From contig CBDCWG010000001.1 of the NCBI GenBank assembly GCA_965223345.1, forward strand, positions 128,001-192,000: 64,000 nucleotides of DNA, written 5' to 3'. This DNA is from Nitrospinales bacterium (GTDB taxonomy: Bacteria > Nitrospinota > Nitrospinia > Nitrospinales > VA-1). Made by a program: the position numbers and the translations under genes. How positions within the stretch are numbered: position 1 is the first letter of the stretch; every line of letters begins with the position of its first letter. The notes below the pieces were generated by a model. It had not been told where the DNA came from. It saw nothing but the letters and a program-made list of their open reading frames with translations, and ran no database searches. Shown in pieces: positions 1 through 64,000 of this stretch.

Positions 1-1522
1 CGGTCCCGTTCTCGCCGCAGCGCAGGCGCTGTTGATGGCGTTCGCCTGCATGGGCCAGGGGTTTGCATGGGCCATCGAATCCCGCACCATCGAGCGCATG
101 ATCGAGGCCACCGAACCGTTTCCCGATCAGGGTTCGCTGGTCGAGAAACGGCGCGCCCGGCTGGAACGCGGCCGCGTGCATTACCTGAGGTTCTGCGCCC
201 ATTGCCACGGCAAGACGGGGCAGGGCAACGGCCGGATTTCGTATTACCTGTCGCCGCGTCCCCGCGACCTGAGCATGGGGTTGTTCAAAATCCGTTCGAC
301 CCGCACCAACAACCTGCCGCTCGACCGCGATCTGCACCGCACCATCCGCAACGGCATTCCCGGAACCGCCATGCCGGCCTGGGGCAGCGTGTTGTCGGAC
401 GAGTCGATCGGCGCGCTGGTGGAATACATCAAGACGTTTTCGCATCGCTTCGAACTGGAAACGCCGGATTTCGTCGCCAACCCCGAACTGGAGCCGCCGC
501 TGGATTCCTTTTCCGTGGCGCACGGCAAGCAATTGTACCGCGAGCTGCGCTGCGGCCGCTGCCACGGCAAAGCCGGGGAGCGGGAAGGGCCGCTGGAGGC
601 GGAGCTCAACGACAGCTGGGGGCATCCCTCGCGCGTGTACGATCTGCGCCGTCCGGACCGCTACAAGGCCGGCGCCTCCGCGCACGCCATTCACAAAACC
701 CTGACCACCGGCATGGACGGCACGCCGATGAACGCCTACGACTACCTTTCCAACGACGAGATCTGGCACCTGGTGCATTATCTCAAGGCCGGTTTTCAGG
801 GAACCGGGCAACCCGCCGCGCCGGCGGGCGCGCTCACCAGCCATCGGGTGGAAGGGGCGCTGGCGACCTCTCCATTGGACCCGGTGTGGGAAACGGTCCC
901 GGCCCAATCCACGCGGCTGTTTTCCCTGAAGACGAAAAAGCACCGCGTTTCCGGCTTTAAGGTGCAGTCCATCCAGAACGGCACAGCGATCGCCTTTCGC
1001 CTGCAGTGGCAAGACGACACACCCGACACCGCCGCGGACGGCCAACGGTTTTACCTCGACGCCGCCGCATTGCAGTTCGCCGCCGCCGGCGAATCGATCC
1101 GCGACACGCCGTTTTTCGGCATGGGGGCGAACGGCAAACCGGTGAACATCTGGCACTGGAAAGCCGACGTCTCGCAAACAGTGATCCGCACCACGCCTGC
1201 ATCGACCCGGACGGCGAGCGAAAAGCCGCTGGCGACCGTCAACCCCTTCACCGGCTCGGCGCTTGAAGAGATCAACGCCGAAGGCATGGGAACGCTTTGG
1301 GTGCAGTCTCTGGAAGACCAGCAGATCCGGGGGGAAGGGGTGTGGGAAAACGGCGTCTGGAAAGTGGTGATGGTGCGGGAACTCAAGACGCAGAGCCGCT
1401 ATGATGTCGAGTTTGAGCAGGACGGATCGATGCTCGTGGCGGTGGCGCTGTGGAACGGGGCGCTCAAGGAAAAAAACGCCGACAAAACCGTGAGCCTCTG
1501 GCAGGTGCTGGATTTGCAATAG
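1..1522 (+). CDS. Exported diheme c-type cytochrome with a C-terminal ethylbenzene-dehydrogenase-gamma/DOMON-like heme-b domain; 5' end probably lies before the window
   Basis: Two CxxCH motifs (CAHCH, CGRCH), each followed by GxPGTxMP/GMxGTPM-type Met ligand motifs. C-terminal motifs FRLQWQDDT, DAAALQF, VNIWHWKA, GVWKVV, AVALWNG. The frame is open back to base 2 and encodes a signal-peptide-like stretch. Confidence 0.8.
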   Translation, partial: GPVLAAAQALLMAFACMGQGFAWAIESRTIERMIEATEPFPDQGSLVEKRRARLERGRVHYLRFCAHCHGKTGQGNGRISYYLSPRPRDLSMGLFKIRSTRTNNLPLDRDLHRTIRNGIPGTAMPAWGSVLSDESIGALVEYIKTFSHRFELETPDFVANPELEPPLDSFSVAHGKQLYRELRCGRCHGKAGEREGPLEAELNDSWGHPSRVYDLRRPDRYKAGASAHAIHKTLTTGMDGTPMNAYDYLSNDEIWHLVHYLKAGFQGTGQPAAPAGALTSHRVEGALATSPLDPVWETVPAQSTRLFSLKTKKHRVSGFKVQSIQNGTAIAFRLQWQDDTPDTAADGQRFYLDAAALQFAAAGESIRDTPFFGMGANGKPVNIWHWKADVSQTVIRTTPASTRTASEKPLATVNPFTGSALEEINAEGMGTLWVQSLEDQQIRGEGVWENGVWKVVMVRELKTQSRYDVEFEQDGSMLVAVALWNGALKEKNADKTVSLWQVLDLQ

Positions 1523-1550
1523 CCGGTAAAACTTTTCGGTCTTCGTATTC

Positions 1551-2339
1551 ATGGACGTCAATCAGATCCGTTTCGCCATCTTCATCGGTGTGTTCGCGCT
1601 GATGCTCGTGATCGAGCAGTTCGCGCCGCGCCACCCGAGAGTCGATTCCAAGCCGCGCCGGTTCGCCATCAACCTCGGCATTACCGGGCTGGACATCGTG
1701 CTGGTGCGTCTGGTGTTCGGCGCCGCCGCGGTGGGCGCCGCGCATTTCGCCGCCGAGCGCAACTGGGGCGTGCTGAATTACTGGGAGCTGCCCGCCGCTC
1801 TGGAGATGGTGATTGCGGTTGTGTTTTTGGACCTGATGATCTACATTCAGCACGTGGTGGTGCACATGATTCCGTTTTTCTGGCGTTTCCACATCGTGCA
1901 CCATTCCGATCTGGATCTCGATGTTTCTTCCGGGCTGCGTTTTCATCCCGTCGAGATCCTGGGATCGATGCTGTTCAAGATCGGACTGATCTTCGCGCTC
2001 GGGCCCACGCCGCTGGCGGTGCTGGTGTTCGAGGCGATCCTGAACGGCATGGCCATGTTTTCCCATTCCAACATCAACCTGCCCGTGGGTCTGGACCGCG
2101 TTCTGCGCTGGCTGATCGTGACGCCGGACATGCACCGCATCCACCATTCCGTGGAAGTGAACGAAACCAATTCCAATTACGGCTTCAACCTTTCCATCTG
2201 GGACCGCCTGCTGGGCACCTACATCCACAACGCGAAAAAACCCCAGCCTGAAATCGACATCGGCGTCTCGGCGTTCCGCAAGCCGAGCGAGGTGGGGTTC
2301 ACGGATCTTCTGATGATCCCGTTTCGAAAAATTCCCTGA
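1551..2339 (+). CDS. Sterol desaturase / fatty acid hydroxylase superfamily membrane protein
   Basis: His boxes HVVVH, HIVHH, HSN and HRIHH, the NYG...WDRLLGT motif, and hydrophobic segments. Confidence 0.85.
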   Translation: MDVNQIRFAIFIGVFALMLVIEQFAPRHPRVDSKPRRFAINLGITGLDIVLVRLVFGAAAVGAAHFAAERNWGVLNYWELPAALEMVIAVVFLDLMIYIQHVVVHMIPFFWRFHIVHHSDLDLDVSSGLRFHPVEILGSMLFKIGLIFALGPTPLAVLVFEAILNGMAMFSHSNINLPVGLDRVLRWLIVTPDMHRIHHSVEVNETNSNYGFNLSIWDRLLGTYIHNAKKPQPEIDIGVSAFRKPSEVGFTDLLMIPFRKIP

Positions 2340-2401
2340 ACCGGCGGTTCGTCCACACCGGTCCCGGGTTTCGACCACTCCCTTTCCCAAAGGATACTTC
2401 C

Positions 2402-3829
2402 ATGGTCCGCCTCACCAAAATCATCGCCACGCTGGGCCCCGCCAGCGGCACGAAAAGCGGCATCAAAAAACTCGTCCGTTCCGGCGTGGACCTGTTCCGC
2501 CTCAACCTGTCGCATGGCAAGCACGAACAGGTGCAGCAGTGGATCGGGTGGATCCGCGACGCGGAAAGCGAGCTGGGCCAGTTTGTCGGCATCCTGCTCG
2601 ATCTGCAGGGCCCCAAGATCCGCGTTGGCAAATTCGAGGGCGGGGCCATTCACCTGCACAACGGGCAGAAGCTGGTGATGACCACGGAAAAAGTGCAGGG
2701 CACAGCCGCCGTCATTCCGGTGCAGTACGCCAAGTTCCACCAGGAGGTGCGCAAAGGCGACATGGTGTTCATGGACGATGGCAACATATCCGTCCAGGTT
2801 GGCAAGGTGTCCGGTTCCCGCGTTCACGTCGTGGTGCGCCACGGCGGCATCTTATCCGACCACAAAGGCGTCAATCTGCCCGACTCGGTCATTCAGGTCA
2901 GCGCGCTGACGCGCAAGGACAAACAGGATCTCAAATTCGGACTGAAAGCGGGCGTGGATTTCGTCGCCCTGTCGTTCGCCGGTTCCGCGAAAGACATCCG
3001 CCAGCTCAGGCGGCTGATCGAGGCGGAGGGCAAGGATGTGGACATCATCGCCAAAATCGAACGCAAGCAGGCGGTGGCCAACCTGGAAGAAATCGTCAAG
3101 GAAGCCGACGCGGTGATGGTGGCGCGCGGCGATCTGGGAATCGAAATCCCCATCGCCGAGGTCCCGGTGGTGCAGCAGCGCATCCTCAAAGAATGCACGC
3201 ATCAGTCCAAGCCGGTCATTGTCGCGACGCAGATGCTGGAATCGATGATCGAAAACGCCCGGCCCACCCGGGCGGAAGTCTCCGACATCTCCAACTCGGT
3301 CATGTTCTGCGCCGACGCCATCATGCTGTCGGCGGAAACGGCGGTGGGCAAGCACCCGAGAGCCGCGGTGGAGGTGATGGTGGAAACGGCGCTCAAGACC
3401 GAAGCGCACCAGAAACAGACCCAGCACATCCCGCCCTGGAGCTGGTATTTTGAGAAGGGAGACCCCTCCATCCCGCTCGGTGTTTCCTATTCCGCCAACC
3501 GCATGGTCGAGCTGCTGGAAGCGAGCGCCATCCTGGTGTTCACCCTGACCGGCGGCACGGCGCGCATGATCACCGCACCGCATCCCATGGTGCCCGTGTT
3601 CGCATTCACCGCGGACCTCAACCGGGCGCGCCGGCTGACGCTGCTGCGCGGCGCCGTCCCGTTTCTCACGAAATCCACCGACGACTATCTGGGCGATGTG
3701 GCCGGACTGTTCACCATGTTGAAGAAGAAACGGCTGGTGAAGAAAAAGGACCGGCTGGTGATCGCCTCCGGCGTTCCCGTTGGCATCCCGCAGTGGACCA
3801 ACGTCATCCGCGTCGAAACCGTTCCGTGA
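2402..3829 (+). CDS. pyk: Pyruvate kinase
   Basis: Motifs TKIIATLGPAS, DLQGPKIR, IIAKIE, MVARGDLG, ATQMLESM, PTRAEVSD. Confidence 0.97.
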   Translation: MVRLTKIIATLGPASGTKSGIKKLVRSGVDLFRLNLSHGKHEQVQQWIGWIRDAESELGQFVGILLDLQGPKIRVGKFEGGAIHLHNGQKLVMTTEKVQGTAAVIPVQYAKFHQEVRKGDMVFMDDGNISVQVGKVSGSRVHVVVRHGGILSDHKGVNLPDSVIQVSALTRKDKQDLKFGLKAGVDFVALSFAGSAKDIRQLRRLIEAEGKDVDIIAKIERKQAVANLEEIVKEADAVMVARGDLGIEIPIAEVPVVQQRILKECTHQSKPVIVATQMLESMIENARPTRAEVSDISNSVMFCADAIMLSAETAVGKHPRAAVEVMVETALKTEAHQKQTQHIPPWSWYFEKGDPSIPLGVSYSANRMVELLEASAILVFTLTGGTARMITAPHPMVPVFAFTADLNRARRLTLLRGAVPFLTKSTDDYLGDVAGLFTMLKKKRLVKKKDRLVIASGVPVGIPQWTNVIRVETVP

Positions 3830-3905
3830 GCGCGCTCCTGCGGTGCAGCGGAAAACTCCAAACGGGGTGGTTCTCCGCCGGTCAAAATCCTGCTACAATC
3901 GTCCC

Positions 3906-4118
3906 ATGTCGGCGCGCTACTACATCCTGACCGCTCTTCTGGTCCTGGCCATCACCGCAGGGATCAGTGTGTGGAAAGAGAAACGCACCGCGCCGGAAAT
4001 TTTCAAAGTGCTGGTGCAGGTGCTGCTGTCGGTGATCCTGGTGTTCGCGGCCGTGTTCGCGTTCGCGAAACTGCTGGAGTATCTGGGAATCGCTCAGTCG
4101 GGGTTTGTGGTGGGATGA
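3906..4118 (+). CDS. Small two-helix membrane protein
   Basis: ATG at 3906 (MSARYYILTALL...); two hydrophobic helices. Confidence 0.6.
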   Translation: MSARYYILTALLVLAITAGISVWKEKRTAPEIFKVLVQVLLSVILVFAAVFAFAKLLEYLGIAQSGFVVG

Positions 4119-4342
4119 GAACGGACATGGAATTCACGCCCTTCATGATTTTTATCATGATCCTGTCGTTTCTGGGAATCTCGTTTTTCATGGGAATGCT
4201 GATCCATTCGGCGATCATGTATGAAGACAGGGAAAATATGAAAAAGGACAGCAAGAAGGGATGGATCCTTTGCATGCTCGCCGGGACCGGCATCACAGGC
4301 TGGATGTTCTACTATGGCTACTACGTCAACTTCCTCCGGTGA
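4115..4342 (+). CDS. Small two-helix membrane protein
   Basis: ATGA overlap with the upstream stop codon; two hydrophobic helices. Confidence 0.6.
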   Translation: MRTDMEFTPFMIFIMILSFLGISFFMGMLIHSAIMYEDRENMKKDSKKGWILCMLAGTGITGWMFYYGYYVNFLR

Positions 4343-4394
4343 AACTTCTTTAACGACGCCAAAGCGGCTACGGCCAGAAAAAGAACAACGCGCA

Positions 4395-4745
4395 TCAATT
4401 GGAAAGGATGTCCACCAGGCGTGTGCAGTCGTTCTTGTAGGTCATGAATTCCTCGCGGTCCTCTTCCCCGAGATCCTCCGACATATTCTCATCGATCAAA
4501 TCGATCGCATCGTTCAAACCGCCCGCAACGATGTCGAGATCCGATTCGCTCAACGCGTACAGAGAGGGGTTCTGTTTCAGTTTTTCGAAGACGCGGGTGT
4601 ATTTCAATTTGTAATCGAACAGCGTGTCCCGCTTTTTATCCGGAAGATTCCCTTTGAGCTCGGTGTTCATGTCCGAGATGGAATCGTTGAGTGCCATCTT
4701 TATGGTTTCGATGTCTTTTTCGTTGATCGACGCTAAGGATTTCAT
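4395..4745 (-). CDS. Hypothetical acidic protein with an internal duplicated helical motif
   Basis: GGAAGGGA RBS-like sequence; repeated motif INEKDIETIKMALNDSI / LSESDLDIVAGGLNDAI. Confidence 0.7.
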   Translation of the reverse strand: MKSLASINEKDIETIKMALNDSISDMNTELKGNLPDKKRDTLFDYKLKYTRVFEKLKQNPSLYALSESDLDIVAGGLNDAIDLIDENMSEDLGEEDREEFMTYKNDCTRLVDILSN

Positions 4746-4936
4746 ATTTCCCTTCCAAGAGATAAAATACTGAAAAAATTTACAGCCGTGCCGTCGGCAT
4801 CCGTAGTTGGTTCAAATTCTGTGCTTTGAGAGTTGGAGCAGGATCCGGCACGTCCTCTACTAATATATCCTAAAATCGCGGAAAATTTAACGGAAGAGTG
4901 GAAAAAAACTCACCTTCCTCAGGAAGGGGGAAAAAG

Positions 4937-4974
4937 AAAAGCCGGCCCTCCCGAGGGAGGCACCGGCTTTTTTT
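4937..4974. terminator. Intrinsic terminator downstream of hsp20, possibly bidirectional
   Basis: AAAA-GCCGG...CCGGC-TTTTTTT hairpin with flanking A and T tracts. Confidence 0.7.
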
Positions 4975-4989
4975 AACCCAGCCGCCGAA

Positions 4990-5418
4990 TCAGGAACCGA
5001 TTTTGATCTCGACCTTCCTGGGTTTGGCTTTTTCCTTTTTCGCCAGGGAGACATGCAGCACCCCGTTTTCCAGCCGGGCGGTGACTTTATCCGGATCGAC
5101 CTGTTCGCCGAGGCGGAAATCGCGCTCGAAATCCCAATGGCCGATTTCCCTCACGTGAACCGTTCCTTCCGTCTCCGCAACCGCCTTCTGGCCTCTGAGA
5201 GCCAGGATGCCGTCCTTCATCTCGATGTCGATGTCCTTCTCCGTCATGCCGGGGACTTCCGCCATCAGCGTGAACTCATTGTCCGTCTCGACGATGTTGA
5301 CCTTGGGCCAGCTGCCCTTTGTATGGTTGTAAGCCGGGAACAGATCCCCGCGCACTTGATCGAAAAAAGGGTCCGAATCGAAAAAATTCCGAGTGGGATT
5401 GTGCATGACCAGTTTCAT
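4990..5418 (-). CDS. Hsp20/alpha-crystallin small heat-shock protein
   Basis: Motifs PKVNIVET, AEVPG, FERDFRL, ARLENGVLHVSL; AGGAGG RBS. Confidence 0.93.
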   Translation of the reverse strand: MKLVMHNPTRNFFDSDPFFDQVRGDLFPAYNHTKGSWPKVNIVETDNEFTLMAEVPGMTEKDIDIEMKDGILALRGQKAVAETEGTVHVREIGHWDFERDFRLGEQVDPDKVTARLENGVLHVSLAKKEKAKPRKVEIKIGS

Positions 5419-5696
5419 AATCTGAACCTCCTTTTGAAAATCGGATATCGGGAAAAATGTGAATTCCTCTGGATGCCCGGGTCATTGTTTGCTATCCAGT
5501 AGATAAAATCACGTTCCGGCGCTGTCAAGCCGGGTGGCAAAAAAATTATAAATTCAATAATATCAATGATTTATGGTTGTCTGGGGCGGTGGGAGAGGGG
5601 GCGGAACGCCCGTTCAGGCAGGCTCCAGCGGGAGCGGGCCTATCGGATCAGGAGCCGGGTCGAAAGCCGGGGGCGGCACGCGCAGGCTCGCCGTTT

Positions 5697-5765
5697 GGGG
5701 AAAAAGTTCGAACCGAAACCCAAAAACGCGGTGCGGCGTGAGCAAACTCCCCCCACGGGGAGTGG
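5697..5765 (-). repeat. tRNA-linked ~70 bp trailer repeat, copy A
   Basis: 52/69 ungapped identity (hand count) to 23289-23357; begins at the CCA of the displaced tRNA-Val 3' end. Confidence 0.8.
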
Positions 5766-5808
5766 TGGGCGCGACAGGGTTCGAACCTGTGACTTCTGCC
5801 ATGTGAGG
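5763..5808 (-). repeat. Displaced 3' half of tRNA-Val(CAC), an att site of the island
   Basis: Minus strand reads CCTCACATGGCAGAAGTCACAGGTTCGAACCCTGTCGCGCCCACCA. An 18 bp core (5791-5808) is identical to 11407-11424. Confidence 0.92.
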
Positions 5809-6526
5809 TTTGCAAGTACAAAATCCTTCACCCCATTCAAATTGGGTTATAGCTTTATAAAATGGTTGTTTGGCAGTCGTCGTTTCAGTTCTTCGTTCAC
5901 TCGAAAATTCCCAAGTTTCCCATCATTTACCAGCTTTTATCAGGATTTTGGCTTCATCAAGGCTCGGCCTGGGGAGGTAGATTTTAAATGGTTCCGGCGA
6001 ACCATCTCCCCGGTCGGGCTACCGGCAACACCGATGGTGAACTCTTTACGGCGGAATCAACAAAAGGAGTATGCCTAATGTGACACATAATTTATGAAAA
6101 TGCACACATAGGGTGTGTCAAAAAGTTCTCCATACTCAAAAACTGCCTCACTCCAACTCTAAACTCCATCAACCCGGCCCCAGAGTCCACCATAAACCCT
6201 TCAAAAAAAATTAGAAACAAAATACAAAAAACTTCCGGAAACACTTGCCGTTGAAACGGGTGGCGGGGGTGATCATTATTATTTCCGACACCCTCCATTC
6301 AAAATCACGTCTACCATAGGTATGGCTATCGAGGTATAGATCCATACCTCACCAGAAAGATTATCGGGCTAATTCTGGCGCATAGGAACAGGAACTACAT
6401 TTCTGCGCTGAATGTGCTGTGTCTCGGACAAAATTAAAAGAAAACATACATAATGACCATCAGGAAAAAGCCACCCACCACCCCGGGAGCCTTCGGGCTC
6501 CTGGGAGTCGGAGGCCGATCCATTTA

Positions 6527-7699
6527 TCAAATCCAACCAAGCGATCGAAGTTTTTCCAAGACCCAATCAGAATAAAGTCGGCTGCCTTCCGCATTGAGGT
6601 GTACATAATCTTCCGGATGCATGATATCCGTTATGCGGAGATTGTTCGATTTCACCTTCTCCTGCAACGAAAGAAACTCAATGCCGTTTGTATCGGAAAA
6701 TTCTTTGAGAAGCCGGGTGACTTTTTCAAAATCGAAGACATCGCCATATTCTTGGGTACTCCATGCTTTTCGGGCAGGGGCAAGAACATTTCCGTACACG
6801 CCCTCCACCAGAAGGAATCGAATCCCCTGTCCGACAAGGAACTGTTTCATTTCCTTGATTATTGCAAACAAAAGTTTAATACGGTATTCATCATCCGAAC
6901 TGTAGATTTTCTTATAAGGGGTCAGTTCTATTTGAGCTTCAAGAGGCATCGAATCGTAAAATTTCCCCATGGGATGACTTCTCAATAGCAGGGTTGCTTT
7001 GCGATAAAAAAAGGATATTCTCGAAAGGCCATCATGAATTTTATCCCATTGGGAGGAATAACGATTTTCGGATTTTAAAATTTCATTAGTGTAGGGATAT
7101 GGGAAGCCTTTCAATATCAGAGAATCTGGGTTTTGGGTATCAAGCTGGAAGTAAGGTTTATTCATATGAACATTGTCATAAATATCATTGATGCAAAAAG
7201 TATAAATGACAATGTCCGGAGAATATTTAATCGCTTTGTGTTTTAGGAATAGAAATACCTGGTCAGTGGAAAATCCGCGCGTCCCCAAATTGAGGACTTC
7301 CCATCGATCCGCCAGGGCCGCTTCCATGAGAACCTGTGCGCGCTGCTCCTCCTCCGCCTCCCAGAATTCCGTGGTAGAATCACCGACCAGTGCGATCCTT
7401 GGTTTTTTCTTAATGAACTCGCGCTCCCTGTCGGTGAAACCGTGGCTGTTGTTCCGCACATACTGCTTGGTTCCGTCCTGGTACAAATAAACATAACCCT
7501 CGGAGCCGGGGACCTTGACCCATCCGGTGATCGGATCGTCTTTGTAAAAACCGGGAGGATGGTGCGGCCCTCGAATATCCAGCACAAAATAAACGAACAA
7601 TTCAACAGCCATTAAAGGCAGGAAGATGCCCAGAGTCATCAAAAGCAACCGGGCCGCCCATTCCGATTTGGGGAAGGAATTATTCTTCAGAGTTCCCAT
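6527..7699 (-). CDS. Membrane-anchored SGNH/GDSL hydrolase family protein (SxtL/AlgJ-like)
   Basis: N-terminal TM helix; blocks ALVGDS, NLGTRG, CINDI and DYVHLN. Likely start is ATG 7699. Confidence 0.85.
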   Translation of the reverse strand: MGTLKNNSFPKSEWAARLLLMTLGIFLPLMAVELFVYFVLDIRGPHHPPGFYKDDPITGWVKVPGSEGYVYLYQDGTKQYVRNNSHGFTDREREFIKKKPRIALVGDSTTEFWEAEEEQRAQVLMEAALADRWEVLNLGTRGFSTDQVFLFLKHKAIKYSPDIVIYTFCINDIYDNVHMNKPYFQLDTQNPDSLILKGFPYPYTNEILKSENRYSSQWDKIHDGLSRISFFYRKATLLLRSHPMGKFYDSMPLEAQIELTPYKKIYSSDDEYRIKLLFAIIKEMKQFLVGQGIRFLLVEGVYGNVLAPARKAWSTQEYGDVFDFEKVTRLLKEFSDTNGIEFLSLQEKVKSNNLRITDIMHPEDYVHLNAEGSRLYSDWVLEKLRSLGWI

Positions 7700-7780
7700 A
7701 ATTGCTTCCGTTCCAGCACAAAAAAACTGCACCCTTCATGACTAGCTACAAAAACTCGTAAGAAGGGAAGCGACTTTGGA

Positions 7781-7933
7781 TTAAAACAATGTGTAGATGA
7801 AGGGTGCGACCGCCGAGCCCTGTGATAGAACGATCAAAGCGCCCATCAGCAGCATCGTCACAATGATGGGTGCGAGCCAAAATTTTTTGCGTTCCCTCAT
7901 GAATGCCCACAAATCTTTGATCAGATCCAGCAT
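7781..7933 (-). CDS. SxtK-like (DUF5989) small membrane protein
   Basis: MLDLIKDLWAFMRERKKFWLAPII...APFIYTLF is the characteristic sequence; start overlaps the upstream stop. Confidence 0.88.
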   Translation of the reverse strand: MLDLIKDLWAFMRERKKFWLAPIIVTMLLMGALIVLSQGSAVAPFIYTLF

Positions 7934-8337
7934 CAGAATGGTCTCTCCATATGTTGTTTCGGTAACACCCGGCTTTTGACTCGGTAGGTAGAAAGATCGG
8001 CGTCTATTTTCCGGGCAAGGGGGTCCTTGCGAAAAATCCGCATCACCCGTCCCATTGGAAAAATCATAAGATAAAACACAAGTCCGAGAAGGATTCGCGT
8101 GTTCACCCATCCCAAGACAAAGCCGACCTTCATCCAGCCGCGGTAGATCGGTTGCAGAGCCATGGGAACCAGCCCTGCAAGAAGCCACAATGTTCCGGTC
8201 AGGACCCAGGGCCAGGTCGGAATTTGTTTCCCGAATGCAAACGGCAGCAGCAGTCCGAATAGCACCGCGACGATCGCCCCGGTTATCAGGCCAAATTTAC
8301 GCAGTTCCTGTTTGTCGAGTTTCTTTATCGGTTCCAT
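7933..8337 (-). CDS. SxtJ family membrane protein
   Basis: ELRKFGL...PIYRGWMKVG..LGWVNTRILL..FYL.IFP.G...KDPL...MERPF pattern; lies directly after a carbamoyltransferase. Confidence 0.88.
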   Translation of the reverse strand: MEPIKKLDKQELRKFGLITGAIVAVLFGLLLPFAFGKQIPTWPWVLTGTLWLLAGLVPMALQPIYRGWMKVGFVLGWVNTRILLGLVFYLMIFPMGRVMRIFRKDPLARKIDADLSTYRVKSRVLPKQHMERPF

Positions 8338-8340
8338 GCA

Positions 8341-10179
8341 TCAATCCAGTTCAAATTCATTTTTCCAGTCGTCTTTCTCTTTCCATTCGGGCTGCTCGGA
8401 TTTTTTGATGAGAATGTTTTCCAAGACCAGGTAATCCATCTCCGTCCGCATGAAGCAGCGGTAGGAATCCTCTGGCGTGCAGACGATGGGTTCCCCGCGC
8501 ACGTTGAAGGAGGTGTTGACCAGGACCGGGCATCCGGTGTGCTTTTCGAACGAATCGAGCAACTGGTAAAAACGGGGATTCGTTTCTTCGTGCACGGTTT
8601 GAATGCGTGCCGAGTAATCGACATGCGTGACAGCGGGAATCTTCGAGCGGGGCACGTTGAGTTTGTCGATGCCGAACAGTTTCTGTTCTTCTTCTGTCAT
8701 GAGGATACGCAGATCTTCCCGGACCGGAGCCACGAGCAGCATGTAGGGGCTTGCGGATTCGATATCGAACCACTCCGACACTTTTTCAGCCTTCACCGCC
8801 GGAGCGAACGGGCGGAACGATTCCCGGTATTTGATCTTCAGGTTCATGACCGACTGCATTTTGCGGCTTCGGGGGTCGCCGATGATGGAACGCCCACCCA
8901 ATGCGCGCGGTCCGAATTCCATGCGTCCGGCGCACCAGCCGATGACATTCTCTTCGGCCAGCAGTTCGGCCAGCCGCGGCATCAATTCCTTGTCTTTCAA
9001 AAAATGGTAGGGGGCCCCGATGCTGTCGAGATACTTCCGGACGGACTCGTTGTCAAACCGGGGTCCCAGGTAGCTGCCTTGCATCGAATCGGATGGCTGG
9101 ACCTTGCGGGGGCGATCGTGAAATTCATGCCACGCGGACAATGCCGCGCCCAGCGCGCCGCCTGCGTCTCCCGCCGCGGGTTGAATCCAGATGTTCTCAA
9201 AAGGGCCTTCTCTCAAGATCCGTCCATTGGCCACGCAGTTGAGCGCCACCCCGCCTGCCAGGCACAGGTTTCGTTTCCCCAACTCTTTGTGAGCGGTGCG
9301 CGCCAGACGCAATACGATTTTCTCGGTCACTTCCTGGATGGAACGGGCGATGTCCATCTCTCGTTGATGTAGTTTCGTCTCGGAAGTCCGCGGCGGTCCG
9401 CCGAATAAATCGTGAAACTTGCGCCCGGTCATGGTCAGGCCGGTGGAATAATTGAAATACTTCATATTGAGACGGAAAGTCCCGTCTTCCTTGAGATCCA
9501 CCAGGTTATCCAGGATCGTGTCCACGTATTTGGGTTCGCCGTAGGGAGCCAGCCCCATGAGCTTGTATTCGCCTGAATTGACCTTGAAACCGCAATAGTA
9601 GGTGAATGCCGAATACAGCAGTCCTAAAGAATGTGGAAAGTCGATCTCCCACTGTGGCGTGAGGCGGTTGCTTTCCCCAAGCCAGAGAGAGCTGGTGGCC
9701 CATTCACCCACCCCGTCGAGACACAAAACGGCGGCCTCCTTGAAAGGGCTGGCAAAAAATGCTGAAGCTGCGTGCGAACGGTGGTGTTCGTTGAAAAGCA
9801 GAGAAGGGAGGTCGTTTGCAGCCACCTCACCCAGGGCGGCGAATTCTCTTTTCAAGACGGTCTTTAGAAACAGTTTTTCTTTCAACCAAACCGGCATGGC
9901 TGCCACGAAAGAACGGATCCCTTTGGGTGCGTGACCCAGATAGGTTTCCAACAGGCGCTCGAATTTGAGTAAGGGTTTGTCGTAAAAGACAATGTAATCA
10001 ATATCCTGAAGGTTGCAGCCCGCTTCTTCGAGGCAATAGGCGATGGCTCGGGCGGGGAAACCCGAATCGTGCTTTTTGCGCGTGAACCGCTCCTCCTGTG
10101 CCGCGGCAATGATTTCACCGTCATGCAATAAAGCGGCAGCACTGTCGTGGTAATAAGCAGATAATCCAAGAATATTCAT
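8341..10179 (-). CDS. O-carbamoyltransferase, NodU/CmcH/SxtI family
   Basis: Motifs YHDSAAAL, EERFTRKKH, HHRSHAASAF, DGVGEW, GEYKLMGLA, GGVALNCVAN, EFGPRALG, RESFRPFAP, NTSFNVRGEP. Confidence 0.96.
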   Translation of the reverse strand: MNILGLSAYYHDSAAALLHDGEIIAAAQEERFTRKKHDSGFPARAIAYCLEEAGCNLQDIDYIVFYDKPLLKFERLLETYLGHAPKGIRSFVAAMPVWLKEKLFLKTVLKREFAALGEVAANDLPSLLFNEHHRSHAASAFFASPFKEAAVLCLDGVGEWATSSLWLGESNRLTPQWEIDFPHSLGLLYSAFTYYCGFKVNSGEYKLMGLAPYGEPKYVDTILDNLVDLKEDGTFRLNMKYFNYSTGLTMTGRKFHDLFGGPPRTSETKLHQREMDIARSIQEVTEKIVLRLARTAHKELGKRNLCLAGGVALNCVANGRILREGPFENIWIQPAAGDAGGALGAALSAWHEFHDRPRKVQPSDSMQGSYLGPRFDNESVRKYLDSIGAPYHFLKDKELMPRLAELLAEENVIGWCAGRMEFGPRALGGRSIIGDPRSRKMQSVMNLKIKYRESFRPFAPAVKAEKVSEWFDIESASPYMLLVAPVREDLRILMTEEEQKLFGIDKLNVPRSKIPAVTHVDYSARIQTVHEETNPRFYQLLDSFEKHTGCPVLVNTSFNVRGEPIVCTPEDSYRCFMRTEMDYLVLENILIKKSEQPEWKEKDDWKNEFELD

Positions 10180-10577
10180 AACAACCCAATTTGAACAAAA
10201 GGAAAAGTCTATTTCTTGGAAAATTAATTCAAGGAGACATTAATAATTCGTAAAAGTACCATAAAATTATTGCGAAAATTTTATATTAAACCACCCTGGC
10301 CACTAGGGAGGGAGAGGCAAAAATTCCACTAGCCACTTGTTTTCAAAAATTTAATGCATTCCTGGCAGTCCTCAAAAAAATAATTGCCAGAGTAATTACC
10401 TGCCCCGATAATTTGTACCACCTTCTATGTTAGAGCCTACACCTTGAGGGTGGGGACCCCCAAATGGGTTTACAGGGTGAGAGTAAACCTGTCAAAAAAG
10501 CACCTTATTTTTCTATTTTAAATCCAGGTATAGGTGAGAGGGGTTGCTGAAAACTCTGTCGATTTCCTTTACTGAGT

Positions 10578-10760
10578 TCATTTTTTCACCTTTTTTCTTC
10601 TTTTGGGATCCCATTGCCCATCTCGAATCCATTTAAAAAATAGTTTTTCGTCAATCATAATTCGTCGGCCCGGCCGGAGAACCGCTCCCAACTCTTCTAA
10701 TCCATTATTTTCACTGTTAGAAACGTAGAAATTCAGCACTCCATTCGACAAGGTTGATCT
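10578..10760 (-). pseudogene. Remnant of an excisionase-like small DNA-binding protein
   Basis: ...NSENNGLEELGAVLRPGRRIMIDEKLFFKWI resembles small HTH proteins found next to integrases. No convincing start; it abuts the truncated integrase. Confidence 0.5.
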
Positions 10761-10773
10761 GCCTGATGCCGAT

Positions 10774-11343
10774 GTGAAGTATATCCGGTTCCTAAAGCCT
10801 GAAGAAGAGAAGGTCCTGTACCCAGCACTCAAAGCACATCCGTGGCTTTTCCCGGTGGTTCTGATTGCAAAGGAAACCGGGTTCCGCAGGTTCAACCTTT
10901 GTGGTCTCACTGTTTCCCAACTGAATTTCAAGGATAGGACCATTTATATGGGAGAAACGAAGAACGGGGAGCCGGTTCTTCAACCCATGACTGACGGGGT
11001 TTACCGGGAGCTTCGCGGGTTGATCATTTCCCCGGACAGAAACCCAGACCATCCGGAGGTCTTTCAGCTAAACGGAGAACCGTTGAAGGGTCAAACCTTT
11101 TATCAGGCGTTTAAGCGGCTGTGCGTCCGTTGTGGGATTGAGGATTTCCGGGGCCACGATCTGCGACATGACTTCTGTTTCAAGCTGTTTCAGGCAGGTG
11201 AGCAACTGGCAACGGTGGCGGTGTTAGCTGGACGCAATGATATCCGGAGCACCCGAAGGTATTCGCACCCGGATACATCAGGAAAGAGGAAATCAATCTC
11301 GAAACTGAAGCCTTTCGGCTTCAAAACGGCTTCATCTGATTAA
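10774..11343 (+). pseudogene. Truncated tyrosine recombinase/integrase (catalytic domain only)
   Basis: TGFR, TKNG, HDLRH and RRYSH are present. The usual LGH appears as AGR, and there is no N-terminal binding domain. Adjacent to tRNA-Val. Confidence 0.82.
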
Positions 11344-11381
11344 AGGGAATCGAGTGAAGACTGATAACCCCTTAAAAAAAA

Positions 11382-11453
11382 TGGGCGCGGAAGGGTTCGA
11401 ACCTCCGACTTCTGCCATGTGAGGGCAGCACTCTACCACTGAGTTACGCGCCC
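11382..11453 (-). tRNA. tRNA-Val(CAC), CCA not encoded
   Basis: GGGCGCG-TA-ACTC AGTGGTA GAGT-G-CTGCC CTCACAT GGCAG-AAGTC-GGAGG TTCGAAC CCTTC-CGCGCCC-A forms a full cloverleaf. Confidence 0.95.
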
Positions 11454-11476
11454 GCTGTGGGGGACTGGATCGAGGG

Positions 11477-11908
11477 TCAGTCGTCTCGATCGCTATTGCT
11501 TTTCAACTGATTGACAAACGCCTCGCGTTCCCGGCGCAGTTTTTCCTTGAACTGATCGACGCCGCCGTACTTTTTGGCATAACGATTGCGGATCTGCTCC
11601 ACGCTGCGGATCTTGGTGGCGCCGTCGCCGACCAGGCAGTTCCCCGCTCTGTCGCAGGCCCAGATGGGGAGGTCCTTTTCCACCTGATCGCGCAGGTCTT
11701 CCGGGATGTTGTCGTTGTGCGGCAGCCCGGCATAATTCGCATCGACCCGTTCCTCGATGCGGTCCAGCTCTTTCACCAGATCCTCGATCTTTTCGCCGTC
11801 CCAGGCTCCGACTTCCTCCTCCCCGTCGGCGGACATAATGCGGTTTTTCAGACGCGGATCGATCTTCACTTCATCGAGCGAGAAACGCCTGCGATGTTCT
11901 TCCGCCAT
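11477..11908 (-). CDS. Hypothetical protein
   Basis: 143 aa ORF with GAGG RBS and host-like codon usage. Confidence 0.7.
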   Translation of the reverse strand: MAEEHRRRFSLDEVKIDPRLKNRIMSADGEEEVGAWDGEKIEDLVKELDRIEERVDANYAGLPHNDNIPEDLRDQVEKDLPIWACDRAGNCLVGDGATKIRSVEQIRNRYAKKYGGVDQFKEKLRREREAFVNQLKSNSDRDD

Positions 11909-12054
11909 GATAAAATCACCTCAGTGCAAACATTGGAGAGGAACGCCTTCGATTTCCGGAGCGGTCTTTATTTTTAGCACTAATCCCAAATCAAAAGCAA
12001 ATTTCCTTGCGGGATCGGCTTTCCGATACGTTCACGAAATACTAGGTACAAATC

Positions 12055-12375
12055 ATGGCGAAAGAACACGATTGTCCCATCGAGAGCGGCAAACTCAAAC
12101 CCACCGACGTGAAATGCCCGGTCTGCAGGAAAGGCGTGCTGGCGCCCGGGCGCGGCCGTTTCGGCGTCATCTGGAAGTGCGACGCCGACAGCAAACCCAG
12201 GTGCAAATTTTATACGGAAACGAAACCGACGGGAAAAAAATGCAGCTTCGTCCGCGACCACGGCAAAAAATGCGGCGCGCTCATGGTCGAAGGCACCAAG
12301 ACCATCCCGGACCGTTGCAGCGAAAAAACCTGCCCCAACCGCAATCCCCACAAACTGGCGAAAAACGCATCCTGA
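12055..12375 (+). CDS. Stand-alone topoisomerase-type C4 zinc-ribbon protein
   Basis: CPVC...GRFGVIWKC......C followed by a second Cys set (CSF, CGALMV, CSEKTC). Confidence 0.75.
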   Translation: MAKEHDCPIESGKLKPTDVKCPVCRKGVLAPGRGRFGVIWKCDADSKPRCKFYTETKPTGKKCSFVRDHGKKCGALMVEGTKTIPDRCSEKTCPNRNPHKLAKNAS

Positions 12376-12391
12376 ATCCCGTACTGGAATT

Positions 12392-12775
12392 TCAGTAGTA
12401 CGCGCCGTACAGAATGAGGGCGGAAAGCACAATCGCCGCGCCGCCGCCCACCGTGCAGTAGGTGGCAAGGAAACGCTCGCCCGGAATCCATTTCAGCATG
12501 ACATCCGGCGCCAGCAGGAACAGCGTCGATTTGATCACCGCGATCCAGCCGATGAGCGTCACGATGACGGACGGGCTCATCGTCCAGTGGTTGTGCACCG
12601 TGACCACCGTGAGACCGATGATGAGACCGGTCAGCGCCGAAAACGGCAGCGACAACGACTGCCGGTCGAAATGAGTCACGAGATTGATCCAGAATTTTTT
12701 CTGCAGCACTAGAGACCAGCCGAGAATGAAATACAGGTAGCCGACGATTTTTTCCACGACGAGAGCGAGTTCCAT
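12392..12775 (-). CDS. Membrane protein with about four TM helices
   Basis: MELALVVEKIVG...; VHNHW...VTLIGW...K motif; hydrophobic throughout. Confidence 0.7.
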   Translation of the reverse strand: MELALVVEKIVGYLYFILGWSLVLQKKFWINLVTHFDRQSLSLPFSALTGLIIGLTVVTVHNHWTMSPSVIVTLIGWIAVIKSTLFLLAPDVMLKWIPGERFLATYCTVGGGAAIVLSALILYGAYY

Positions 12776-13004
12776 GATGAGCCTCGAATTGTAAGGTTGC
12801 AGGAGAAGGATGGATCGCAATGCCTCACTTGAAAAATAGGTCCTTTTTGCAGAATAACAACCGGTAAAAAACGCGCCGAAAGCCTCGGTGCGCAAGGCCC
12901 GCAAGGGCTCATCCCGGCATTTGAATTTTTTTAGGTTTTATTTTACAAACCGCAGACCTTGCGAGACGCCGTGTTGTTTGAGCGTTGGCAATCCGAAAAA
13001 AATA

Positions 13005-13043
13005 TTGATTTCTTAAAATAGGTGTATATACTCATAATTATGA
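13005..13043 (+). promoter_or_regulatory. Sigma-70-like promoter with an adjacent palindrome
   Basis: TTGATT-16-TATACT followed by the perfect palindrome TCATAATTATGA (13032-13043). Confidence 0.5.
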
Positions 13044-13085
13044 ATTGAAACCAAAACCTTCAATGCGAGAGAAGGGAGGGAGAGC

Positions 13086-13841
13086 ATGAACTTTTCCTCA
13101 ACACAGCTGTTATTGAGCATCGAACTGACCTTCCTGCTGGCGATCGCCTGGCACAGCCAGCGCCGGGCAAAGCCGCAGCCCCCGACGGGGGCGGTCTATC
13201 TGTATATTTTGTGGATCGTCCTGTTCAGCATTTTGGCCGGGGTGCTGGGCGCGCGCGGCGTATACGTTTCCGAGGCGCTGTTGCCGTGGCTGCCGGGGCT
13301 TTGGCTCCAGGGAGTCACCGTCGCTGCCGTCGTGCTGCCAGTCGTCCTGTTTGCCGCCGTCCGCAACGGCATTCGCCGCATCGTCGATGCCACGCCCTGG
13401 CATTGGTTCGCTTACTTTCACGCCCTGAGAATCGCGGCGATCGGCACCGCTTACAAAGCGTGGATCGGCGCGTTCCCGCTGGCTTTTGAAATCGCCGTGG
13501 GCATTCCCGATCTGCTGTTCGGCTTGTCGGCGTTCTGGGTTGCGGCGAAAGCGAAACGCGGGGAGATCAGCGAGCGCGGTTTCATGATCTGGAACGGCAT
13601 CGGGTTTCTCGTCATCGTGCCCGCGGCGCAGATCTTTCTGCAGCTCGGTCTGCCCGGCCCGCTGCAGGTGTTCACCGCTCTTCCGGATTCGCGGGCGGTG
13701 CTCACCTATCCCATGTCGGTCGCATCCATGGTGGGGGTTCCGTTGTTTGTGCTGATCAACCTGGCCGTGGCGTGGCGTCTTTGGGAGAGGACGGCAAAGG
13801 AAACACCGGGCCTGGACACCCGGCGGGTTTCCATTAAATGA
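13086..13841 (+). CDS. Multi-pass membrane protein of unknown function
   Basis: GGGAGG RBS; about 7 hydrophobic segments. Confidence 0.75.
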   Translation: MNFSSTQLLLSIELTFLLAIAWHSQRRAKPQPPTGAVYLYILWIVLFSILAGVLGARGVYVSEALLPWLPGLWLQGVTVAAVVLPVVLFAAVRNGIRRIVDATPWHWFAYFHALRIAAIGTAYKAWIGAFPLAFEIAVGIPDLLFGLSAFWVAAKAKRGEISERGFMIWNGIGFLVIVPAAQIFLQLGLPGPLQVFTALPDSRAVLTYPMSVASMVGVPLFVLINLAVAWRLWERTAKETPGLDTRRVSIK

Positions 13842-13849
13842 GGTCAGGG

Positions 13850-14653
13850 CTATTTTCTGGCGACGAACAGCAGGTGGTTGGCGGTGTGCCAGGGTGCGAT
13901 CTTTTTCAGCATTGCGGCGATCCATTCCGCCGCCCAAGTGGTCTGGCCGAGAGTGTCTCTCTGAAAGCATTCGCAGAGCATGAACAACGAAAAACTGTGG
14001 GACACCGGGGCCTCCACCTCGATGTGAAAACCGGCGGCTTGCAAAATTTTGCGCATTTCCTGCTTGCTGTGCAGTTTCATGTACAGGTCGTGCTCGTGCG
14101 AGCCGTCGAGGGCGGGTTTCCCCGCGATGCGGCGGACCCACGGATTTGTCCGCAGTCGTTGCAGAACATTGTCGGGGTTGTGGATGAACCGGCTCAAAAA
14201 ATTGTCCGCCGGAACCATCATCAACAGGACGCCGCCGGGTTTCAGAATGCGGCGCGCTTCCCGGATCGCCGCGTCCGGGCCGTCGGGAAAATGCTCGACC
14301 ACGCCATAGGAAAGGTAGGCCCCGAACGTATCATCCGGAAACGGGCAGTGATGCACATCGGCGCAGGCCAGCTGCAGGTCGGTGCGGAAATGTTTGAGGC
14401 GGGACAGCGCCGAGAAAACGAAATCGACGCCGACGATGCGGTGCCCCTGTTCGCGGAAATAGATCACTTTCGGGCCCAGCCCGCAGCCCGCTTCCAGTAT
14501 CAGTTCCCCTTTCAGCAGGAAACGCTCATACAGCGCGCGTTCCTCACGGGCGCGCGGGTAGTCGTTGGTCTTGAGCAACGCTTCGATATCGTTGCGCGAC
14601 CATTCCTCCTCAAACTCCACCCGCGTCTGATCGTATTGTTCGCTGGAATCCAT
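13850..14653 (-). CDS. Class I SAM-dependent methyltransferase
   Basis: Motifs ILEAGCGLG, VGVDF, GVVEHF, RILKPGG; GGAGG RBS before ATG 14653. Confidence 0.88.
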   Translation of the reverse strand: MDSSEQYDQTRVEFEEEWSRNDIEALLKTNDYPRAREERALYERFLLKGELILEAGCGLGPKVIYFREQGHRIVGVDFVFSALSRLKHFRTDLQLACADVHHCPFPDDTFGAYLSYGVVEHFPDGPDAAIREARRILKPGGVLLMMVPADNFLSRFIHNPDNVLQRLRTNPWVRRIAGKPALDGSHEHDLYMKLHSKQEMRKILQAAGFHIEVEAPVSHSFSLFMLCECFQRDTLGQTTWAAEWIAAMLKKIAPWHTANHLLFVARK

Positions 14654-14777
14654 TCGCAACCCTCCGTGATTGTCGCAACGGATCTTAGCAAAAAACCGGC
14701 ATGCGCGACATAATTGCTTTCCGCTAAAGCCGGACTTCAATCCAGCGGTTTCAGGTCGGTGTGGCTCGGAAGGGTTT

Positions 14778-15191
14778 TTAGTTGCCGGTTTTGGCGGCGC
14801 GCAGCTCGACCGTGTTGCCGTCCGGATCCTGGATGTAGATGGATCGGCCGTCGCCCTCGGCCCCGTAGCGCGTTGCGAACTCCGTCGCGGCGATCTGTTT
14901 GTCTTTCAGATAACGGATCAGCGCGTCCTCGTCGAACGGCTCCACCTGCAGGCAAAAATGATCCAGGTTGTTGTCGCCTGCGGTCGGAGCGCCGCCTCCC
15001 CGTTTGCCGAGTTCGCTGTCGATCGCGACGACATCGATCAAACACTCTCCGGCCCGCAACTGCGTGAGGCCCAGTGCTTTGTCCGATTGCCTTTCCACCA
15101 CGCAGCCAAGCACGTCGCAGTAAAACGCGATCAAGCCGTCGGGATTGTCTGTCCGCAACACGATGTGGTCGATTTTCCTGATGACGATCAT
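14778..15191 (-). CDS. VOC/glyoxalase family protein
   Basis: Motifs IDHIVL, FYCDVLG, LDHFCL, SIYIQDPDGNTVEL. Confidence 0.9.
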   Translation of the reverse strand: MIVIRKIDHIVLRTDNPDGLIAFYCDVLGCVVERQSDKALGLTQLRAGECLIDVVAIDSELGKRGGGAPTAGDNNLDHFCLQVEPFDEDALIRYLKDKQIAATEFATRYGAEGDGRSIYIQDPDGNTVELRAAKTGN

Positions 15192-15274
15192 GGGGACGCT
15201 TCCTTGAGCAGTGGGGCGCTCACTGCGGGTTTAAGGGAATGCGGTTTTCTATCCCCGGATTATACCAGACCCGC

Positions 15275-15814
15275 TTACAGTTCCTCTTCGGTGTAGCGCG
15301 GCGTGATGTGCTGCGGACAGTTCCAGTCGAACGCGTGCACACGCAGCACGACGATGCGTTCGATCTTCGCCTTGTAGTCCGGCAGGGAGACTTGCTCAAG
15401 CAGCTCCAGATTCGAGTCCGCATCGAGGATTTCGGCCTCCGCCCAGATTTTCAACCGCTGCTGCTTGGCGTAATCCATCAGGAACAGCACGGTTTTTTTG
15501 TTGTCCAAGAGATTCCCGGTGCTGATGTATTGCCCGTTGCCGCGAAAATCGGCGTACGCCAGCGTGCGGTCGTCCAGGACTTTGAGAAATCCCTTGGGGC
15601 CGCCGCGAAACTGCAAGTAGGGCCAGCCGTTTTCCCCGACCGAGGCCAGGTAAAATCCGTCCCGGTTTTTGATGTATCCCTTCTCCTGCCAGGTCAAGCG
15701 GTTACGGAAATCCCCGGCCTGCTCCATTTTTGCGTACGAGCTGCGCGTCCCGTATTTCATCTGCTGGGCTTTGACGCTGTTGGTGAAAGCGAGTTCGGTG
15801 AAATTCTGTGTCAT
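15275..15814 (-). CDS. Pyridoxamine 5'-phosphate oxidase-related FMN-binding protein
   Basis: Motifs GWPYLQFRGGPKGF, ADFRGNGQYIS.GNL, FLMDY, FDWNCPQHITPR. Confidence 0.88.
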   Translation of the reverse strand: MTQNFTELAFTNSVKAQQMKYGTRSSYAKMEQAGDFRNRLTWQEKGYIKNRDGFYLASVGENGWPYLQFRGGPKGFLKVLDDRTLAYADFRGNGQYISTGNLLDNKKTVLFLMDYAKQQRLKIWAEAEILDADSNLELLEQVSLPDYKAKIERIVVLRVHAFDWNCPQHITPRYTEEEL

Positions 15815-15884
15815 GGTGTCCCTTCCTCCCTGGATAACATTTATCGCCCGTGCCCCCCGCAGCAAGCAGGGGGCGTCCGGTGAT

Positions 15885-16247
15885 TCAGAATGTGAGAACG
15901 TTGTAACCCTGCGCCTGCAGGTTGCTCAGGCTGGGCAGGCCGGTGGTTTTGGGCACCGAATTGTCCTTGATGAGTTCGTAGCCGGAGGTATCGGCGCCGA
16001 ACACATCCGCACAGGCGCAGGACACGCCCTGAATCGTGTCCGCCACCGCCTCGAACAGATCGTGCGCCGGGTGGTCTTGCTTTTCCAGCACTTCCGGCCA
16101 GCGGGTGCCCGCGCCTTGAAAAAGAACGGAGACCTCTTGGCCTGCGTTCTTGAAATCGTAGGCCGCTGCCAGCGCGTTGAAGACGCGTCCCAGCGATTCT
16201 TCGGAACCGTTTTTAGGATCGGATAGTACGATGATAGCCGTTTTCAT
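15885..16247 (-). CDS. DsrE/DsrF-like sulfur-relay/redox protein
   Basis: GRVFNAL, FQGAGTRW, SCACADVFG and a C-terminal GYNVLTF; AGGAG RBS. Confidence 0.78.
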   Translation of the reverse strand: MKTAIIVLSDPKNGSEESLGRVFNALAAAYDFKNAGQEVSVLFQGAGTRWPEVLEKQDHPAHDLFEAVADTIQGVSCACADVFGADTSGYELIKDNSVPKTTGLPSLSNLQAQGYNVLTF

Positions 16248-16341
16248 TTGAGATACTCCTTATTTTAAAATTTTTAGGGAAACGGTCGGGGCAGAATCCG
16301 TGGTCCCGGCGGCGTTTTGTCTTTAATCATCAAGTTTTGGC

Positions 16342-17079
16342 TTATTTGCCTTTTTTCATTGCCACGACGGCTTCCTTTGTCGAGATGACATCGTTCGCCG
16401 TGAACCGGAAATTGACGAGTGCCGCTGCATAGCCGTCGCCTTCAGGAACCTGGGCGGCCGCTGTGGCGTCTTTTACGACCGCGACTTCGAAGCCCTGCTC
16501 CAGCAACTCCCGCAAATGCGACTCCGTGCAGAGATTGGCCGACATTCCAGCGAGGATCACACGGTCGATGCCGCGCTTGCGTAATTGCAGAACAAGGTCA
16601 TTGGTTTCCGGGCCGTAAATCTTGTGCGGACTGGTGACGACCGTCTTGCCGTCATGAATATGGGATTTGTACTCAGGCAGCCAGTCCGCGCCGGAGCCTT
16701 CGAAGCCTTCCGTCGTCAGCGCTCCCGGGCGATCGAACATCCCTATTTTGTGCATCAATGCTTCCAAAGCGCCTTCGAATTTCCAGCCGTGATCCGTCGG
16801 GTAGTAATAGTGTGGGGAAACAAACACCTCATAGCCATTCGCCTTGGCTGCTTTGAACAGGGCCCCGATATTGGCAACCGTGTTGTTCTCGGTGACGTTT
16901 TTCCCCACGACGCCCCAGGTCACACCTTTGGGACTCAGGAAATCGATCTGCGGGTCGGTGATGACAAGCGCCGTATTCGACGTGTCGATGGTCATGCCGG
17001 GGTCTGGCAGCTCCGCGTTCGCCTGTCCGATCATCACCAATGCTGCAACCAGGACGGTAGTCAGATAGGAGTGTTTCAT
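16342..17079 (-). CDS. Isochorismatase-family cysteine hydrolase with a signal peptide
   Basis: Asp-Lys-Cys triad (TDPQIDF, PHK, ANLCTESH); N-terminus MKHSYLTTVLVAALVMIGQANA. Confidence 0.88.
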   Translation of the reverse strand: MKHSYLTTVLVAALVMIGQANAELPDPGMTIDTSNTALVITDPQIDFLSPKGVTWGVVGKNVTENNTVANIGALFKAAKANGYEVFVSPHYYYPTDHGWKFEGALEALMHKIGMFDRPGALTTEGFEGSGADWLPEYKSHIHDGKTVVTSPHKIYGPETNDLVLQLRKRGIDRVILAGMSANLCTESHLRELLEQGFEVAVVKDATAAAQVPEGDGYAAALVNFRFTANDVISTKEAVVAMKKGK

Positions 17080-17137
17080 TTTTATTTGTCCTTTTTTTTG
17101 AGTGTTATGTGATTTGTTTTTTCTGCGATCTAAAAAA

Positions 17138-17485
17138 TCAAAGGGCCTGCTCGATGCTTTGCGCGATTTTCTCTTTGGGTTGCACGCCCACCATCTGCTG
17201 CACACGCTCTGAGTTTTTGAACAGCAGCAGCGCGGGAATGCTGCGGATGCCGTATTGCGCGGCGGTCGCCGGATTCGCATCGACGTCCAGCTTGGCCACA
17301 ACGATGCGGTCGCCGTATTCTTCCGCCAGGGCATCGACGGTGGGAGCCAGCATGTGGCAGGGCTGGCACCAGTCCGCCCAGAAATCCACCAGCACCGGTT
17401 TTCCCGACTGGAGCACCTGGGTTTTAAAATCCGCATCGCTCAGATGCTGCACTCTATGTTTTGTGATCGTGTTTTCCTGTTTCAT
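17138..17485 (-). CDS. Thioredoxin (WCQPC variant)
   Basis: VLVDFWADWCQPC...YGIRSIP. Start is 17485 or 17503. Confidence 0.92.
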   Translation of the reverse strand: MKQENTITKHRVQHLSDADFKTQVLQSGKPVLVDFWADWCQPCHMLAPTVDALAEEYGDRIVVAKLDVDANPATAAQYGIRSIPALLLFKNSERVQQMVGVQPKEKIAQSIEQAL

Positions 17486-17522
17486 TTTTTTTCTCCTTAC
17501 CATGCGCTAAAAAAATTTGCGA

Positions 17523-18260
17523 TCAGTTGCGGCCGCTGACGTAACCGCCGTCCACCGGCAGGATGACGCCGGTGGTGAAGCTCGACGTGGCGAGATGCAG
17601 CACCGCATCGGTGATCTCCTGCACTTCGCCCACCCGGTTCATCAGGGCGACGCCGCCGAGAGCGTCCACGTCCGATTCGCCGTAGAGGGGAGTGCGGATC
17701 ACGCCGGGAGCGACGGCGTTGACCTGGATGCGGTCCTTCGCCAGCTCGCTCGCCAGACTGGTGGTCAGCGCGTGCACGCCGCCTTTGGTGATCAGCGCGG
17801 CACTGGCGGGCACACCGGCCATCGAATGGTTGATGAGCACGGTGCCGATGTTGACGATGTTGCCGCCGCCCTGTTTTTTCATCTGCTTCACCACCGCCTG
17901 CGTCACGAAATAGGTGCCCTTCAGGTTGATGTGGATGTAGCGGTCGATGTCCGCTTCGGTGTTCTCCAGAAACGGTTTCAAGCCGAAGATGCCGGCGTTG
18001 TTGAGCAGCACATCGGCGCTGCCGAAGCGTTCGACGGCGGCGGCCACCATCTTCTCGCCGGTTAGCCGGTCGCCGATGTCGTCGGCAACCAGGGCGATGC
18101 GGTCCGGCTCGCCGAGCTCCCGGGCGGCCGATTGCAGTTTCTCCGGGCTGCGGGAATTGAGCACCAGGTTGAAGCCCTGTTTCAGAAAGCCGCGGGCGGC
18201 GTCGAGCCCGATGCCGCTCGAGGCCCCTGTGATCAGTGCGGTTTTGTTTTGGGTCGTCAT
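17523..18260 (-). CDS. SDR family oxidoreductase with an atypical active site
   Basis: TGASSGIG, NNAG, VNAVAPG and VDGG present; AALITK stands in place of YxxxK. Confidence 0.9.
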   Translation of the reverse strand: MTTQNKTALITGASSGIGLDAARGFLKQGFNLVLNSRSPEKLQSAARELGEPDRIALVADDIGDRLTGEKMVAAAVERFGSADVLLNNAGIFGLKPFLENTEADIDRYIHINLKGTYFVTQAVVKQMKKQGGGNIVNIGTVLINHSMAGVPASAALITKGGVHALTTSLASELAKDRIQVNAVAPGVIRTPLYGESDVDALGGVALMNRVGEVQEITDAVLHLATSSFTTGVILPVDGGYVSGRN

Positions 18261-18327
18261 GGGTGTCACCTCCGAATTGATTGGGTGGGTCGGTTGTGTT
18301 TCACAACCGCTGCCTGCTCCGGTATTT

Positions 18328-18343
18328 AGCAGGATCGGTGCCA
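18328..18343 (-). promoter_or_regulatory. Sigma-54 -24/-12 promoter of the SDR operon
   Basis: Minus strand TGGCACCGATCCTGCT (GG-N10-GC), divergent from a bacterial enhancer-binding protein gene. Confidence 0.82.
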
Positions 18344-18505
18344 ATCGTTTGAAGCGTGTGTAAACTGTTTGTATTTATGGGGTTAGTCGGTCTCGCGTTT
18401 TTTCGGGGTGGTGGCGAAAAATCGCTATTGGTGGAAAATCGTGATGTGTTATTGTGGATGTGACGGAATATCGTGATCAATGATTTGAGCGAGGAGCCTG
18501 AAGCC

Positions 18506-19996
<1,491 letters not shown>

Positions 19997-20196
19997 TCCA
20001 GCGCCTTGACTTTTGTCGCACCAGGGTCACCCAGTCCCATTGTTCTTCAGGAGAGCTGACCCGATCGTTCCCCTTCTCCTGAAAACAGGAGATCGCCGTC
20101 GCTGAATTGTGGAGGTGGCCGAAGACCCCTTGAACACGGCCAGCGCGAAATGAAACAAAATGACTGCCTCAAACTGCTCACAAAAACGATAAGGAT

Positions 20197-21521
20197 ATGA
20201 CTTTCAGGCGCAGAATCGGTGCTGAGCGCATCATGTTGATGCTGCCGCTCAATGTGGTCATGGTCGGACGCATCAGGGGTGAGGTGAATGCCTCTAAGAT
20301 CAGAAATGCACTGGAACTTCTCAGGCATCGCCATCCGCTTCTGTCCGTGCGGGTGGAGATCGATGATGAGAGTACTGGCTGGTATGTTGCTGAAGGTGTT
20401 CCTGAGTTCAAGGTGTACGTTGAGCAGAGACAGAGCGAGGGACAGTGGATTGCCCGTGTGAAAGAAGAGTTCCGCGTACCGTTCCCTTTGGAGACAGGTC
20501 CACTTGTACGTTGTGCCCTTATTCACTCGCCGGAAACATCGGAGATTGTGCTATGTGGACATCACGCTGTCTGCGACGGGATGTCACTTGGATACCTCCT
20601 TCGTGACGTACTCAGTCTCCTGGCTGAACCGGAAAAGCAGGCCGTTGAGTCGTTGGACCCTCCAGTCATCGACTCGACCACGGTGCCCACTCCACCCTCG
20701 ACAAACTGTCTTCTTCGATTTGTTGTGAGCAGAATCAACAAGAATTGGTCGGCGAAGAATATCAGATTCGGGGAGGCAGAAATGCGGCAAATGCACGAGG
20801 AGTTCTGGAAAAAGAATGAACAAGCAAGGGTGCTCGCCTGGAGCATGGATTCGGAGTTAACTTCCGCTTTGGCAGAACGGTGTCGCGCTGAAAAAGTAAC
20901 GGTCAATTCTGCTCTTTGGACCGCATCCTGGCGGCGCAGTCCGACATTCAGGGGCATGGGCAAAGTTTTCGTCAGCGCTCGGCCCTGGCGGTAAACAACC
21001 GGGGCAAACTCACGGTCCCCGTTGGGGAAGCTTTCGGGTTCTTTGCCTCCTCGCTCACACTGAAACTGCCTTATTCTCCCCGTGTCTCTTTCTGGGACAA
21101 TGCAAGAAGAGTGCATTCGAAGATTCTATACGGCCTATCGAGGACAAACATCTTCAGGATGCTCTCTGCAGAAGCGCTCCATCCTACGCTACTCGATTCG
21201 CTTTATTTCAATAAGTATGGACTGCTGGACGAAACGATGCCGAAGGTGTTTCTGCGCAAAATGGGGTGGGACAAAGTCACCTATGGTTATGCACTGACCA
21301 ATGTCGGCCGATTTGAAATTCCGACAACCTATGGGTCACTTCAGCTCGAATCCGTCTATGGGCCTTCCGTCTACTCCGATGTCGATGAGAAAGTAGTCGG
21401 AGTGATCACTGTGGGTGGATGCTTGTCATGCATCCTCACTTACAACGAGCGTATTGTTGGTGATGGTGCAAAGTTGAAAGAAGCTGCGATGGAGCATTTT
21501 GAAAAGGCAATACGCCGCTGA
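20197..21521 (+). pseudogene. Frameshifted condensation-domain/PapA5-like acyltransferase
   Basis: HHAVCDG motif in the first ORF. The protein continues in another frame from about 20926 (SALWTA|LAAQ). Confidence 0.75.
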
Positions 21522-21665
21522 AAAAAAAATTCCGGTATTTAAGATCCACACCGTCAACGCCATCCACCGTCGCCTTGTTGGTGAAAGCGGATAATTTGTC
21601 CAAATAGTCTTTCGCCATCGATCGCAACTGCCCGATACCGCGCAGGTAGAGGCCTCCCGCTTATG

Positions 21666-22238
21666 CTAACGCTTCACGGGAACATCCTCGTGTTCCCGGC
21701 AGATCTTCTGGCTATCGGTTTCCGACAGGGGTTCCAGAGTCAACCCACAACGATAGCTATTTCCCTCCTGTTCAAAGAAACGGCAGGTCCGGCAAACACC
21801 GAAGCTGCGTGAATCGGTCGCCCGCTGCAACCCGCGCAGAAGCTGCATCAGGCTCTCCTCAAGATTCTTTTTCTCTTTTTCGGTCAGAGAGTCCAGCACC
21901 TCAACGAGTAGCGGGGGAGGGATGGATTTTCGCACGACCGCTTTTCCTGAAGCGGTGAGAGAGAGCCGGACGACGCGCCGGTCTTCCCGATCCTGCCGTT
22001 TTTTAATCAGCCCCTTTTCCTCCAACACCAACAGCGACTGGGACACGGTGCCCTTGGTCTGTCCCAGGTAGTCCGTCAACGCCGCCGGCGTGTCGCTGTA
22101 CCGGTTGCATTGCGAAAGGTAATGCAGCGCCTGCAGATGGATCGGCTGCAATCCGTATTCCTGCCCGAGCAGGCGGTCTTCATTGCGCAGCAGGTTCCCG
22201 ATGCGTTCGATGATGTGATGGAGCTGATTTTTTCTCAT
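21666..22238 (-). CDS. MarR family regulator with a C-terminal four-Cys motif
   Basis: Winged HTH (TKGTVSQSL..LEEKGLI...DRRVVRLSLT) plus CRTC...C...C. Start is 22238 or 22256. Confidence 0.9.
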   Translation of the reverse strand: MRKNQLHHIIERIGNLLRNEDRLLGQEYGLQPIHLQALHYLSQCNRYSDTPAALTDYLGQTKGTVSQSLLVLEEKGLIKKRQDREDRRVVRLSLTASGKAVVRKSIPPPLLVEVLDSLTEKEKKNLEESLMQLLRGLQRATDSRSFGVCRTCRFFEQEGNSYRCGLTLEPLSETDSQKICREHEDVPVKR

Positions 22239-22244
22239 AAAAAT

Positions 22245-22314
22245 ATGGTATCGCATCGAAACTAACTTGACAAGGCAAATGTGGGTGCTATATTAGTATT
22301 GAGTCAATACTAAT
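22245..22314. promoter_or_regulatory. Divergent promoter region with two operator palindromes
   Basis: TTGACA(22267)-16-TATATT; perfect 11-1-11 palindrome ATTAGTATTGA-G-TCAATACTAAT (22292-22314); degenerate copy at 22245-22265. Confidence 0.8.
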
Positions 22315-22342
22315 TGAGTTTCCCTTTTTCTGGAGGTGTTGC

Positions 22343-23074
22343 ATGACGAAACCACTCTATTTTTTGTGCTTTTTGGCTTTATCGCTGGGGGCCGCATCCC
22401 CGGCCGGGGCCCATGCCATCGAATCGGCGAAAGATCCGTCCGTGGTGCAATCGTTCGATCTGGTTCGCGCCCGGGTGCATGTGGATGGGCCGGATCTGGT
22501 CTTCGATCAGGTGGTGGCGGACAAGGCAGGGGCCCTGAAACCCACCCCCAGGGGGCAACTGGCCGGCAGCGATGTGTACAGTTATGTGTGGCCGACCTCG
22601 CTCAATTCGTCGGATGTGGGGTTTGAAGCCGATCAGGGGATTCTGGCGCTGGCCATGACGGCCCATCCTGATTTTGATGACACCCCCCTGTACGATGAAA
22701 ACCGCGACGGCAACCCTAAAAACGACGGCGATCTCTGGCACAGTCACTGGGTCGTCCTGGTGAAGGATGACGCCTGCGGTCCGGACGCGTTGAAGGTCAA
22801 GGACATTCCCGAAGGCACGCATCCCAGGTTGCCGGTGACGTGGCCGGAACTCCCCATCCTCATCGACAGCCCCGGTTACGAGCCCCGCCTCAAGGACGAT
22901 GCGGTCACGATCCGGGTCCCTTTAAAGGATCTGGCTTTTCAGACCGACTTTCGTTTTGACGGCGTGACGGCCGGCCTGCGGGTCAATGAGAGCGTCCACA
23001 ACCCCCTGCTGTGCGTGGTGGATGTGCACGACGTCGCGTCTGTGGATCTGAGTCTTCCCGGAGCGGTGGAGTGA
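22343..23074 (+). CDS. Secreted protein of unknown function
   Basis: GGAGG RBS, signal peptide ending AGA, motifs HPDFDDTP and WHSHWVVL, two Cys in the mature protein. Confidence 0.82.
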   Translation: MTKPLYFLCFLALSLGAASPAGAHAIESAKDPSVVQSFDLVRARVHVDGPDLVFDQVVADKAGALKPTPRGQLAGSDVYSYVWPTSLNSSDVGFEADQGILALAMTAHPDFDDTPLYDENRDGNPKNDGDLWHSHWVVLVKDDACGPDALKVKDIPEGTHPRLPVTWPELPILIDSPGYEPRLKDDAVTIRVPLKDLAFQTDFRFDGVTAGLRVNESVHNPLLCVVDVHDVASVDLSLPGAVE

Positions 23075-23212
23075 GAACGGCTGGCATCGGACTGGCGGGT
23101 TGCGGCCTGCCAGTCCACCGCCTGAATTGCATAGCTTGAAAAGGTGGGGAAGGTTGCAACGAAAAATGGGCCCCGGCGCAAACCGGGACCCATTCTGATT
23201 TGATGTGAATGG

Positions 23213-23357
23213 CGAAAGAAAATGCAAACCGAAACCGGATGGTCTTGCCCGTTGTGAGCAAACCCGCCCTCCGCGGAGGAGTGGGGCAGTGGGAAAAGTC
23301 TGAACCCGAGCCAGGAAACAATGCACGGCGCGAGCAAACTCCCCCCACGGGTAGTGG
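23213..23357 (-). repeat. tRNA-linked trailer repeat, tandem copies B (23289-23357) and C (~23213-23284, degenerate)
   Basis: B matches copy A. C keeps AACCGAAACC-N17-GTGAGCAAAC...GGAGTGG with the same spacing as copy A. Confidence 0.72.
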
Positions 23358-23431
23358 TGGGCCCACCAGGATTCGAACCTGGGACAACCCGGTTATGAGC
23401 CGGGGGCTCTAACCAACTGAGCTATGGGCCC
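23355..23431 (-). tRNA. tRNA with CAT anticodon, most likely tRNA-Ile2 (lysidine)
   Basis: GGGCCCATAGCTCAGTTGGTTAGAGCCCCCGGCTCATAACCGGGTTGTCCCAGGTTCGAATCCTGGTGGGCCCACCA. It has a paired 1:72 position and lies just downstream of rpoD, near where E. coli ileX lies. Confidence 0.9.
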
Positions 23432-23445
23432 CCGTGTAAAGGGGG

Positions 23446-25212
<1,767 letters not shown>

Positions 25213-25272
25213 CGCCGCGGTTTCTCCTAATTAAAAACGGGGTGATCGGTTCACGTTAGGGTCGTTGGTTCA

Positions 25273-27045
25273 TCATCCGGGAGACAAAGTCATCTGCAAC
25301 TCGCGCAGCCGGCTGTGAATCTCGCGCGAACGTTCGGATTCTCCGGCTTTCTCGGCTTCGTTTCTCTGTTTTTTCAATTCCCTGATTTTCGTCTCCAGAT
25401 TTCTTTTTCTCAGCACCCGCAGGCAATCGGCGGCCCCTTTGACGGGATCCTCGAAAGCGATCGGTTCCAGGCCGATCCGCGTGAGCAGCGCTTTGATTTC
25501 CGGAACGTCCGTCTGGTCCAACATGCGATCGATCTGGATCGGCATGTCCCTGGCCAACAGATCGAAAATCAGCGCCACCACCGAGCGGATGCCGGGATCG
25601 GCAAAATCTTCCGGCGCGGCGCGTTCCCGGACTTCTCCGGCAATTTTCTTATCGGACAGCATCAAGTGAACTAAATACAGTTCCGGATCCTGTTTGCTGC
25701 GGGTCCTTTCGACCGGCGCGGGTACGGTTCTCTGATTCTGCTCCAGGGCCTTTTTGATCTCCTGAAGCAGCGGTTTGTCCTCGACGCCCACTTTGTCCGA
25801 GAAAAACCGCACCCACTCGTTCCTCTCCAGCGGGTTTTTCACCTTGAGGAGCAGGGGCAGCACCCGGTTCACGATCTCCATCCGGCCGGAAGGGGTTCGC
25901 ACGTCGCCTTTTGCAATAGCGTTCTCAATATTAGATTCAATAAACGGCTTTGCGTTTTCAATTTGTTTTAAAAAGGATTCCGGGCCGAATTCGCGAATAT
26001 AGGAGTCCGGATCGTGACCGTTCGGAAGAACAGTGACTTTCACCTTCATCCCGTGCTCGAAAAGCACATCGAAACCCCGCTCCGCCGCCGTCTGGCCCGC
26101 CGGGTCCGCATCGAACACCAGAACCGCCTGATCCGTCTGGTTTTTCAGCAGGCCGACCTGCGCCGGGGTGAGCGCGGTGCCGCAGGTCGCCACCGAATGG
26201 GCGATTCCGTGCTGGGCGGCGCGGATCTGGTCGAAATACCCCTCGACGATGAGAACCTGGTTCTGCCTGCGGATCGCCTCCCGGGCTCTATCCAGCCCGA
26301 ACAGGGTGCGCCCCTTTTTGTACAGCTCGGTTTCCGGCGAGTTGAGATATTTGGGCTGATCCTCGCCGATCACCCGGCCGGCGAAACCGATGATCTTCCC
26401 GTAAAGATCCTTCAGCGGAAACATGATGCGGCCGCGAAATCGGTCGTAATGGTCCGTGCCGCCTTCCTTTTGCACGATCAGCCCCGCCTGCGCCAGGCCC
26501 TGGCGCGTAATCTCCGGTTTTTTCCCGAGGGCTGCGATCAGGTTTCTCCAGCCCGGCGGCGCCCACCCGAGCTGGTATTCCTTGAGAATTCGGTCCTCCA
26601 GGTCCCGGGACTTAATGTATTCCCTCGCCGGTTTGCCCGCAACCGGATGGTTCAATGCCTGCTGAAAATAGTCCGCCGTCACCCGGTTGATGGCGTACAG
26701 ACGCTCGCGTTCCCGGTGCGCTTTCTCCTGGTACGGGCTCCGCTCGGGGGAGGGCAGCTCCACCGACGCCCGCGGCGCCAGGATCTTCAGAACCTCGATG
26801 AAGGGGAGGCTCCGCGTCTCCATCAGGAACTTGAACACATTGCCGCCCGCACCGCAACCGAAGCAATGGTAGATCTGTTTGTCCGGGCTCACCGTGAAGG
26901 AAGGGGTTTTTTCCGAATGGAACGGGCAAAGACCCTTGTGGTTTTTGCCGCTCTTTTTCAGAAGCACCACATCCGACACGATCTCCACAATGTCCGTGCG
27001 GGACCGGATTTCCTCGATGATGTGTTCCGGTATCGATCGGTTCAA
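25273..27045 (-). CDS. dnaG: DNA primase
   Basis: CPFH...CFGC zinc finger, YLNSPET, TOPRIM motifs EGYFD and FDAD. The start is uncertain (TTG 27045 or ATG 27084). Confidence 0.96.
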   Translation of the reverse strand: MNRSIPEHIIEEIRSRTDIVEIVSDVVLLKKSGKNHKGLCPFHSEKTPSFTVSPDKQIYHCFGCGAGGNVFKFLMETRSLPFIEVLKILAPRASVELPSPERSPYQEKAHRERERLYAINRVTADYFQQALNHPVAGKPAREYIKSRDLEDRILKEYQLGWAPPGWRNLIAALGKKPEITRQGLAQAGLIVQKEGGTDHYDRFRGRIMFPLKDLYGKIIGFAGRVIGEDQPKYLNSPETELYKKGRTLFGLDRAREAIRRQNQVLIVEGYFDQIRAAQHGIAHSVATCGTALTPAQVGLLKNQTDQAVLVFDADPAGQTAAERGFDVLFEHGMKVKVTVLPNGHDPDSYIREFGPESFLKQIENAKPFIESNIENAIAKGDVRTPSGRMEIVNRVLPLLLKVKNPLERNEWVRFFSDKVGVEDKPLLQEIKKALEQNQRTVPAPVERTRSKQDPELYLVHLMLSDKKIAGEVRERAAPEDFADPGIRSVVALIFDLLARDMPIQIDRMLDQTDVPEIKALLTRIGLEPIAFEDPVKGAADCLRVLRKRNLETKIRELKKQRNEAEKAGESERSREIHSRLRELQMTLSPG

Positions 27046-27300
27046 CGTTTCAGGACCTTTCGCCCCATCGCCGTGAAGCCGCACGCAATGCCGCCGCCGC
27101 GGCCGCCGGGATACGATCTCGACTCGACCTGAGTGGACATTTGATGATTCAACCGTTTTGTTCAGGCAACGCCACAGCGTTGCGGGCTGCTTTGGACCCC
27201 GTTGGGTTCAGCGTGTTCCCAAAAATATCAACCGGGTCGATCCCCTTGGGAGAGTGTTCCGATTTCTACCGCCACGATTACAGAAGGGAAGAGAAAAAAC

Positions 27301-27750
27301 TTACGAATTCAAACGTTCGCCGACCAGATCCTTGATCAATTTGTTGTCCGCTTTTCCCTTGAATTCGGGAACCAGCACCTTCATCACTTTTCCAAGATCG
27401 GATGGGCTTTTTGCATCCAACTCTTCAACCACTTCCTGAACGCGCTGCCGGAGCACGTCCTCCGAAACCTGCTCCGGAAGGTACTTGAGCAGCACCTCCA
27501 TCTCCTGCCTTTCCTGATCCGCCAGTTCCTTGCGCTGGCCTTTTTCGAAATGCTCGATCGCTTCCTTTCTTTTTTTGATCTGTGTGGACACGATCGACAT
27601 CACCGCCTCGTCGTCCAGATCCTTTTGTCCGAGCTGGATCTCCTGGTTTTTGATCTCGGTGTTGAGACCGCGGATGGTGTTGAGGCGCAACGAGTCTCGG
27701 GCCTTCATGGCCCCTTTCAGGTCGGAATGGAGTAGTTCCTTTAAACTCAT
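27301..27750 (-). CDS. yqeY: GatB/YqeY domain protein
   Basis: LKGAMKARD, KKRKEAIEHF, YLPEQ, DLGKVM, GKAD; upstream of dnaG. Confidence 0.92.
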   Translation of the reverse strand: MSLKELLHSDLKGAMKARDSLRLNTIRGLNTEIKNQEIQLGQKDLDDEAVMSIVSTQIKKRKEAIEHFEKGQRKELADQERQEMEVLLKYLPEQVSEDVLRQRVQEVVEELDAKSPSDLGKVMKVLVPEFKGKADNKLIKDLVGERLNS

Positions 27751-28019
27751 AGGGTTATAAATCGAGTAAATGGGAGAATATAAGGACCCGGCCCGGATTT
27801 GTCAATACCCCGGCGGGTGTTTCTGCTCTCCGTCAAACGGCACGCGAAATAGAGTTATTTGGTTGAAAAACAATGAGTTGGATTGGAGATTGCGTCTGCG
27901 GGGGCGCTGCGGCCCGAAAATCCTTCACCCTCACTGCAAATTATAGCTCATCTGCCGGGGTTTGGGGATTAATTTTGCTTTTTTAAACGGCGTTTAAGGG
28001 AGAGGGAGGGTGAGGCCCT

Positions 28020-28105
28020 CCGGCCTGCCTTCGAGACCCCCGCGGCGGGTCCGCTGTGGGACCGCATGCTGCTCGCATTGGCGGCGGGGGCCGAAGACAG
28101 ACCGG
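28020..28105 (-). other. Branched stem-loop element, candidate structured RNA
   Basis: 15 bp stem with G-U pairs, a 7 bp GC stem and two internal hairpins; pairs better on the minus strand. Confidence 0.55.
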
Positions 28106-28137
28106 GGATCCGTCATGCGGCTTTCATCGTTGCGGAA

Positions 28138-28530
28138 TTATTTGCAAAGCACTTTGACATCGGAGGTTCCGCCGGTGACGTTCACGATGCGGGCGTCGTC
28201 CACATGGATGGCGTCAGCTCCGTGCCAGCCTTCGGCCATCTCATAGCTGCCGCCCAGTTCGTAGCTCTTGCTGCCTTTGGGTTGCAGCATGTCGTGCGAA
28301 TAGTTCGCGCCGTTTCCCAGAATGACCTGCACTTCGGCATCCTGATCGCTCATATTTTCGATCTTGAAGCTTTTGTCGCAATAGGTGGTGGTTCCCGGCG
28401 CCAGGATGGTTTCGCTGCCTTTCATGTCCTCAACGAACCAGGGATCCACATCGGCCGCACCGGCCACAGAGTGAACGCCGAATATCGCGAAGCAAACCAG
28501 AAACACAAACACTGCTTTTTTCGTATGCAT
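28138..28530 (-). CDS. Small secreted protein of unknown function
   Basis: AGGAG RBS; signal peptide MHTKKAVFVFLVCFAIFGVHSVAGA; two Cys in the mature part. Confidence 0.8.
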   Translation of the reverse strand: MHTKKAVFVFLVCFAIFGVHSVAGAADVDPWFVEDMKGSETILAPGTTTYCDKSFKIENMSDQDAEVQVILGNGANYSHDMLQPKGSKSYELGGSYEMAEGWHGADAIHVDDARIVNVTGGTSDVKVLCK

Positions 28531-28675
28531 TTTTCCGACTCCTTTAAAAGTTGCCGAACAAATTAGAGAGCGCGCAGGGTCCCGGGAAAACACCCGGCTT
28601 ATAGGGAAGGGCTCTATCGTATCCCCGAACTGCATCGGACAAAACCCCTTGCGGTTTGATTGATAAAGCCTATAT

Positions 28676-28691
28676 TGCAACTCATATGCCG
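28676..28691 (-). promoter_or_regulatory. Sigma-54 -24/-12 promoter
   Basis: Minus strand CGGCATATGAGTTGCA (GG-N10-GC), divergent from an enhancer-binding protein gene. Confidence 0.75.
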
Positions 28692-28912
28692 ATACATTCA
28701 TCTGCGCATCCCGTTCATATCCTTGGGCTTATCTCGACGCCCCGCCGGAGGGGCGGAAGCTGTCCGGCCGGTTTCAACCGGCGCCCGAAGGAATTCCTCT
28801 TAAAGTAGCTGATTTCATTGAGTTCTATCGGCTCGTCCAAAATTCACGCAACGGCGGAATTTCGCCGCCTGCGCAACTCATAAAAAACCTCACATTCCTG
28901 TCAGAGGGAACC

Positions 28913-30352
28913 ATGAAATACGATCTGGAATACGTTCTCGACAGCGCTCTGGATGGCGTTTTTATCGTCGCCAGCGACCGGCGGCTCGTGCTGTTCAACC
29001 GCGCCTGCGAAGAACTCTATGGCATTTCAAGAGACAGTGTGCTGAACGAAGCCTGTCTGGTGATCGAAGAGTTGAAAAAAACACTGAAACAACACGGAGG
29101 GGAAAAACAGCCCGGTTATGGGGAACTGGCCAGCAAGAAAGAGAGCATGATCGTGGCGCACAAGGGAGGCCGCACCGTGTGGGTCGAGACCACCTTCACG
29201 CCCATCTACGACCGGGAAAACGGCGACATCGCCTACGTGATGGGGGTGGTCAAGGATCAGACCGAACAGATGCAGCTGGAGCGGGAGAAAGAAAAGCTCA
29301 TCGCCCAGTTGGGACGCATGCGGCAGGACCTGGAAAAGCGCTACGATTTTCCCGACATCGTCGGCCGCGCCTCCAGCATCCTGCATACCCTGAAGCTGAC
29401 CGGCGAGGTGGCGCGGCAGAACACCACGGTTTTGATTCTGGGGGAAAGCGGAACCGGCAAGGAGCTGCTCGCCAAGGCCATCCACTACAACAGTCCCCGG
29501 TCCGAGCATCCGTTTGTGGCGATCAACTGCTCGGCGTTTCCCGACACGCTGATCGAAAGCGAGCTGTTCGGCTACGAAAAGGGAGCGTTCACCGGGGCGG
29601 AAAAAACCAAACCCGGCAAAGTGCAGCTCGCTGCCGGCGGCACCCTGTTTCTCGATGAGATCACCGAAATGAGCGCGCCCGCCCAGGCCAAGATGCTGCG
29701 CGTGATTCAGGAGCGCGAGTACCAGCCGTTGGGCGGTGTCCGCACGCTCAAGGCGGATATCCGCATCATCGCCGCCACCAACAAGGACATCCAGAAGCTG
29801 GTGCGCATGGGAAAATTCCGCGAGGACCTGTATTACCGCCTGTACGTGTACCCGATCACCATCCCGCCGTTGCGCGAGCGTCCCGAAGACATCCCGGTGC
29901 TGATCGACGCCTTCATCAAGAAGCTGAACCTGGAGATGGGGCGGCAGATTCAGGGGATGAAACCCGAGGCGATGGACGTGCTGCTGAACTACCACTGGCC
30001 CGGAAACGTGCGCGAGTTGCAGAACGTCGTCGAGCGGCTGATGATCCTCTCCAGCAACGACATCGTGGAGATCGGCGATCTGCCGGGGTATCTGAGGGAA
30101 GGGGAACGCCGGGTGCCCGCCGCCGCCGATCCGGGCAACTGGGCCGCGCTCCCGGAGCGGTTTTCGCTCGATCAGTACGTGCAGCGCTGCGAAAGCACGC
30201 TGTTGCTCAACGCCTGGAAAAAATCCGGTTTCAACAAGACCCAGGCCGCCCGCAAGCTCGGGCTTTCGCGCTCGACGTTCCGGTACAAATTATCCAAGGT
30301 GCCGCAGGAGATGCTCGATTCCGCGCAGGCCGCGGGAAAAAACCTCGGGTGA
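28913..30352 (+). CDS. PAS-domain sigma-54-dependent transcriptional activator
   Basis: PAS domain, [24 protein letters not shown], Fis-type HTH. Confidence 0.95.
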
Positions 30353-30390
30353 GGGGTGAGCGCGGGACGGGGGGCGTCCGCACTGCGGTT

Positions 30391-31572
30391 TCAGTAGATG
30401 AGGTATTCCTGGCGCAGTTTTTTGAATTCCGAGCCATCGCTCTGCCAGGAGTCTTCGATGTGGGCGAGCGAGATGCCGTTGTTCAGGTAGCGTTCGCGGA
30501 ACTCGGAATTGCCGTACAGCAGGTCGATCGCCAGCCGGTCGTTGACGAACTCGTAGGGCGCGGTGCGCCAGCCGAAGTTTTTCTCGTAGAGTCTGGCGAT
30601 GACGCGGATGACCGCGATGCCCGTGAGCAGCGACTTGAACCGGTTGCGGTCGGTCACGTGCAGCTGCACGCCGCCGCAGGTTTCGCCGGCCCATTTCTGG
30701 AACATCGGTTTGAAATAGATCGGCCGGAAAAAAACGCCGGGCAGGTTTTCCTGTTGCAGATGATCCGCCAGCAGATGCGCGTCGATGTAGGGCGCGCCGA
30801 TTTGTTCGAAGGGTAAAGTGGTGCCGCGCCCTTCCGAGAGCAGCGTGCCTTCGAGCAGGCACATGCCCGGATACACCGTGGCGGTCCCCAGCGCCGGCAT
30901 GTTCGGCGACGGCGGAATCCACTCCAGGCCCGTGTCGTCGTACCACATGTCACGCTGCCAGCCGCGCATCGGAATCACCGTCAGATCGCATTCGATGCCG
31001 AAGGTTTTGTTGAACATCTGCGCCAGTTCGCCCACCGTCATGCCGTGCCGGTTGGCGATCGGGAATTGGCCGACGAACGAGCGCCAGTTTTCTCCCACCA
31101 GATTGCCTTCCACCGCAACGCCGTTGATCGGGTTGGGCCGGTCGCACACGATCATGGGAATGCCTGCCTCCCGGCACACCTGCATGCAGTTGGCCAGCGT
31201 GTAGATGAACGTGTAATAGCGCGAGCCGATGTCCTGAATGTCGAAGATCAGGTTGTCGAGATCCGCAAGGTGTGTCGTGCTGGGAAACAGCGAGTTTTCC
31301 ACATCCCCGTACAGGCTCAGCACCTTGAGCCCGGAGACCGGGTCCTCGTTGTCGTTCACCTTCACCATGTCCTGATCCACGCCGTACAGGCCGTGCTCCG
31401 GAGCGAAGATCTTTTTCAGGTTGAACCAGTTGTGGGCTTTGAAATGAACGATCGAATGCCGCTGGTCGGCCGCGACGCTGGTCTGGTTGACCAAAAGGCC
31501 GACGTTTTGCCCCTGCAGGAATCGTTCGGGGTCCGCAAGCAGAATGTCGAGTCCGGTAACCGTGTGGCTCAC
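30391..31572 (-). CDS. namZ: Exo-beta-N-acetylmuramidase NamZ (DUF1343) family
   Basis: Motifs VGLLVNQTS, FAPEHG, DIQDIGSRYYT, DRPNP, RHGMTVGELA, SEGRGTT.PF. Confidence 0.9.
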   Translation of the reverse strand: MSHTVTGLDILLADPERFLQGQNVGLLVNQTSVAADQRHSIVHFKAHNWFNLKKIFAPEHGLYGVDQDMVKVNDNEDPVSGLKVLSLYGDVENSLFPSTTHLADLDNLIFDIQDIGSRYYTFIYTLANCMQVCREAGIPMIVCDRPNPINGVAVEGNLVGENWRSFVGQFPIANRHGMTVGELAQMFNKTFGIECDLTVIPMRGWQRDMWYDDTGLEWIPPSPNMPALGTATVYPGMCLLEGTLLSEGRGTTLPFEQIGAPYIDAHLLADHLQQENLPGVFFRPIYFKPMFQKWAGETCGGVQLHVTDRNRFKSLLTGIAVIRVIARLYEKNFGWRTAPYEFVNDRLAIDLLYGNSEFRERYLNNGISLAHIEDSWQSDGSEFKKLRQEYLIY

Positions 31573-31603
31573 GCTGTGCCGCCTCCCTGGGCGGGGATGA
31601 AGG

Positions 31604-32836
31604 TCATTTGAACCGGTACCCCTTGGGGATCACCGTGATGTTGGATTCCTCGTCCACGAAGAACCGTTTTTTGTCCTCTTCCAGATTGTAGCCGATCGAG
31701 ACGCCGTCGGGGATGTCCACGTCCTTGTCGATGATGGCCATGTTGATCCGGCAGTTTTTTCCCACATTGACCCGGTCCATGATCAGCGAATTGATGATCG
31801 CCGCGCCGCTGTCGATGTGCACGTCGCCGCCGATCACCGAATCCTGCACGATGCCGCCGCTGATGATGCTGCCTTCCGAGACGATGCTGTTGACCGCCTG
31901 CCCGCGGCGTCCGTCCTCGTTGAACACGAACTTGGCCGGCGCGCTGCCGTACTGGGTCGTGCGGATCGGCCACTTGCGGTTGTACAGGTTGAAGGCGGGC
32001 TTGACGTTGCGCAGGTCCATGTTGGCTTCCCAGAACGCCTTGATGGTCCCGACATCGCGCCAGGCGCCCACTTCCTGCTCGCCGCTGCCGGGAACCCGGT
32101 TGGTGCGGAAATCGTAGGCGTACACCCGGTCGCTCGCCGTCACCTTGGGCAGGATGTCCTTGCCGAAATCGTGCGAGGATTCCATCTCCACCGCGTCTTC
32201 ATACAACACGCGGATCAAAAAGTCCGTGCTGAATATGTAATTGCCCATCGACGCGAACACCTCGTCCGGCCGTCCGGGAATGGTTTTCGGGTCTTTGGGT
32301 TTTTCCTGAAATCCAATGATGCGCTGCTCTTCGTCCACCTGGATGACGCCGAACGCGTGCGCTTCCTCGACCGAAACCGGCAGCGCCGACACCGTCACAT
32401 CGGCGCGCATCCGCGTGTGGAATTCCACCATCTGGCGGATGTCCATGCGGTAGATGTGGTCTGCGCCGAAGATGGCGACCAGGTCGAACCCGTGCCCTTC
32501 GATAAGATTGATGTTCTGATAAATGGCGTCGGCGGTTCCCTGATACCAGCTTTCCCCGGTGCGTTTCTGGGCGGGGACGGGCAAAATGAAGTGATCGGCG
32601 AGGATGGAGCTGAACCGCCAGCCTTCCTGCAAATGCTCGGTGAGGGATTGCGATTTGAACTGCGTCAGGACGTAGAGGGCGTAGATTTTGGAGTTGACGA
32701 AATTGCTGAGAACAAAATCGATCAACCGGTATTTGCCGCCGAACGGCACCGCAGGTTTGGCGCGTTCCTTCGTGAGAGGGTAGAGGCGGCTGCCTTCCCC
32801 TCCCGCCATGATCATTCCAAGAATATTGTTCTGCAC
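31604..32836 (-). CDS. glgC: Glucose-1-phosphate adenylyltransferase
   Basis: Motifs AGGEGSRL.PLT..RAKPAVPFGG, GTADAIYQN, DHIYRMD, FQEKP, DFGKDI. Confidence 0.97.
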   Translation of the reverse strand: MQNNILGMIMAGGEGSRLYPLTKERAKPAVPFGGKYRLIDFVLSNFVNSKIYALYVLTQFKSQSLTEHLQEGWRFSSILADHFILPVPAQKRTGESWYQGTADAIYQNINLIEGHGFDLVAIFGADHIYRMDIRQMVEFHTRMRADVTVSALPVSVEEAHAFGVIQVDEEQRIIGFQEKPKDPKTIPGRPDEVFASMGNYIFSTDFLIRVLYEDAVEMESSHDFGKDILPKVTASDRVYAYDFRTNRVPGSGEQEVGAWRDVGTIKAFWEANMDLRNVKPAFNLYNRKWPIRTTQYGSAPAKFVFNEDGRRGQAVNSIVSEGSIISGGIVQDSVIGGDVHIDSGAAIINSLIMDRVNVGKNCRINMAIIDKDVDIPDGVSIGYNLEEDKKRFFVDEESNITVIPKGYRFK

Positions 32837-33074
32837 ACTGACGCACTCCGAAAGGGTTCACACGGGCGGTTGGAGCGATCGAAATCGAATTCGCAGGGTG
32901 ACGAGATGCGTGGCGGAAAGAAAATTGAACTCAGGCCGGTTTCTCCCCCCGGGATCGAACGGCAACCCTCAATGCCCGGAACCGCTTGAATTTTAAACTA
33001 CTTACACTAATTATACTCTAATTGGACGGCCTTCTGTCAACTCATAATACCCCAGGGGTTGTGAGAAACCTCAC

Positions 33075-33112
33075 AAAAAAAGACCCCCGGCCGGTTGCCC
33101 GGCGCGGGGGTC
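33075..33112 (-). terminator. Intrinsic terminator of groESL
   Basis: GACCCCCG...CGGGGGTC hairpin followed by a T7 tract on the minus strand. Confidence 0.85.
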
Positions 33113-33143
33113 GGTGCTCGCAAACGGTTTCAGCGAAACGGGC

Positions 33144-34811
<1,668 letters not shown>

Positions 34812-34868
34812 TTAGGTAACTCTCCTTGATAGGGATGTCAGAAAACCGTTGTTTGATTTTTAAACGTG

Positions 34869-35159
34869 TTATTTTTCGATGATGCCCAGGATGTCGTCTT
34901 CCCGCATGAGCAGGAAGTCCTCGCCATCGATCTTGACTTCGGTTCCGCCGTACTTGCTGTAGAGGACCTTGTCGCCGACTTTGACATCCAGGGGAATGTG
35001 TTTTCCGTCATCTCCGAGTTTTCCTTTGCCGACGGCTTTGACGCGTCCTTCAATGGGTTTTTCCTTGGCGGAATCAGGGATGATGATGCCTCCCTTTCGC
35101 ACTTCTTTTTCCAGGATGGGCTGCAGAAGGATTCGGTCTTGCAATGGTCGGATTTTCAT
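34869..35159 (-). CDS. groS: Co-chaperonin GroES
   Basis: [30 protein letters not shown]. Confidence 0.98.
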
Positions 35160-35320
35160 AATCACTCCTCGATAGAAAAAATGTTAAACTTTGACTGCCA
35201 ATGTGAGAGAAAGCCCCATCAGGGGGCAAAAATGCGGGCCTTTGAACTCAAGTCATGGAATTTCAATAGGTTTTGTGCAATTTCATCCTTAGAATGAAAC
35301 CGTTCGGGGAACCGGCGATG

Positions 35321-35347
35321 TTAGCACTCACTAGGGGCGAGTGCTGA
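35321..35347. promoter_or_regulatory. CIRCE element (HrcA operator) upstream of groES
   Basis: TTAGCACTC-N9-GAGTGCTGA, one mismatch to consensus; minus-strand TTGACA and TATGGT/TATAGT boxes just upstream. Confidence 0.93.
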
Positions 35348-35424
35348 CACTATACCATAAGATCTTGATTTTTGATGTCAAGGTGACCGGAAAAAAAAGT
35401 TCGAAAAACGGGAAATTTTTTTAA

Positions 35425-35820
35425 ATGGCTAAAAATAAAGAAGTTGCAGGGCTGGAAGTGTTTTTGAATCCGCATCCCGACCGGGACTACACCATCGAGA
35501 TGGAGTGCCCGGAATTCACCTGCCTGTGTCCCAAGACCGGTCAGCCCGATTTTGCGGTGGTGGAGATCGCCTACGTGCCCAACCGCTGGTGCGTCGAGCT
35601 AAAATCGTTGAAGCTGTACCTCTGGTCGTATCGCAATGAGGGCGGGTTTCACGAGAAAGTGATCAACCAGATCGCCGACGACCTCGTGGCGGTCCTCAAA
35701 CCCAGGCAGTTGCAGGTCATCGGCGATTTCAACGTGCGCGGCGGCATCCACACCACCGTCACCGTGGACTACCCCCAGCCGGGCAACAAACCGAAAACCA
35801 CCCGCAGAAAGAAAACCTGA
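35425..35820 (+). CDS. queF: 7-cyano-7-deazaguanine reductase (unimodular)
   Basis: Motifs [31 protein letters not shown]. Confidence 0.96.
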
Positions 35821-35871
35821 AGCCCTCGCGCGCGCAGGCGGGCAGGGCGGCAAAGCGAAAGGAAGCCCGTT

Positions 35872-36219
35872 TTGTACCGATCCGGAGAATGCAACCAGTG
35901 CGGCGAATGCTGCAAGAGCGTCAACATCACCGCCGTGCGCGACCTCGCCCTGGCGCAGCACGGCAGCCTCAAAGAGCTGTCCCTGTACATGAGCTACCGC
36001 GGCATCCGCGTGGTCGGCGAGGATGTGGAAAAAAACCTGCTGTTCTATTCGCTCGCGATCCCCTGCCAGAAGCTGGGACCGGACAACGCCTGCGCCGTGC
36101 ACAACACTCCGGAAAAACCCCTTCTGTGCCACCGCTACCCGATGGAGCCCCCCGGTATCAACGAATGCAGCTACCGGTTCACCTCCGTCCCGCTGGCCGA
36201 ACCGCGGCCCGCCGATTGA
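35872..36219 (+). CDS. YkgJ-like CxxCxxCC cysteine-cluster protein
   Basis: CNQCGECC...C...C.VH..KP.LC..YP; AAGGAAG RBS before a TTG start. Confidence 0.8.
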   Translation: MYRSGECNQCGECCKSVNITAVRDLALAQHGSLKELSLYMSYRGIRVVGEDVEKNLLFYSLAIPCQKLGPDNACAVHNTPEKPLLCHRYPMEPPGINECSYRFTSVPLAEPRPAD

Positions 36220-36659
36220 CCCGCCCGCAATTGCCCGCATCCGCTGTTTTTTGACCGCAGCCCTCCCGCCTTTCACTCTTGCAAAACTGAATTTCATTGC
36301 GTCCGCGCGCCGATTCCGCACGTAAGGCCCCGTTTCGCCACCCAACCGCTCGCAAACAAATCACCGAATCAATTCAACGAGTTAGTGAAAAGCCCGCTCA
36401 TGGGGAGCGATCGCGCTTTATTTTGTTTAAATTTTAATAAAAATTTTAAAATTATGGCTAAATTATTAATTTTTTTATTGTAATTTAAATTCAAAGTTGT
36501 AAAGTATTCGGGCGGGTGTAAATATAAGTAAACAAGAGAGAAATTTGCTGAAAATCTAATTGGCGGGCACGAAAACAAGACCGACGCAACGAGGCCGGTC
36601 TGCGGATCCCGGATTCGCGAGCCGCTCTCACCTTCGACAACCTCATTCCCCGAACGATC

Positions 36660-36848
36660 ATGAACATTCCTCCCGAAAACGCTCCTTCCGAATCCGAACA
36701 GAAATCGTGGCAGGAACGCGGCGCTCTGGTGATGCGGCAGACCCTCACCACCTCCTGGCTTTACGAAATCGACCCGGTGAAACCGGCCTGGCTGTTTGTC
36801 TCGCTGATGATTCATGCACTGCTGTTTTTCATCCTGACGAGGTTATGA
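36660..36848 (+). CDS. Small membrane protein, hypothetical
   Basis: 62 aa ORF with a C-terminal TM helix, following an AT-rich promoter region. Confidence 0.4.
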   Translation: MNIPPENAPSESEQKSWQERGALVMRQTLTTSWLYEIDPVKPAWLFVSLMIHALLFFILTRL

Positions 36849-36851
36849 ACC

Positions 36852-37061
36852 ATGCACCCTTTTCCTCTGTTATCGAAAACGCGACCCAAACCCCTGCGTG
36901 CTTCTTCGCAGAAGCGGGAATTTCACAAATTGCTCAAAGAGGCTTATCTGGCGCTGGAGGACGATCTTTTGACCGAAGAGCCCGCGCAGCGCGGAGCGGC
37001 ACCGTTGCCTGAGCGCTTTCATGCCCGTCCGCAGCCAAATGATCCGGCCGGGCTGTCCTGA
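36852..37061 (+). CDS. Small hypothetical protein
   Basis: 69 aa ORF tightly packed behind the previous ORF. Confidence 0.35.
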   Translation: MHPFPLLSKTRPKPLRASSQKREFHKLLKEAYLALEDDLLTEEPAQRGAAPLPERFHARPQPNDPAGLS

Positions 37062-37102
37062 TGGTGAGAATCGATTAAATTTTACCTAAAGGAAAATCTG
37101 AT

Positions 37103-37609
37103 ATGGATACTCTAAAGTCAAAAAAAATAATGATTTCCTTGATTCTCTTTGTGGGTGTTTTTATTTCAGGGGGCACCGGCTTTCACACGGCGATGCTGGA
37201 CACACAGAATGCAGACCGGGTGTACCAGCCCGGACCCGAGCCGGTCAAATTGATCGAGAAAGCGCCGCTCGACTTCGGCATCATCCAGCCGCCCACAAGC
37301 GGAGCCCAGGATTTTGAGATCACCCCGAACGGCGGCTTGAAGCAGGGCGTGCAGGGCGACGGCCGCTTTCTGCACGGCCAGTCCACCGGCAGCGTGCTCG
37401 CATCCGGCGAGCAGGTGCAGTTCGACGTCACCACCGAACCCCTGCAGGGCACCTGCACCGTGCCCGGAACCGATCTCACCGGGGTGCAGGTCGTTCCTGA
37501 AAGCGGTGCGCCCAACACCCGGTTTCGTGTCGGCGGTCACCTCACCGTGCACGCCAACGCCACGGGCCACGGCACCTGCGAATACCTGTTGACGGCGAAC
37601 TACAACTGA
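37103..37609 (+). CDS. Secreted DUF4402-like putative fimbrial subunit
   Basis: Signal peptide, PLDFG.I, FRVGGHLTV and a C-terminal ANYN; directly upstream of a chaperone. Confidence 0.65.
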   Translation: MDTLKSKKIMISLILFVGVFISGGTGFHTAMLDTQNADRVYQPGPEPVKLIEKAPLDFGIIQPPTSGAQDFEITPNGGLKQGVQGDGRFLHGQSTGSVLASGEQVQFDVTTEPLQGTCTVPGTDLTGVQVVPESGAPNTRFRVGGHLTVHANATGHGTCEYLLTANYN

Positions 37610-37657
37610 ATGCGACGATTCTTAAAAGCAGATCGAGCCAGCGCGATCCGGAGAGAC

Positions 37658-38503
37658 ATGCACAAATGCCTCCACATGACAATGGTGCTTGCGTTTATCA
37701 CCCTCGCTGCGGGTGTTGAGGCGCAGGAACTGGGCGGCATCAGCGTGCGCCCCAAGCGGATCGTGCTGGAAGGGGACAAGCGCACCGGCGAGATCGTCCT
37801 GCACAACAATTCCCACCGGGAGATGACCTACCGCGTGTTCTTCAAAAACCTGCGCATGAAAAAAAACGGCGCGTATCAGGAAATCACCCACCGCGCCCCC
37901 GGAGAAAAATTCGCCGCCGAATTCATCCGTTTCGCCCCGCGCCAGATCACCGTGCCGCCGCGCAGTTCGCGCTCGGTGCGCCTCTTGGCCCGCAAACCGA
38001 AAAACCTGCCGCCCGGCGAGTACCGCTCCCACCTTTTTTTCCAGAGCCTGCCCCCGCCCACACTGGGCGAAGACATCGAACGCCCTGCGTTGGCCAGCGA
38101 CGAACTCAAGATCCGTTTCGTGGCCGTTCTGGCGATTTCCATTCCGGTCATCGTGCGTCACGGCGACCTCAATGCCAAAGTCGGCCTCGCCAATCTCTCA
38201 TTGGAATCGGCCGACTCGAAAGAGGCGCCGCCGTTGCTTTCCGCGAAGATTTTGCGCAAGGGCAACCGCTCGGTGTTCGGCGACATATCCATATTCTATA
38301 AGGACACGCAGGGTGGGCGGCTGAAGGTGGGGGAGGTGGGCGGTTTGTCCGTCTACGCCCCCAACTCCAGCCGCAGCCTGAGAATTCCCTTGAACTTTCC
38401 CGCTGGAGTCCGGCCGAAACACGGCAGCCTGTACATGGTTTACCGGGAACGCAGCGAGGAAGGCGGGACGGTCCTGGCCAAAGCGCGCATTCCGGTTCCC
38501 TGA
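37658..38503 (+). CDS. PapD-like periplasmic pilus assembly chaperone
   Basis: Signal peptide; SVRPKRIV, RFAPRQIT, GEYRSHLFF, ISIPVIVR, GNRSVFG. Confidence 0.8.
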   Translation: MHKCLHMTMVLAFITLAAGVEAQELGGISVRPKRIVLEGDKRTGEIVLHNNSHREMTYRVFFKNLRMKKNGAYQEITHRAPGEKFAAEFIRFAPRQITVPPRSSRSVRLLARKPKNLPPGEYRSHLFFQSLPPPTLGEDIERPALASDELKIRFVAVLAISIPVIVRHGDLNAKVGLANLSLESADSKEAPPLLSAKILRKGNRSVFGDISIFYKDTQGGRLKVGEVGGLSVYAPNSSRSLRIPLNFPAGVRPKHGSLYMVYRERSEEGGTVLAKARIPVP

Positions 38504-38525
38504 GCCGGAAAGCGATCGTTCCCGT

Positions 38526-41480
38526 ATGCGGCTCAGGGCTTACATTCTATTGGCGTTTTTGGCGATCGCGGTGGCCGGAGTTGGCATGTCCGGGCTTGCG
38601 GCCGCAGAACCCGAAGCGCAGAAAGATTCCGCGCAGGAGAGCGTGTTCGACCCGTCCGAACCGGAGCCGCTGGTCCTGCAGGCGCGTTTCCGCGGTTTCA
38701 TCCTCAGCGAAAACCTGGTCGGATTTTTGCACCGCGAGGGCGTTCTGTTGCCTCTCGGGGAGCTGGCGTTTTTGCTCGAATGGGGGCTCAATGTCGATCC
38801 GCAAAACGGCAGCGCGTCCGGCTGGTTCCAGAACGAGAACCGTTCTTTCTATCTCGACCTGAACAGCGGCACCGTGACCGTCGAGGGCAAACGCTCGCCC
38901 CTCAACACCCGGCTGGTGGTGCGCCGCCCGCAGGACCTGTATATCCACACCTCTCTGCTCAGCAGCTGGTTTCCGCTCGATTTTGAATCCAACCTGTCCG
39001 GCCTCGAGATCGACATTCGCGCACGCGAACCGCTGCCGCTGGAAAACCGGCTGGCCAAGCAAGGCTGGCTGAAGGAGAAGCCCGCCGAACCCGGTCCCTT
39101 TCCCCGCGTGCCGACGCCCTACAAGCTGCTCGACTGGCCGGCGATGGACCTGAGCTACGACTTCAACTACAAAAGCGAAAGCGATCAGGCGCAGTCGCTC
39201 TACAGCGCGCTGCTCACCGGCGACTTTCTCTACATGAACTCCGAGGTGTTTCTGGCGGGCGACGAGCGCGACGCCCTGTCCGATGTGCGGCTCAAGCTGG
39301 GGCGCAAGGACGCGGAAGCCGGCCTGCTGGGGCCGCTTGCGGCGCGGGAATTCGCCCTCGGCGATCTGTTCAACCCGCAGCTGCCGTTGATCGCCGACAG
39401 CCGTTCCGGCGCGGGGTTCGAGATTTCCAGCTTTCCGTTTTACCAGCAGGGCGAGTTCGACCGCATCAACCTGCGCGGCGAGCTGTCCGTCGGCTGGCAG
39501 GTGGAGCTGTACCGCAACGAGGTGCTGCTCGACTCCCAGGTGACGCCCAACGCGGACGGCCGCTTCGAATTTCTCGACGTGCCGCTGCTGTTCGGCTCCA
39601 ACGTGCTGCGCCTGGTGTTTTACGGCCCGCAGGGACAAAAACGCGAAACCATCCGCCGCATTTTCGTCGGCGACGAACAGGTGCGTCCGGGCAGGCAGTA
39701 TTTCCGCCTGTCGGGAAATTTTCAGGAACAGGACCTAGTGCAGGTGGGGGAGGATGAAAACTCGACGGAACTCGAAAAGGGCAAGGCGCGCTATTTTGCC
39801 GAATATGAGCGCGGTCTCAGCCGCCGGATCTCCATCGCCGGAAACCTGGCGAGCCTGCCTTTCGAGGGCGACCGCAGAAACTACGGCACCCTCGGGCTCC
39901 GGGCTTCGATGGGCGGCGCGTTTTCGCGCATCGACGTCACCAAAGACGACAAAGGCGGCACCGCCGCCGAGATCGCGACGCTCACGGACCTGTTCGGCGT
40001 CAGCCTGTTTGTCGAGCACGGGCATTTTTTCGACTTTGTCAGCGAACGCGTGCAACGCGCCGACGATCCCCTCGAAAGCACCACCAACCTGAGGCTCGAC
40101 AGCGCCATTCCCGGTTTCTGGCTGCCGCAGATTCCCTTCACCCTCGAAGGCGAGCTCGACCGCAGGGAGTCCGGCCGCGTCGAGATCGATCTGTCCAACC
40201 GGCTCTCTATGTATTTCGGCGGGGTCTCCGTCTCCAACACCTTAAACTGGTTTCTCAACCGCGGCGGCCAGGAGGACCCCTTCACCCAGGGCGACGGCAC
40301 CTTTCTCGCCAACGGGCGCATCCTGCGGCTGTCCCTGCGCGGCGCGCTCGACTACGGCATCGAGCCGGTGGCCGAGCTGACCCGCACCTCGGTGACCGGC
40401 GACTACGACCTCACCCGCAACCTGAGCACCCGCGTGACCGTGGACCGCATCCTCAACGGCGAACGCGAGACCACCTATTCGGCCGGCCTCAACCGCCGCT
40501 TTCGCTTTTTCGCGCTCGGCATGGAGGGCAGCTATTCCGATGAGGGCGCCTATTCGGTGGGTTCTTCGCTCACCTTCAGCCTCGGACGCGAGCCGCGGCG
40601 CAAAAGCTGGGTGGTGCTCGCCGACAAGATGGCCACGACCGGAGCCGCCTCGGCGCGGGTGTTCCTCGACAAGAACCACAACGGCACCTTCGATGCCGCC
40701 GACGAGCCGCTGGAAAACATCCAGGTCCTGGAAGGCAGCCGCAAGGTGCGCACCGACCGGCAGGGGCTGGCCTTTCTGCCCGGCCTTTCCAGCTACCAGC
40801 CGGTGTCCCTGTCCGTGGACCGGAGCAGTCTGGAAGATCCGTTCTGGATCCTGGACCGGCCCGGCATGGAGGTCATCCCCCGGCCCGGAAGCCCGGCGCT
40901 GGTCAATTTCCCCGTCATCCCCACCGGAGAGATCGAAGGCTCCGTGTTCCTCGTCCAGGGAGAATCGCAGCGCGCCGTCTCCAACGTGCAGGTGCAGCTG
41001 GTGAAGCAGCGCGACGGCCTGCTTGAGCGGCTGAAAAGACAGCTTTTGCGTTACTACATCACCGTCGAGGGCCAGATCGCGCAAAAGATCGACTTCCCCC
41101 TGGTGCGTAAAGGTTCTTTTTTCGCTTCCAGCGGCAAGCCCCGCAAGCGGCTGCTCGAACCGCTGCAGAATCCTCCCGATCTGAATACACTCGCGGAAGA
41201 GATCGTTGCGACCGTACGGACCGCCTACGACGGCCGGTTTCTGTTCGCCCGGGTGCCGCCGGGCCGCTATCTGCTGCGAGTCTCACCGGGGCAGATGCAG
41301 CGGCTCAAGCTGGTTTCCCAGGACGAGCACCCCATCGAGATCCGCGACGCCGGACAGCGGGAAGTGGGGCGGTTGTTTTACCTCGAGCCGGTTTACGGTG
41401 GGCTCGTACTGCAAGCGGCCGATGTTCGCAACGCCCGCGACGGGAATCGATTCGATCGCATCGCGATCCGCGAGGAATGA
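38526..41480 (+). CDS. Usher-like outer-membrane protein with C-terminal carboxypeptidase-regulatory-like domains
   Basis: Signal peptide; VELYRNEVLLD, VPLLFGSN, YGPQGQ, beta-strand-rich core, RVFLDKNHNGTFD, VPPGRY. Confidence 0.75.
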   Translation: MRLRAYILLAFLAIAVAGVGMSGLAAAEPEAQKDSAQESVFDPSEPEPLVLQARFRGFILSENLVGFLHREGVLLPLGELAFLLEWGLNVDPQNGSASGWFQNENRSFYLDLNSGTVTVEGKRSPLNTRLVVRRPQDLYIHTSLLSSWFPLDFESNLSGLEIDIRAREPLPLENRLAKQGWLKEKPAEPGPFPRVPTPYKLLDWPAMDLSYDFNYKSESDQAQSLYSALLTGDFLYMNSEVFLAGDERDALSDVRLKLGRKDAEAGLLGPLAAREFALGDLFNPQLPLIADSRSGAGFEISSFPFYQQGEFDRINLRGELSVGWQVELYRNEVLLDSQVTPNADGRFEFLDVPLLFGSNVLRLVFYGPQGQKRETIRRIFVGDEQVRPGRQYFRLSGNFQEQDLVQVGEDENSTELEKGKARYFAEYERGLSRRISIAGNLASLPFEGDRRNYGTLGLRASMGGAFSRIDVTKDDKGGTAAEIATLTDLFGVSLFVEHGHFFDFVSERVQRADDPLESTTNLRLDSAIPGFWLPQIPFTLEGELDRRESGRVEIDLSNRLSMYFGGVSVSNTLNWFLNRGGQEDPFTQGDGTFLANGRILRLSLRGALDYGIEPVAELTRTSVTGDYDLTRNLSTRVTVDRILNGERETTYSAGLNRRFRFFALGMEGSYSDEGAYSVGSSLTFSLGREPRRKSWVVLADKMATTGAASARVFLDKNHNGTFDAADEPLENIQVLEGSRKVRTDRQGLAFLPGLSSYQPVSLSVDRSSLEDPFWILDRPGMEVIPRPGSPALVNFPVIPTGEIEGSVFLVQGESQRAVSNVQVQLVKQRDGLLERLKRQLLRYYITVEGQIAQKIDFPLVRKGSFFASSGKPRKRLLEPLQNPPDLNTLAEEIVATVRTAYDGRFLFARVPPGRYLLRVSPGQMQRLKLVSQDEHPIEIRDAGQREVGRLFYLEPVYGGLVLQAADVRNARDGNRFDRIAIREE

Positions 41481-41687
41481 GGGATTGCCTCTCCGTACCG
41501 GAAGGGGAGAGGGTGGTTTTGCTTCGCCACGAAACGGGCGAGAACAAACTGAATTCTTTTTTATTATTGATTTTCCCACAAGAAATTGTGATAAAATTTT
41601 TTTGGCAGTGGCCAGAAAACTTTAAGTTTTACTTGAGGTAATTTGGCTAAAAATGTATATAATTCGCATAAATTTTATGTATCAGCG

Positions 41688-42155
41688 ATGACGAGCCGTT
41701 TTGAGAACAACCTCGATGGCACCATCAGCGACACGCGGACAGGGCTGATGTGGCAGGAAAGTTACGCCTACGTCGAAACCGGCAATTACATCAACTGGTA
41801 CGATGCCAACAGCTACATCCGGAAGTTGAACGCCTCCAGACTGGGCGGGCACGACGACTGGCGTCTGCCCAGCCGGTTGGAGATCCAGAGCCTGTACGAA
41901 ATCGGCAAGCCCTTCCAGTCGCGCGGCCGGACCTTCCTGCTGCACATCGACCCGGTGTTCGAGTTCAGCTACGGGAGCTGTTTCTGGACCAGCAAAACGC
42001 GCCTGTCCGCCGCGCTCGGGTTTGAGTTCGACACCGGAGACATGCACTGGTATCCCCAGGGCAGCATTTCCGGCTCGGTGCGCGCCACGCGGCTCAAGCT
42101 GAATCCCGAGGTGCTGATCGATCCCTCCTGGCTGGAGCTGGCGGCTGCCGGTTGA
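41688..42155 (+). CDS. DUF1566 (Lcl C-terminal) domain protein
   Basis: DGTISDTRTGLMW, GGHDDWRLPS..E..SL, FWTS, VRA.R. Confidence 0.85.
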   Translation: MTSRFENNLDGTISDTRTGLMWQESYAYVETGNYINWYDANSYIRKLNASRLGGHDDWRLPSRLEIQSLYEIGKPFQSRGRTFLLHIDPVFEFSYGSCFWTSKTRLSAALGFEFDTGDMHWYPQGSISGSVRATRLKLNPEVLIDPSWLELAAAG

Positions 42156-42215
42156 GGGCAAACGCCCGGCCCGGCCGGTGCGTGAAGGACGAAATCGCCG
42201 TTCGAATCGATTGAG

Positions 42216-42500
42216 ATGAAAGAGGACGACCAGTTCAGACAGGAAAAAGCCAAAGCCCGCAAAATGCGTAAAACGCAATGGTGGCAGAACAAGATCCAGG
42301 AAGGGGTCTGTCATTACTGCGGCGGCAAATTCCAGCCCGACGAATTGACGATGGACCACATCGTGCCGCTGTCCCGCGGCGGCAAAAGCACCAAAGGCAA
42401 CCTCGTCGCCTCCTGCAAATCCTGCAACAACAACAAGAAGTACTACACTCCCGCCGAAATCGTGCTGCGCGACGGCCTCGGAAAAGACATCCGCTTTTGA
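42216..42500 (+). CDS. Small HNH endonuclease domain protein
   Basis: CHYC...TMDHIVPLSRGG....NLV.SC.SCN..K. Confidence 0.9.
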   Translation: MKEDDQFRQEKAKARKMRKTQWWQNKIQEGVCHYCGGKFQPDELTMDHIVPLSRGGKSTKGNLVASCKSCNNNKKYYTPAEIVLRDGLGKDIRF

Positions 42501-42564
42501 ATCCGCTTCCCGGTATTGGATTGTTCAGGGAATGGCTGAACAATCATGATGGCGTTCGTTCGCT

Positions 42565-42695
42565 TAAGACCCTCTAATTGGTCCGTAGGCAAGGGATTGT
42601 CTTTATTCCTGTCACCCTGAGCTTGTCGAAGGGCGACAGGAATCATGCTTCGACAGGCTCAGCATGACAGATAAGGAGCTAATACGAAGGTCTCA
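42565..42695. repeat. Palindromic REP/MITE-like intergenic element
   Basis: CTGTCACCCTGAGCTTGTCGAAG...CTTCGACAGGCTCAGCATGACAG (42609-42670) inside imperfect 15 bp terminal inverted repeats. Confidence 0.7.
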
Positions 42696-42718
42696 GGTCG
42701 TCCGAGGCGCGCAGGCGG

Positions 42719-43324
42719 TCAGTTGGGGACGCCGGGGATGGATTTGGGGTTCGGTCCGGAGGGCGCTTCCTCCTTCTTGGGCGTGCGGATGCGGCTCTCG
42801 CACACGAGAAGCAGGTGGATGCCCAGTCTGGATTTGACCGGCTCGGCCAGCACGTGCTTTTCGGTTTTCAGGATGGTTTCCAGCAGGTCGGCGGTCAGCA
42901 CTTCTTCGGGGATGGTCATGCCCTTGTAAACCCAGCCGAGGTCGCCTCCCAGCGCCCGCGTGGCGCAGTTGCTGTACTTTTTCGCCAGCTTGCCGAAGAA
43001 TTTTTCCAGCTTTTCCCGGTCGTGGAATTCCTTGTCCGGATCGTCGGCGGGTTTTTCCTCAAGCTCTTTCTGGAATTCCAGCAGCGTCTGGCGGATCATT
43101 TCCGCCGCCTCCAGCGAGGACATCCGCAGGTGGCGCACCCGGTATTCCTGCGGCTTGTCCGTTTTCAGCACCGCCTTTTTGGGCACGAAGACTTTTTTCG
43201 GCTTGAATTTGGGTTTGACGGCGGGTTTTTTCGCCTCGGAACCGGGCTTCACCGGTTCTTTCGCGGTCTTGTCCCTCTGGTAGACGGTTTTTTCCGGTTC
43301 CTGGGGCTGTTGATTATCGGACAT
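42719..43324 (-). CDS. Parvulin-like peptidyl-prolyl isomerase with a Lys/Pro-rich N-terminus
   Basis: VRHL, AKKYSNC.T...GGDLGW, PVKSRLGIHLL. Confidence 0.8.
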   Translation of the reverse strand: MSDNQQPQEPEKTVYQRDKTAKEPVKPGSEAKKPAVKPKFKPKKVFVPKKAVLKTDKPQEYRVRHLRMSSLEAAEMIRQTLLEFQKELEEKPADDPDKEFHDREKLEKFFGKLAKKYSNCATRALGGDLGWVYKGMTIPEEVLTADLLETILKTEKHVLAEPVKSRLGIHLLLVCESRIRTPKKEEAPSGPNPKSIPGVPN

Positions 43325-43383
43325 GATGCTTCAATCGGGTTCAATAGGGCGCAGCGCGCCGCGGATGTTGTGGGGAAAGTATA

Positions 43384-44322
43384 CTACGGATTGCCGTCGA
43401 ATCCCAAAGATTCGAGAAACTCGATCACCGCGCCGCTGTCGTTGCTGCCGATGACTTCGTGGGCGATGTCTTTGATCTCGGGAACCGCGTTGGAGACGGC
43501 CACCGAATGACCGGCGATCTTGAACATCGTCATGTCGTTCATGAAATCCCCGAACACCACCACATTGTTGAGCGGGTGCTTCATGTACTGCGCGAGGATC
43601 TTCACCATCCTGCCCTTGGTCGCCTGCTGGTGAAACGCCTGCAGCCAGTGGTATCCCTTGACCGATACGTCCTGCGCGAAATACAGGTTGATGCAGTCGG
43701 AGAACCGGCGCTTCAATTCCTGGTAGATGGGTTTCAGCGTCTTTTTCTTCTCGATCAGAAGAAACCCGGAAACCTTTTCATCCTTGGAAATCCGGAAATC
43801 CTCGGTTTTGGTGAGCCGGCGTTCGCCCTTCATGCTCTGGATGTACGCCTTGGCGCCGTCGTTTGCGGTATTGCGGTAATACACCCGGTGGTTTTCCTGT
43901 ACGTTGTCGCCGTTGTAGGTGTAGATGAACGGGTCGATCCCCTGCGGCGCGGCCAGTTGCATCATATGGGAAATCACTTCGCGCGTGATGAATTCGGTGA
44001 GGAAGACGTTGCGCCCGGTGTGGAATTCGGTGAGATAGACCCCGTTGAACAGGATGACGGGGATCTGCAGGTTCAAACCCTGTAGAATGGGATACACCGA
44101 TTCGTAATTGCGGGCCGTGGCGATCGTGAATTTCATGCCTTTGTCGATCAGCCGGTTCAGCCGGTCGATCGACTCCTGCGAAATTTCACCGTAGGAGTTG
44201 AGCAGCGTGCCATCCAGGTCCGATATGAACAAAAGGTCTTTGGGATCGGCTTTGGTGCGTTTGAGAACCAGGGGATGGGAGGTTCCGTTCACAGTGAAAA
44301 TATTTCGGAAGATGTTCAGCAT
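43384..44322 (-). CDS. Cof-type HAD-IIB hydrolase
   Basis: SDLDGTLL, ATAR, TKG, FGDFMND, AVSNA. Confidence 0.92.
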   Translation of the reverse strand: MLNIFRNIFTVNGTSHPLVLKRTKADPKDLLFISDLDGTLLNSYGEISQESIDRLNRLIDKGMKFTIATARNYESVYPILQGLNLQIPVILFNGVYLTEFHTGRNVFLTEFITREVISHMMQLAAPQGIDPFIYTYNGDNVQENHRVYYRNTANDGAKAYIQSMKGERRLTKTEDFRISKDEKVSGFLLIEKKKTLKPIYQELKRRFSDCINLYFAQDVSVKGYHWLQAFHQQATKGRMVKILAQYMKHPLNNVVVFGDFMNDMTMFKIAGHSVAVSNAVPEIKDIAHEVIGSNDSGAVIEFLESLGFDGNP

Positions 44323-44547
44323 GACAATCCATCGCCACCCCTTTCGTTCCGCAGACCGCAGGATGAGAAAAGGGATTGAGTTTCGCTTTTAAAACTCCAT
44401 CGGTTTCATTCCTTAAAAATGGGGGGCAGTTTCAGGAATGGCTGGAAGACCGACACTTTGTAAGGAATTATTATTAAAATATACTAACGATCGTATCAGG
44501 AAAGTCAAGCCTGGAGTGGGGGCGAAATCCCCAATAGAGCCTGAAAA

Positions 44548-45372
44548 ATGAAATGTTTAAGGAATGGTGCCATGAATCCATCGACGATATCGAAGATTAA
44601 ACGGCGTATTTGCATGCACTTTGTGGGCATCGCGGCCTTTTTTATGATTTTCCCGGCCCCTGCCGCCGCGGCCGATTTTTCTCACTGGGATGCGCTGCTG
44701 AAAAAATACGTCCAGCCGGTGACCCTCGACGGCGTGAAGCTCAGCGGCGTGCAATACGAAAAACTCAAACAGGACCCCGACTATCAAAAAGCCCTGGACG
44801 TGCTTGCCAGCGCCTCCCTGTCCGACTTGAAGACGCGTGAAGAGAAGCTGTCTTTCTGGATCAACGCCTACAACATCCTCGCTGTGAAAGTGGTCGCCGA
44901 CAATTATCCCGTCGAAAGCATCAAGGATGTCGGCAGCCTGTTCAAATCGGTGTGGAAGAAGCCCGCCGGCAAAGCTGCAGGCGAAACCCGCACGCTCGAC
45001 GAAGTCGAGCACGCCATCCTGCGCAAGATGGACGAGCCGCGCATCCACCTTGCCATCGTCTGTGCCTCGGTCAGCTGCCCCGACCTGCGCCCCGAAGCCT
45101 ACATGCCGGAGAAGCTGAACGAACAGCTCGACGAGCAGACCCGCTTGTTCCTGCAAAACGCCGAAAAGGGAATGAAGATTGACGCGAAGAAAGGAAAAGT
45201 ATATCTTTCCTCTATCTTCAAGTGGTTCAAGGAAGACTTTGAACCCGAAGGAGGTGTGGTTCCGTTCGTGGCAATGTACGCGTCGCCCGCAGACCAAAAA
45301 GTCCTCAACGGCGGGGACGTCAAGGTTGCCTACCTGGATTACAACTGGGACCTCAACGACAAAAAGACGTAA
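44548..45372 (+). CDS. DUF547 domain secreted protein; start uncertain
   Basis: FWINAYN, EPRIH.AIVCASVSCP, LSSIFKWF..DF, YLDYNW.LN. Confidence 0.88.
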   Translation: MKCLRNGAMNPSTISKIKRRICMHFVGIAAFFMIFPAPAAAADFSHWDALLKKYVQPVTLDGVKLSGVQYEKLKQDPDYQKALDVLASASLSDLKTREEKLSFWINAYNILAVKVVADNYPVESIKDVGSLFKSVWKKPAGKAAGETRTLDEVEHAILRKMDEPRIHLAIVCASVSCPDLRPEAYMPEKLNEQLDEQTRLFLQNAEKGMKIDAKKGKVYLSSIFKWFKEDFEPEGGVVPFVAMYASPADQKVLNGGDVKVAYLDYNWDLNDKKT

Positions 45373-45396
45373 ACCGGGCACACTCGGAGGCCGCAT

Positions 45397-46182
45397 GTGT
45401 TCATAGGTTCCAGTCTCTGGAAGGATCGGGAACACTACCTCAACAAGATGACCCGCGCCGATCTGGTGCGGGCCTATTTCAGCTATCCCGCGATCCAGGT
45501 GTACCTGCTCCTGGCCGTGATCTCAGGCGGACTCGCCGTTTACTGGATGGAAGACGCCGCTTCCCTCGTCGGGTCGGTGATCGCCGCCATCGTCATCTAT
45601 CCGGTCATCTGGTACGTGCTGCACCGCTACGTGCTGCACGGGCAGTTTCTGTTCAAATCCCAAAGCACCGCGGCGCTCTGGAAACGCATCCATTTCGACC
45701 ATCACCAGGACCCCAACAACCTGCGCGTGCTGTTCGGCGCGCTGCCGACCACGCTGCCGACCATCGGCTGGATCACCGTGCCCATCGGTTGGGCGGTCGG
45801 CGGTCTGCCCGGCAGCCTGATCGCGTTCGCCGCCGGGTGCATCATCACCTGCTTTTACGAATTCTGCCACTGCATCCAGCATCTGGCGTATGCGCCCAAA
45901 TGGGGTTTTCTAAAGAGGATGAAAAAATACCACCTGGCGCACCATTTCCACAACGAGCAGGGCAACTACGGCATCACCAATTTCGTCTGCGACAAGCTGT
46001 TTTCTACTTTTTACGGCGAGACCAGCGAGGTTCCGAGAAGCGCCACCGTCTTCAACCTGGGCTACACCGGCGAGCAGATCGAGCGCTATCCCTGGGTGGC
46101 CAGCATGTCCGACATGCGAAAAGAACCCCCGGCCGGTCCGCCCGTTGCGGAACCGGCTACGGCCAAACAAGCCGATTCCTGA
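45397..46182 (+). CDS. Fatty acid hydroxylase / sterol desaturase superfamily protein
   Basis: His boxes HRYVLH, HFDHH, YEFCHCIQH, HLAHHF and NYGIT. Confidence 0.88.
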   Translation: MFIGSSLWKDREHYLNKMTRADLVRAYFSYPAIQVYLLLAVISGGLAVYWMEDAASLVGSVIAAIVIYPVIWYVLHRYVLHGQFLFKSQSTAALWKRIHFDHHQDPNNLRVLFGALPTTLPTIGWITVPIGWAVGGLPGSLIAFAAGCIITCFYEFCHCIQHLAYAPKWGFLKRMKKYHLAHHFHNEQGNYGITNFVCDKLFSTFYGETSEVPRSATVFNLGYTGEQIERYPWVASMSDMRKEPPAGPPVAEPATAKQADS

Positions 46183-46209
46183 ACCCATTCCCGGCATCGA
46201 CTCGCAACC

Positions 46210-46249
46210 AAAAAAAGGACCCTCCTAAAAGGAGGGTCCTTCTTTTTTT
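46210..46249. terminator. Bidirectional intrinsic terminator between convergent genes
   Basis: A7-GGACCCTCC TAAAA GGAGGGTCC-TTC-T7. Confidence 0.88.
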
Positions 46250-46283
46250 GCCGCCAGATCGACAGGGCAGGGGATGCCCCGGT

Positions 46284-47459
46284 TCAGTCGGCGTGCTTGC
46301 GCAAAAACGTGGGGATGTCGAAATTGACCGGCATCTGCGTGAATTCCGGGTTTTCGTCCTTGATCGCCGAGGCCAGCTTTTTCAGGTTGTTGTAGGACGG
46401 ATCCTTAGGCTCTTCCTGAACGATGGGAGTGGGCAGTTGTTGCTCCTCCTCGTTTTTCACGGCTTTCAAGGCCGGTTTCTTGACCGGCTGTTCGATCTGA
46501 TCCTCGAAGCCCGTGGCGATCACCGTGACCCGCATCTGTCCTTCCATCTGCGCGTCGATCACCGCACCGAAAATGATGTGGGCGCTTTCGTGCGCGTTTT
46601 TCTGGATCAGCATCGACGCCTCGTTGACCTCGAGCAGTGTCAGGTCCTCGCCGCCGGTGATGTTGATCAGGATACCGTGCGCGCCGTCCACCGTGGCTTC
46701 GTCGAGCAGCGGGCTGGAGATGGCTTTCTGCGCCGCTTCCACCGCGCGCGCCTCGCCGGTCGCCACGCCCGAGCCCATGAGCGCTTTGCCCATATTGCCC
46801 ATGATGGCTTTCACGTCGGCGAAGTCCAGATTGATCAGACCGGGCACCACGATGAGATCGGAGATGCTGCACACCGCCTGCTTGAGAACGTCGTCCACGA
46901 GACCGAACGCGCCGGTGAACGAGGTCTGCTTGCCCACGAAACCCAGCAGCTTCTGGTTGGGAATGACGATCAGCGTGTCCACGGAATGTTTCAGTTCCTG
47001 GATGCCTTCTTCCGCCTGGGAGGTCCGCTTGCGGCCCTCAAAAGCGAAGGGCTTGGTGACGACGCCCACGGTCAGCGCCCCCACTTCGCGCGCCAGCCGC
47101 GAGATGATCGGGGCGGCTCCGGTTCCCGTGCCGCCGCCCATGCCGGCGGTGATGAAGACCATGTCTGCACCCTGCAGGGTTTCCCGGATTTGATCTTCGT
47201 TTTCCTCCGCGGCCCGTTTCCCGATATCGGGATTGGACCCGGCGCCGAGTCCCCGCGTCAACTCCGTCCCGATCTGGATCTTGTCCGGGCAGCCGGAGGC
47301 ATCGAGCGACTGGATGTCGGTGTTGGCGACGATGAACTCGACCCCACGCAGGTTGTCCCTGACCATGGAATTCACCGCATTGGTCCCGCCGCCTCCCACA
47401 CCGACCACCTTGATGCACGCGGAGTACTCGTTGTTATTTTCAAACTCGATCAAGCCCAT
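46284..47459 (-). CDS. ftsZ: Cell division protein FtsZ
   Basis: GVGGGG.NAV, GGGTGTG, NLDFAD, DIPTFLR. Confidence 0.99.
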
Positions 47460-47473
47460 AGTGTCCTCCTGGA

Positions 47474-48706
47474 TTAAAAGAACTCTTCAGCCCAGTCTTT
47501 CATGCGGCTGAATATTTTTTCGAACAGATTGCGTCCCTGGAGTTCGCGTGTGGCCCCCGCTCTGAATTTTCGGATTCCATATTGGATCAACCCAGTACTC
47601 GTCGAATACATGGGATTGTTCACCACATCGATCAAACCGCCCAACCCGGTCGGTGCGCCCACGCGCACCGGCCCTTGAAACACGCTTTCAGCAAGCTCCG
47701 CCATGCCGTCCATGCAGGCGCAACCGCCTGTGAGCACCACTCCGGAGGAGATGATTTCACTGAATCCGGAGTTTTCCAGTTCGTGATTGAGCATCTCGAA
47801 CATTTCCCGCGCCCGCGCTTCGATGATCTCGCTCAGGATCTGCCGGGAAACCGTGCGCGGTTCGCGACCGCCCACACAGGGCACCTCGACCGTTTCGTCC
47901 TCCCGGACCATCGCCGAGTAGGCGCAGCCGTGCGCGTGCTTGATCTTCTCCGCCTCGTTGTTCGGCGTCCTCAGGCCGATCGCGATGTCGTTGGTCATCT
48001 GCGAGCCCGCGATGGTCAGCACCGACGTGTGCTTGATGGCGCCCTGGTAGAAGATCGCCATGTCGGAGGTGCCGCCGCCGATGTCGATCATGGCCGCGCC
48101 CAGTTCCTTTTCGTCGGTCGAGAGCACCGCCTCGCTGGAAGCGAGCTGCTCGAGAACGATGTCCTGCACCCCGAGCCCCGCCTTGTTGACGCATTTGACG
48201 ATGTTCTGGGCGGAGGTGACCGCCGCCGTGACGATGTGCACCTTGGCTTCCAGCCGCACACCCGCCATGCCGAGGGGGTCCTTGATGCCCTCCTGGTTGT
48301 CCACCACGTATTCCTGCGGCAGCACGTGGATGACTTCCCGGTCCAGCGGGATGGCGATGGCTTTCGCCGCCTCGATCACCCGGTCCACGTCCTTTTGCAC
48401 GATCTCTTTTCCCTTAACGGCGATAATCCCGTGACTGTTGAGGCTGTTGATGTGTCCGCCGGCGATTCCCACGAACACCGAGTCGATTTCGCAGCCCGCC
48501 ATCAGTTCCGCTTCCTCGACCGCGCTTTTGATCGATTCGACGGTGCTGTCGATGTTGACGACCACGCCCTTGCGCAAACCCCGTGACGGGTACTGGCCGA
48601 GCCCGATGACATCGATGCCGCCGTCGGAGGTGACTTCCCCGATGATGCAGCAGATCTTGGTCGTTCCGATGTCCAGCCCGACGACGTAGTTATTTTTCTT
48701 GGACAT
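47474..48706 (-). CDS. ftsA: Cell division protein FtsA
   Basis: [22 protein letters not shown]; dcw position. Confidence 0.98.
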
Positions 48707-48723
48707 GCACTCCTTTCGTTGAG

Positions 48724-49647
48724 TCAGGTTTTAGAGACGTTCTTGGCTGCTTGCTTGGCGGCGAATTGTTTTTTGTGTTTGACGGCGACTTTGTCCCGGC
48801 TGGTCATGTCGATGTACTCGATGTCGCCCACCGTGCCCTCGATCAGATCCAGCACCACGCGAAAGTTTTCAAAGCTTTCCGCAAGCGTGTCGCCGGTCAG
48901 GTAAATCCGCATGTCCCGGTCCTTGTCGAACAGCGTGATATGGGCGTTGTTCTCGATCTCGACCGAGTGGATCGCATTGGCCTCGAAGAAGGGCAGGCGG
49001 TTGAAATAATGCATCGTTTTGAGGCTCTGGATCACTTCGTCCTCCAGATCGGCCACCGTTTCTCCGGGTTTGCCCACGCCGGCGCCCACCAGCGAGATCA
49101 GTGGCAGGTCGCCGTGCCCGCTTCCGGCTTCAGCCAGCAGAACGCCGAAATTGTCCATGATGAACATGCGGTCCAGCTCGATCCGCGCGTAAGGCGTGCG
49201 CTCCACCATTTCGACGAGCAGGGTCTGCGGAAACGATTTGCGCACGGCGGCGCTCTGAATCCAGGGGTGGGTGGCCAGACGTTCGGAAACAGCCGTGAGA
49301 TCGAGCAGGAAAATATTTTCACCGGTGACGGCTCCTGTCCATTTGAGCAATTCGTCCTGCTGCAATGTGGAATTGCCCTTGAAAGAAATTTCGGAAACGG
49401 CGAAACGCGGAGACGTGGTAAGAAATTGATAGCCAGCATAAAAACCGTAAAAAAATGCTATAACTATAATAAATTTAGTTAGTAAATTAATCAATGATCT
49501 TATTGCCGTTTTGAGTTTTGTGAAATCGTGATGCGCCGCGCGGTTTTTTCTGGAGGCGGTTCCCTTATTGGACTTACGCCTTTTCGGCGAGCGAAAATCC
49601 TGCCAGGCCTGCACCGGGTTTTTATGACCAGCGAGCACGTAGTTCAT
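48724..49647 (-). CDS. ftsQ: Cell division protein FtsQ/DivIB
   Basis: TM helix, POTRA-like HPWI..A.V...FP.TL, YIDM; between ddl and ftsA. Confidence 0.9.
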   Translation of the reverse strand: MNYVLAGHKNPVQAWQDFRSPKRRKSNKGTASRKNRAAHHDFTKLKTAIRSLINLLTKFIIVIAFFYGFYAGYQFLTTSPRFAVSEISFKGNSTLQQDELLKWTGAVTGENIFLLDLTAVSERLATHPWIQSAAVRKSFPQTLLVEMVERTPYARIELDRMFIMDNFGVLLAEAGSGHGDLPLISLVGAGVGKPGETVADLEDEVIQSLKTMHYFNRLPFFEANAIHSVEIENNAHITLFDKDRDMRIYLTGDTLAESFENFRVVLDLIEGTVGDIEYIDMTSRDKVAVKHKKQFAAKQAAKNVSKT

Positions 49648-49783
49648 GGCGTCCTGTTTCCTTTACGGTACGGATGAGAAAAAAATTCATTTGAGTTCGG
49701 GTAGATAGAACACATTCGTTGATAAAAATTTGAATTGCAGGCCGCAAAGCCGCAACCCGCGCGCCTTTGCGCCGCACTGCGTT

Positions 49784-50731
49784 TCATGCGTTGTCCCGTT
49801 GCGCCGTTTTCAGGATCGTCACCACCAGTTCCTCAAAATCGATTCCCGCTTCGCGCGCCGCCATCGGCAGCAGGCTGGTGGGCGTCATGCCGGGAATCGT
49901 GTTCATCTCCAGAACATAGGGCACGCCCGCGGCATCGAGGATCACGTCCACCCGCGGCAGGCCGCGTCCCATGAGCGCGTGGAAGACCCGCACCGCCGTG
50001 TCCTGGCAGGTGCGCGTTTCCTCGGCGGTCAACGCCGCCGGACAGTGGTAGAGGGTCTTGCCCTCCGTGTATTTCGCCTCATAGTCGTAAAACCCCGATT
50101 TCGGTTCGATGTGCACCACCGGCAGGGGAGTCGCCCCGTTCATGCCGATTGCGAGCAGCTTTCCTGCGATGAACCGCTCGACCACCACCGCTTCCGCGTA
50201 GGAAAACGCCTCCTCGAGCGCCATTTGCCACTGTTTCTCCTCGGTCACGATGCTGATCCCCAGGCTCGAGCCCTGGTTGGAGGGTTTGACCACCACCGGA
50301 AGGTCGAGACTGCGCTTGGCCGGCTTGCCGTTGCGGTGGAAGATCTGGTACTCCGCCGAAGGGATGCCGTGGATCGAGAAAATCTCCTTCGATTTCACCT
50401 TGTCGTAGGCCAATGCGGAACCCAGAACGCCCGAACCGGTGTAGGGGATGCCCGCGTATTCCAGCAGGCCCTGAATCGTCCCGTCCTCGCCGTAATTGCC
50501 GTGTAGCGCGATGAAAGCGAGGTCGAAGGACTCCTGTTGCAGCCGCACGGCGATGTCCCGGCCCACGTCGATCCCGACCGCGTTCAGCCCTTTGTTTTTC
50601 GCCGCTTCGAGGACCGACTGGCCGGTGACCAGCGAGACCTCGCGCTCCGGAGAAAGCCCGCCCATCAGCACCGCGATCTTTTTTCCTGCAAGTTCTTTCA
50701 AAGAACCCCGCCTTTCACGGATGTGGCCCAA
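49784..50731 (-). CDS. ddl: D-alanine--D-alanine ligase
   Basis: GG.S.EREVSL, LHG.YGEDG, GSSLG, YDYEAKY, EMNTIPG. Confidence 0.97.
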   Translation of the reverse strand: MGHIRERRGSLKELAGKKIAVLMGGLSPEREVSLVTGQSVLEAAKNKGLNAVGIDVGRDIAVRLQQESFDLAFIALHGNYGEDGTIQGLLEYAGIPYTGSGVLGSALAYDKVKSKEIFSIHGIPSAEYQIFHRNGKPAKRSLDLPVVVKPSNQGSSLGISIVTEEKQWQMALEEAFSYAEAVVVERFIAGKLLAIGMNGATPLPVVHIEPKSGFYDYEAKYTEGKTLYHCPAALTAEETRTCQDTAVRVFHALMGRGLPRVDVILDAAGVPYVLEMNTIPGMTPTSLLPMAAREAGIDFEELVVTILKTAQRDNA

Positions 50732-50864
50732 ACCTTAAAGTATCGCTTCAAGGTCCGCTCTCCGGCCCTGGGCCAAAAGACCGGAGACAAAGGAAGGAGG
50801 GGTGCCTTTGCAGCGGACCTGTACTTCCAACCTCATTGAGAGAACAAAACCGCAAAACGTTGTG

Positions 50865-51785
50865 TCAAGCCTGATCGCCGATGATGACGATCTCCGCCTC
50901 CAGCCGGATGCCCGATGTTTCCTCGACCACCTTCTTGACGTGCGTGATCAGTTGCAGGACATCCCCCGCCGAAGCCTCGCCCTTGTTGACGATGAAATTC
51001 GCGTGCTTGAGCGAGATGCCCGCCTGACCGATGGAATACCCCTTGAGCCCCGCCGCTTCGATCAGCCTTCCCGCCGTGTCGCCGGGCGGGTTTTTGAAGA
51101 TGGAGCCGGAATTGGGGATGGTCAGCGGCTGTTTGGCGCTGCGGGTCGAAAGATGGCTCTCGATTTTCTGGTGGATCGCCGCCATGTCGCCTTTTTTCAG
51201 TTCCAGTTCCGCTTCCACGATGACGCCCACCTCGGTGGGGAATATCGATTTGCGGTACTTGAAGACGATTTCCTCGCTGGTCAGGGTTTCCAGCTCGCCG
51301 TCGGCGGTCACCACCGTCACGTTGCGGATGAAAGGCCCGATCTCCGTGCCCTCCGCTCCGGCGTTCATGATCACCGCGCCGCCCACCGAACCGGGGATGC
51401 CCACCAGGTGCTCGATCCCCGTGAGTCCGTATTTGCCCACGTATTTCGAGAGATAGGAAAGCTTCACCCCGGCGCCGGCGCGCACGCGCGCGGTGTCGCC
51501 GTTGTCCGAGAACACCGGCTTGTGGATGTTGCGGAAGCTCTCTTTCAGGCAAATCACCACGCCGCGGATGCCCTTGTCGCCCACCAGCAGGTTGGTGCCT
51601 TCGCCGAGAATGAACAGGGGCGTGCCGCTGCGGTGCTTGAAGATCCGCTGCAAATCCGTCAGGTCCCGGGGCAGAACGAAATAGTCCGCCGGTCCGCCGA
51701 TGCGGATGGAGGTGTGCGCGGACATCATTTCGTCGCGCTTCACCTCGCCTTTGATCTTGTGAATCCAGGGGAGGGTTTGGCTCAT
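50865..51785 (-). CDS. murB: UDP-N-acetylmuramate dehydrogenase
   Basis: IGGPA, G.GTNLL, GIPGSVGG...NAGA, GSIFKNP, HANFIVN. Confidence 0.96.
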   Translation of the reverse strand: MSQTLPWIHKIKGEVKRDEMMSAHTSIRIGGPADYFVLPRDLTDLQRIFKHRSGTPLFILGEGTNLLVGDKGIRGVVICLKESFRNIHKPVFSDNGDTARVRAGAGVKLSYLSKYVGKYGLTGIEHLVGIPGSVGGAVIMNAGAEGTEIGPFIRNVTVVTADGELETLTSEEIVFKYRKSIFPTEVGVIVEAELELKKGDMAAIHQKIESHLSTRSAKQPLTIPNSGSIFKNPPGDTAGRLIEAAGLKGYSIGQAGISLKHANFIVNKGEASAGDVLQLITHVKKVVEETSGIRLEAEIVIIGDQA

Positions 51786-51910
51786 GGTCTGGCTCTGTCT
51801 AAGTTTGCGTCCCAAGACGGTTTTCGGTAAATCCAGCTGGGGCTTCAGCGGCAGCCTCGGTCCCATTCCGGAATGAGTAAAATTGATCAGTTTCCGTTTC
51901 CATGGTTCGC

Positions 51911-53326
51911 TCAACATAGGGGATCCTCTCTGGATGGTAAATTGAATCCTGATTTAGGAAGGTTGGCAAGCAGCAGGCGGTTCAGCTCCCACACGTTTCC
52001 GGCGCCGAGGGTCATCACCACATCGTTCGGCTGGAGCACCCGCAAAAGATGCGGCACCACCTCGTTGCGGTCTTCGATGTAATCGACCCGTTTGTGTCCG
52101 AATTCCCGGGTTCCCTCGGCGAGACGGCGCGAATGCACGCCCTCGATCGGAGCCTCTCCGGCCGGGTAGATGTCGATGACGATCAGATGGTCCGCATCGT
52201 TGAAGGCCTGGAAGAACTGGTCCATCAGATGCAGCGTGCGGGAGTAGCGGTGCGGTTGAAACACCGCGATGAGATTGCGGTCGGGCCACACGTCCTTCGC
52301 GGTTTTCAGCGTGGCCTTTATTTCCACGGGGTGATGGCCGTAGTCGTCCACCAGCGTCAACGCATCGGACTGGTGCACGATCTCGAAGCGGCGCTGCACC
52401 CCGGTGAACGCCTCGAGAGAACGGGCGATGCGGTCGAAATCGAGATTGAGTTCCATGCCCACGGCGACCGCCGCCAGGGTGTTGAGCACGTTGTGCTGGC
52501 CGAGCGCGCCCGAGTGCACCCGGCCCAGCTCTTTGCCCTGATGGAACACGGTGAAATAGGTTTGCATGCCGTCGTAGGAAATCGCGCGCGCCGTGTAATC
52601 GGCCTGGCTGGTGAGCCCGTAGGTGATGGTGCGCTTCTCGATTTTCGGAATCAGCGACTGAATGTTGGCATCGTCCAGGCAGAGGATGGACGCGCCGTAA
52701 AACGGCACCTTGTTGATGAAGGTCAGAAATGCCTCCTTGATTCCCTCCAGCGTGCCGTAGTGGTCCATGTGTTCCTCGTCCAGCGTCGTCACCACCGCGA
52801 AAGTGGGGGAGAGCTTGAGGAACGAGCCGTCGCTTTCATCCGCTTCGGCCACCATGAACTCGCTCTGCCCCAGCTTGGCCAGCCCGCTGAAACTCTTGAA
52901 CCGCCCGCCGATCACCACCGTCGGGTCGAGCCCGCCGCCGCCCAGCACCGTGGCCACCAGCGAGGTCGTCGTGGTTTTGCCGTGCGTGCCGGCGATGGCG
53001 ATGCCGTGCTTCATGCGCATCAGCTCCGCCAGCATTTCCGCCCGCGGGATGACCGGGATCATTTTTTCCCGCGCCGCTTTCACTTCCACGTTGTCGCTGC
53101 CGATGGCGCTGGAAGCCACCACCACCTGCGCGCCATTGACGTTTTCGCCCGCGTGCCGGTAGCTGATGTTCGCGCCCAGCTGCTCCAGATGGTCCGTCAC
53201 TTCCGAGCGGCTGCGGTCCGATCCCGTCACGTCGAATCCCTGGTTGATGAGCACTTCAGCGATCCCGCTCATTCCCGACCCTCCGATCCCGATGAAATGG
53301 ATCTGCTTGGTTTTTCCTAAAAACAT
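51911..53326 (-). CDS. murC: UDP-N-acetylmuramate--L-alanine ligase
   Basis: HFIGIGGSGMSGIA, GTHGKTTT, EADESD, DDYGHHP, FQPHRYSRT. Confidence 0.97.
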   Translation of the reverse strand: MFLGKTKQIHFIGIGGSGMSGIAEVLINQGFDVTGSDRSRSEVTDHLEQLGANISYRHAGENVNGAQVVVASSAIGSDNVEVKAAREKMIPVIPRAEMLAELMRMKHGIAIAGTHGKTTTTSLVATVLGGGGLDPTVVIGGRFKSFSGLAKLGQSEFMVAEADESDGSFLKLSPTFAVVTTLDEEHMDHYGTLEGIKEAFLTFINKVPFYGASILCLDDANIQSLIPKIEKRTITYGLTSQADYTARAISYDGMQTYFTVFHQGKELGRVHSGALGQHNVLNTLAAVAVGMELNLDFDRIARSLEAFTGVQRRFEIVHQSDALTLVDDYGHHPVEIKATLKTAKDVWPDRNLIAVFQPHRYSRTLHLMDQFFQAFNDADHLIVIDIYPAGEAPIEGVHSRRLAEGTREFGHKRVDYIEDRNEVVPHLLRVLQPNDVVMTLGAGNVWELNRLLLANLPKSGFNLPSREDPLC

Positions 53327-54459
53327 GACGCAGCATGGGCGTTCTTCCCATTCGAGTGGACGTTTCCGTTGTTGATATTCAGCAAGTCGAGGCACAGCTT
53401 GAGCACGTTCTGCGTGGCCTGCGGTTTGCCCAGTTGCAAAGAATTTTTTCCCATCTCTTTGAGCGTTTCCGGTTTCCGCATGAAATCGAGCACCGCTTCG
53501 GCCAGCCGCGTTCCGGTCAGCTCCGCATCGAGGATCATGCGCCCGGCCTTCGCCTCCACCAGCACGCGCGCGTTGTGTTCCTGGTGGTTCGCCGCCGCGT
53601 ACGGGAAGGGGATGAGCAGCGCGGTCTTGCCGCCGGCGGTGATCTCGGCCAGCGTGGTGGCGCCGGCGCGCGAGACGATCAGCGACGCCCTGCGATAGCG
53701 CGCGCCCATGTCGTCGATGAACGGCAGCACCTCGTGCGCGATGCCGCTTTCTTCGTAACGGGCTTTCACCTTCTCGTAATCCTTCTCTCCGGTCTGATGC
53801 ACGATGTGCAGCGTTTCCTTTTTTTCTTTGAGATTGTCCAAGGCGTCCATCATCGCCGCGTTGATCGAATGCGCGCCCTGGGAACCGCCGAGTACCAGAA
53901 GCTGAAACGGTTCGCCCGCTTCTCCTACGGGCGCCGCACCGGTCTGGGCAAATTCCTCGCGGATCATGTTGCCGGTTTGCACCACCTTGTGAATCGGGAA
54001 ATAGCGCTCCGAACCCGGAAACGACACGGCGATTTTGTCCGCCAGTTTCCCCAGCATGCGGTTGGTCGAGCCGGGTAAGGAATTCTGCTCGTGGATCAGA
54101 ATCGGGATGCGCAATATCCAGGCCGCCAGCACCAGCGGCGCGGACACGTAACCGCCGACGCCCACCACCAGTTTTGGCCGCTTGTGGCGCAAAAACGCCA
54201 GCGACTGGCCGACGCCGCGCAGCAGTTTGAAAGAAGAAACCAATCGGTCGCTCCATTTTTTTTCCAGCAGTCCGCCGGCGTCGATGGTCTTCAACGGGAA
54301 GCCCTCCTTGGGAAGGACCCGCGATTCGATGCCCCGTTGTGTTCCCACGAACGTGATGTCCATAGTAGCGTCGTGCTGTTTAAAGGCTCTGGCCAGAGCG
54401 ATTCCCGGATACAGATGCCCTCCGGTTCCCCCTCCGGCGATGACGATTGCAATCGGCAT
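53317..54459 (-). CDS. murG: Undecaprenyl-PP-MurNAc-pentapeptide GlcNAc transferase
   Basis: GGGTGGH, HEQN, GGSQGA, RAGATT, HQ..NA. Confidence 0.97.
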   Translation of the reverse strand: MPIAIVIAGGGTGGHLYPGIALARAFKQHDATMDITFVGTQRGIESRVLPKEGFPLKTIDAGGLLEKKWSDRLVSSFKLLRGVGQSLAFLRHKRPKLVVGVGGYVSAPLVLAAWILRIPILIHEQNSLPGSTNRMLGKLADKIAVSFPGSERYFPIHKVVQTGNMIREEFAQTGAAPVGEAGEPFQLLVLGGSQGAHSINAAMMDALDNLKEKKETLHIVHQTGEKDYEKVKARYEESGIAHEVLPFIDDMGARYRRASLIVSRAGATTLAEITAGGKTALLIPFPYAAANHQEHNARVLVEAKAGRMILDAELTGTRLAEAVLDFMRKPETLKEMGKNSLQLGKPQATQNVLKLCLDLLNINNGNVHSNGKNAHAASCF

Positions 54460-54468
54460 GGTCTTCCA

Positions 54469-55581
54469 TCAATGACGGCTCGATTGTTCGGATATATTGA
54501 GCAGCACCCCGACACACAGCATCGAGATCACCATCGACGATCCGCCCATGCTGATGAAGGGCAGGGTGAGCCCCTTGGTCGGAAGGATGCCCACGGCGAC
54601 GCCCATGTTGACGAAGGCCTGCACTCCGAGCAGCAGGGTGAGGCCAATTCCCAGATGCGCCCCGAACGCGTCCGGGGCCCGGTAGGCGGTGAGAAATCCG
54701 CGCCACACCAGAACGATGAACAGGGCCACGATCGCCATGGCCCCGACGAATCCCAACTCCTCCCCGATCACCGAAAAGATGAAATCGGTGTGCGCTTCGG
54801 GCAGGTAAAACAGTTTCTGGTTGCTGTCGCCCAGTCCCAGCCCCAGGTAGCCGCCGCGGCCGAACGCGTAGAACGACTGGATCGCCTGAAACCCCGTGTC
54901 CGAAGGGTCGCTCCAGGGGTCGATGAACGCCTGGATGCGGCGCAGCCGGTATTCGGCGCTCACCACCGCGGACACCAGAAACGGCAGCACCGCCAGCACC
55001 GAGAAAAACAGGTAGCGCTTGCGCACACCCGCGATGAACAGCATGGCCAGCGTGACCGTGCAGATGATCATGGCGGTGCCGAAATCCGGCTGGAACAGGA
55101 TCAGCACGAAAAACACCGCCAGCACGATCAGGTTGGGCAGATAGCCGTAGGCGAAGTTTTTCAGTTTGTCCGCCCGTTTCACCACCGATTTGGCGATGAA
55201 CAGGATGAGCGTGAACTTGGCCAGCTCCGAAGGCTGGAACGAGAACCCGGCGATCGAGATCCAGCGCCGCGCGCCGCCCATCTCCCGGCCCAGTCCGGGA
55301 ACCATGATGAGGCAGAGCAGCAGCAGCGTGATGCCCATAATCGGATAGGTGTAGTCCTCCCATTTGCGGTAATCGAACTGCTTCGCCGCCCACAGCGTCG
55401 CCAGCCCCAGCACCAGCCACACGAACTGGCGCTTGAGAAAGTGGAACGAGTCGTTGTACTCCTCCATCGCATACACCGCGCTGGCGCTGTAGACCATCAC
55501 CAGGCCGGTCAGGATGAGCGCCGCCACGGTGATGCAGAGCAGGGCGTCGCAATGCGGATGCCGGGATGCCGTCGTGTTCAT
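54469..55581 (-). CDS. ftsW: SEDS peptidoglycan polymerase FtsW
   Basis: GARRWI, FQPSELAK, QPDFGT, LPEAHTDF, SMGGSS. Confidence 0.97.
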   Translation of the reverse strand: MNTTASRHPHCDALLCITVAALILTGLVMVYSASAVYAMEEYNDSFHFLKRQFVWLVLGLATLWAAKQFDYRKWEDYTYPIMGITLLLLCLIMVPGLGREMGGARRWISIAGFSFQPSELAKFTLILFIAKSVVKRADKLKNFAYGYLPNLIVLAVFFVLILFQPDFGTAMIICTVTLAMLFIAGVRKRYLFFSVLAVLPFLVSAVVSAEYRLRRIQAFIDPWSDPSDTGFQAIQSFYAFGRGGYLGLGLGDSNQKLFYLPEAHTDFIFSVIGEELGFVGAMAIVALFIVLVWRGFLTAYRAPDAFGAHLGIGLTLLLGVQAFVNMGVAVGILPTKGLTLPFISMGGSSMVISMLCVGVLLNISEQSSRH

Positions 55582-55641
55582 GCCCGCTCCCGGTTGCGAT
55601 ATAGGGTTGTGTGGATTTTTTTCATAAAAGCTGTTACTTCA

Positions 55642-56976
55642 CTAAAGTTTGTTCACAATCGACTTGAACCGGTCCCCGCGCTCTTCGTAGCTTTTGAACA
55701 TGTCGAAACTGGCGCAGGCGGGGGAGAGCAGCACCACGTCTCCGGACTCCGCTTTCGCCATCGCTTGGCTCACAGCCGCTTCCAGGCTGTCCGCTTCCTC
55801 GTAGCTGAACGATCCGTTCAACAGCTGCCGCAGCTTGCTGCGGGTTTCCCCGATCAGGACCAGGTGCTTGACCTTGCGTTTCAGCACCGGTTTGAGCGGC
55901 AGAAAATCCGTCGCCTTGTCCTTGCCGCCGGCGATGAGGATGATGGGCCGGTCGAACACGCTCAGCGATTTCTGCACCGCGCCGACATTCGTTCCTTTCG
56001 AATCGTTGATGTAATCGACGCCTGCGACCGTGCGCACCCATTCCATGCGGTGCGCCATGCCGGCGAAGTTTTTCACCGTCTCGGCGATCGGCGCCGCATC
56101 GATGCCCGCAGCGGTGGCCGTCGCCGTCGCCGCCAGGATGTTTTCCAGTTGCCACTGCATGGTGCGCGGCAGCTCGCGCACGCCGCAGATTTCGTATTCT
56201 TCCTCCTGCCAGCGCACCATCAGGCGGCCCTGCCGCAAAAACGCGCCGGTCTTCACACCCGAGGTCGAACTGAAATACACCTTCTGCGCCGGTCTGTCGT
56301 GTCCCAGGCTGCGGGTGCGCGGCTCGTCGTGGTTGAGGACCATGAAATCGGCTTCCGTCTGGTTTTCGGCGATGCGGCCCTTGAGTTCCGAATAGCGGTC
56401 CAGCGTCTTGTGCCGGTCCAGATGATCGGGCGTCACGTTCAGCACCACGCTGATCTTGGGATGAAACGAGGCCACCGCTTCCAGTTGAAAGCTGGAGATC
56501 TCCAGCACCGAATAATCCACCGGTCCTTCGTTCACCAGCGAGATGGCCGGGATGCCGATGTTGCCCCCCAACAGCACGCGGTTGCCGGCGGCGCGCAGGA
56601 TTTGTGCGATCAGCGTGCAGCAGGTCGATTTGCCGTTGGTGCCCGTGACCGCGATGATCGGCCAGGGCATGAAGCGGCAGGCGAGTTCGATTTCGCTCCA
56701 TAAAGGAATCCCTTTTGCCCGCGCCGGGTCGAGAAACGCCGAGTCGATGTCTACGCCGGGGCTCAGGATGAAAACGTCCGTGTCTTCGGGCAGGGCCTCG
56801 CTGCCGAACTGCACGGCGATGTCCGGATCCAGTGGCAGCTTGACCTGCGCAAAATCCGATTCCGGTCTGCGCTCGAGCACCGTCACCCGCGCACCGCGGC
56901 TGTTGAGAAATTCCGCCGCCGCGATTCCCGAGCGTCCCAGGCCGATCACCGTGAATTTTTTATTGCCAGGATCCAT
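55642..56976 (-). CDS. murD: UDP-MurNAc-L-Ala--D-Glu ligase
   Basis: GTNGKST, EISSFQL, DHLDRH, NDSKGTN, SPACASFD. Confidence 0.97.
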   Translation of the reverse strand: MDPGNKKFTVIGLGRSGIAAAEFLNSRGARVTVLERRPESDFAQVKLPLDPDIAVQFGSEALPEDTDVFILSPGVDIDSAFLDPARAKGIPLWSEIELACRFMPWPIIAVTGTNGKSTCCTLIAQILRAAGNRVLLGGNIGIPAISLVNEGPVDYSVLEISSFQLEAVASFHPKISVVLNVTPDHLDRHKTLDRYSELKGRIAENQTEADFMVLNHDEPRTRSLGHDRPAQKVYFSSTSGVKTGAFLRQGRLMVRWQEEEYEICGVRELPRTMQWQLENILAATATATAAGIDAAPIAETVKNFAGMAHRMEWVRTVAGVDYINDSKGTNVGAVQKSLSVFDRPIILIAGGKDKATDFLPLKPVLKRKVKHLVLIGETRSKLRQLLNGSFSYEEADSLEAAVSQAMAKAESGDVVLLSPACASFDMFKSYEERGDRFKSIVNKL

Positions 56977-56979
56977 GAC

Positions 56980-58065
56980 TCACCGCAGTTTCAGAGTACT
57001 CAGGCTGATCATCGCCAGTACGATGGCGACGATCCAGAAGCGCACGATGACTTTCGGTTCCGACCACCCCGATTGCTCGAAGTGGTGGTGCAGCGGCGCC
57101 ATCTTGAAAAACCGCTTGCCCTTCGTGTATTTGAAGTAGCCGACCTGAATGATCACCGAAAGTGCCTCGATGACAAAGATGCCGCCCACCAGGATCAACA
57201 AAAGCTCGTGCTTGGCGATCACCGCGATGGTGCCGAGAAGGCCGCCCAGCGACAACGACCCCACATCGCCCATGAACACCTGCGCGGGGTAGGAGTTGTA
57301 CCAGAGGAAGCCCAGGCTCGCGCCCAGCACCGCCGAACTCAGCACCGCCGTTTCCCCGGCTTCGCGGATGTACTGGATGCCGAGATATTCGGCGAATTTG
57401 AAGTGCCCGCACACGTAGACAATCCCCGTGTAGGTGAGCGTCGCGATGATGATCGGGCCGATCGCCAGCCCGTCCAGTCCGTCCGTCAGGTTCACGGCGT
57501 TGGAGGTGCCGACGATGATGAACACGATGAAGAAGATATAGCCGAGCCCGAGGTCGGGCTGATACTGCTTGAAAAACGGCACCGACAGCCGGGTGGCGTA
57601 ATCGGCGCGGCTCGGGTCGAAGTACACCAGGTAGACCGCGATCACGACGGCCAGCAGGGTTTGCAGGGCGAGCTTCGCCTTCACCGACAGCCCGTCGCCG
57701 CTTTTGAATTTCGTGAGGTCGTCGAAAAACCCGATCGCCCCGAAGCCGACCGTCGCGAAGATGAGCAGCCAGATGTAGGGGTTGGAAAGATTCGCCCACA
57801 AGAGCGTGGCGGTCAGGCAGGTGACGATGATGAGAATCCCGCCCATGGTCGGCGTTCCCGACTTGACGTGGTGCTGTTCCGGACCGTGTTCGCGGATCTT
57901 CTCGCCGATCTGGTATTTCTGCAGCATGCGGATCATGTAAGTTCCCAGTATCAGGCTGAGCCCCAGCGCCGTCAGCCCGGAATAGGCCGAGCGGAACGTG
58001 ATGTACCGGAACACGTTGAAGATCGAAAAGTCCGAACTGAGCGGATAAAAAATGTGATAAAACAT
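56980..58065 (-). CDS. mraY: Phospho-MurNAc-pentapeptide transferase
   Basis: GTPTMGG, NLTDGLDGLA, FMGDVGS, APLHHHF. Confidence 0.98.
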   Translation of the reverse strand: MFYHIFYPLSSDFSIFNVFRYITFRSAYSGLTALGLSLILGTYMIRMLQKYQIGEKIREHGPEQHHVKSGTPTMGGILIIVTCLTATLLWANLSNPYIWLLIFATVGFGAIGFFDDLTKFKSGDGLSVKAKLALQTLLAVVIAVYLVYFDPSRADYATRLSVPFFKQYQPDLGLGYIFFIVFIIVGTSNAVNLTDGLDGLAIGPIIIATLTYTGIVYVCGHFKFAEYLGIQYIREAGETAVLSSAVLGASLGFLWYNSYPAQVFMGDVGSLSLGGLLGTIAVIAKHELLLILVGGIFVIEALSVIIQVGYFKYTKGKRFFKMAPLHHHFEQSGWSEPKVIVRFWIVAIVLAMISLSTLKLR

Positions 58066-58082
58066 CGCTTCTTTCCGGAGGG

Positions 58083-59477
58083 CTAGGCCTCCAACAACTC
58101 GCGGATCACTTCTTCCATGGCCGCCCCGCGGGAGCCTTTGATCAACAGGCAGTCGCCGGAGCGGGTGTTTTTCTTGAGATACTCAGCCGCATCGTGGCGC
58201 GTTTCCAGCGCCAGCACGCGGTCTTTGTCCATGCCTTCCGAAGCCGCGCCCTCGGCGGCCAGCGAGGCCAGCTCGCCCACCGTCACCAGCACGTCGATCG
58301 GGTGTTTGGCGATGTCGCGCCCCAGCTCGGTGTGGGCATTCGCCGACAACTCCCCCAGCTCCAGCATGTCGCCGATCACCATGAACCGGCGGCCTGCGAC
58401 CGGCATGCCGGCGAGGGTGGCCAGCGCTTCGCGCATCGACCGGGGGTTGGCGTTGTAGGCGTCGTTGATGATGGTGCGCGAGGCGTGTTTCAACACCTCC
58501 TGCCGCTGCGCCAAAAGCTTGGTTCCCGCCAGCCCGCGGCACATGGTCTGCGGTTCGATGCCCAGCGAATGCCCGGTGGCCAGCGCCGCCAGCGCGTTGT
58601 AGATGTTGCACTGGCCGAGAAAGGGCAGGATGACCGGAAACCGTTCCTCGAACAGCCGCACCGTGAAATCGAAGCCGCCGGTGGGTTTGGGTTCGATGTC
58701 CGTCGCGCGCACATCCGCGGCCGCATCGATGCCGAAGGTGATCGCCCGCGCCCGCAGCGAACGGCTGAGTTCGAACACCAGCGGATCGTCGGCGTTGACG
58801 ATGGCCGTGGCGTCCTTGTCGAGAGACTCAAACAGCTCGCCCTTGGCGGCCTGCACGTTGCGCACGGTTTTCAGTTTTTCCAGATGCCCCTCGGAGATGT
58901 TGGTGATGACGCCGATGTCGGGCCGGGCGATGTCCGCCAGCAGGCGGATTTCCCCCGGACCGCTCATGCCCATCTCCAGCACCGCCGCCTGCTGGTCCGG
59001 GTCCATTTGCAAAACGCTCAGCGGCAGGCCGAAATGATTGTTGAAGTTGCCGCGCGTCTTCAGTGTCTTGAACGTGGTCTCGGCGATGGCGGCGATCATC
59101 TCCTTGGTGGTGGATTTGCCGTTGGTCCCGGTCACGCCCACCACCCGCACCGGCACTCTTCTGCGATAAACGCGCGCCAGCTGTTGCAGCGCCACCTCCG
59201 TGTTGCGCGTGCGGATCATGAAAGGCGTTTTCGCCTTGTTCGCAGCGGGCAGGGGAGCGTCGGCATCGGACACGATGATGCCCGCCGCGCTTTTTCGCAC
59301 CGCATCCTCGATAAAGCGGTGGCCGTCGAAGTTCGGTCCCTGGATGCAGAAAAAAAGCTCGCCCGCCTTGAGGGTGCGGGTGTCGATCGACACGCCCCTG
59401 AAGCGCTGGTCTTCGGTGCCGGAAAGGAGTTCCCCTTCCAGCACCCGCACGCATTCTTTCGCACTGCTTTCGATCAC
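58083..59477 (-). CDS. murF: UDP-MurNAc-tripeptide--D-Ala-D-Ala ligase
   Basis: SIDTR, GTNGKSTTKE, NFNN..GLP, DAYNANP, GDMLELG, KGSRG. GTG start inferred. Confidence 0.95.
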   Translation of the reverse strand: MIESSAKECVRVLEGELLSGTEDQRFRGVSIDTRTLKAGELFFCIQGPNFDGHRFIEDAVRKSAAGIIVSDADAPLPAANKAKTPFMIRTRNTEVALQQLARVYRRRVPVRVVGVTGTNGKSTTKEMIAAIAETTFKTLKTRGNFNNHFGLPLSVLQMDPDQQAAVLEMGMSGPGEIRLLADIARPDIGVITNISEGHLEKLKTVRNVQAAKGELFESLDKDATAIVNADDPLVFELSRSLRARAITFGIDAAADVRATDIEPKPTGGFDFTVRLFEERFPVILPFLGQCNIYNALAALATGHSLGIEPQTMCRGLAGTKLLAQRQEVLKHASRTIINDAYNANPRSMREALATLAGMPVAGRRFMVIGDMLELGELSANAHTELGRDIAKHPIDVLVTVGELASLAAEGAASEGMDKDRVLALETRHDAAEYLKKNTRSGDCLLIKGSRGAAMEEVIRELLEA

Positions 59478-59563
59478 GATCTTCCTTTCAACACGTTTGC
59501 ACGTAGACAACGGCGGACACAAAAGATCGGCCGCGGCCGGGCGCTGCATTCCACAAAAGTGAG

Positions 59564-61132
59564 TCAACGCGCGCCGTACTTTTGCGCGAGGGCCTCGGCG
59601 GCGACCTCCCGGTCGTCGAAGTGAATCTTTTCGGTGCCGAGGATCTGGTAGTCCTCGTGTCCCTTGCCGGCGATCAGCACCAGATCGCCCGCTTCAGCGA
59701 GGTTCACCGCGTATTCGATGGCTTCCCGCCGGTCGGGCAGCACGCGGTAATCCTCGTTTTCCTTTGCCGATGCGGGAAGGCCCTGCACGATGTCGTCGAG
59801 GATGCGCATCGGGTCTTCCGTTCTCGGGTTGTCGGAGGTGACGATCGCCAGATCCGAAAGCGCGAGCGCCGCCTTTCCCATTTCCTTGCGTTTGCCGCGG
59901 TCCCGGTCGCCGCCGCAGCCGAACACCACGATCACCCGGTTTTGCGTGAAGGCGCGGGCCGCCGAAAGCGCGTTGGCCAGCGCGTCGTCGGTGTGCGCGT
60001 AATCCACCGCAACCGTAAAGGGCTGCCCGCCCTCGATGCGCTCGAACCGTCCCGGAACCCGCTCAAGCGTTTCCAGGCCGCTTTGGATTTCATCCAACGA
60101 AAAATTCTGCAACAGCGCCGCCCCCGCCGCAGACAGCAGGTTGTGCACGTTGTGTTTTCCCAAAAGCTTCGAATGGATTTCCCGGCTCCCCGATGGGGTC
60201 TTGAGCGTGAACCGCGTGTTGTTTGCGCTGAGCGCGACGTTTTCCGCAGCGACGTCTGCGGCATGGTCGATGCCCGTGGTCAGGACGGTCATCGTCGCCT
60301 CCTGCGCAAATTCGCGCCCGGCAGGATCGTCGATGTTGATCACCATCCGCTCCACATGGTTGTCGCGGAACAGTCCCTTCTTGGCTTCCTTGTATTCCTG
60401 CATGCTGCCGTGAAAATCCAGATGGTCGCGGCTCAGGTTGGTGAACACGCCGGTTTTGAAATGCATCCCGTGCACCCGCTTGAGATGCAGGGCGTGCGAG
60501 GACACCTCCATGAAACAGGCGGCGACGTTGTTTTCGGCCATGGCGTGCAGCATGCGGTTCAGATCCAGCGATTCCGGCGTCGTCACCGAAGCGGGCAGGG
60601 CGACGTCGCCGTAGCGGCAGTTGATGGTGCCGATCACACCTGTGGTTTCACCGCGGGTGTTGAAAATCGATTCCAGAACGTAGGTCAGCGTCGTCTTGCC
60701 GTTCGTGCCGGTGACGCCGATGAGATCGAGCTTGCGCGACGGGTGCTGAAAAAATTCCGCGCTTACTTTGGCGAGCGCCTGGCGGCTGTCATCGACACAA
60801 ATGGCGGTGACCGCGTTGGAGGTGAGCCCGGACTCGCGCAGCGCTTCCACCGAAAGCTCGGTGATGAACGCAGTGGCGCCGCGCTGGATCGCATCGCCGA
60901 TGAAGCGACCGCCGTCCTGCTTGAAGCCGGGAATCGCGACGAACAGACTTCCCGCCCCGGCCTGGCGCGAGTCGAACGCCAGCGCCGCGATGTCCTTATC
61001 CAGCGAGCCCACGACGTTGAGCGCAGGCAGTCCCTGCACCAGTCGGGAAAGTTTGTGGCTCGTTGTGTCGCCTGCGTTCATCGAAGCACGGAGTGTGAAA
61101 GTTTTGGCCTGCTTTGCCGTGTTGAATGCCAT
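59564..61132 (-). CDS. murE: UDP-MurNAc-dipeptide--meso-DAP ligase
   Basis: GTNGKTT, MEVSSH, DYAHT, the DNPR DAP-specific motif, AGKGHE. Start overlaps the ftsI stop; an alternative start lies near 61082. Confidence 0.96.
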   Translation of the reverse strand: MAFNTAKQAKTFTLRASMNAGDTTSHKLSRLVQGLPALNVVGSLDKDIAALAFDSRQAGAGSLFVAIPGFKQDGGRFIGDAIQRGATAFITELSVEALRESGLTSNAVTAICVDDSRQALAKVSAEFFQHPSRKLDLIGVTGTNGKTTLTYVLESIFNTRGETTGVIGTINCRYGDVALPASVTTPESLDLNRMLHAMAENNVAACFMEVSSHALHLKRVHGMHFKTGVFTNLSRDHLDFHGSMQEYKEAKKGLFRDNHVERMVINIDDPAGREFAQEATMTVLTTGIDHAADVAAENVALSANNTRFTLKTPSGSREIHSKLLGKHNVHNLLSAAGAALLQNFSLDEIQSGLETLERVPGRFERIEGGQPFTVAVDYAHTDDALANALSAARAFTQNRVIVVFGCGGDRDRGKRKEMGKAALALSDLAIVTSDNPRTEDPMRILDDIVQGLPASAKENEDYRVLPDRREAIEYAVNLAEAGDLVLIAGKGHEDYQILGTEKIHFDDREVAAEALAQKYGAR

Positions 61133-62871
61133 CACGCCTTGTTCAGGAAATAGACTTTTTCGTCTTGAGACGGAACGTTCAGGTAGCGCAACGTCTCTTT
61201 GGAAATTTCCCGGAAAACCGGAGCCGCAACCACACCGCCCCAGTAATTCTTCCTGGGTTTGTCGATCATCACCAGGACCACTATTTTGGGATCGTCCGCC
61301 GGTACAAACCCGATAAAGGAAGAGAGGAAATCCGTTTTGGAATAAGACTGCGTGGACGCATCGAATTTTTGCGCGGTGCCGGTTTTGCCCGCCGCTTCGA
61401 AACCGGGAATGGCGGCGTTTTTGCCGGTGCCGTGTTTGACGGTGTGCTTCAGAATGTCCACCATCTGCTGACTGGTGGTTTCCGAAATCACGCGCCGGAT
61501 GGTTCTCGTTTTCGTAGATTCCACCAATGTACCATTTTTTAGCACCGCCTTGGTAATGTGTGGCACCACCAGATTGCCGCCGTTGGCGATCGCGGCGAGT
61601 GCGGCGACGATCTGGATCGGCGTCACCGCGATTTCCTGGCCGAACGAGATCGACGCGAGCGACAGCTTGTCCCACTTGGACAAGGGCCGTAATTGTCCGG
61701 TCTGTTCGCCGGGAAGATCGACACCCAGTTTGTCGCCGAAGCCGAACTTCTTGATGTAATTGAAAAAAGTCTGGTTGCCCAGGCGTTGCGCGATCTTGAT
61801 GCTGCCGATGTTGCTGGACTTACTGATGATGTCGGTGAGACTCAACCAGCCGAATTTGTGATTCTCCGCTTCGCCGATGTGGGTTTTGCCGACGTTGAAC
61901 TTCCCGTTTTCGCAGAAGAAGATGTCGTCGCGCTTGGCCACGCCGGTTTCCAGCGCCGCCGCGGCCACGATCGGCTTGAAGATGGAGCCCGGTTCGTAAG
62001 AGCTTGAAACAACGCTGTTTTTCCAGCGGTGGGACGGGTAGGCCGCGTACTTGTTGGGATTGAACTGCGGGTAGTTGGCGAGCGCGTAGATTTCCCCCGA
62101 ATAGGGATCCATCACCACCGCCATCCCGGATTCCGCGTCGAATTTTTCCACCTGTTTTTTAAGGTGGTATTCCGCCGTGTACTGGATCACCTCATCGAGG
62201 GTCAACACCACGTCCTGGCTTTTGGGTTTCTGCGACCGGTTGGAAGAACGGATATAGCGGCCGCGCGCGTCCTTGGCCATCACCTTGCGCACCGTGCGTC
62301 CCTTGAGAACGCCGTGACGGTAGTGCTCCACACCCGAAAGTCCCTGATTGTCCAGGCCCACGAATCCCGTCACGTTGGAGGCCAGCTCCCGTTTCGGGTA
62401 AAACCGTTTCTGCTCCGCGATGAAGCCGACGCCTGGCAGGTCCAGTTGTTTCAATTTGTCCGCCTCTTTGAGGCTGCACTTGCGTTTGATCCAGACGAAG
62501 TTTTTGTGCGACAGGATTTTTCCCCGCAGCCGTTCTTTGTCGAGGTTCAGGTAGGAGGCGAGGGCGCGCACGGTCTTGCTCTTGTTCTTGATTTTTGAGG
62601 GGGTGATGTAGACCGATTCCACCTCGATGTTCATGGCCAGCTCGTTCTGGTTGCGGTCGAAAATGCTGCCGCGCCCGTAGAGGATTTTTTTCGTGCCGGC
62701 GTATTGTCTTTCCGACTTGGCGAGCAATTCCTCGTGATGCAGGATCTGCAGGCTGAACAGCCGCGCGGTGAGCCCTCCCACGAACAGGAACAGCGCCAGC
62801 GCGACCAGCACCAGCCGCGTGCGAATCGCGTTGCGGAAATTTTTGGCAGTGGGTCTGCGTTTTTGAGTCAT
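61132..62871 (-). CDS. ftsI: Class B penicillin-binding protein FtsI/PBP3
   Basis: EPGSIFK (SxxK), SSN and KTGT motifs; dcw position. Confidence 0.96.
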   Translation of the reverse strand: MTQKRRPTAKNFRNAIRTRLVLVALALFLFVGGLTARLFSLQILHHEELLAKSERQYAGTKKILYGRGSIFDRNQNELAMNIEVESVYITPSKIKNKSKTVRALASYLNLDKERLRGKILSHKNFVWIKRKCSLKEADKLKQLDLPGVGFIAEQKRFYPKRELASNVTGFVGLDNQGLSGVEHYRHGVLKGRTVRKVMAKDARGRYIRSSNRSQKPKSQDVVLTLDEVIQYTAEYHLKKQVEKFDAESGMAVVMDPYSGEIYALANYPQFNPNKYAAYPSHRWKNSVVSSSYEPGSIFKPIVAAAALETGVAKRDDIFFCENGKFNVGKTHIGEAENHKFGWLSLTDIISKSSNIGSIKIAQRLGNQTFFNYIKKFGFGDKLGVDLPGEQTGQLRPLSKWDKLSLASISFGQEIAVTPIQIVAALAAIANGGNLVVPHITKAVLKNGTLVESTKTRTIRRVISETTSQQMVDILKHTVKHGTGKNAAIPGFEAAGKTGTAQKFDASTQSYSKTDFLSSFIGFVPADDPKIVVLVMIDKPRKNYWGGVVAAPVFREISKETLRYLNVPSQDEKVYFLNKA

Positions 62872-62877
62872 GAGACG

Positions 62878-63195
62878 TCAGTTCAAAAAAACGGTGACGA
62901 TCTGACCTTCCTCGGGATTCTGAAGGTCCGTGTGCGAGCGCGCGAGCGCCTGGATGCGGTCCAGCGATTTCAGGCTTTCCCGCTCGACTTTCAACAGCCG
63001 GTTTTCGCGCAGCAGTTTGCGTTGATCCTGCGTCAGGGTCTGGTATTCGTACGCGATCTTCACCATCTTCACGTTGGGCCAGACAAACGCCATCGCGCCG
63101 ATCATGAACAAAACGCAGACCACAAGCAGCGTGCGCAGCTCCTTGGGAGAAACGTGCAGCCGCGATTTGGCGATGCGGCGTGCGCGCTCAAACAT
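62878..63195 (-). CDS. ftsL: Cell division protein FtsL
   Basis: TM helix plus coiled coil, between rsmH and ftsI. Confidence 0.85.
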   Translation of the reverse strand: MFERARRIAKSRLHVSPKELRTLLVVCVLFMIGAMAFVWPNVKMVKIAYEYQTLTQDQRKLLRENRLLKVERESLKSLDRIQALARSHTDLQNPEEGQIVTVFLN

Positions 63196-63350
63196 CGGTG
63201 GGGCCCGTCATCCGGACGCAGGGGTTCCGGGAAATGAAACCCCGATCCGCTTCGAATGGGTTGCAGGAAGTGATCATGAACGGTCCCCAAATACGTGCGT
63301 GGTTTCAGGCCAAAGCGAGACCTGATGTTTGCCGATTCCGGACAGGCCGG

Positions 63351-64000
63351 TCACACATAAACTCGTTCCGCGACGCGCATCTTGGCGCTGGAAGAGCGGG
63401 GATTGCGCTCGATCTCCGTGGCGTCCGGCACCACGGGTTTTCGGGTGACGGTTTTCAGAGTGGGTTTTCTACCGCAGACGCACACCGGAATCCGCGGAGG
63501 GCAGATGCAGCCTTTTTCTTCGTCGCGAAAAAAATTTTTTACGATGCGGTCTTCCAGAGAGTGAAAAGAGATGATCAGTATACGGGCGCCCGCATTGAGG
63601 ACTTGCAGCGAATCCTTCAAGGCGGATTTCAAATGCTCCAGCTCCTTGTTCACGACGAGGCGGAGCGATTGAAACACACGGGTCGCAGGATGGGTCTTAG
63701 AAGAGGGTTTTGCGGGAATTACTTCGGAAAGAATTTTCGATAATTGGCGGGTTGTAACAATTGGACTGACACCCTGTGCGTTTCGAATCGCTCGTACGAT
63801 CCGCTTGGATCGGCGCTCCTCGCCGTAGATCTTGAAAACGGAAGCCAGCTCGGCGTCCGAAAGGTTGACCAGAAGGTCGGCCGCGGTGACGCTGTCGCCC
63901 GGGTCCGCCCGCATATCCAATGGTCCGTCTTTTTCCGGCTGGAAGCTGAAGCCGCGCGCCGGATCCATCAGTTGCAGAGTGGAAACACCGAGATCGAGAA
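63351..64000 (-). CDS. rsmH: 16S rRNA m4C1402 methyltransferase; 5' part outside the window
   Basis: RGFSF, PLDMR, HPATRVFQ, SFHSLEDRIVK, NPRS.SAK.R. Confidence 0.97.
   Translation of the reverse strand, partial: LDLGVSTLQLMDPARGFSFQPEKDGPLDMRADPGDSVTAADLLVNLSDAELASVFKIYGEERRSKRIVRAIRNAQGVSPIVTTRQLSKILSEVIPAKPSSKTHPATRVFQSLRLVVNKELEHLKSALKDSLQVLNAGARILIISFHSLEDRIVKNFFRDEEKGCICPPRIPVCVCGRKPTLKTVTRKPVVPDATEIERNPRSSSAKMRVAERVYV

Follow-up and report, generated by a model that had tools for sequence, protein, structure and literature searches.

A dispersed extragenic repeat of Nitrospinota relatives that begins at tRNA 3' ends and stop codons

Background

The closest described systems are the REP/BIME/REPIN repeats and their TnpA-REP (RAYT) enzymes. 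A REP carries a GTAG or GTGG tetranucleotide 0-2 nt 5' of a stem of at least 7 bp (PMC6006769). By a rule reported in PMC8266576, the tetranucleotide determines the cleavage site, which is CT for GTAG and CC for GTGG. The spread of REP-like repeats and their choice of sites are still an open question. Here we describe three copies of a repeat in a 64,000-nt window of the genome of a Nitrospinales bacterium (contig CBDCWG010000001.1, positions 128,001 to 192,000). They belong to a dispersed extragenic family of Nitrospinota relatives. We favor the view, with a probability of about 0.55, that the family is a non-autonomous REP/BIME-like element that a trans-acting single-strand DNA enzyme would move. 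On this view the repeat does not serve tRNA processing but is probably a small selfish mobile element.

Repeat copies in the window

The copies and the neighboring features are as follows.
5690..5765, minus strand: repeat copy 1, about 76 bp; the 17-nt core of two helices occupies 5749-5765, and the CCA of the displaced tRNA-Val end makes up bases 1-3 of the copy
5763..5808, minus strand: 3' half of the original tRNA-Val(CAC), an attachment-site remnant, matching the same half of the intact tRNA-Val gene in genome G001
5810..11381, no strand: 5.6 kb insert between copy 1 and the working tRNA-Val
11382..11453, minus strand: working tRNA-Val(CAC), without encoded CCA and with no repeat behind it
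23206..23281, minus strand: repeat copy 3, second unit of a tandem pair and nearest to the family consensus
23282..23357, minus strand: repeat copy 2, 76 bp, core at 23341-23357; begins directly 3' of the discriminator base and provides the CCA
23355..23431, minus strand: likely tRNA-Ile2 (CAT anticodon), following rpoD (23446-25212)

The preliminary description had aligned 5697-5765 with 23289-23357 without gaps at 52 of 69 positions around an exact 20 bp core. Both the alignment and the core were reproduced, and the best of 100,000 shuffles reached 37 positions. The degenerate third copy, with its 10-N17-10 spacing, is also present; on the minus strand its first base is 23281, 76 bp beyond that of the second copy, and it is identical to the Val copy at 42/69 and to the Ile2 copy at 36/69 positions. 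The intervals given include the CCA, which makes up the first three bases of the element itself and does not precede it. In addition, 5763-5808 is a 3' half of tRNA-Val, displaced by the 5.6 kb insert. The insert has a GC content of 48.6% against 57.6%, and it encodes a carbamoyltransferase, a GDSL/SGNH hydrolase and a DUF5989 protein. The same-genus genome G001 is without the insert, and its intact tRNA-Val bears the repeat. The working tRNA-Val has lost its repeat to an island. ARAGORN labels the tRNA at 23355..23431 as Met(CAT); its likely identity as Ile2 is deduced from two further CAT tRNAs in the genome. Its trailer shows 0 differences to contigs from three public runs, which come from one study and are not independent, and none of the contig matches listed has a junction that removes a window copy. 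On the element strand, neither window site has a GC-rich stem followed by a T run that would indicate an intrinsic terminator.

Core structure

The first 17 nt of the element form two interleaved helices. Helix 1 joins positions 1-4 with 10-13, and it is the CCAC/GTGG pairing proposed earlier. Covariation, suggested at that time as a check, is found at 7/7 core pairs, which change on both sides; the pairs are 95.8% paired, and 0/500 shuffles are as good. Both helices are perfectly paired in 408 of 543 copies. There are 10 sequence classes of helix 1 and 5 of helix 2, a natural series for mapping enzyme recognition. The helix-1 classes include CTAC/GTAG and CCAC/GTGG, mirroring the cleavage-site rule reported in PMC8266576. 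The Val and Ile2 copies are variants in which the first three bases are the tRNA's own CCA and the partner strand is altered to match, so that the tRNA end and the helix are both preserved. The repeat supplies the CCA of its host tRNA yet keeps its own pairing.

On the sense strand, G-U pairs are tolerated in a third helix (21-24 with 34-37). Wobble counts do not discriminate which strand folds. A candidate hairpin 3' of the tetranucleotide (stem 14-19/24-31) was 77% paired in the subfamily A alignment, where 389/500 shuffles were as good. Rfam has no match for the repeat: only tRNA and tmRNA were hit at the gathering threshold, and nothing meaningful appeared up to E=10 on 14 loci. A structure-only scan of genome G000 is too noisy on its own (211 matches against 181 on the reversed sequence).

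Placement of the element

Copies begin on the sense strand at sharp boundaries. At tRNA and tmRNA genes, covering 18 isoacceptors and tmRNA, the element starts at the discriminator or at the end of the CCA in 48 of 55 cases (offsets 0 or +3), bearing out the enrichment at tRNA ends expected from the preliminary description. The start lies 0-3 nt from the discriminator in 52/55, within the 5 nt used for theta/HDV-like ribozymes, and the orientation relative to the tRNA is always sense; five apparent antisense copies proved to be 7-mismatch artefacts. Other copies lie directly 3' of stop codons (30/335) or at the foot of another hairpin (73/335), and 30 of the 41 copies with a stop triplet immediately 5' follow a long ORF. 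The family therefore offers a sharp rule of site choice: the first base sits at a discriminator, a CCA, a stop codon or a hairpin foot. Consistent target-site duplications, as at IS ends or MITEs, were not found, and no terminal inverted repeats were obvious in the units inspected.

A tRNA trailer family, as first proposed, does not fit these data. In this genome, stop codons precede more first-in-array copies (9 at +0/+1) than tRNA/tmRNA ends do (6), and the repeat is missing from 41 of 46 tRNA/tmRNA genes, leaving 5 that bear it. Among the three roles offered (a 3'-processing signal, a co-transcribed small RNA, a tiny element that targets tRNA 3' ends), the last suits best. The likeness to the repeats behind E. 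coli tyrT fared worse. Local tandem duplications of tRNA 3' ends, or island attachment remnants of them, could account for tandem units behind tRNAs and for the weak resemblance of unit ends to their own tRNA (mean 2.4 vs 1.7 nt). However, the longest copy of a tRNA end in a unit is 7 nt (54 loci), not the 18-19 given in PMC8144298, and the same core stands behind unrelated genes. This origin is very improbable and is largely refuted.

A functional cis-acting RNA that would generate or shield RNA 3' ends at the tRNA discriminator/CCA and behind stop codons, and that was recruited repeatedly, appears rather unlikely; it might be a small self-cleaving ribozyme of a new type or a signal for a nuclease. 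The constant sense orientation, the two offsets, which are the two places where tRNA ends are made, the pseudoknot-type covariation and the G-U pairs of the third helix speak for it. The position is also that of theta ribozymes (PMC10879173), and two CCA/poly(A) polymerase-family genes in the genome could repair CCA-less ends. Against these points stand the many tRNA genes without a repeat, including the working tRNA-Val, and a distribution among relatives that is patchy, with mosaic bursts. An HDV-like core (G1 with nested P1/P3/P1.1) was seen in 0/335 copies with a hand-written descriptor that had no positive control. Whole-unit folding z-scores are only -0.8 to -2.1, and the sense-strand helices are joined by one base. 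A one-base joint is too short for a standard H-type pseudoknot.

Family size, distribution and subfamilies

This genome has 26 family matches, and tandem units are 73-81 or 94-96 bp long. The proposed lineage specificity is borne out by a dispersed family in Nitrospinota relatives, with 0 to 106 copies per genome in subfamily A (106 in G063), up to 38 in B and up to 229 in the sister subfamily C (G071). Individual sites vary. The Leu-TAA site is repeat-free in 2/2 relatives with a detected Leu-TAA, one protein-gene stop site is empty in 5/5 relatives, and the CAT-tRNA locus has the repeat in a minority of 30 genomes. Copies form tandem arrays, inverted pairs in subfamily C and mosaics with other hairpin modules; the bursts into mosaics include some antisense copies within operons. 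In G001, 47/51 matches and 25/28 loci lie on the plus strand, while sampled genes divide 171/156; G000 shows this bias weakly and G037 not at all. In plasmid and phage records no place covers 80% of the unit. Viral contigs gave 0 matches, separately 2 short, apparently chance matches in coding-like sequence, and 20 raw matches to a 17-mer.

Different hairpin modules occupy +0 of one orthologous stop codon in different relatives. This observation counts for the REP/BIME-like reading, and it is also consistent with loose insertion followed by deletion of the spacer until the element abuts essential sequence. The CCA is dispensable, since 17/46 tRNA/tmRNA genes are without it, and the discriminator and the stop codon would therefore be natural limits of deletion. 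The distances from the stop codon nevertheless form a spike and not a gradient (30 at 0, 4 at 1, 2 at 2), and subfamily C has 15/107 at 0. We regard such erosion as quite improbable.

Search for a mobilizing enzyme

For each class of candidate mobilizer (Y1, IS110, RT, GIY-YIG, DUF559, GxxExxY), the best 23-30 loci were examined. No Y1 transposase was detected in G000 or in the 229-copy genome. In genomes that are incomplete, and with repeats that can be orphans, the element adjoins 0/26 Y1 loci in subfamily A, and a lone copy lies at 2/26 in subfamily C. It is beside 0/30 IS110, 0/28 GIY-YIG, 0/29 DUF559 and 2/30 GxxExxY loci. G000 also contains 80 copies of another repeat family, although the Ssn-like nuclease of that family, present in G063, was not detected there; repeats can thus outlast their enzyme. 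Neighboring ORFs were clustered and scanned against Pfam (150 picked from 215 representatives, and 87/102 in a second set); nearly all had housekeeping functions or no assignment, and Mrr, endonuclease I, rve, SNase and integrase were each matched once. An integrase-like neighbor gene is single-copy in 52/102 genomes and stops short of a catalytic tyrosine in most. The query used did not find it in family f2, which is rich in subfamily B, and an element lies near it in a minority of 31 loci. From these properties it is read as a target and was rejected as the mobilizer.

The search also bears on a SINE-like RNA, whose reverse transcriptase would copy from a tRNA-like 3' end and switch to a tRNA or mRNA 3' end, the hybrid cDNA then recombining into the gene. 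All three target classes are plausible as RNA 3' ends, many subfamily A units finish with a T-loop-like motif and CCA, and head-to-tail arrays occur. Fungal retroplasmids switch templates in this way with tRNAs (bioRxiv 10.1101/792986). This scheme is improbable all the same: RVT_1 had no match in G000, in G063 or in 11/11 genomes of genus g20, an RT is present in 17/102 genomes, the element was at 0/23 RT loci, the tRNA-like end is missing in B and C, and C has inverted pairs.

Proposed mechanism and significance

In the REP/BIME-like reading, the core would fold as single-stranded DNA, and helix 1 would take the role that guide/cleavage-site pairing has in IS200/IS605 and TnpA-REP systems, setting the 5' boundary of the element. 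A trans-acting single-strand DNA enzyme would then cut and paste it, joining it to the non-template strand where tRNA ends, stop codons and hairpin feet leave DNA exposed or make an insertion tolerable. Since the end of a unit is itself a target, arrays would lengthen. The differences in copy number, the empty orthologous sites, the arrays and mosaics, the two-sided changes in the core, the GTAG and GTGG classes and the plus-strand bias of G001 favor this reading. Against it, the bias is weak or absent in the other two genomes, wobble counts leave the folding strand undecided, DNA cutting alone leaves the sharp stop-codon peak unexplained, the cognate enzyme is absent from the loci searched, and a REP-type 3' hairpin is unsupported.

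The family is best read as a non-autonomous REP/BIME-like element with an unusual pseudoknot cap and a sharp 3'-end placement rule. Should it be only an orphan REP-like family, its importance would be modest, as a lineage marker not described before. If an RNA reading is true, it would represent either a ribozyme class of a new kind or a SINE-like element in bacteria. The bolder form of this idea is a bacterial element of 80 nt that targets the 3' ends of RNAs. Its cap would be a new class of self-cleaving ribozyme that releases tRNAs at their ends, or else the leading part of a SINE-like RNA written behind discriminators, CCA ends and stop codons; we consider this unlikely.

Comparison with known systems

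The family appears to be undescribed: no account was found in the article text searched. With GTAG REPs (PMC3733652, PMC12306157) it has in common that its units are short, palindromic, extragenic and dispersed in many copies, that they have undergone bursts in particular lineages, that they cluster in tandem or inverted order as in BIMEs and REPINs, and that they lie close to stop codons. The GTAG/GTGG tetranucleotide is present in subfamily C and in the window copies. In contrast to a REP, the element itself contains the full complement of the tetranucleotide, 5 nt upstream of it, and shows covariation in a second, interleaved helix. The stem that PMC6006769 describes 3' of the tetranucleotide has no support here, and placement at tRNA ends is exact. 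A repeat-flanked RAYT was not found among the 26 Y1 loci of these incomplete genomes.

The repeats flanking Ssn (GIY-YIG) and DUF559 genes are small hairpin repeats of the same genomes and the same intergenic mosaics. Repeats other than the present core lie beside these genes: none of the GIY-YIG loci examined is flanked by the element as in Ssn/SRM systems, and the Ssn-like gene of G063 has different flanks. The tRNA-linked repeats of E. coli (tyrT and others) also have tandem units directly behind tRNAs, whereas here the 18-19 bp copy of the tRNA end is missing and units also occur outside tRNA/rRNA operons. Theta (minimal HDV-like) ribozymes likewise place their first base a few nucleotides from the 3' ends of tRNAs of many isotypes, often with the CCA unencoded; the present element, unlike them, starts with C, is chromosomal and also stands behind stop codons.

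Copies in the window and their tRNAs

The preliminary description held the trailers behind tRNA-Val and tRNA-Ile2 to be alike, and they do align without gaps at 52/69 positions, against 37 in the best of 100,000 shuffles.

Features of the window:
5690-5765, minus strand: repeat copy (Val)
5763-5808: tRNA 3' half to which the Val copy is attached
5810-11381: low-GC insert in tRNA-Val(CAC)
11382-11453: tRNA-Val(CAC) (ARAGORN)
23206-23281, minus strand: third repeat copy; it starts at 23281 and follows the second by 76 bp
23282-23357, minus strand: second repeat copy (Ile2)
23355-23431: CAT tRNA (ARAGORN), preceded by rpoD

The CAT tRNA is read as Ile2 because the genome has two further CAT tRNAs. 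In the same-genus genome G001, the 5.6 kb insert is absent, and the intact tRNA-Val bears the same 3' half, followed by the repeat. The insert therefore pushed the old tRNA-Val end and its repeat away. The working tRNA-Val of this genome (G000) has neither repeat nor encoded CCA. The insert encodes a carbamoyltransferase, a GDSL/SGNH hydrolase and DUF5989, and no integrase was found among its four scanned ORFs.

Distribution of the family

An iterated profile identified 16 copies in G000 at E<=0.01 and none in the reversed genome; a covariance model identified 26 at E<=1. Six of these 26 begin at a tRNA or tmRNA end (Val remnant, Ile2, Leu-TAA, Leu-TAG, Phe and tmRNA), two are later units of arrays at such ends, nine begin 0-1 nt past a stop codon, three begin 7-15 nt past one, and six lie elsewhere. 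By our own tallies, tRNA ends are preferred over ORF ends (6/47 vs ~10/3501; odds ratio 51), and the element is present at just 5/46 tRNA/tmRNA genes.

Of the 49 stretches found by an exact-pattern search of one genome per species, 47 come from records whose titles name Nitrospinota, Nitrospinaceae or Nitrospina; the other two records are titled Nitrospirae. Model matches occur in 58/120 phylum genomes, 57 of them within the order.

Subfamilies of the element, told apart by core
A: core CTCC..CGC/GGAG..GCG; 22/120 genomes; up to 106 copies
B: helix 2 CCC/GGG; copy numbers of 38, 31 and 20 in three genomes
C: core CCAC..GGC/GTGG..GCC; 38/120 genomes; up to 229 copies

Tandem periods fall into two groups (73-81 and 94-96 bp), and in high-copy genomes the element forms inverted pairs and mosaics with other short hairpin modules. 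The 17-nt core is also repeated without the body at 19-25 bp periods (L641, L645, L701), so it is able to act as a unit by itself.

The two-helix core

Positions 1-4 pair with 10-13 and positions 7-9 with 15-17, interleaved. In an alignment of 148 copies, which retained nearly all variant cores and subsampled consensus cores, 7/7 core pairs vary on both sides and 95.8% of cells are paired. None of 500 shuffles equalled this and slid controls dropped to 41-67%, figures that are not probabilities because the structure was derived from the sequences on which it was scored. Helix 1 has seven classes with at least 4 copies and helix 2 four with at least 27, a range that is hard to obtain without constraint. 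Pairing is weaker in a third helix, formed by positions 21-24 and 34-37 (80% paired), and a REP-type stem 3' of the tetranucleotide was looked for and found no support.

The Val and Ile2 copies carry CCAC/GTGG as helix 1 and CCC/GGG as helix 2; the pairing over the CCA end proposed earlier is thus helix 1 of the covarying core. A standard H-type pseudoknot needs a longer link between the helices than the single base present on the sense strand, while the opposite strand offers a more usual geometry. The two helices may also alternate rather than coexist. Wobble counts did not decide between strands.

Placement at gene 3' ends

The loci fetched, which are enriched for the element, include 114 distinct tRNA/tmRNA ends, and 55 of these ends have a sense copy within 40 nt. 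These copies start directly past the discriminator (26), directly past CCA (22) or elsewhere (7), and their targets comprise 18 isoacceptors and tmRNA. Thirty of 335 A/B copies begin at the stop codon, every other distance having at most 8. Another preference is for the foot of a perfect hairpin (73/335), many of these copies sharing one upstream module and hence not being independent; 61 lie at distance 1 from a perfect hairpin, probably on the same stems. Subfamily C starts at stop +0 in 15/107 copies.

Relatives have orthologous sites without the element. At one orthologous stop, several different hairpin modules occur at +0 in different genomes, and the placement rule is therefore common to a broader class of hairpin modules in the lineage. 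The stop codon of a XerD-like gene (L709-L738; G000:C12:1332335-1333132) is a hot spot for differing modules; the gene is single-copy in 52/102 genomes and in most ends short of the catalytic tyrosine.

A DNA enzyme alone leaves the stop-codon spike unexplained. Placement is better accounted for at the RNA level, by a ribozyme or other cis-acting RNA making 3' ends or by a SINE-like RNA spread through reverse transcription. However, no HDV-like fold was found for the former in 335 copies, and for the latter no reverse transcriptase was found in G000 and none with the element among 23 loci in relatives; both leave the dispensability of the element unexplained.

How the element may spread

The bursts in copy number, the orthologous sites that lack it, its mosaics and its dispensability suggest that the element is selfish and non-autonomous. 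In IS200/IS605 and TnpA-REP systems, the cleavage site is picked through pairing with a guide tetranucleotide, GTAG specifying CT and GTGG specifying CC (PMC8266576, PMC3333891). Bases 1-2 of the element obey this rule against positions 12-13 across the subfamilies, and for this reason we favour a route in which it would move by single-strand DNA cut-and-join. Against this route, no enzyme gene flanked by the element was found among the transposase and nuclease loci and neighbouring ORFs scanned.

In G001, 47/51 matches lie on the plus strand of G001:C2 (3.25 Mb), as expected from strand-specific insertion. GC skew is positive nearly throughout G001:C2 and 0-2.8 Mb of G000:C12, which suggests very unequal replichores. 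No strand bias was found in the relative G037, where about half of the subfamily-B copies lie at C1:1.53-1.85 Mb, near the turn of GC skew from negative to positive.

Other repeats and nuclease genes

A second repeat family in G000 (80 matches vs 1 in reversed sequence; sites include G000:C8:1130-1190, C12:370500, C12:2692810 and C12:3172350) is of the type flanking the Ssn-like GIY-YIG gene of G063 (L144); no such gene was found in G000. Y1 transposase-like genes of ~330 aa lie between short, TIRYT-like terminal inverted repeats (L086, L102, L089), one such repeat end also standing directly behind an element copy (L121, L063). Three short GIY-YIG genes occur in tandem with a 562 bp period (L566, G048:C1:634633-635972), and comparable tandem pairs encode DUF559 (G005:C46) and GxxExxY (G006:C17).

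Comparison with known repeats

The element is real and ordered, and apparently undescribed so far. It is absent from Rfam, and no paper on Nitrospina intergenic palindromic repeats was found; the available text of PMC3733652, its consensus figure aside, does not mention the genus. We rule out an E. coli-type TLR (PMC8144298), a theta ribozyme, by its fold (PMC10879173), and an Ssn target repeat (PMC11893778). The element is not classed as a GTAG REP because a test for the defining stem gave no support. Its manner of working is nevertheless like that of REP/BIME repeats, and it combines this with an exact 3'-end placement and a compact two-helix cap.
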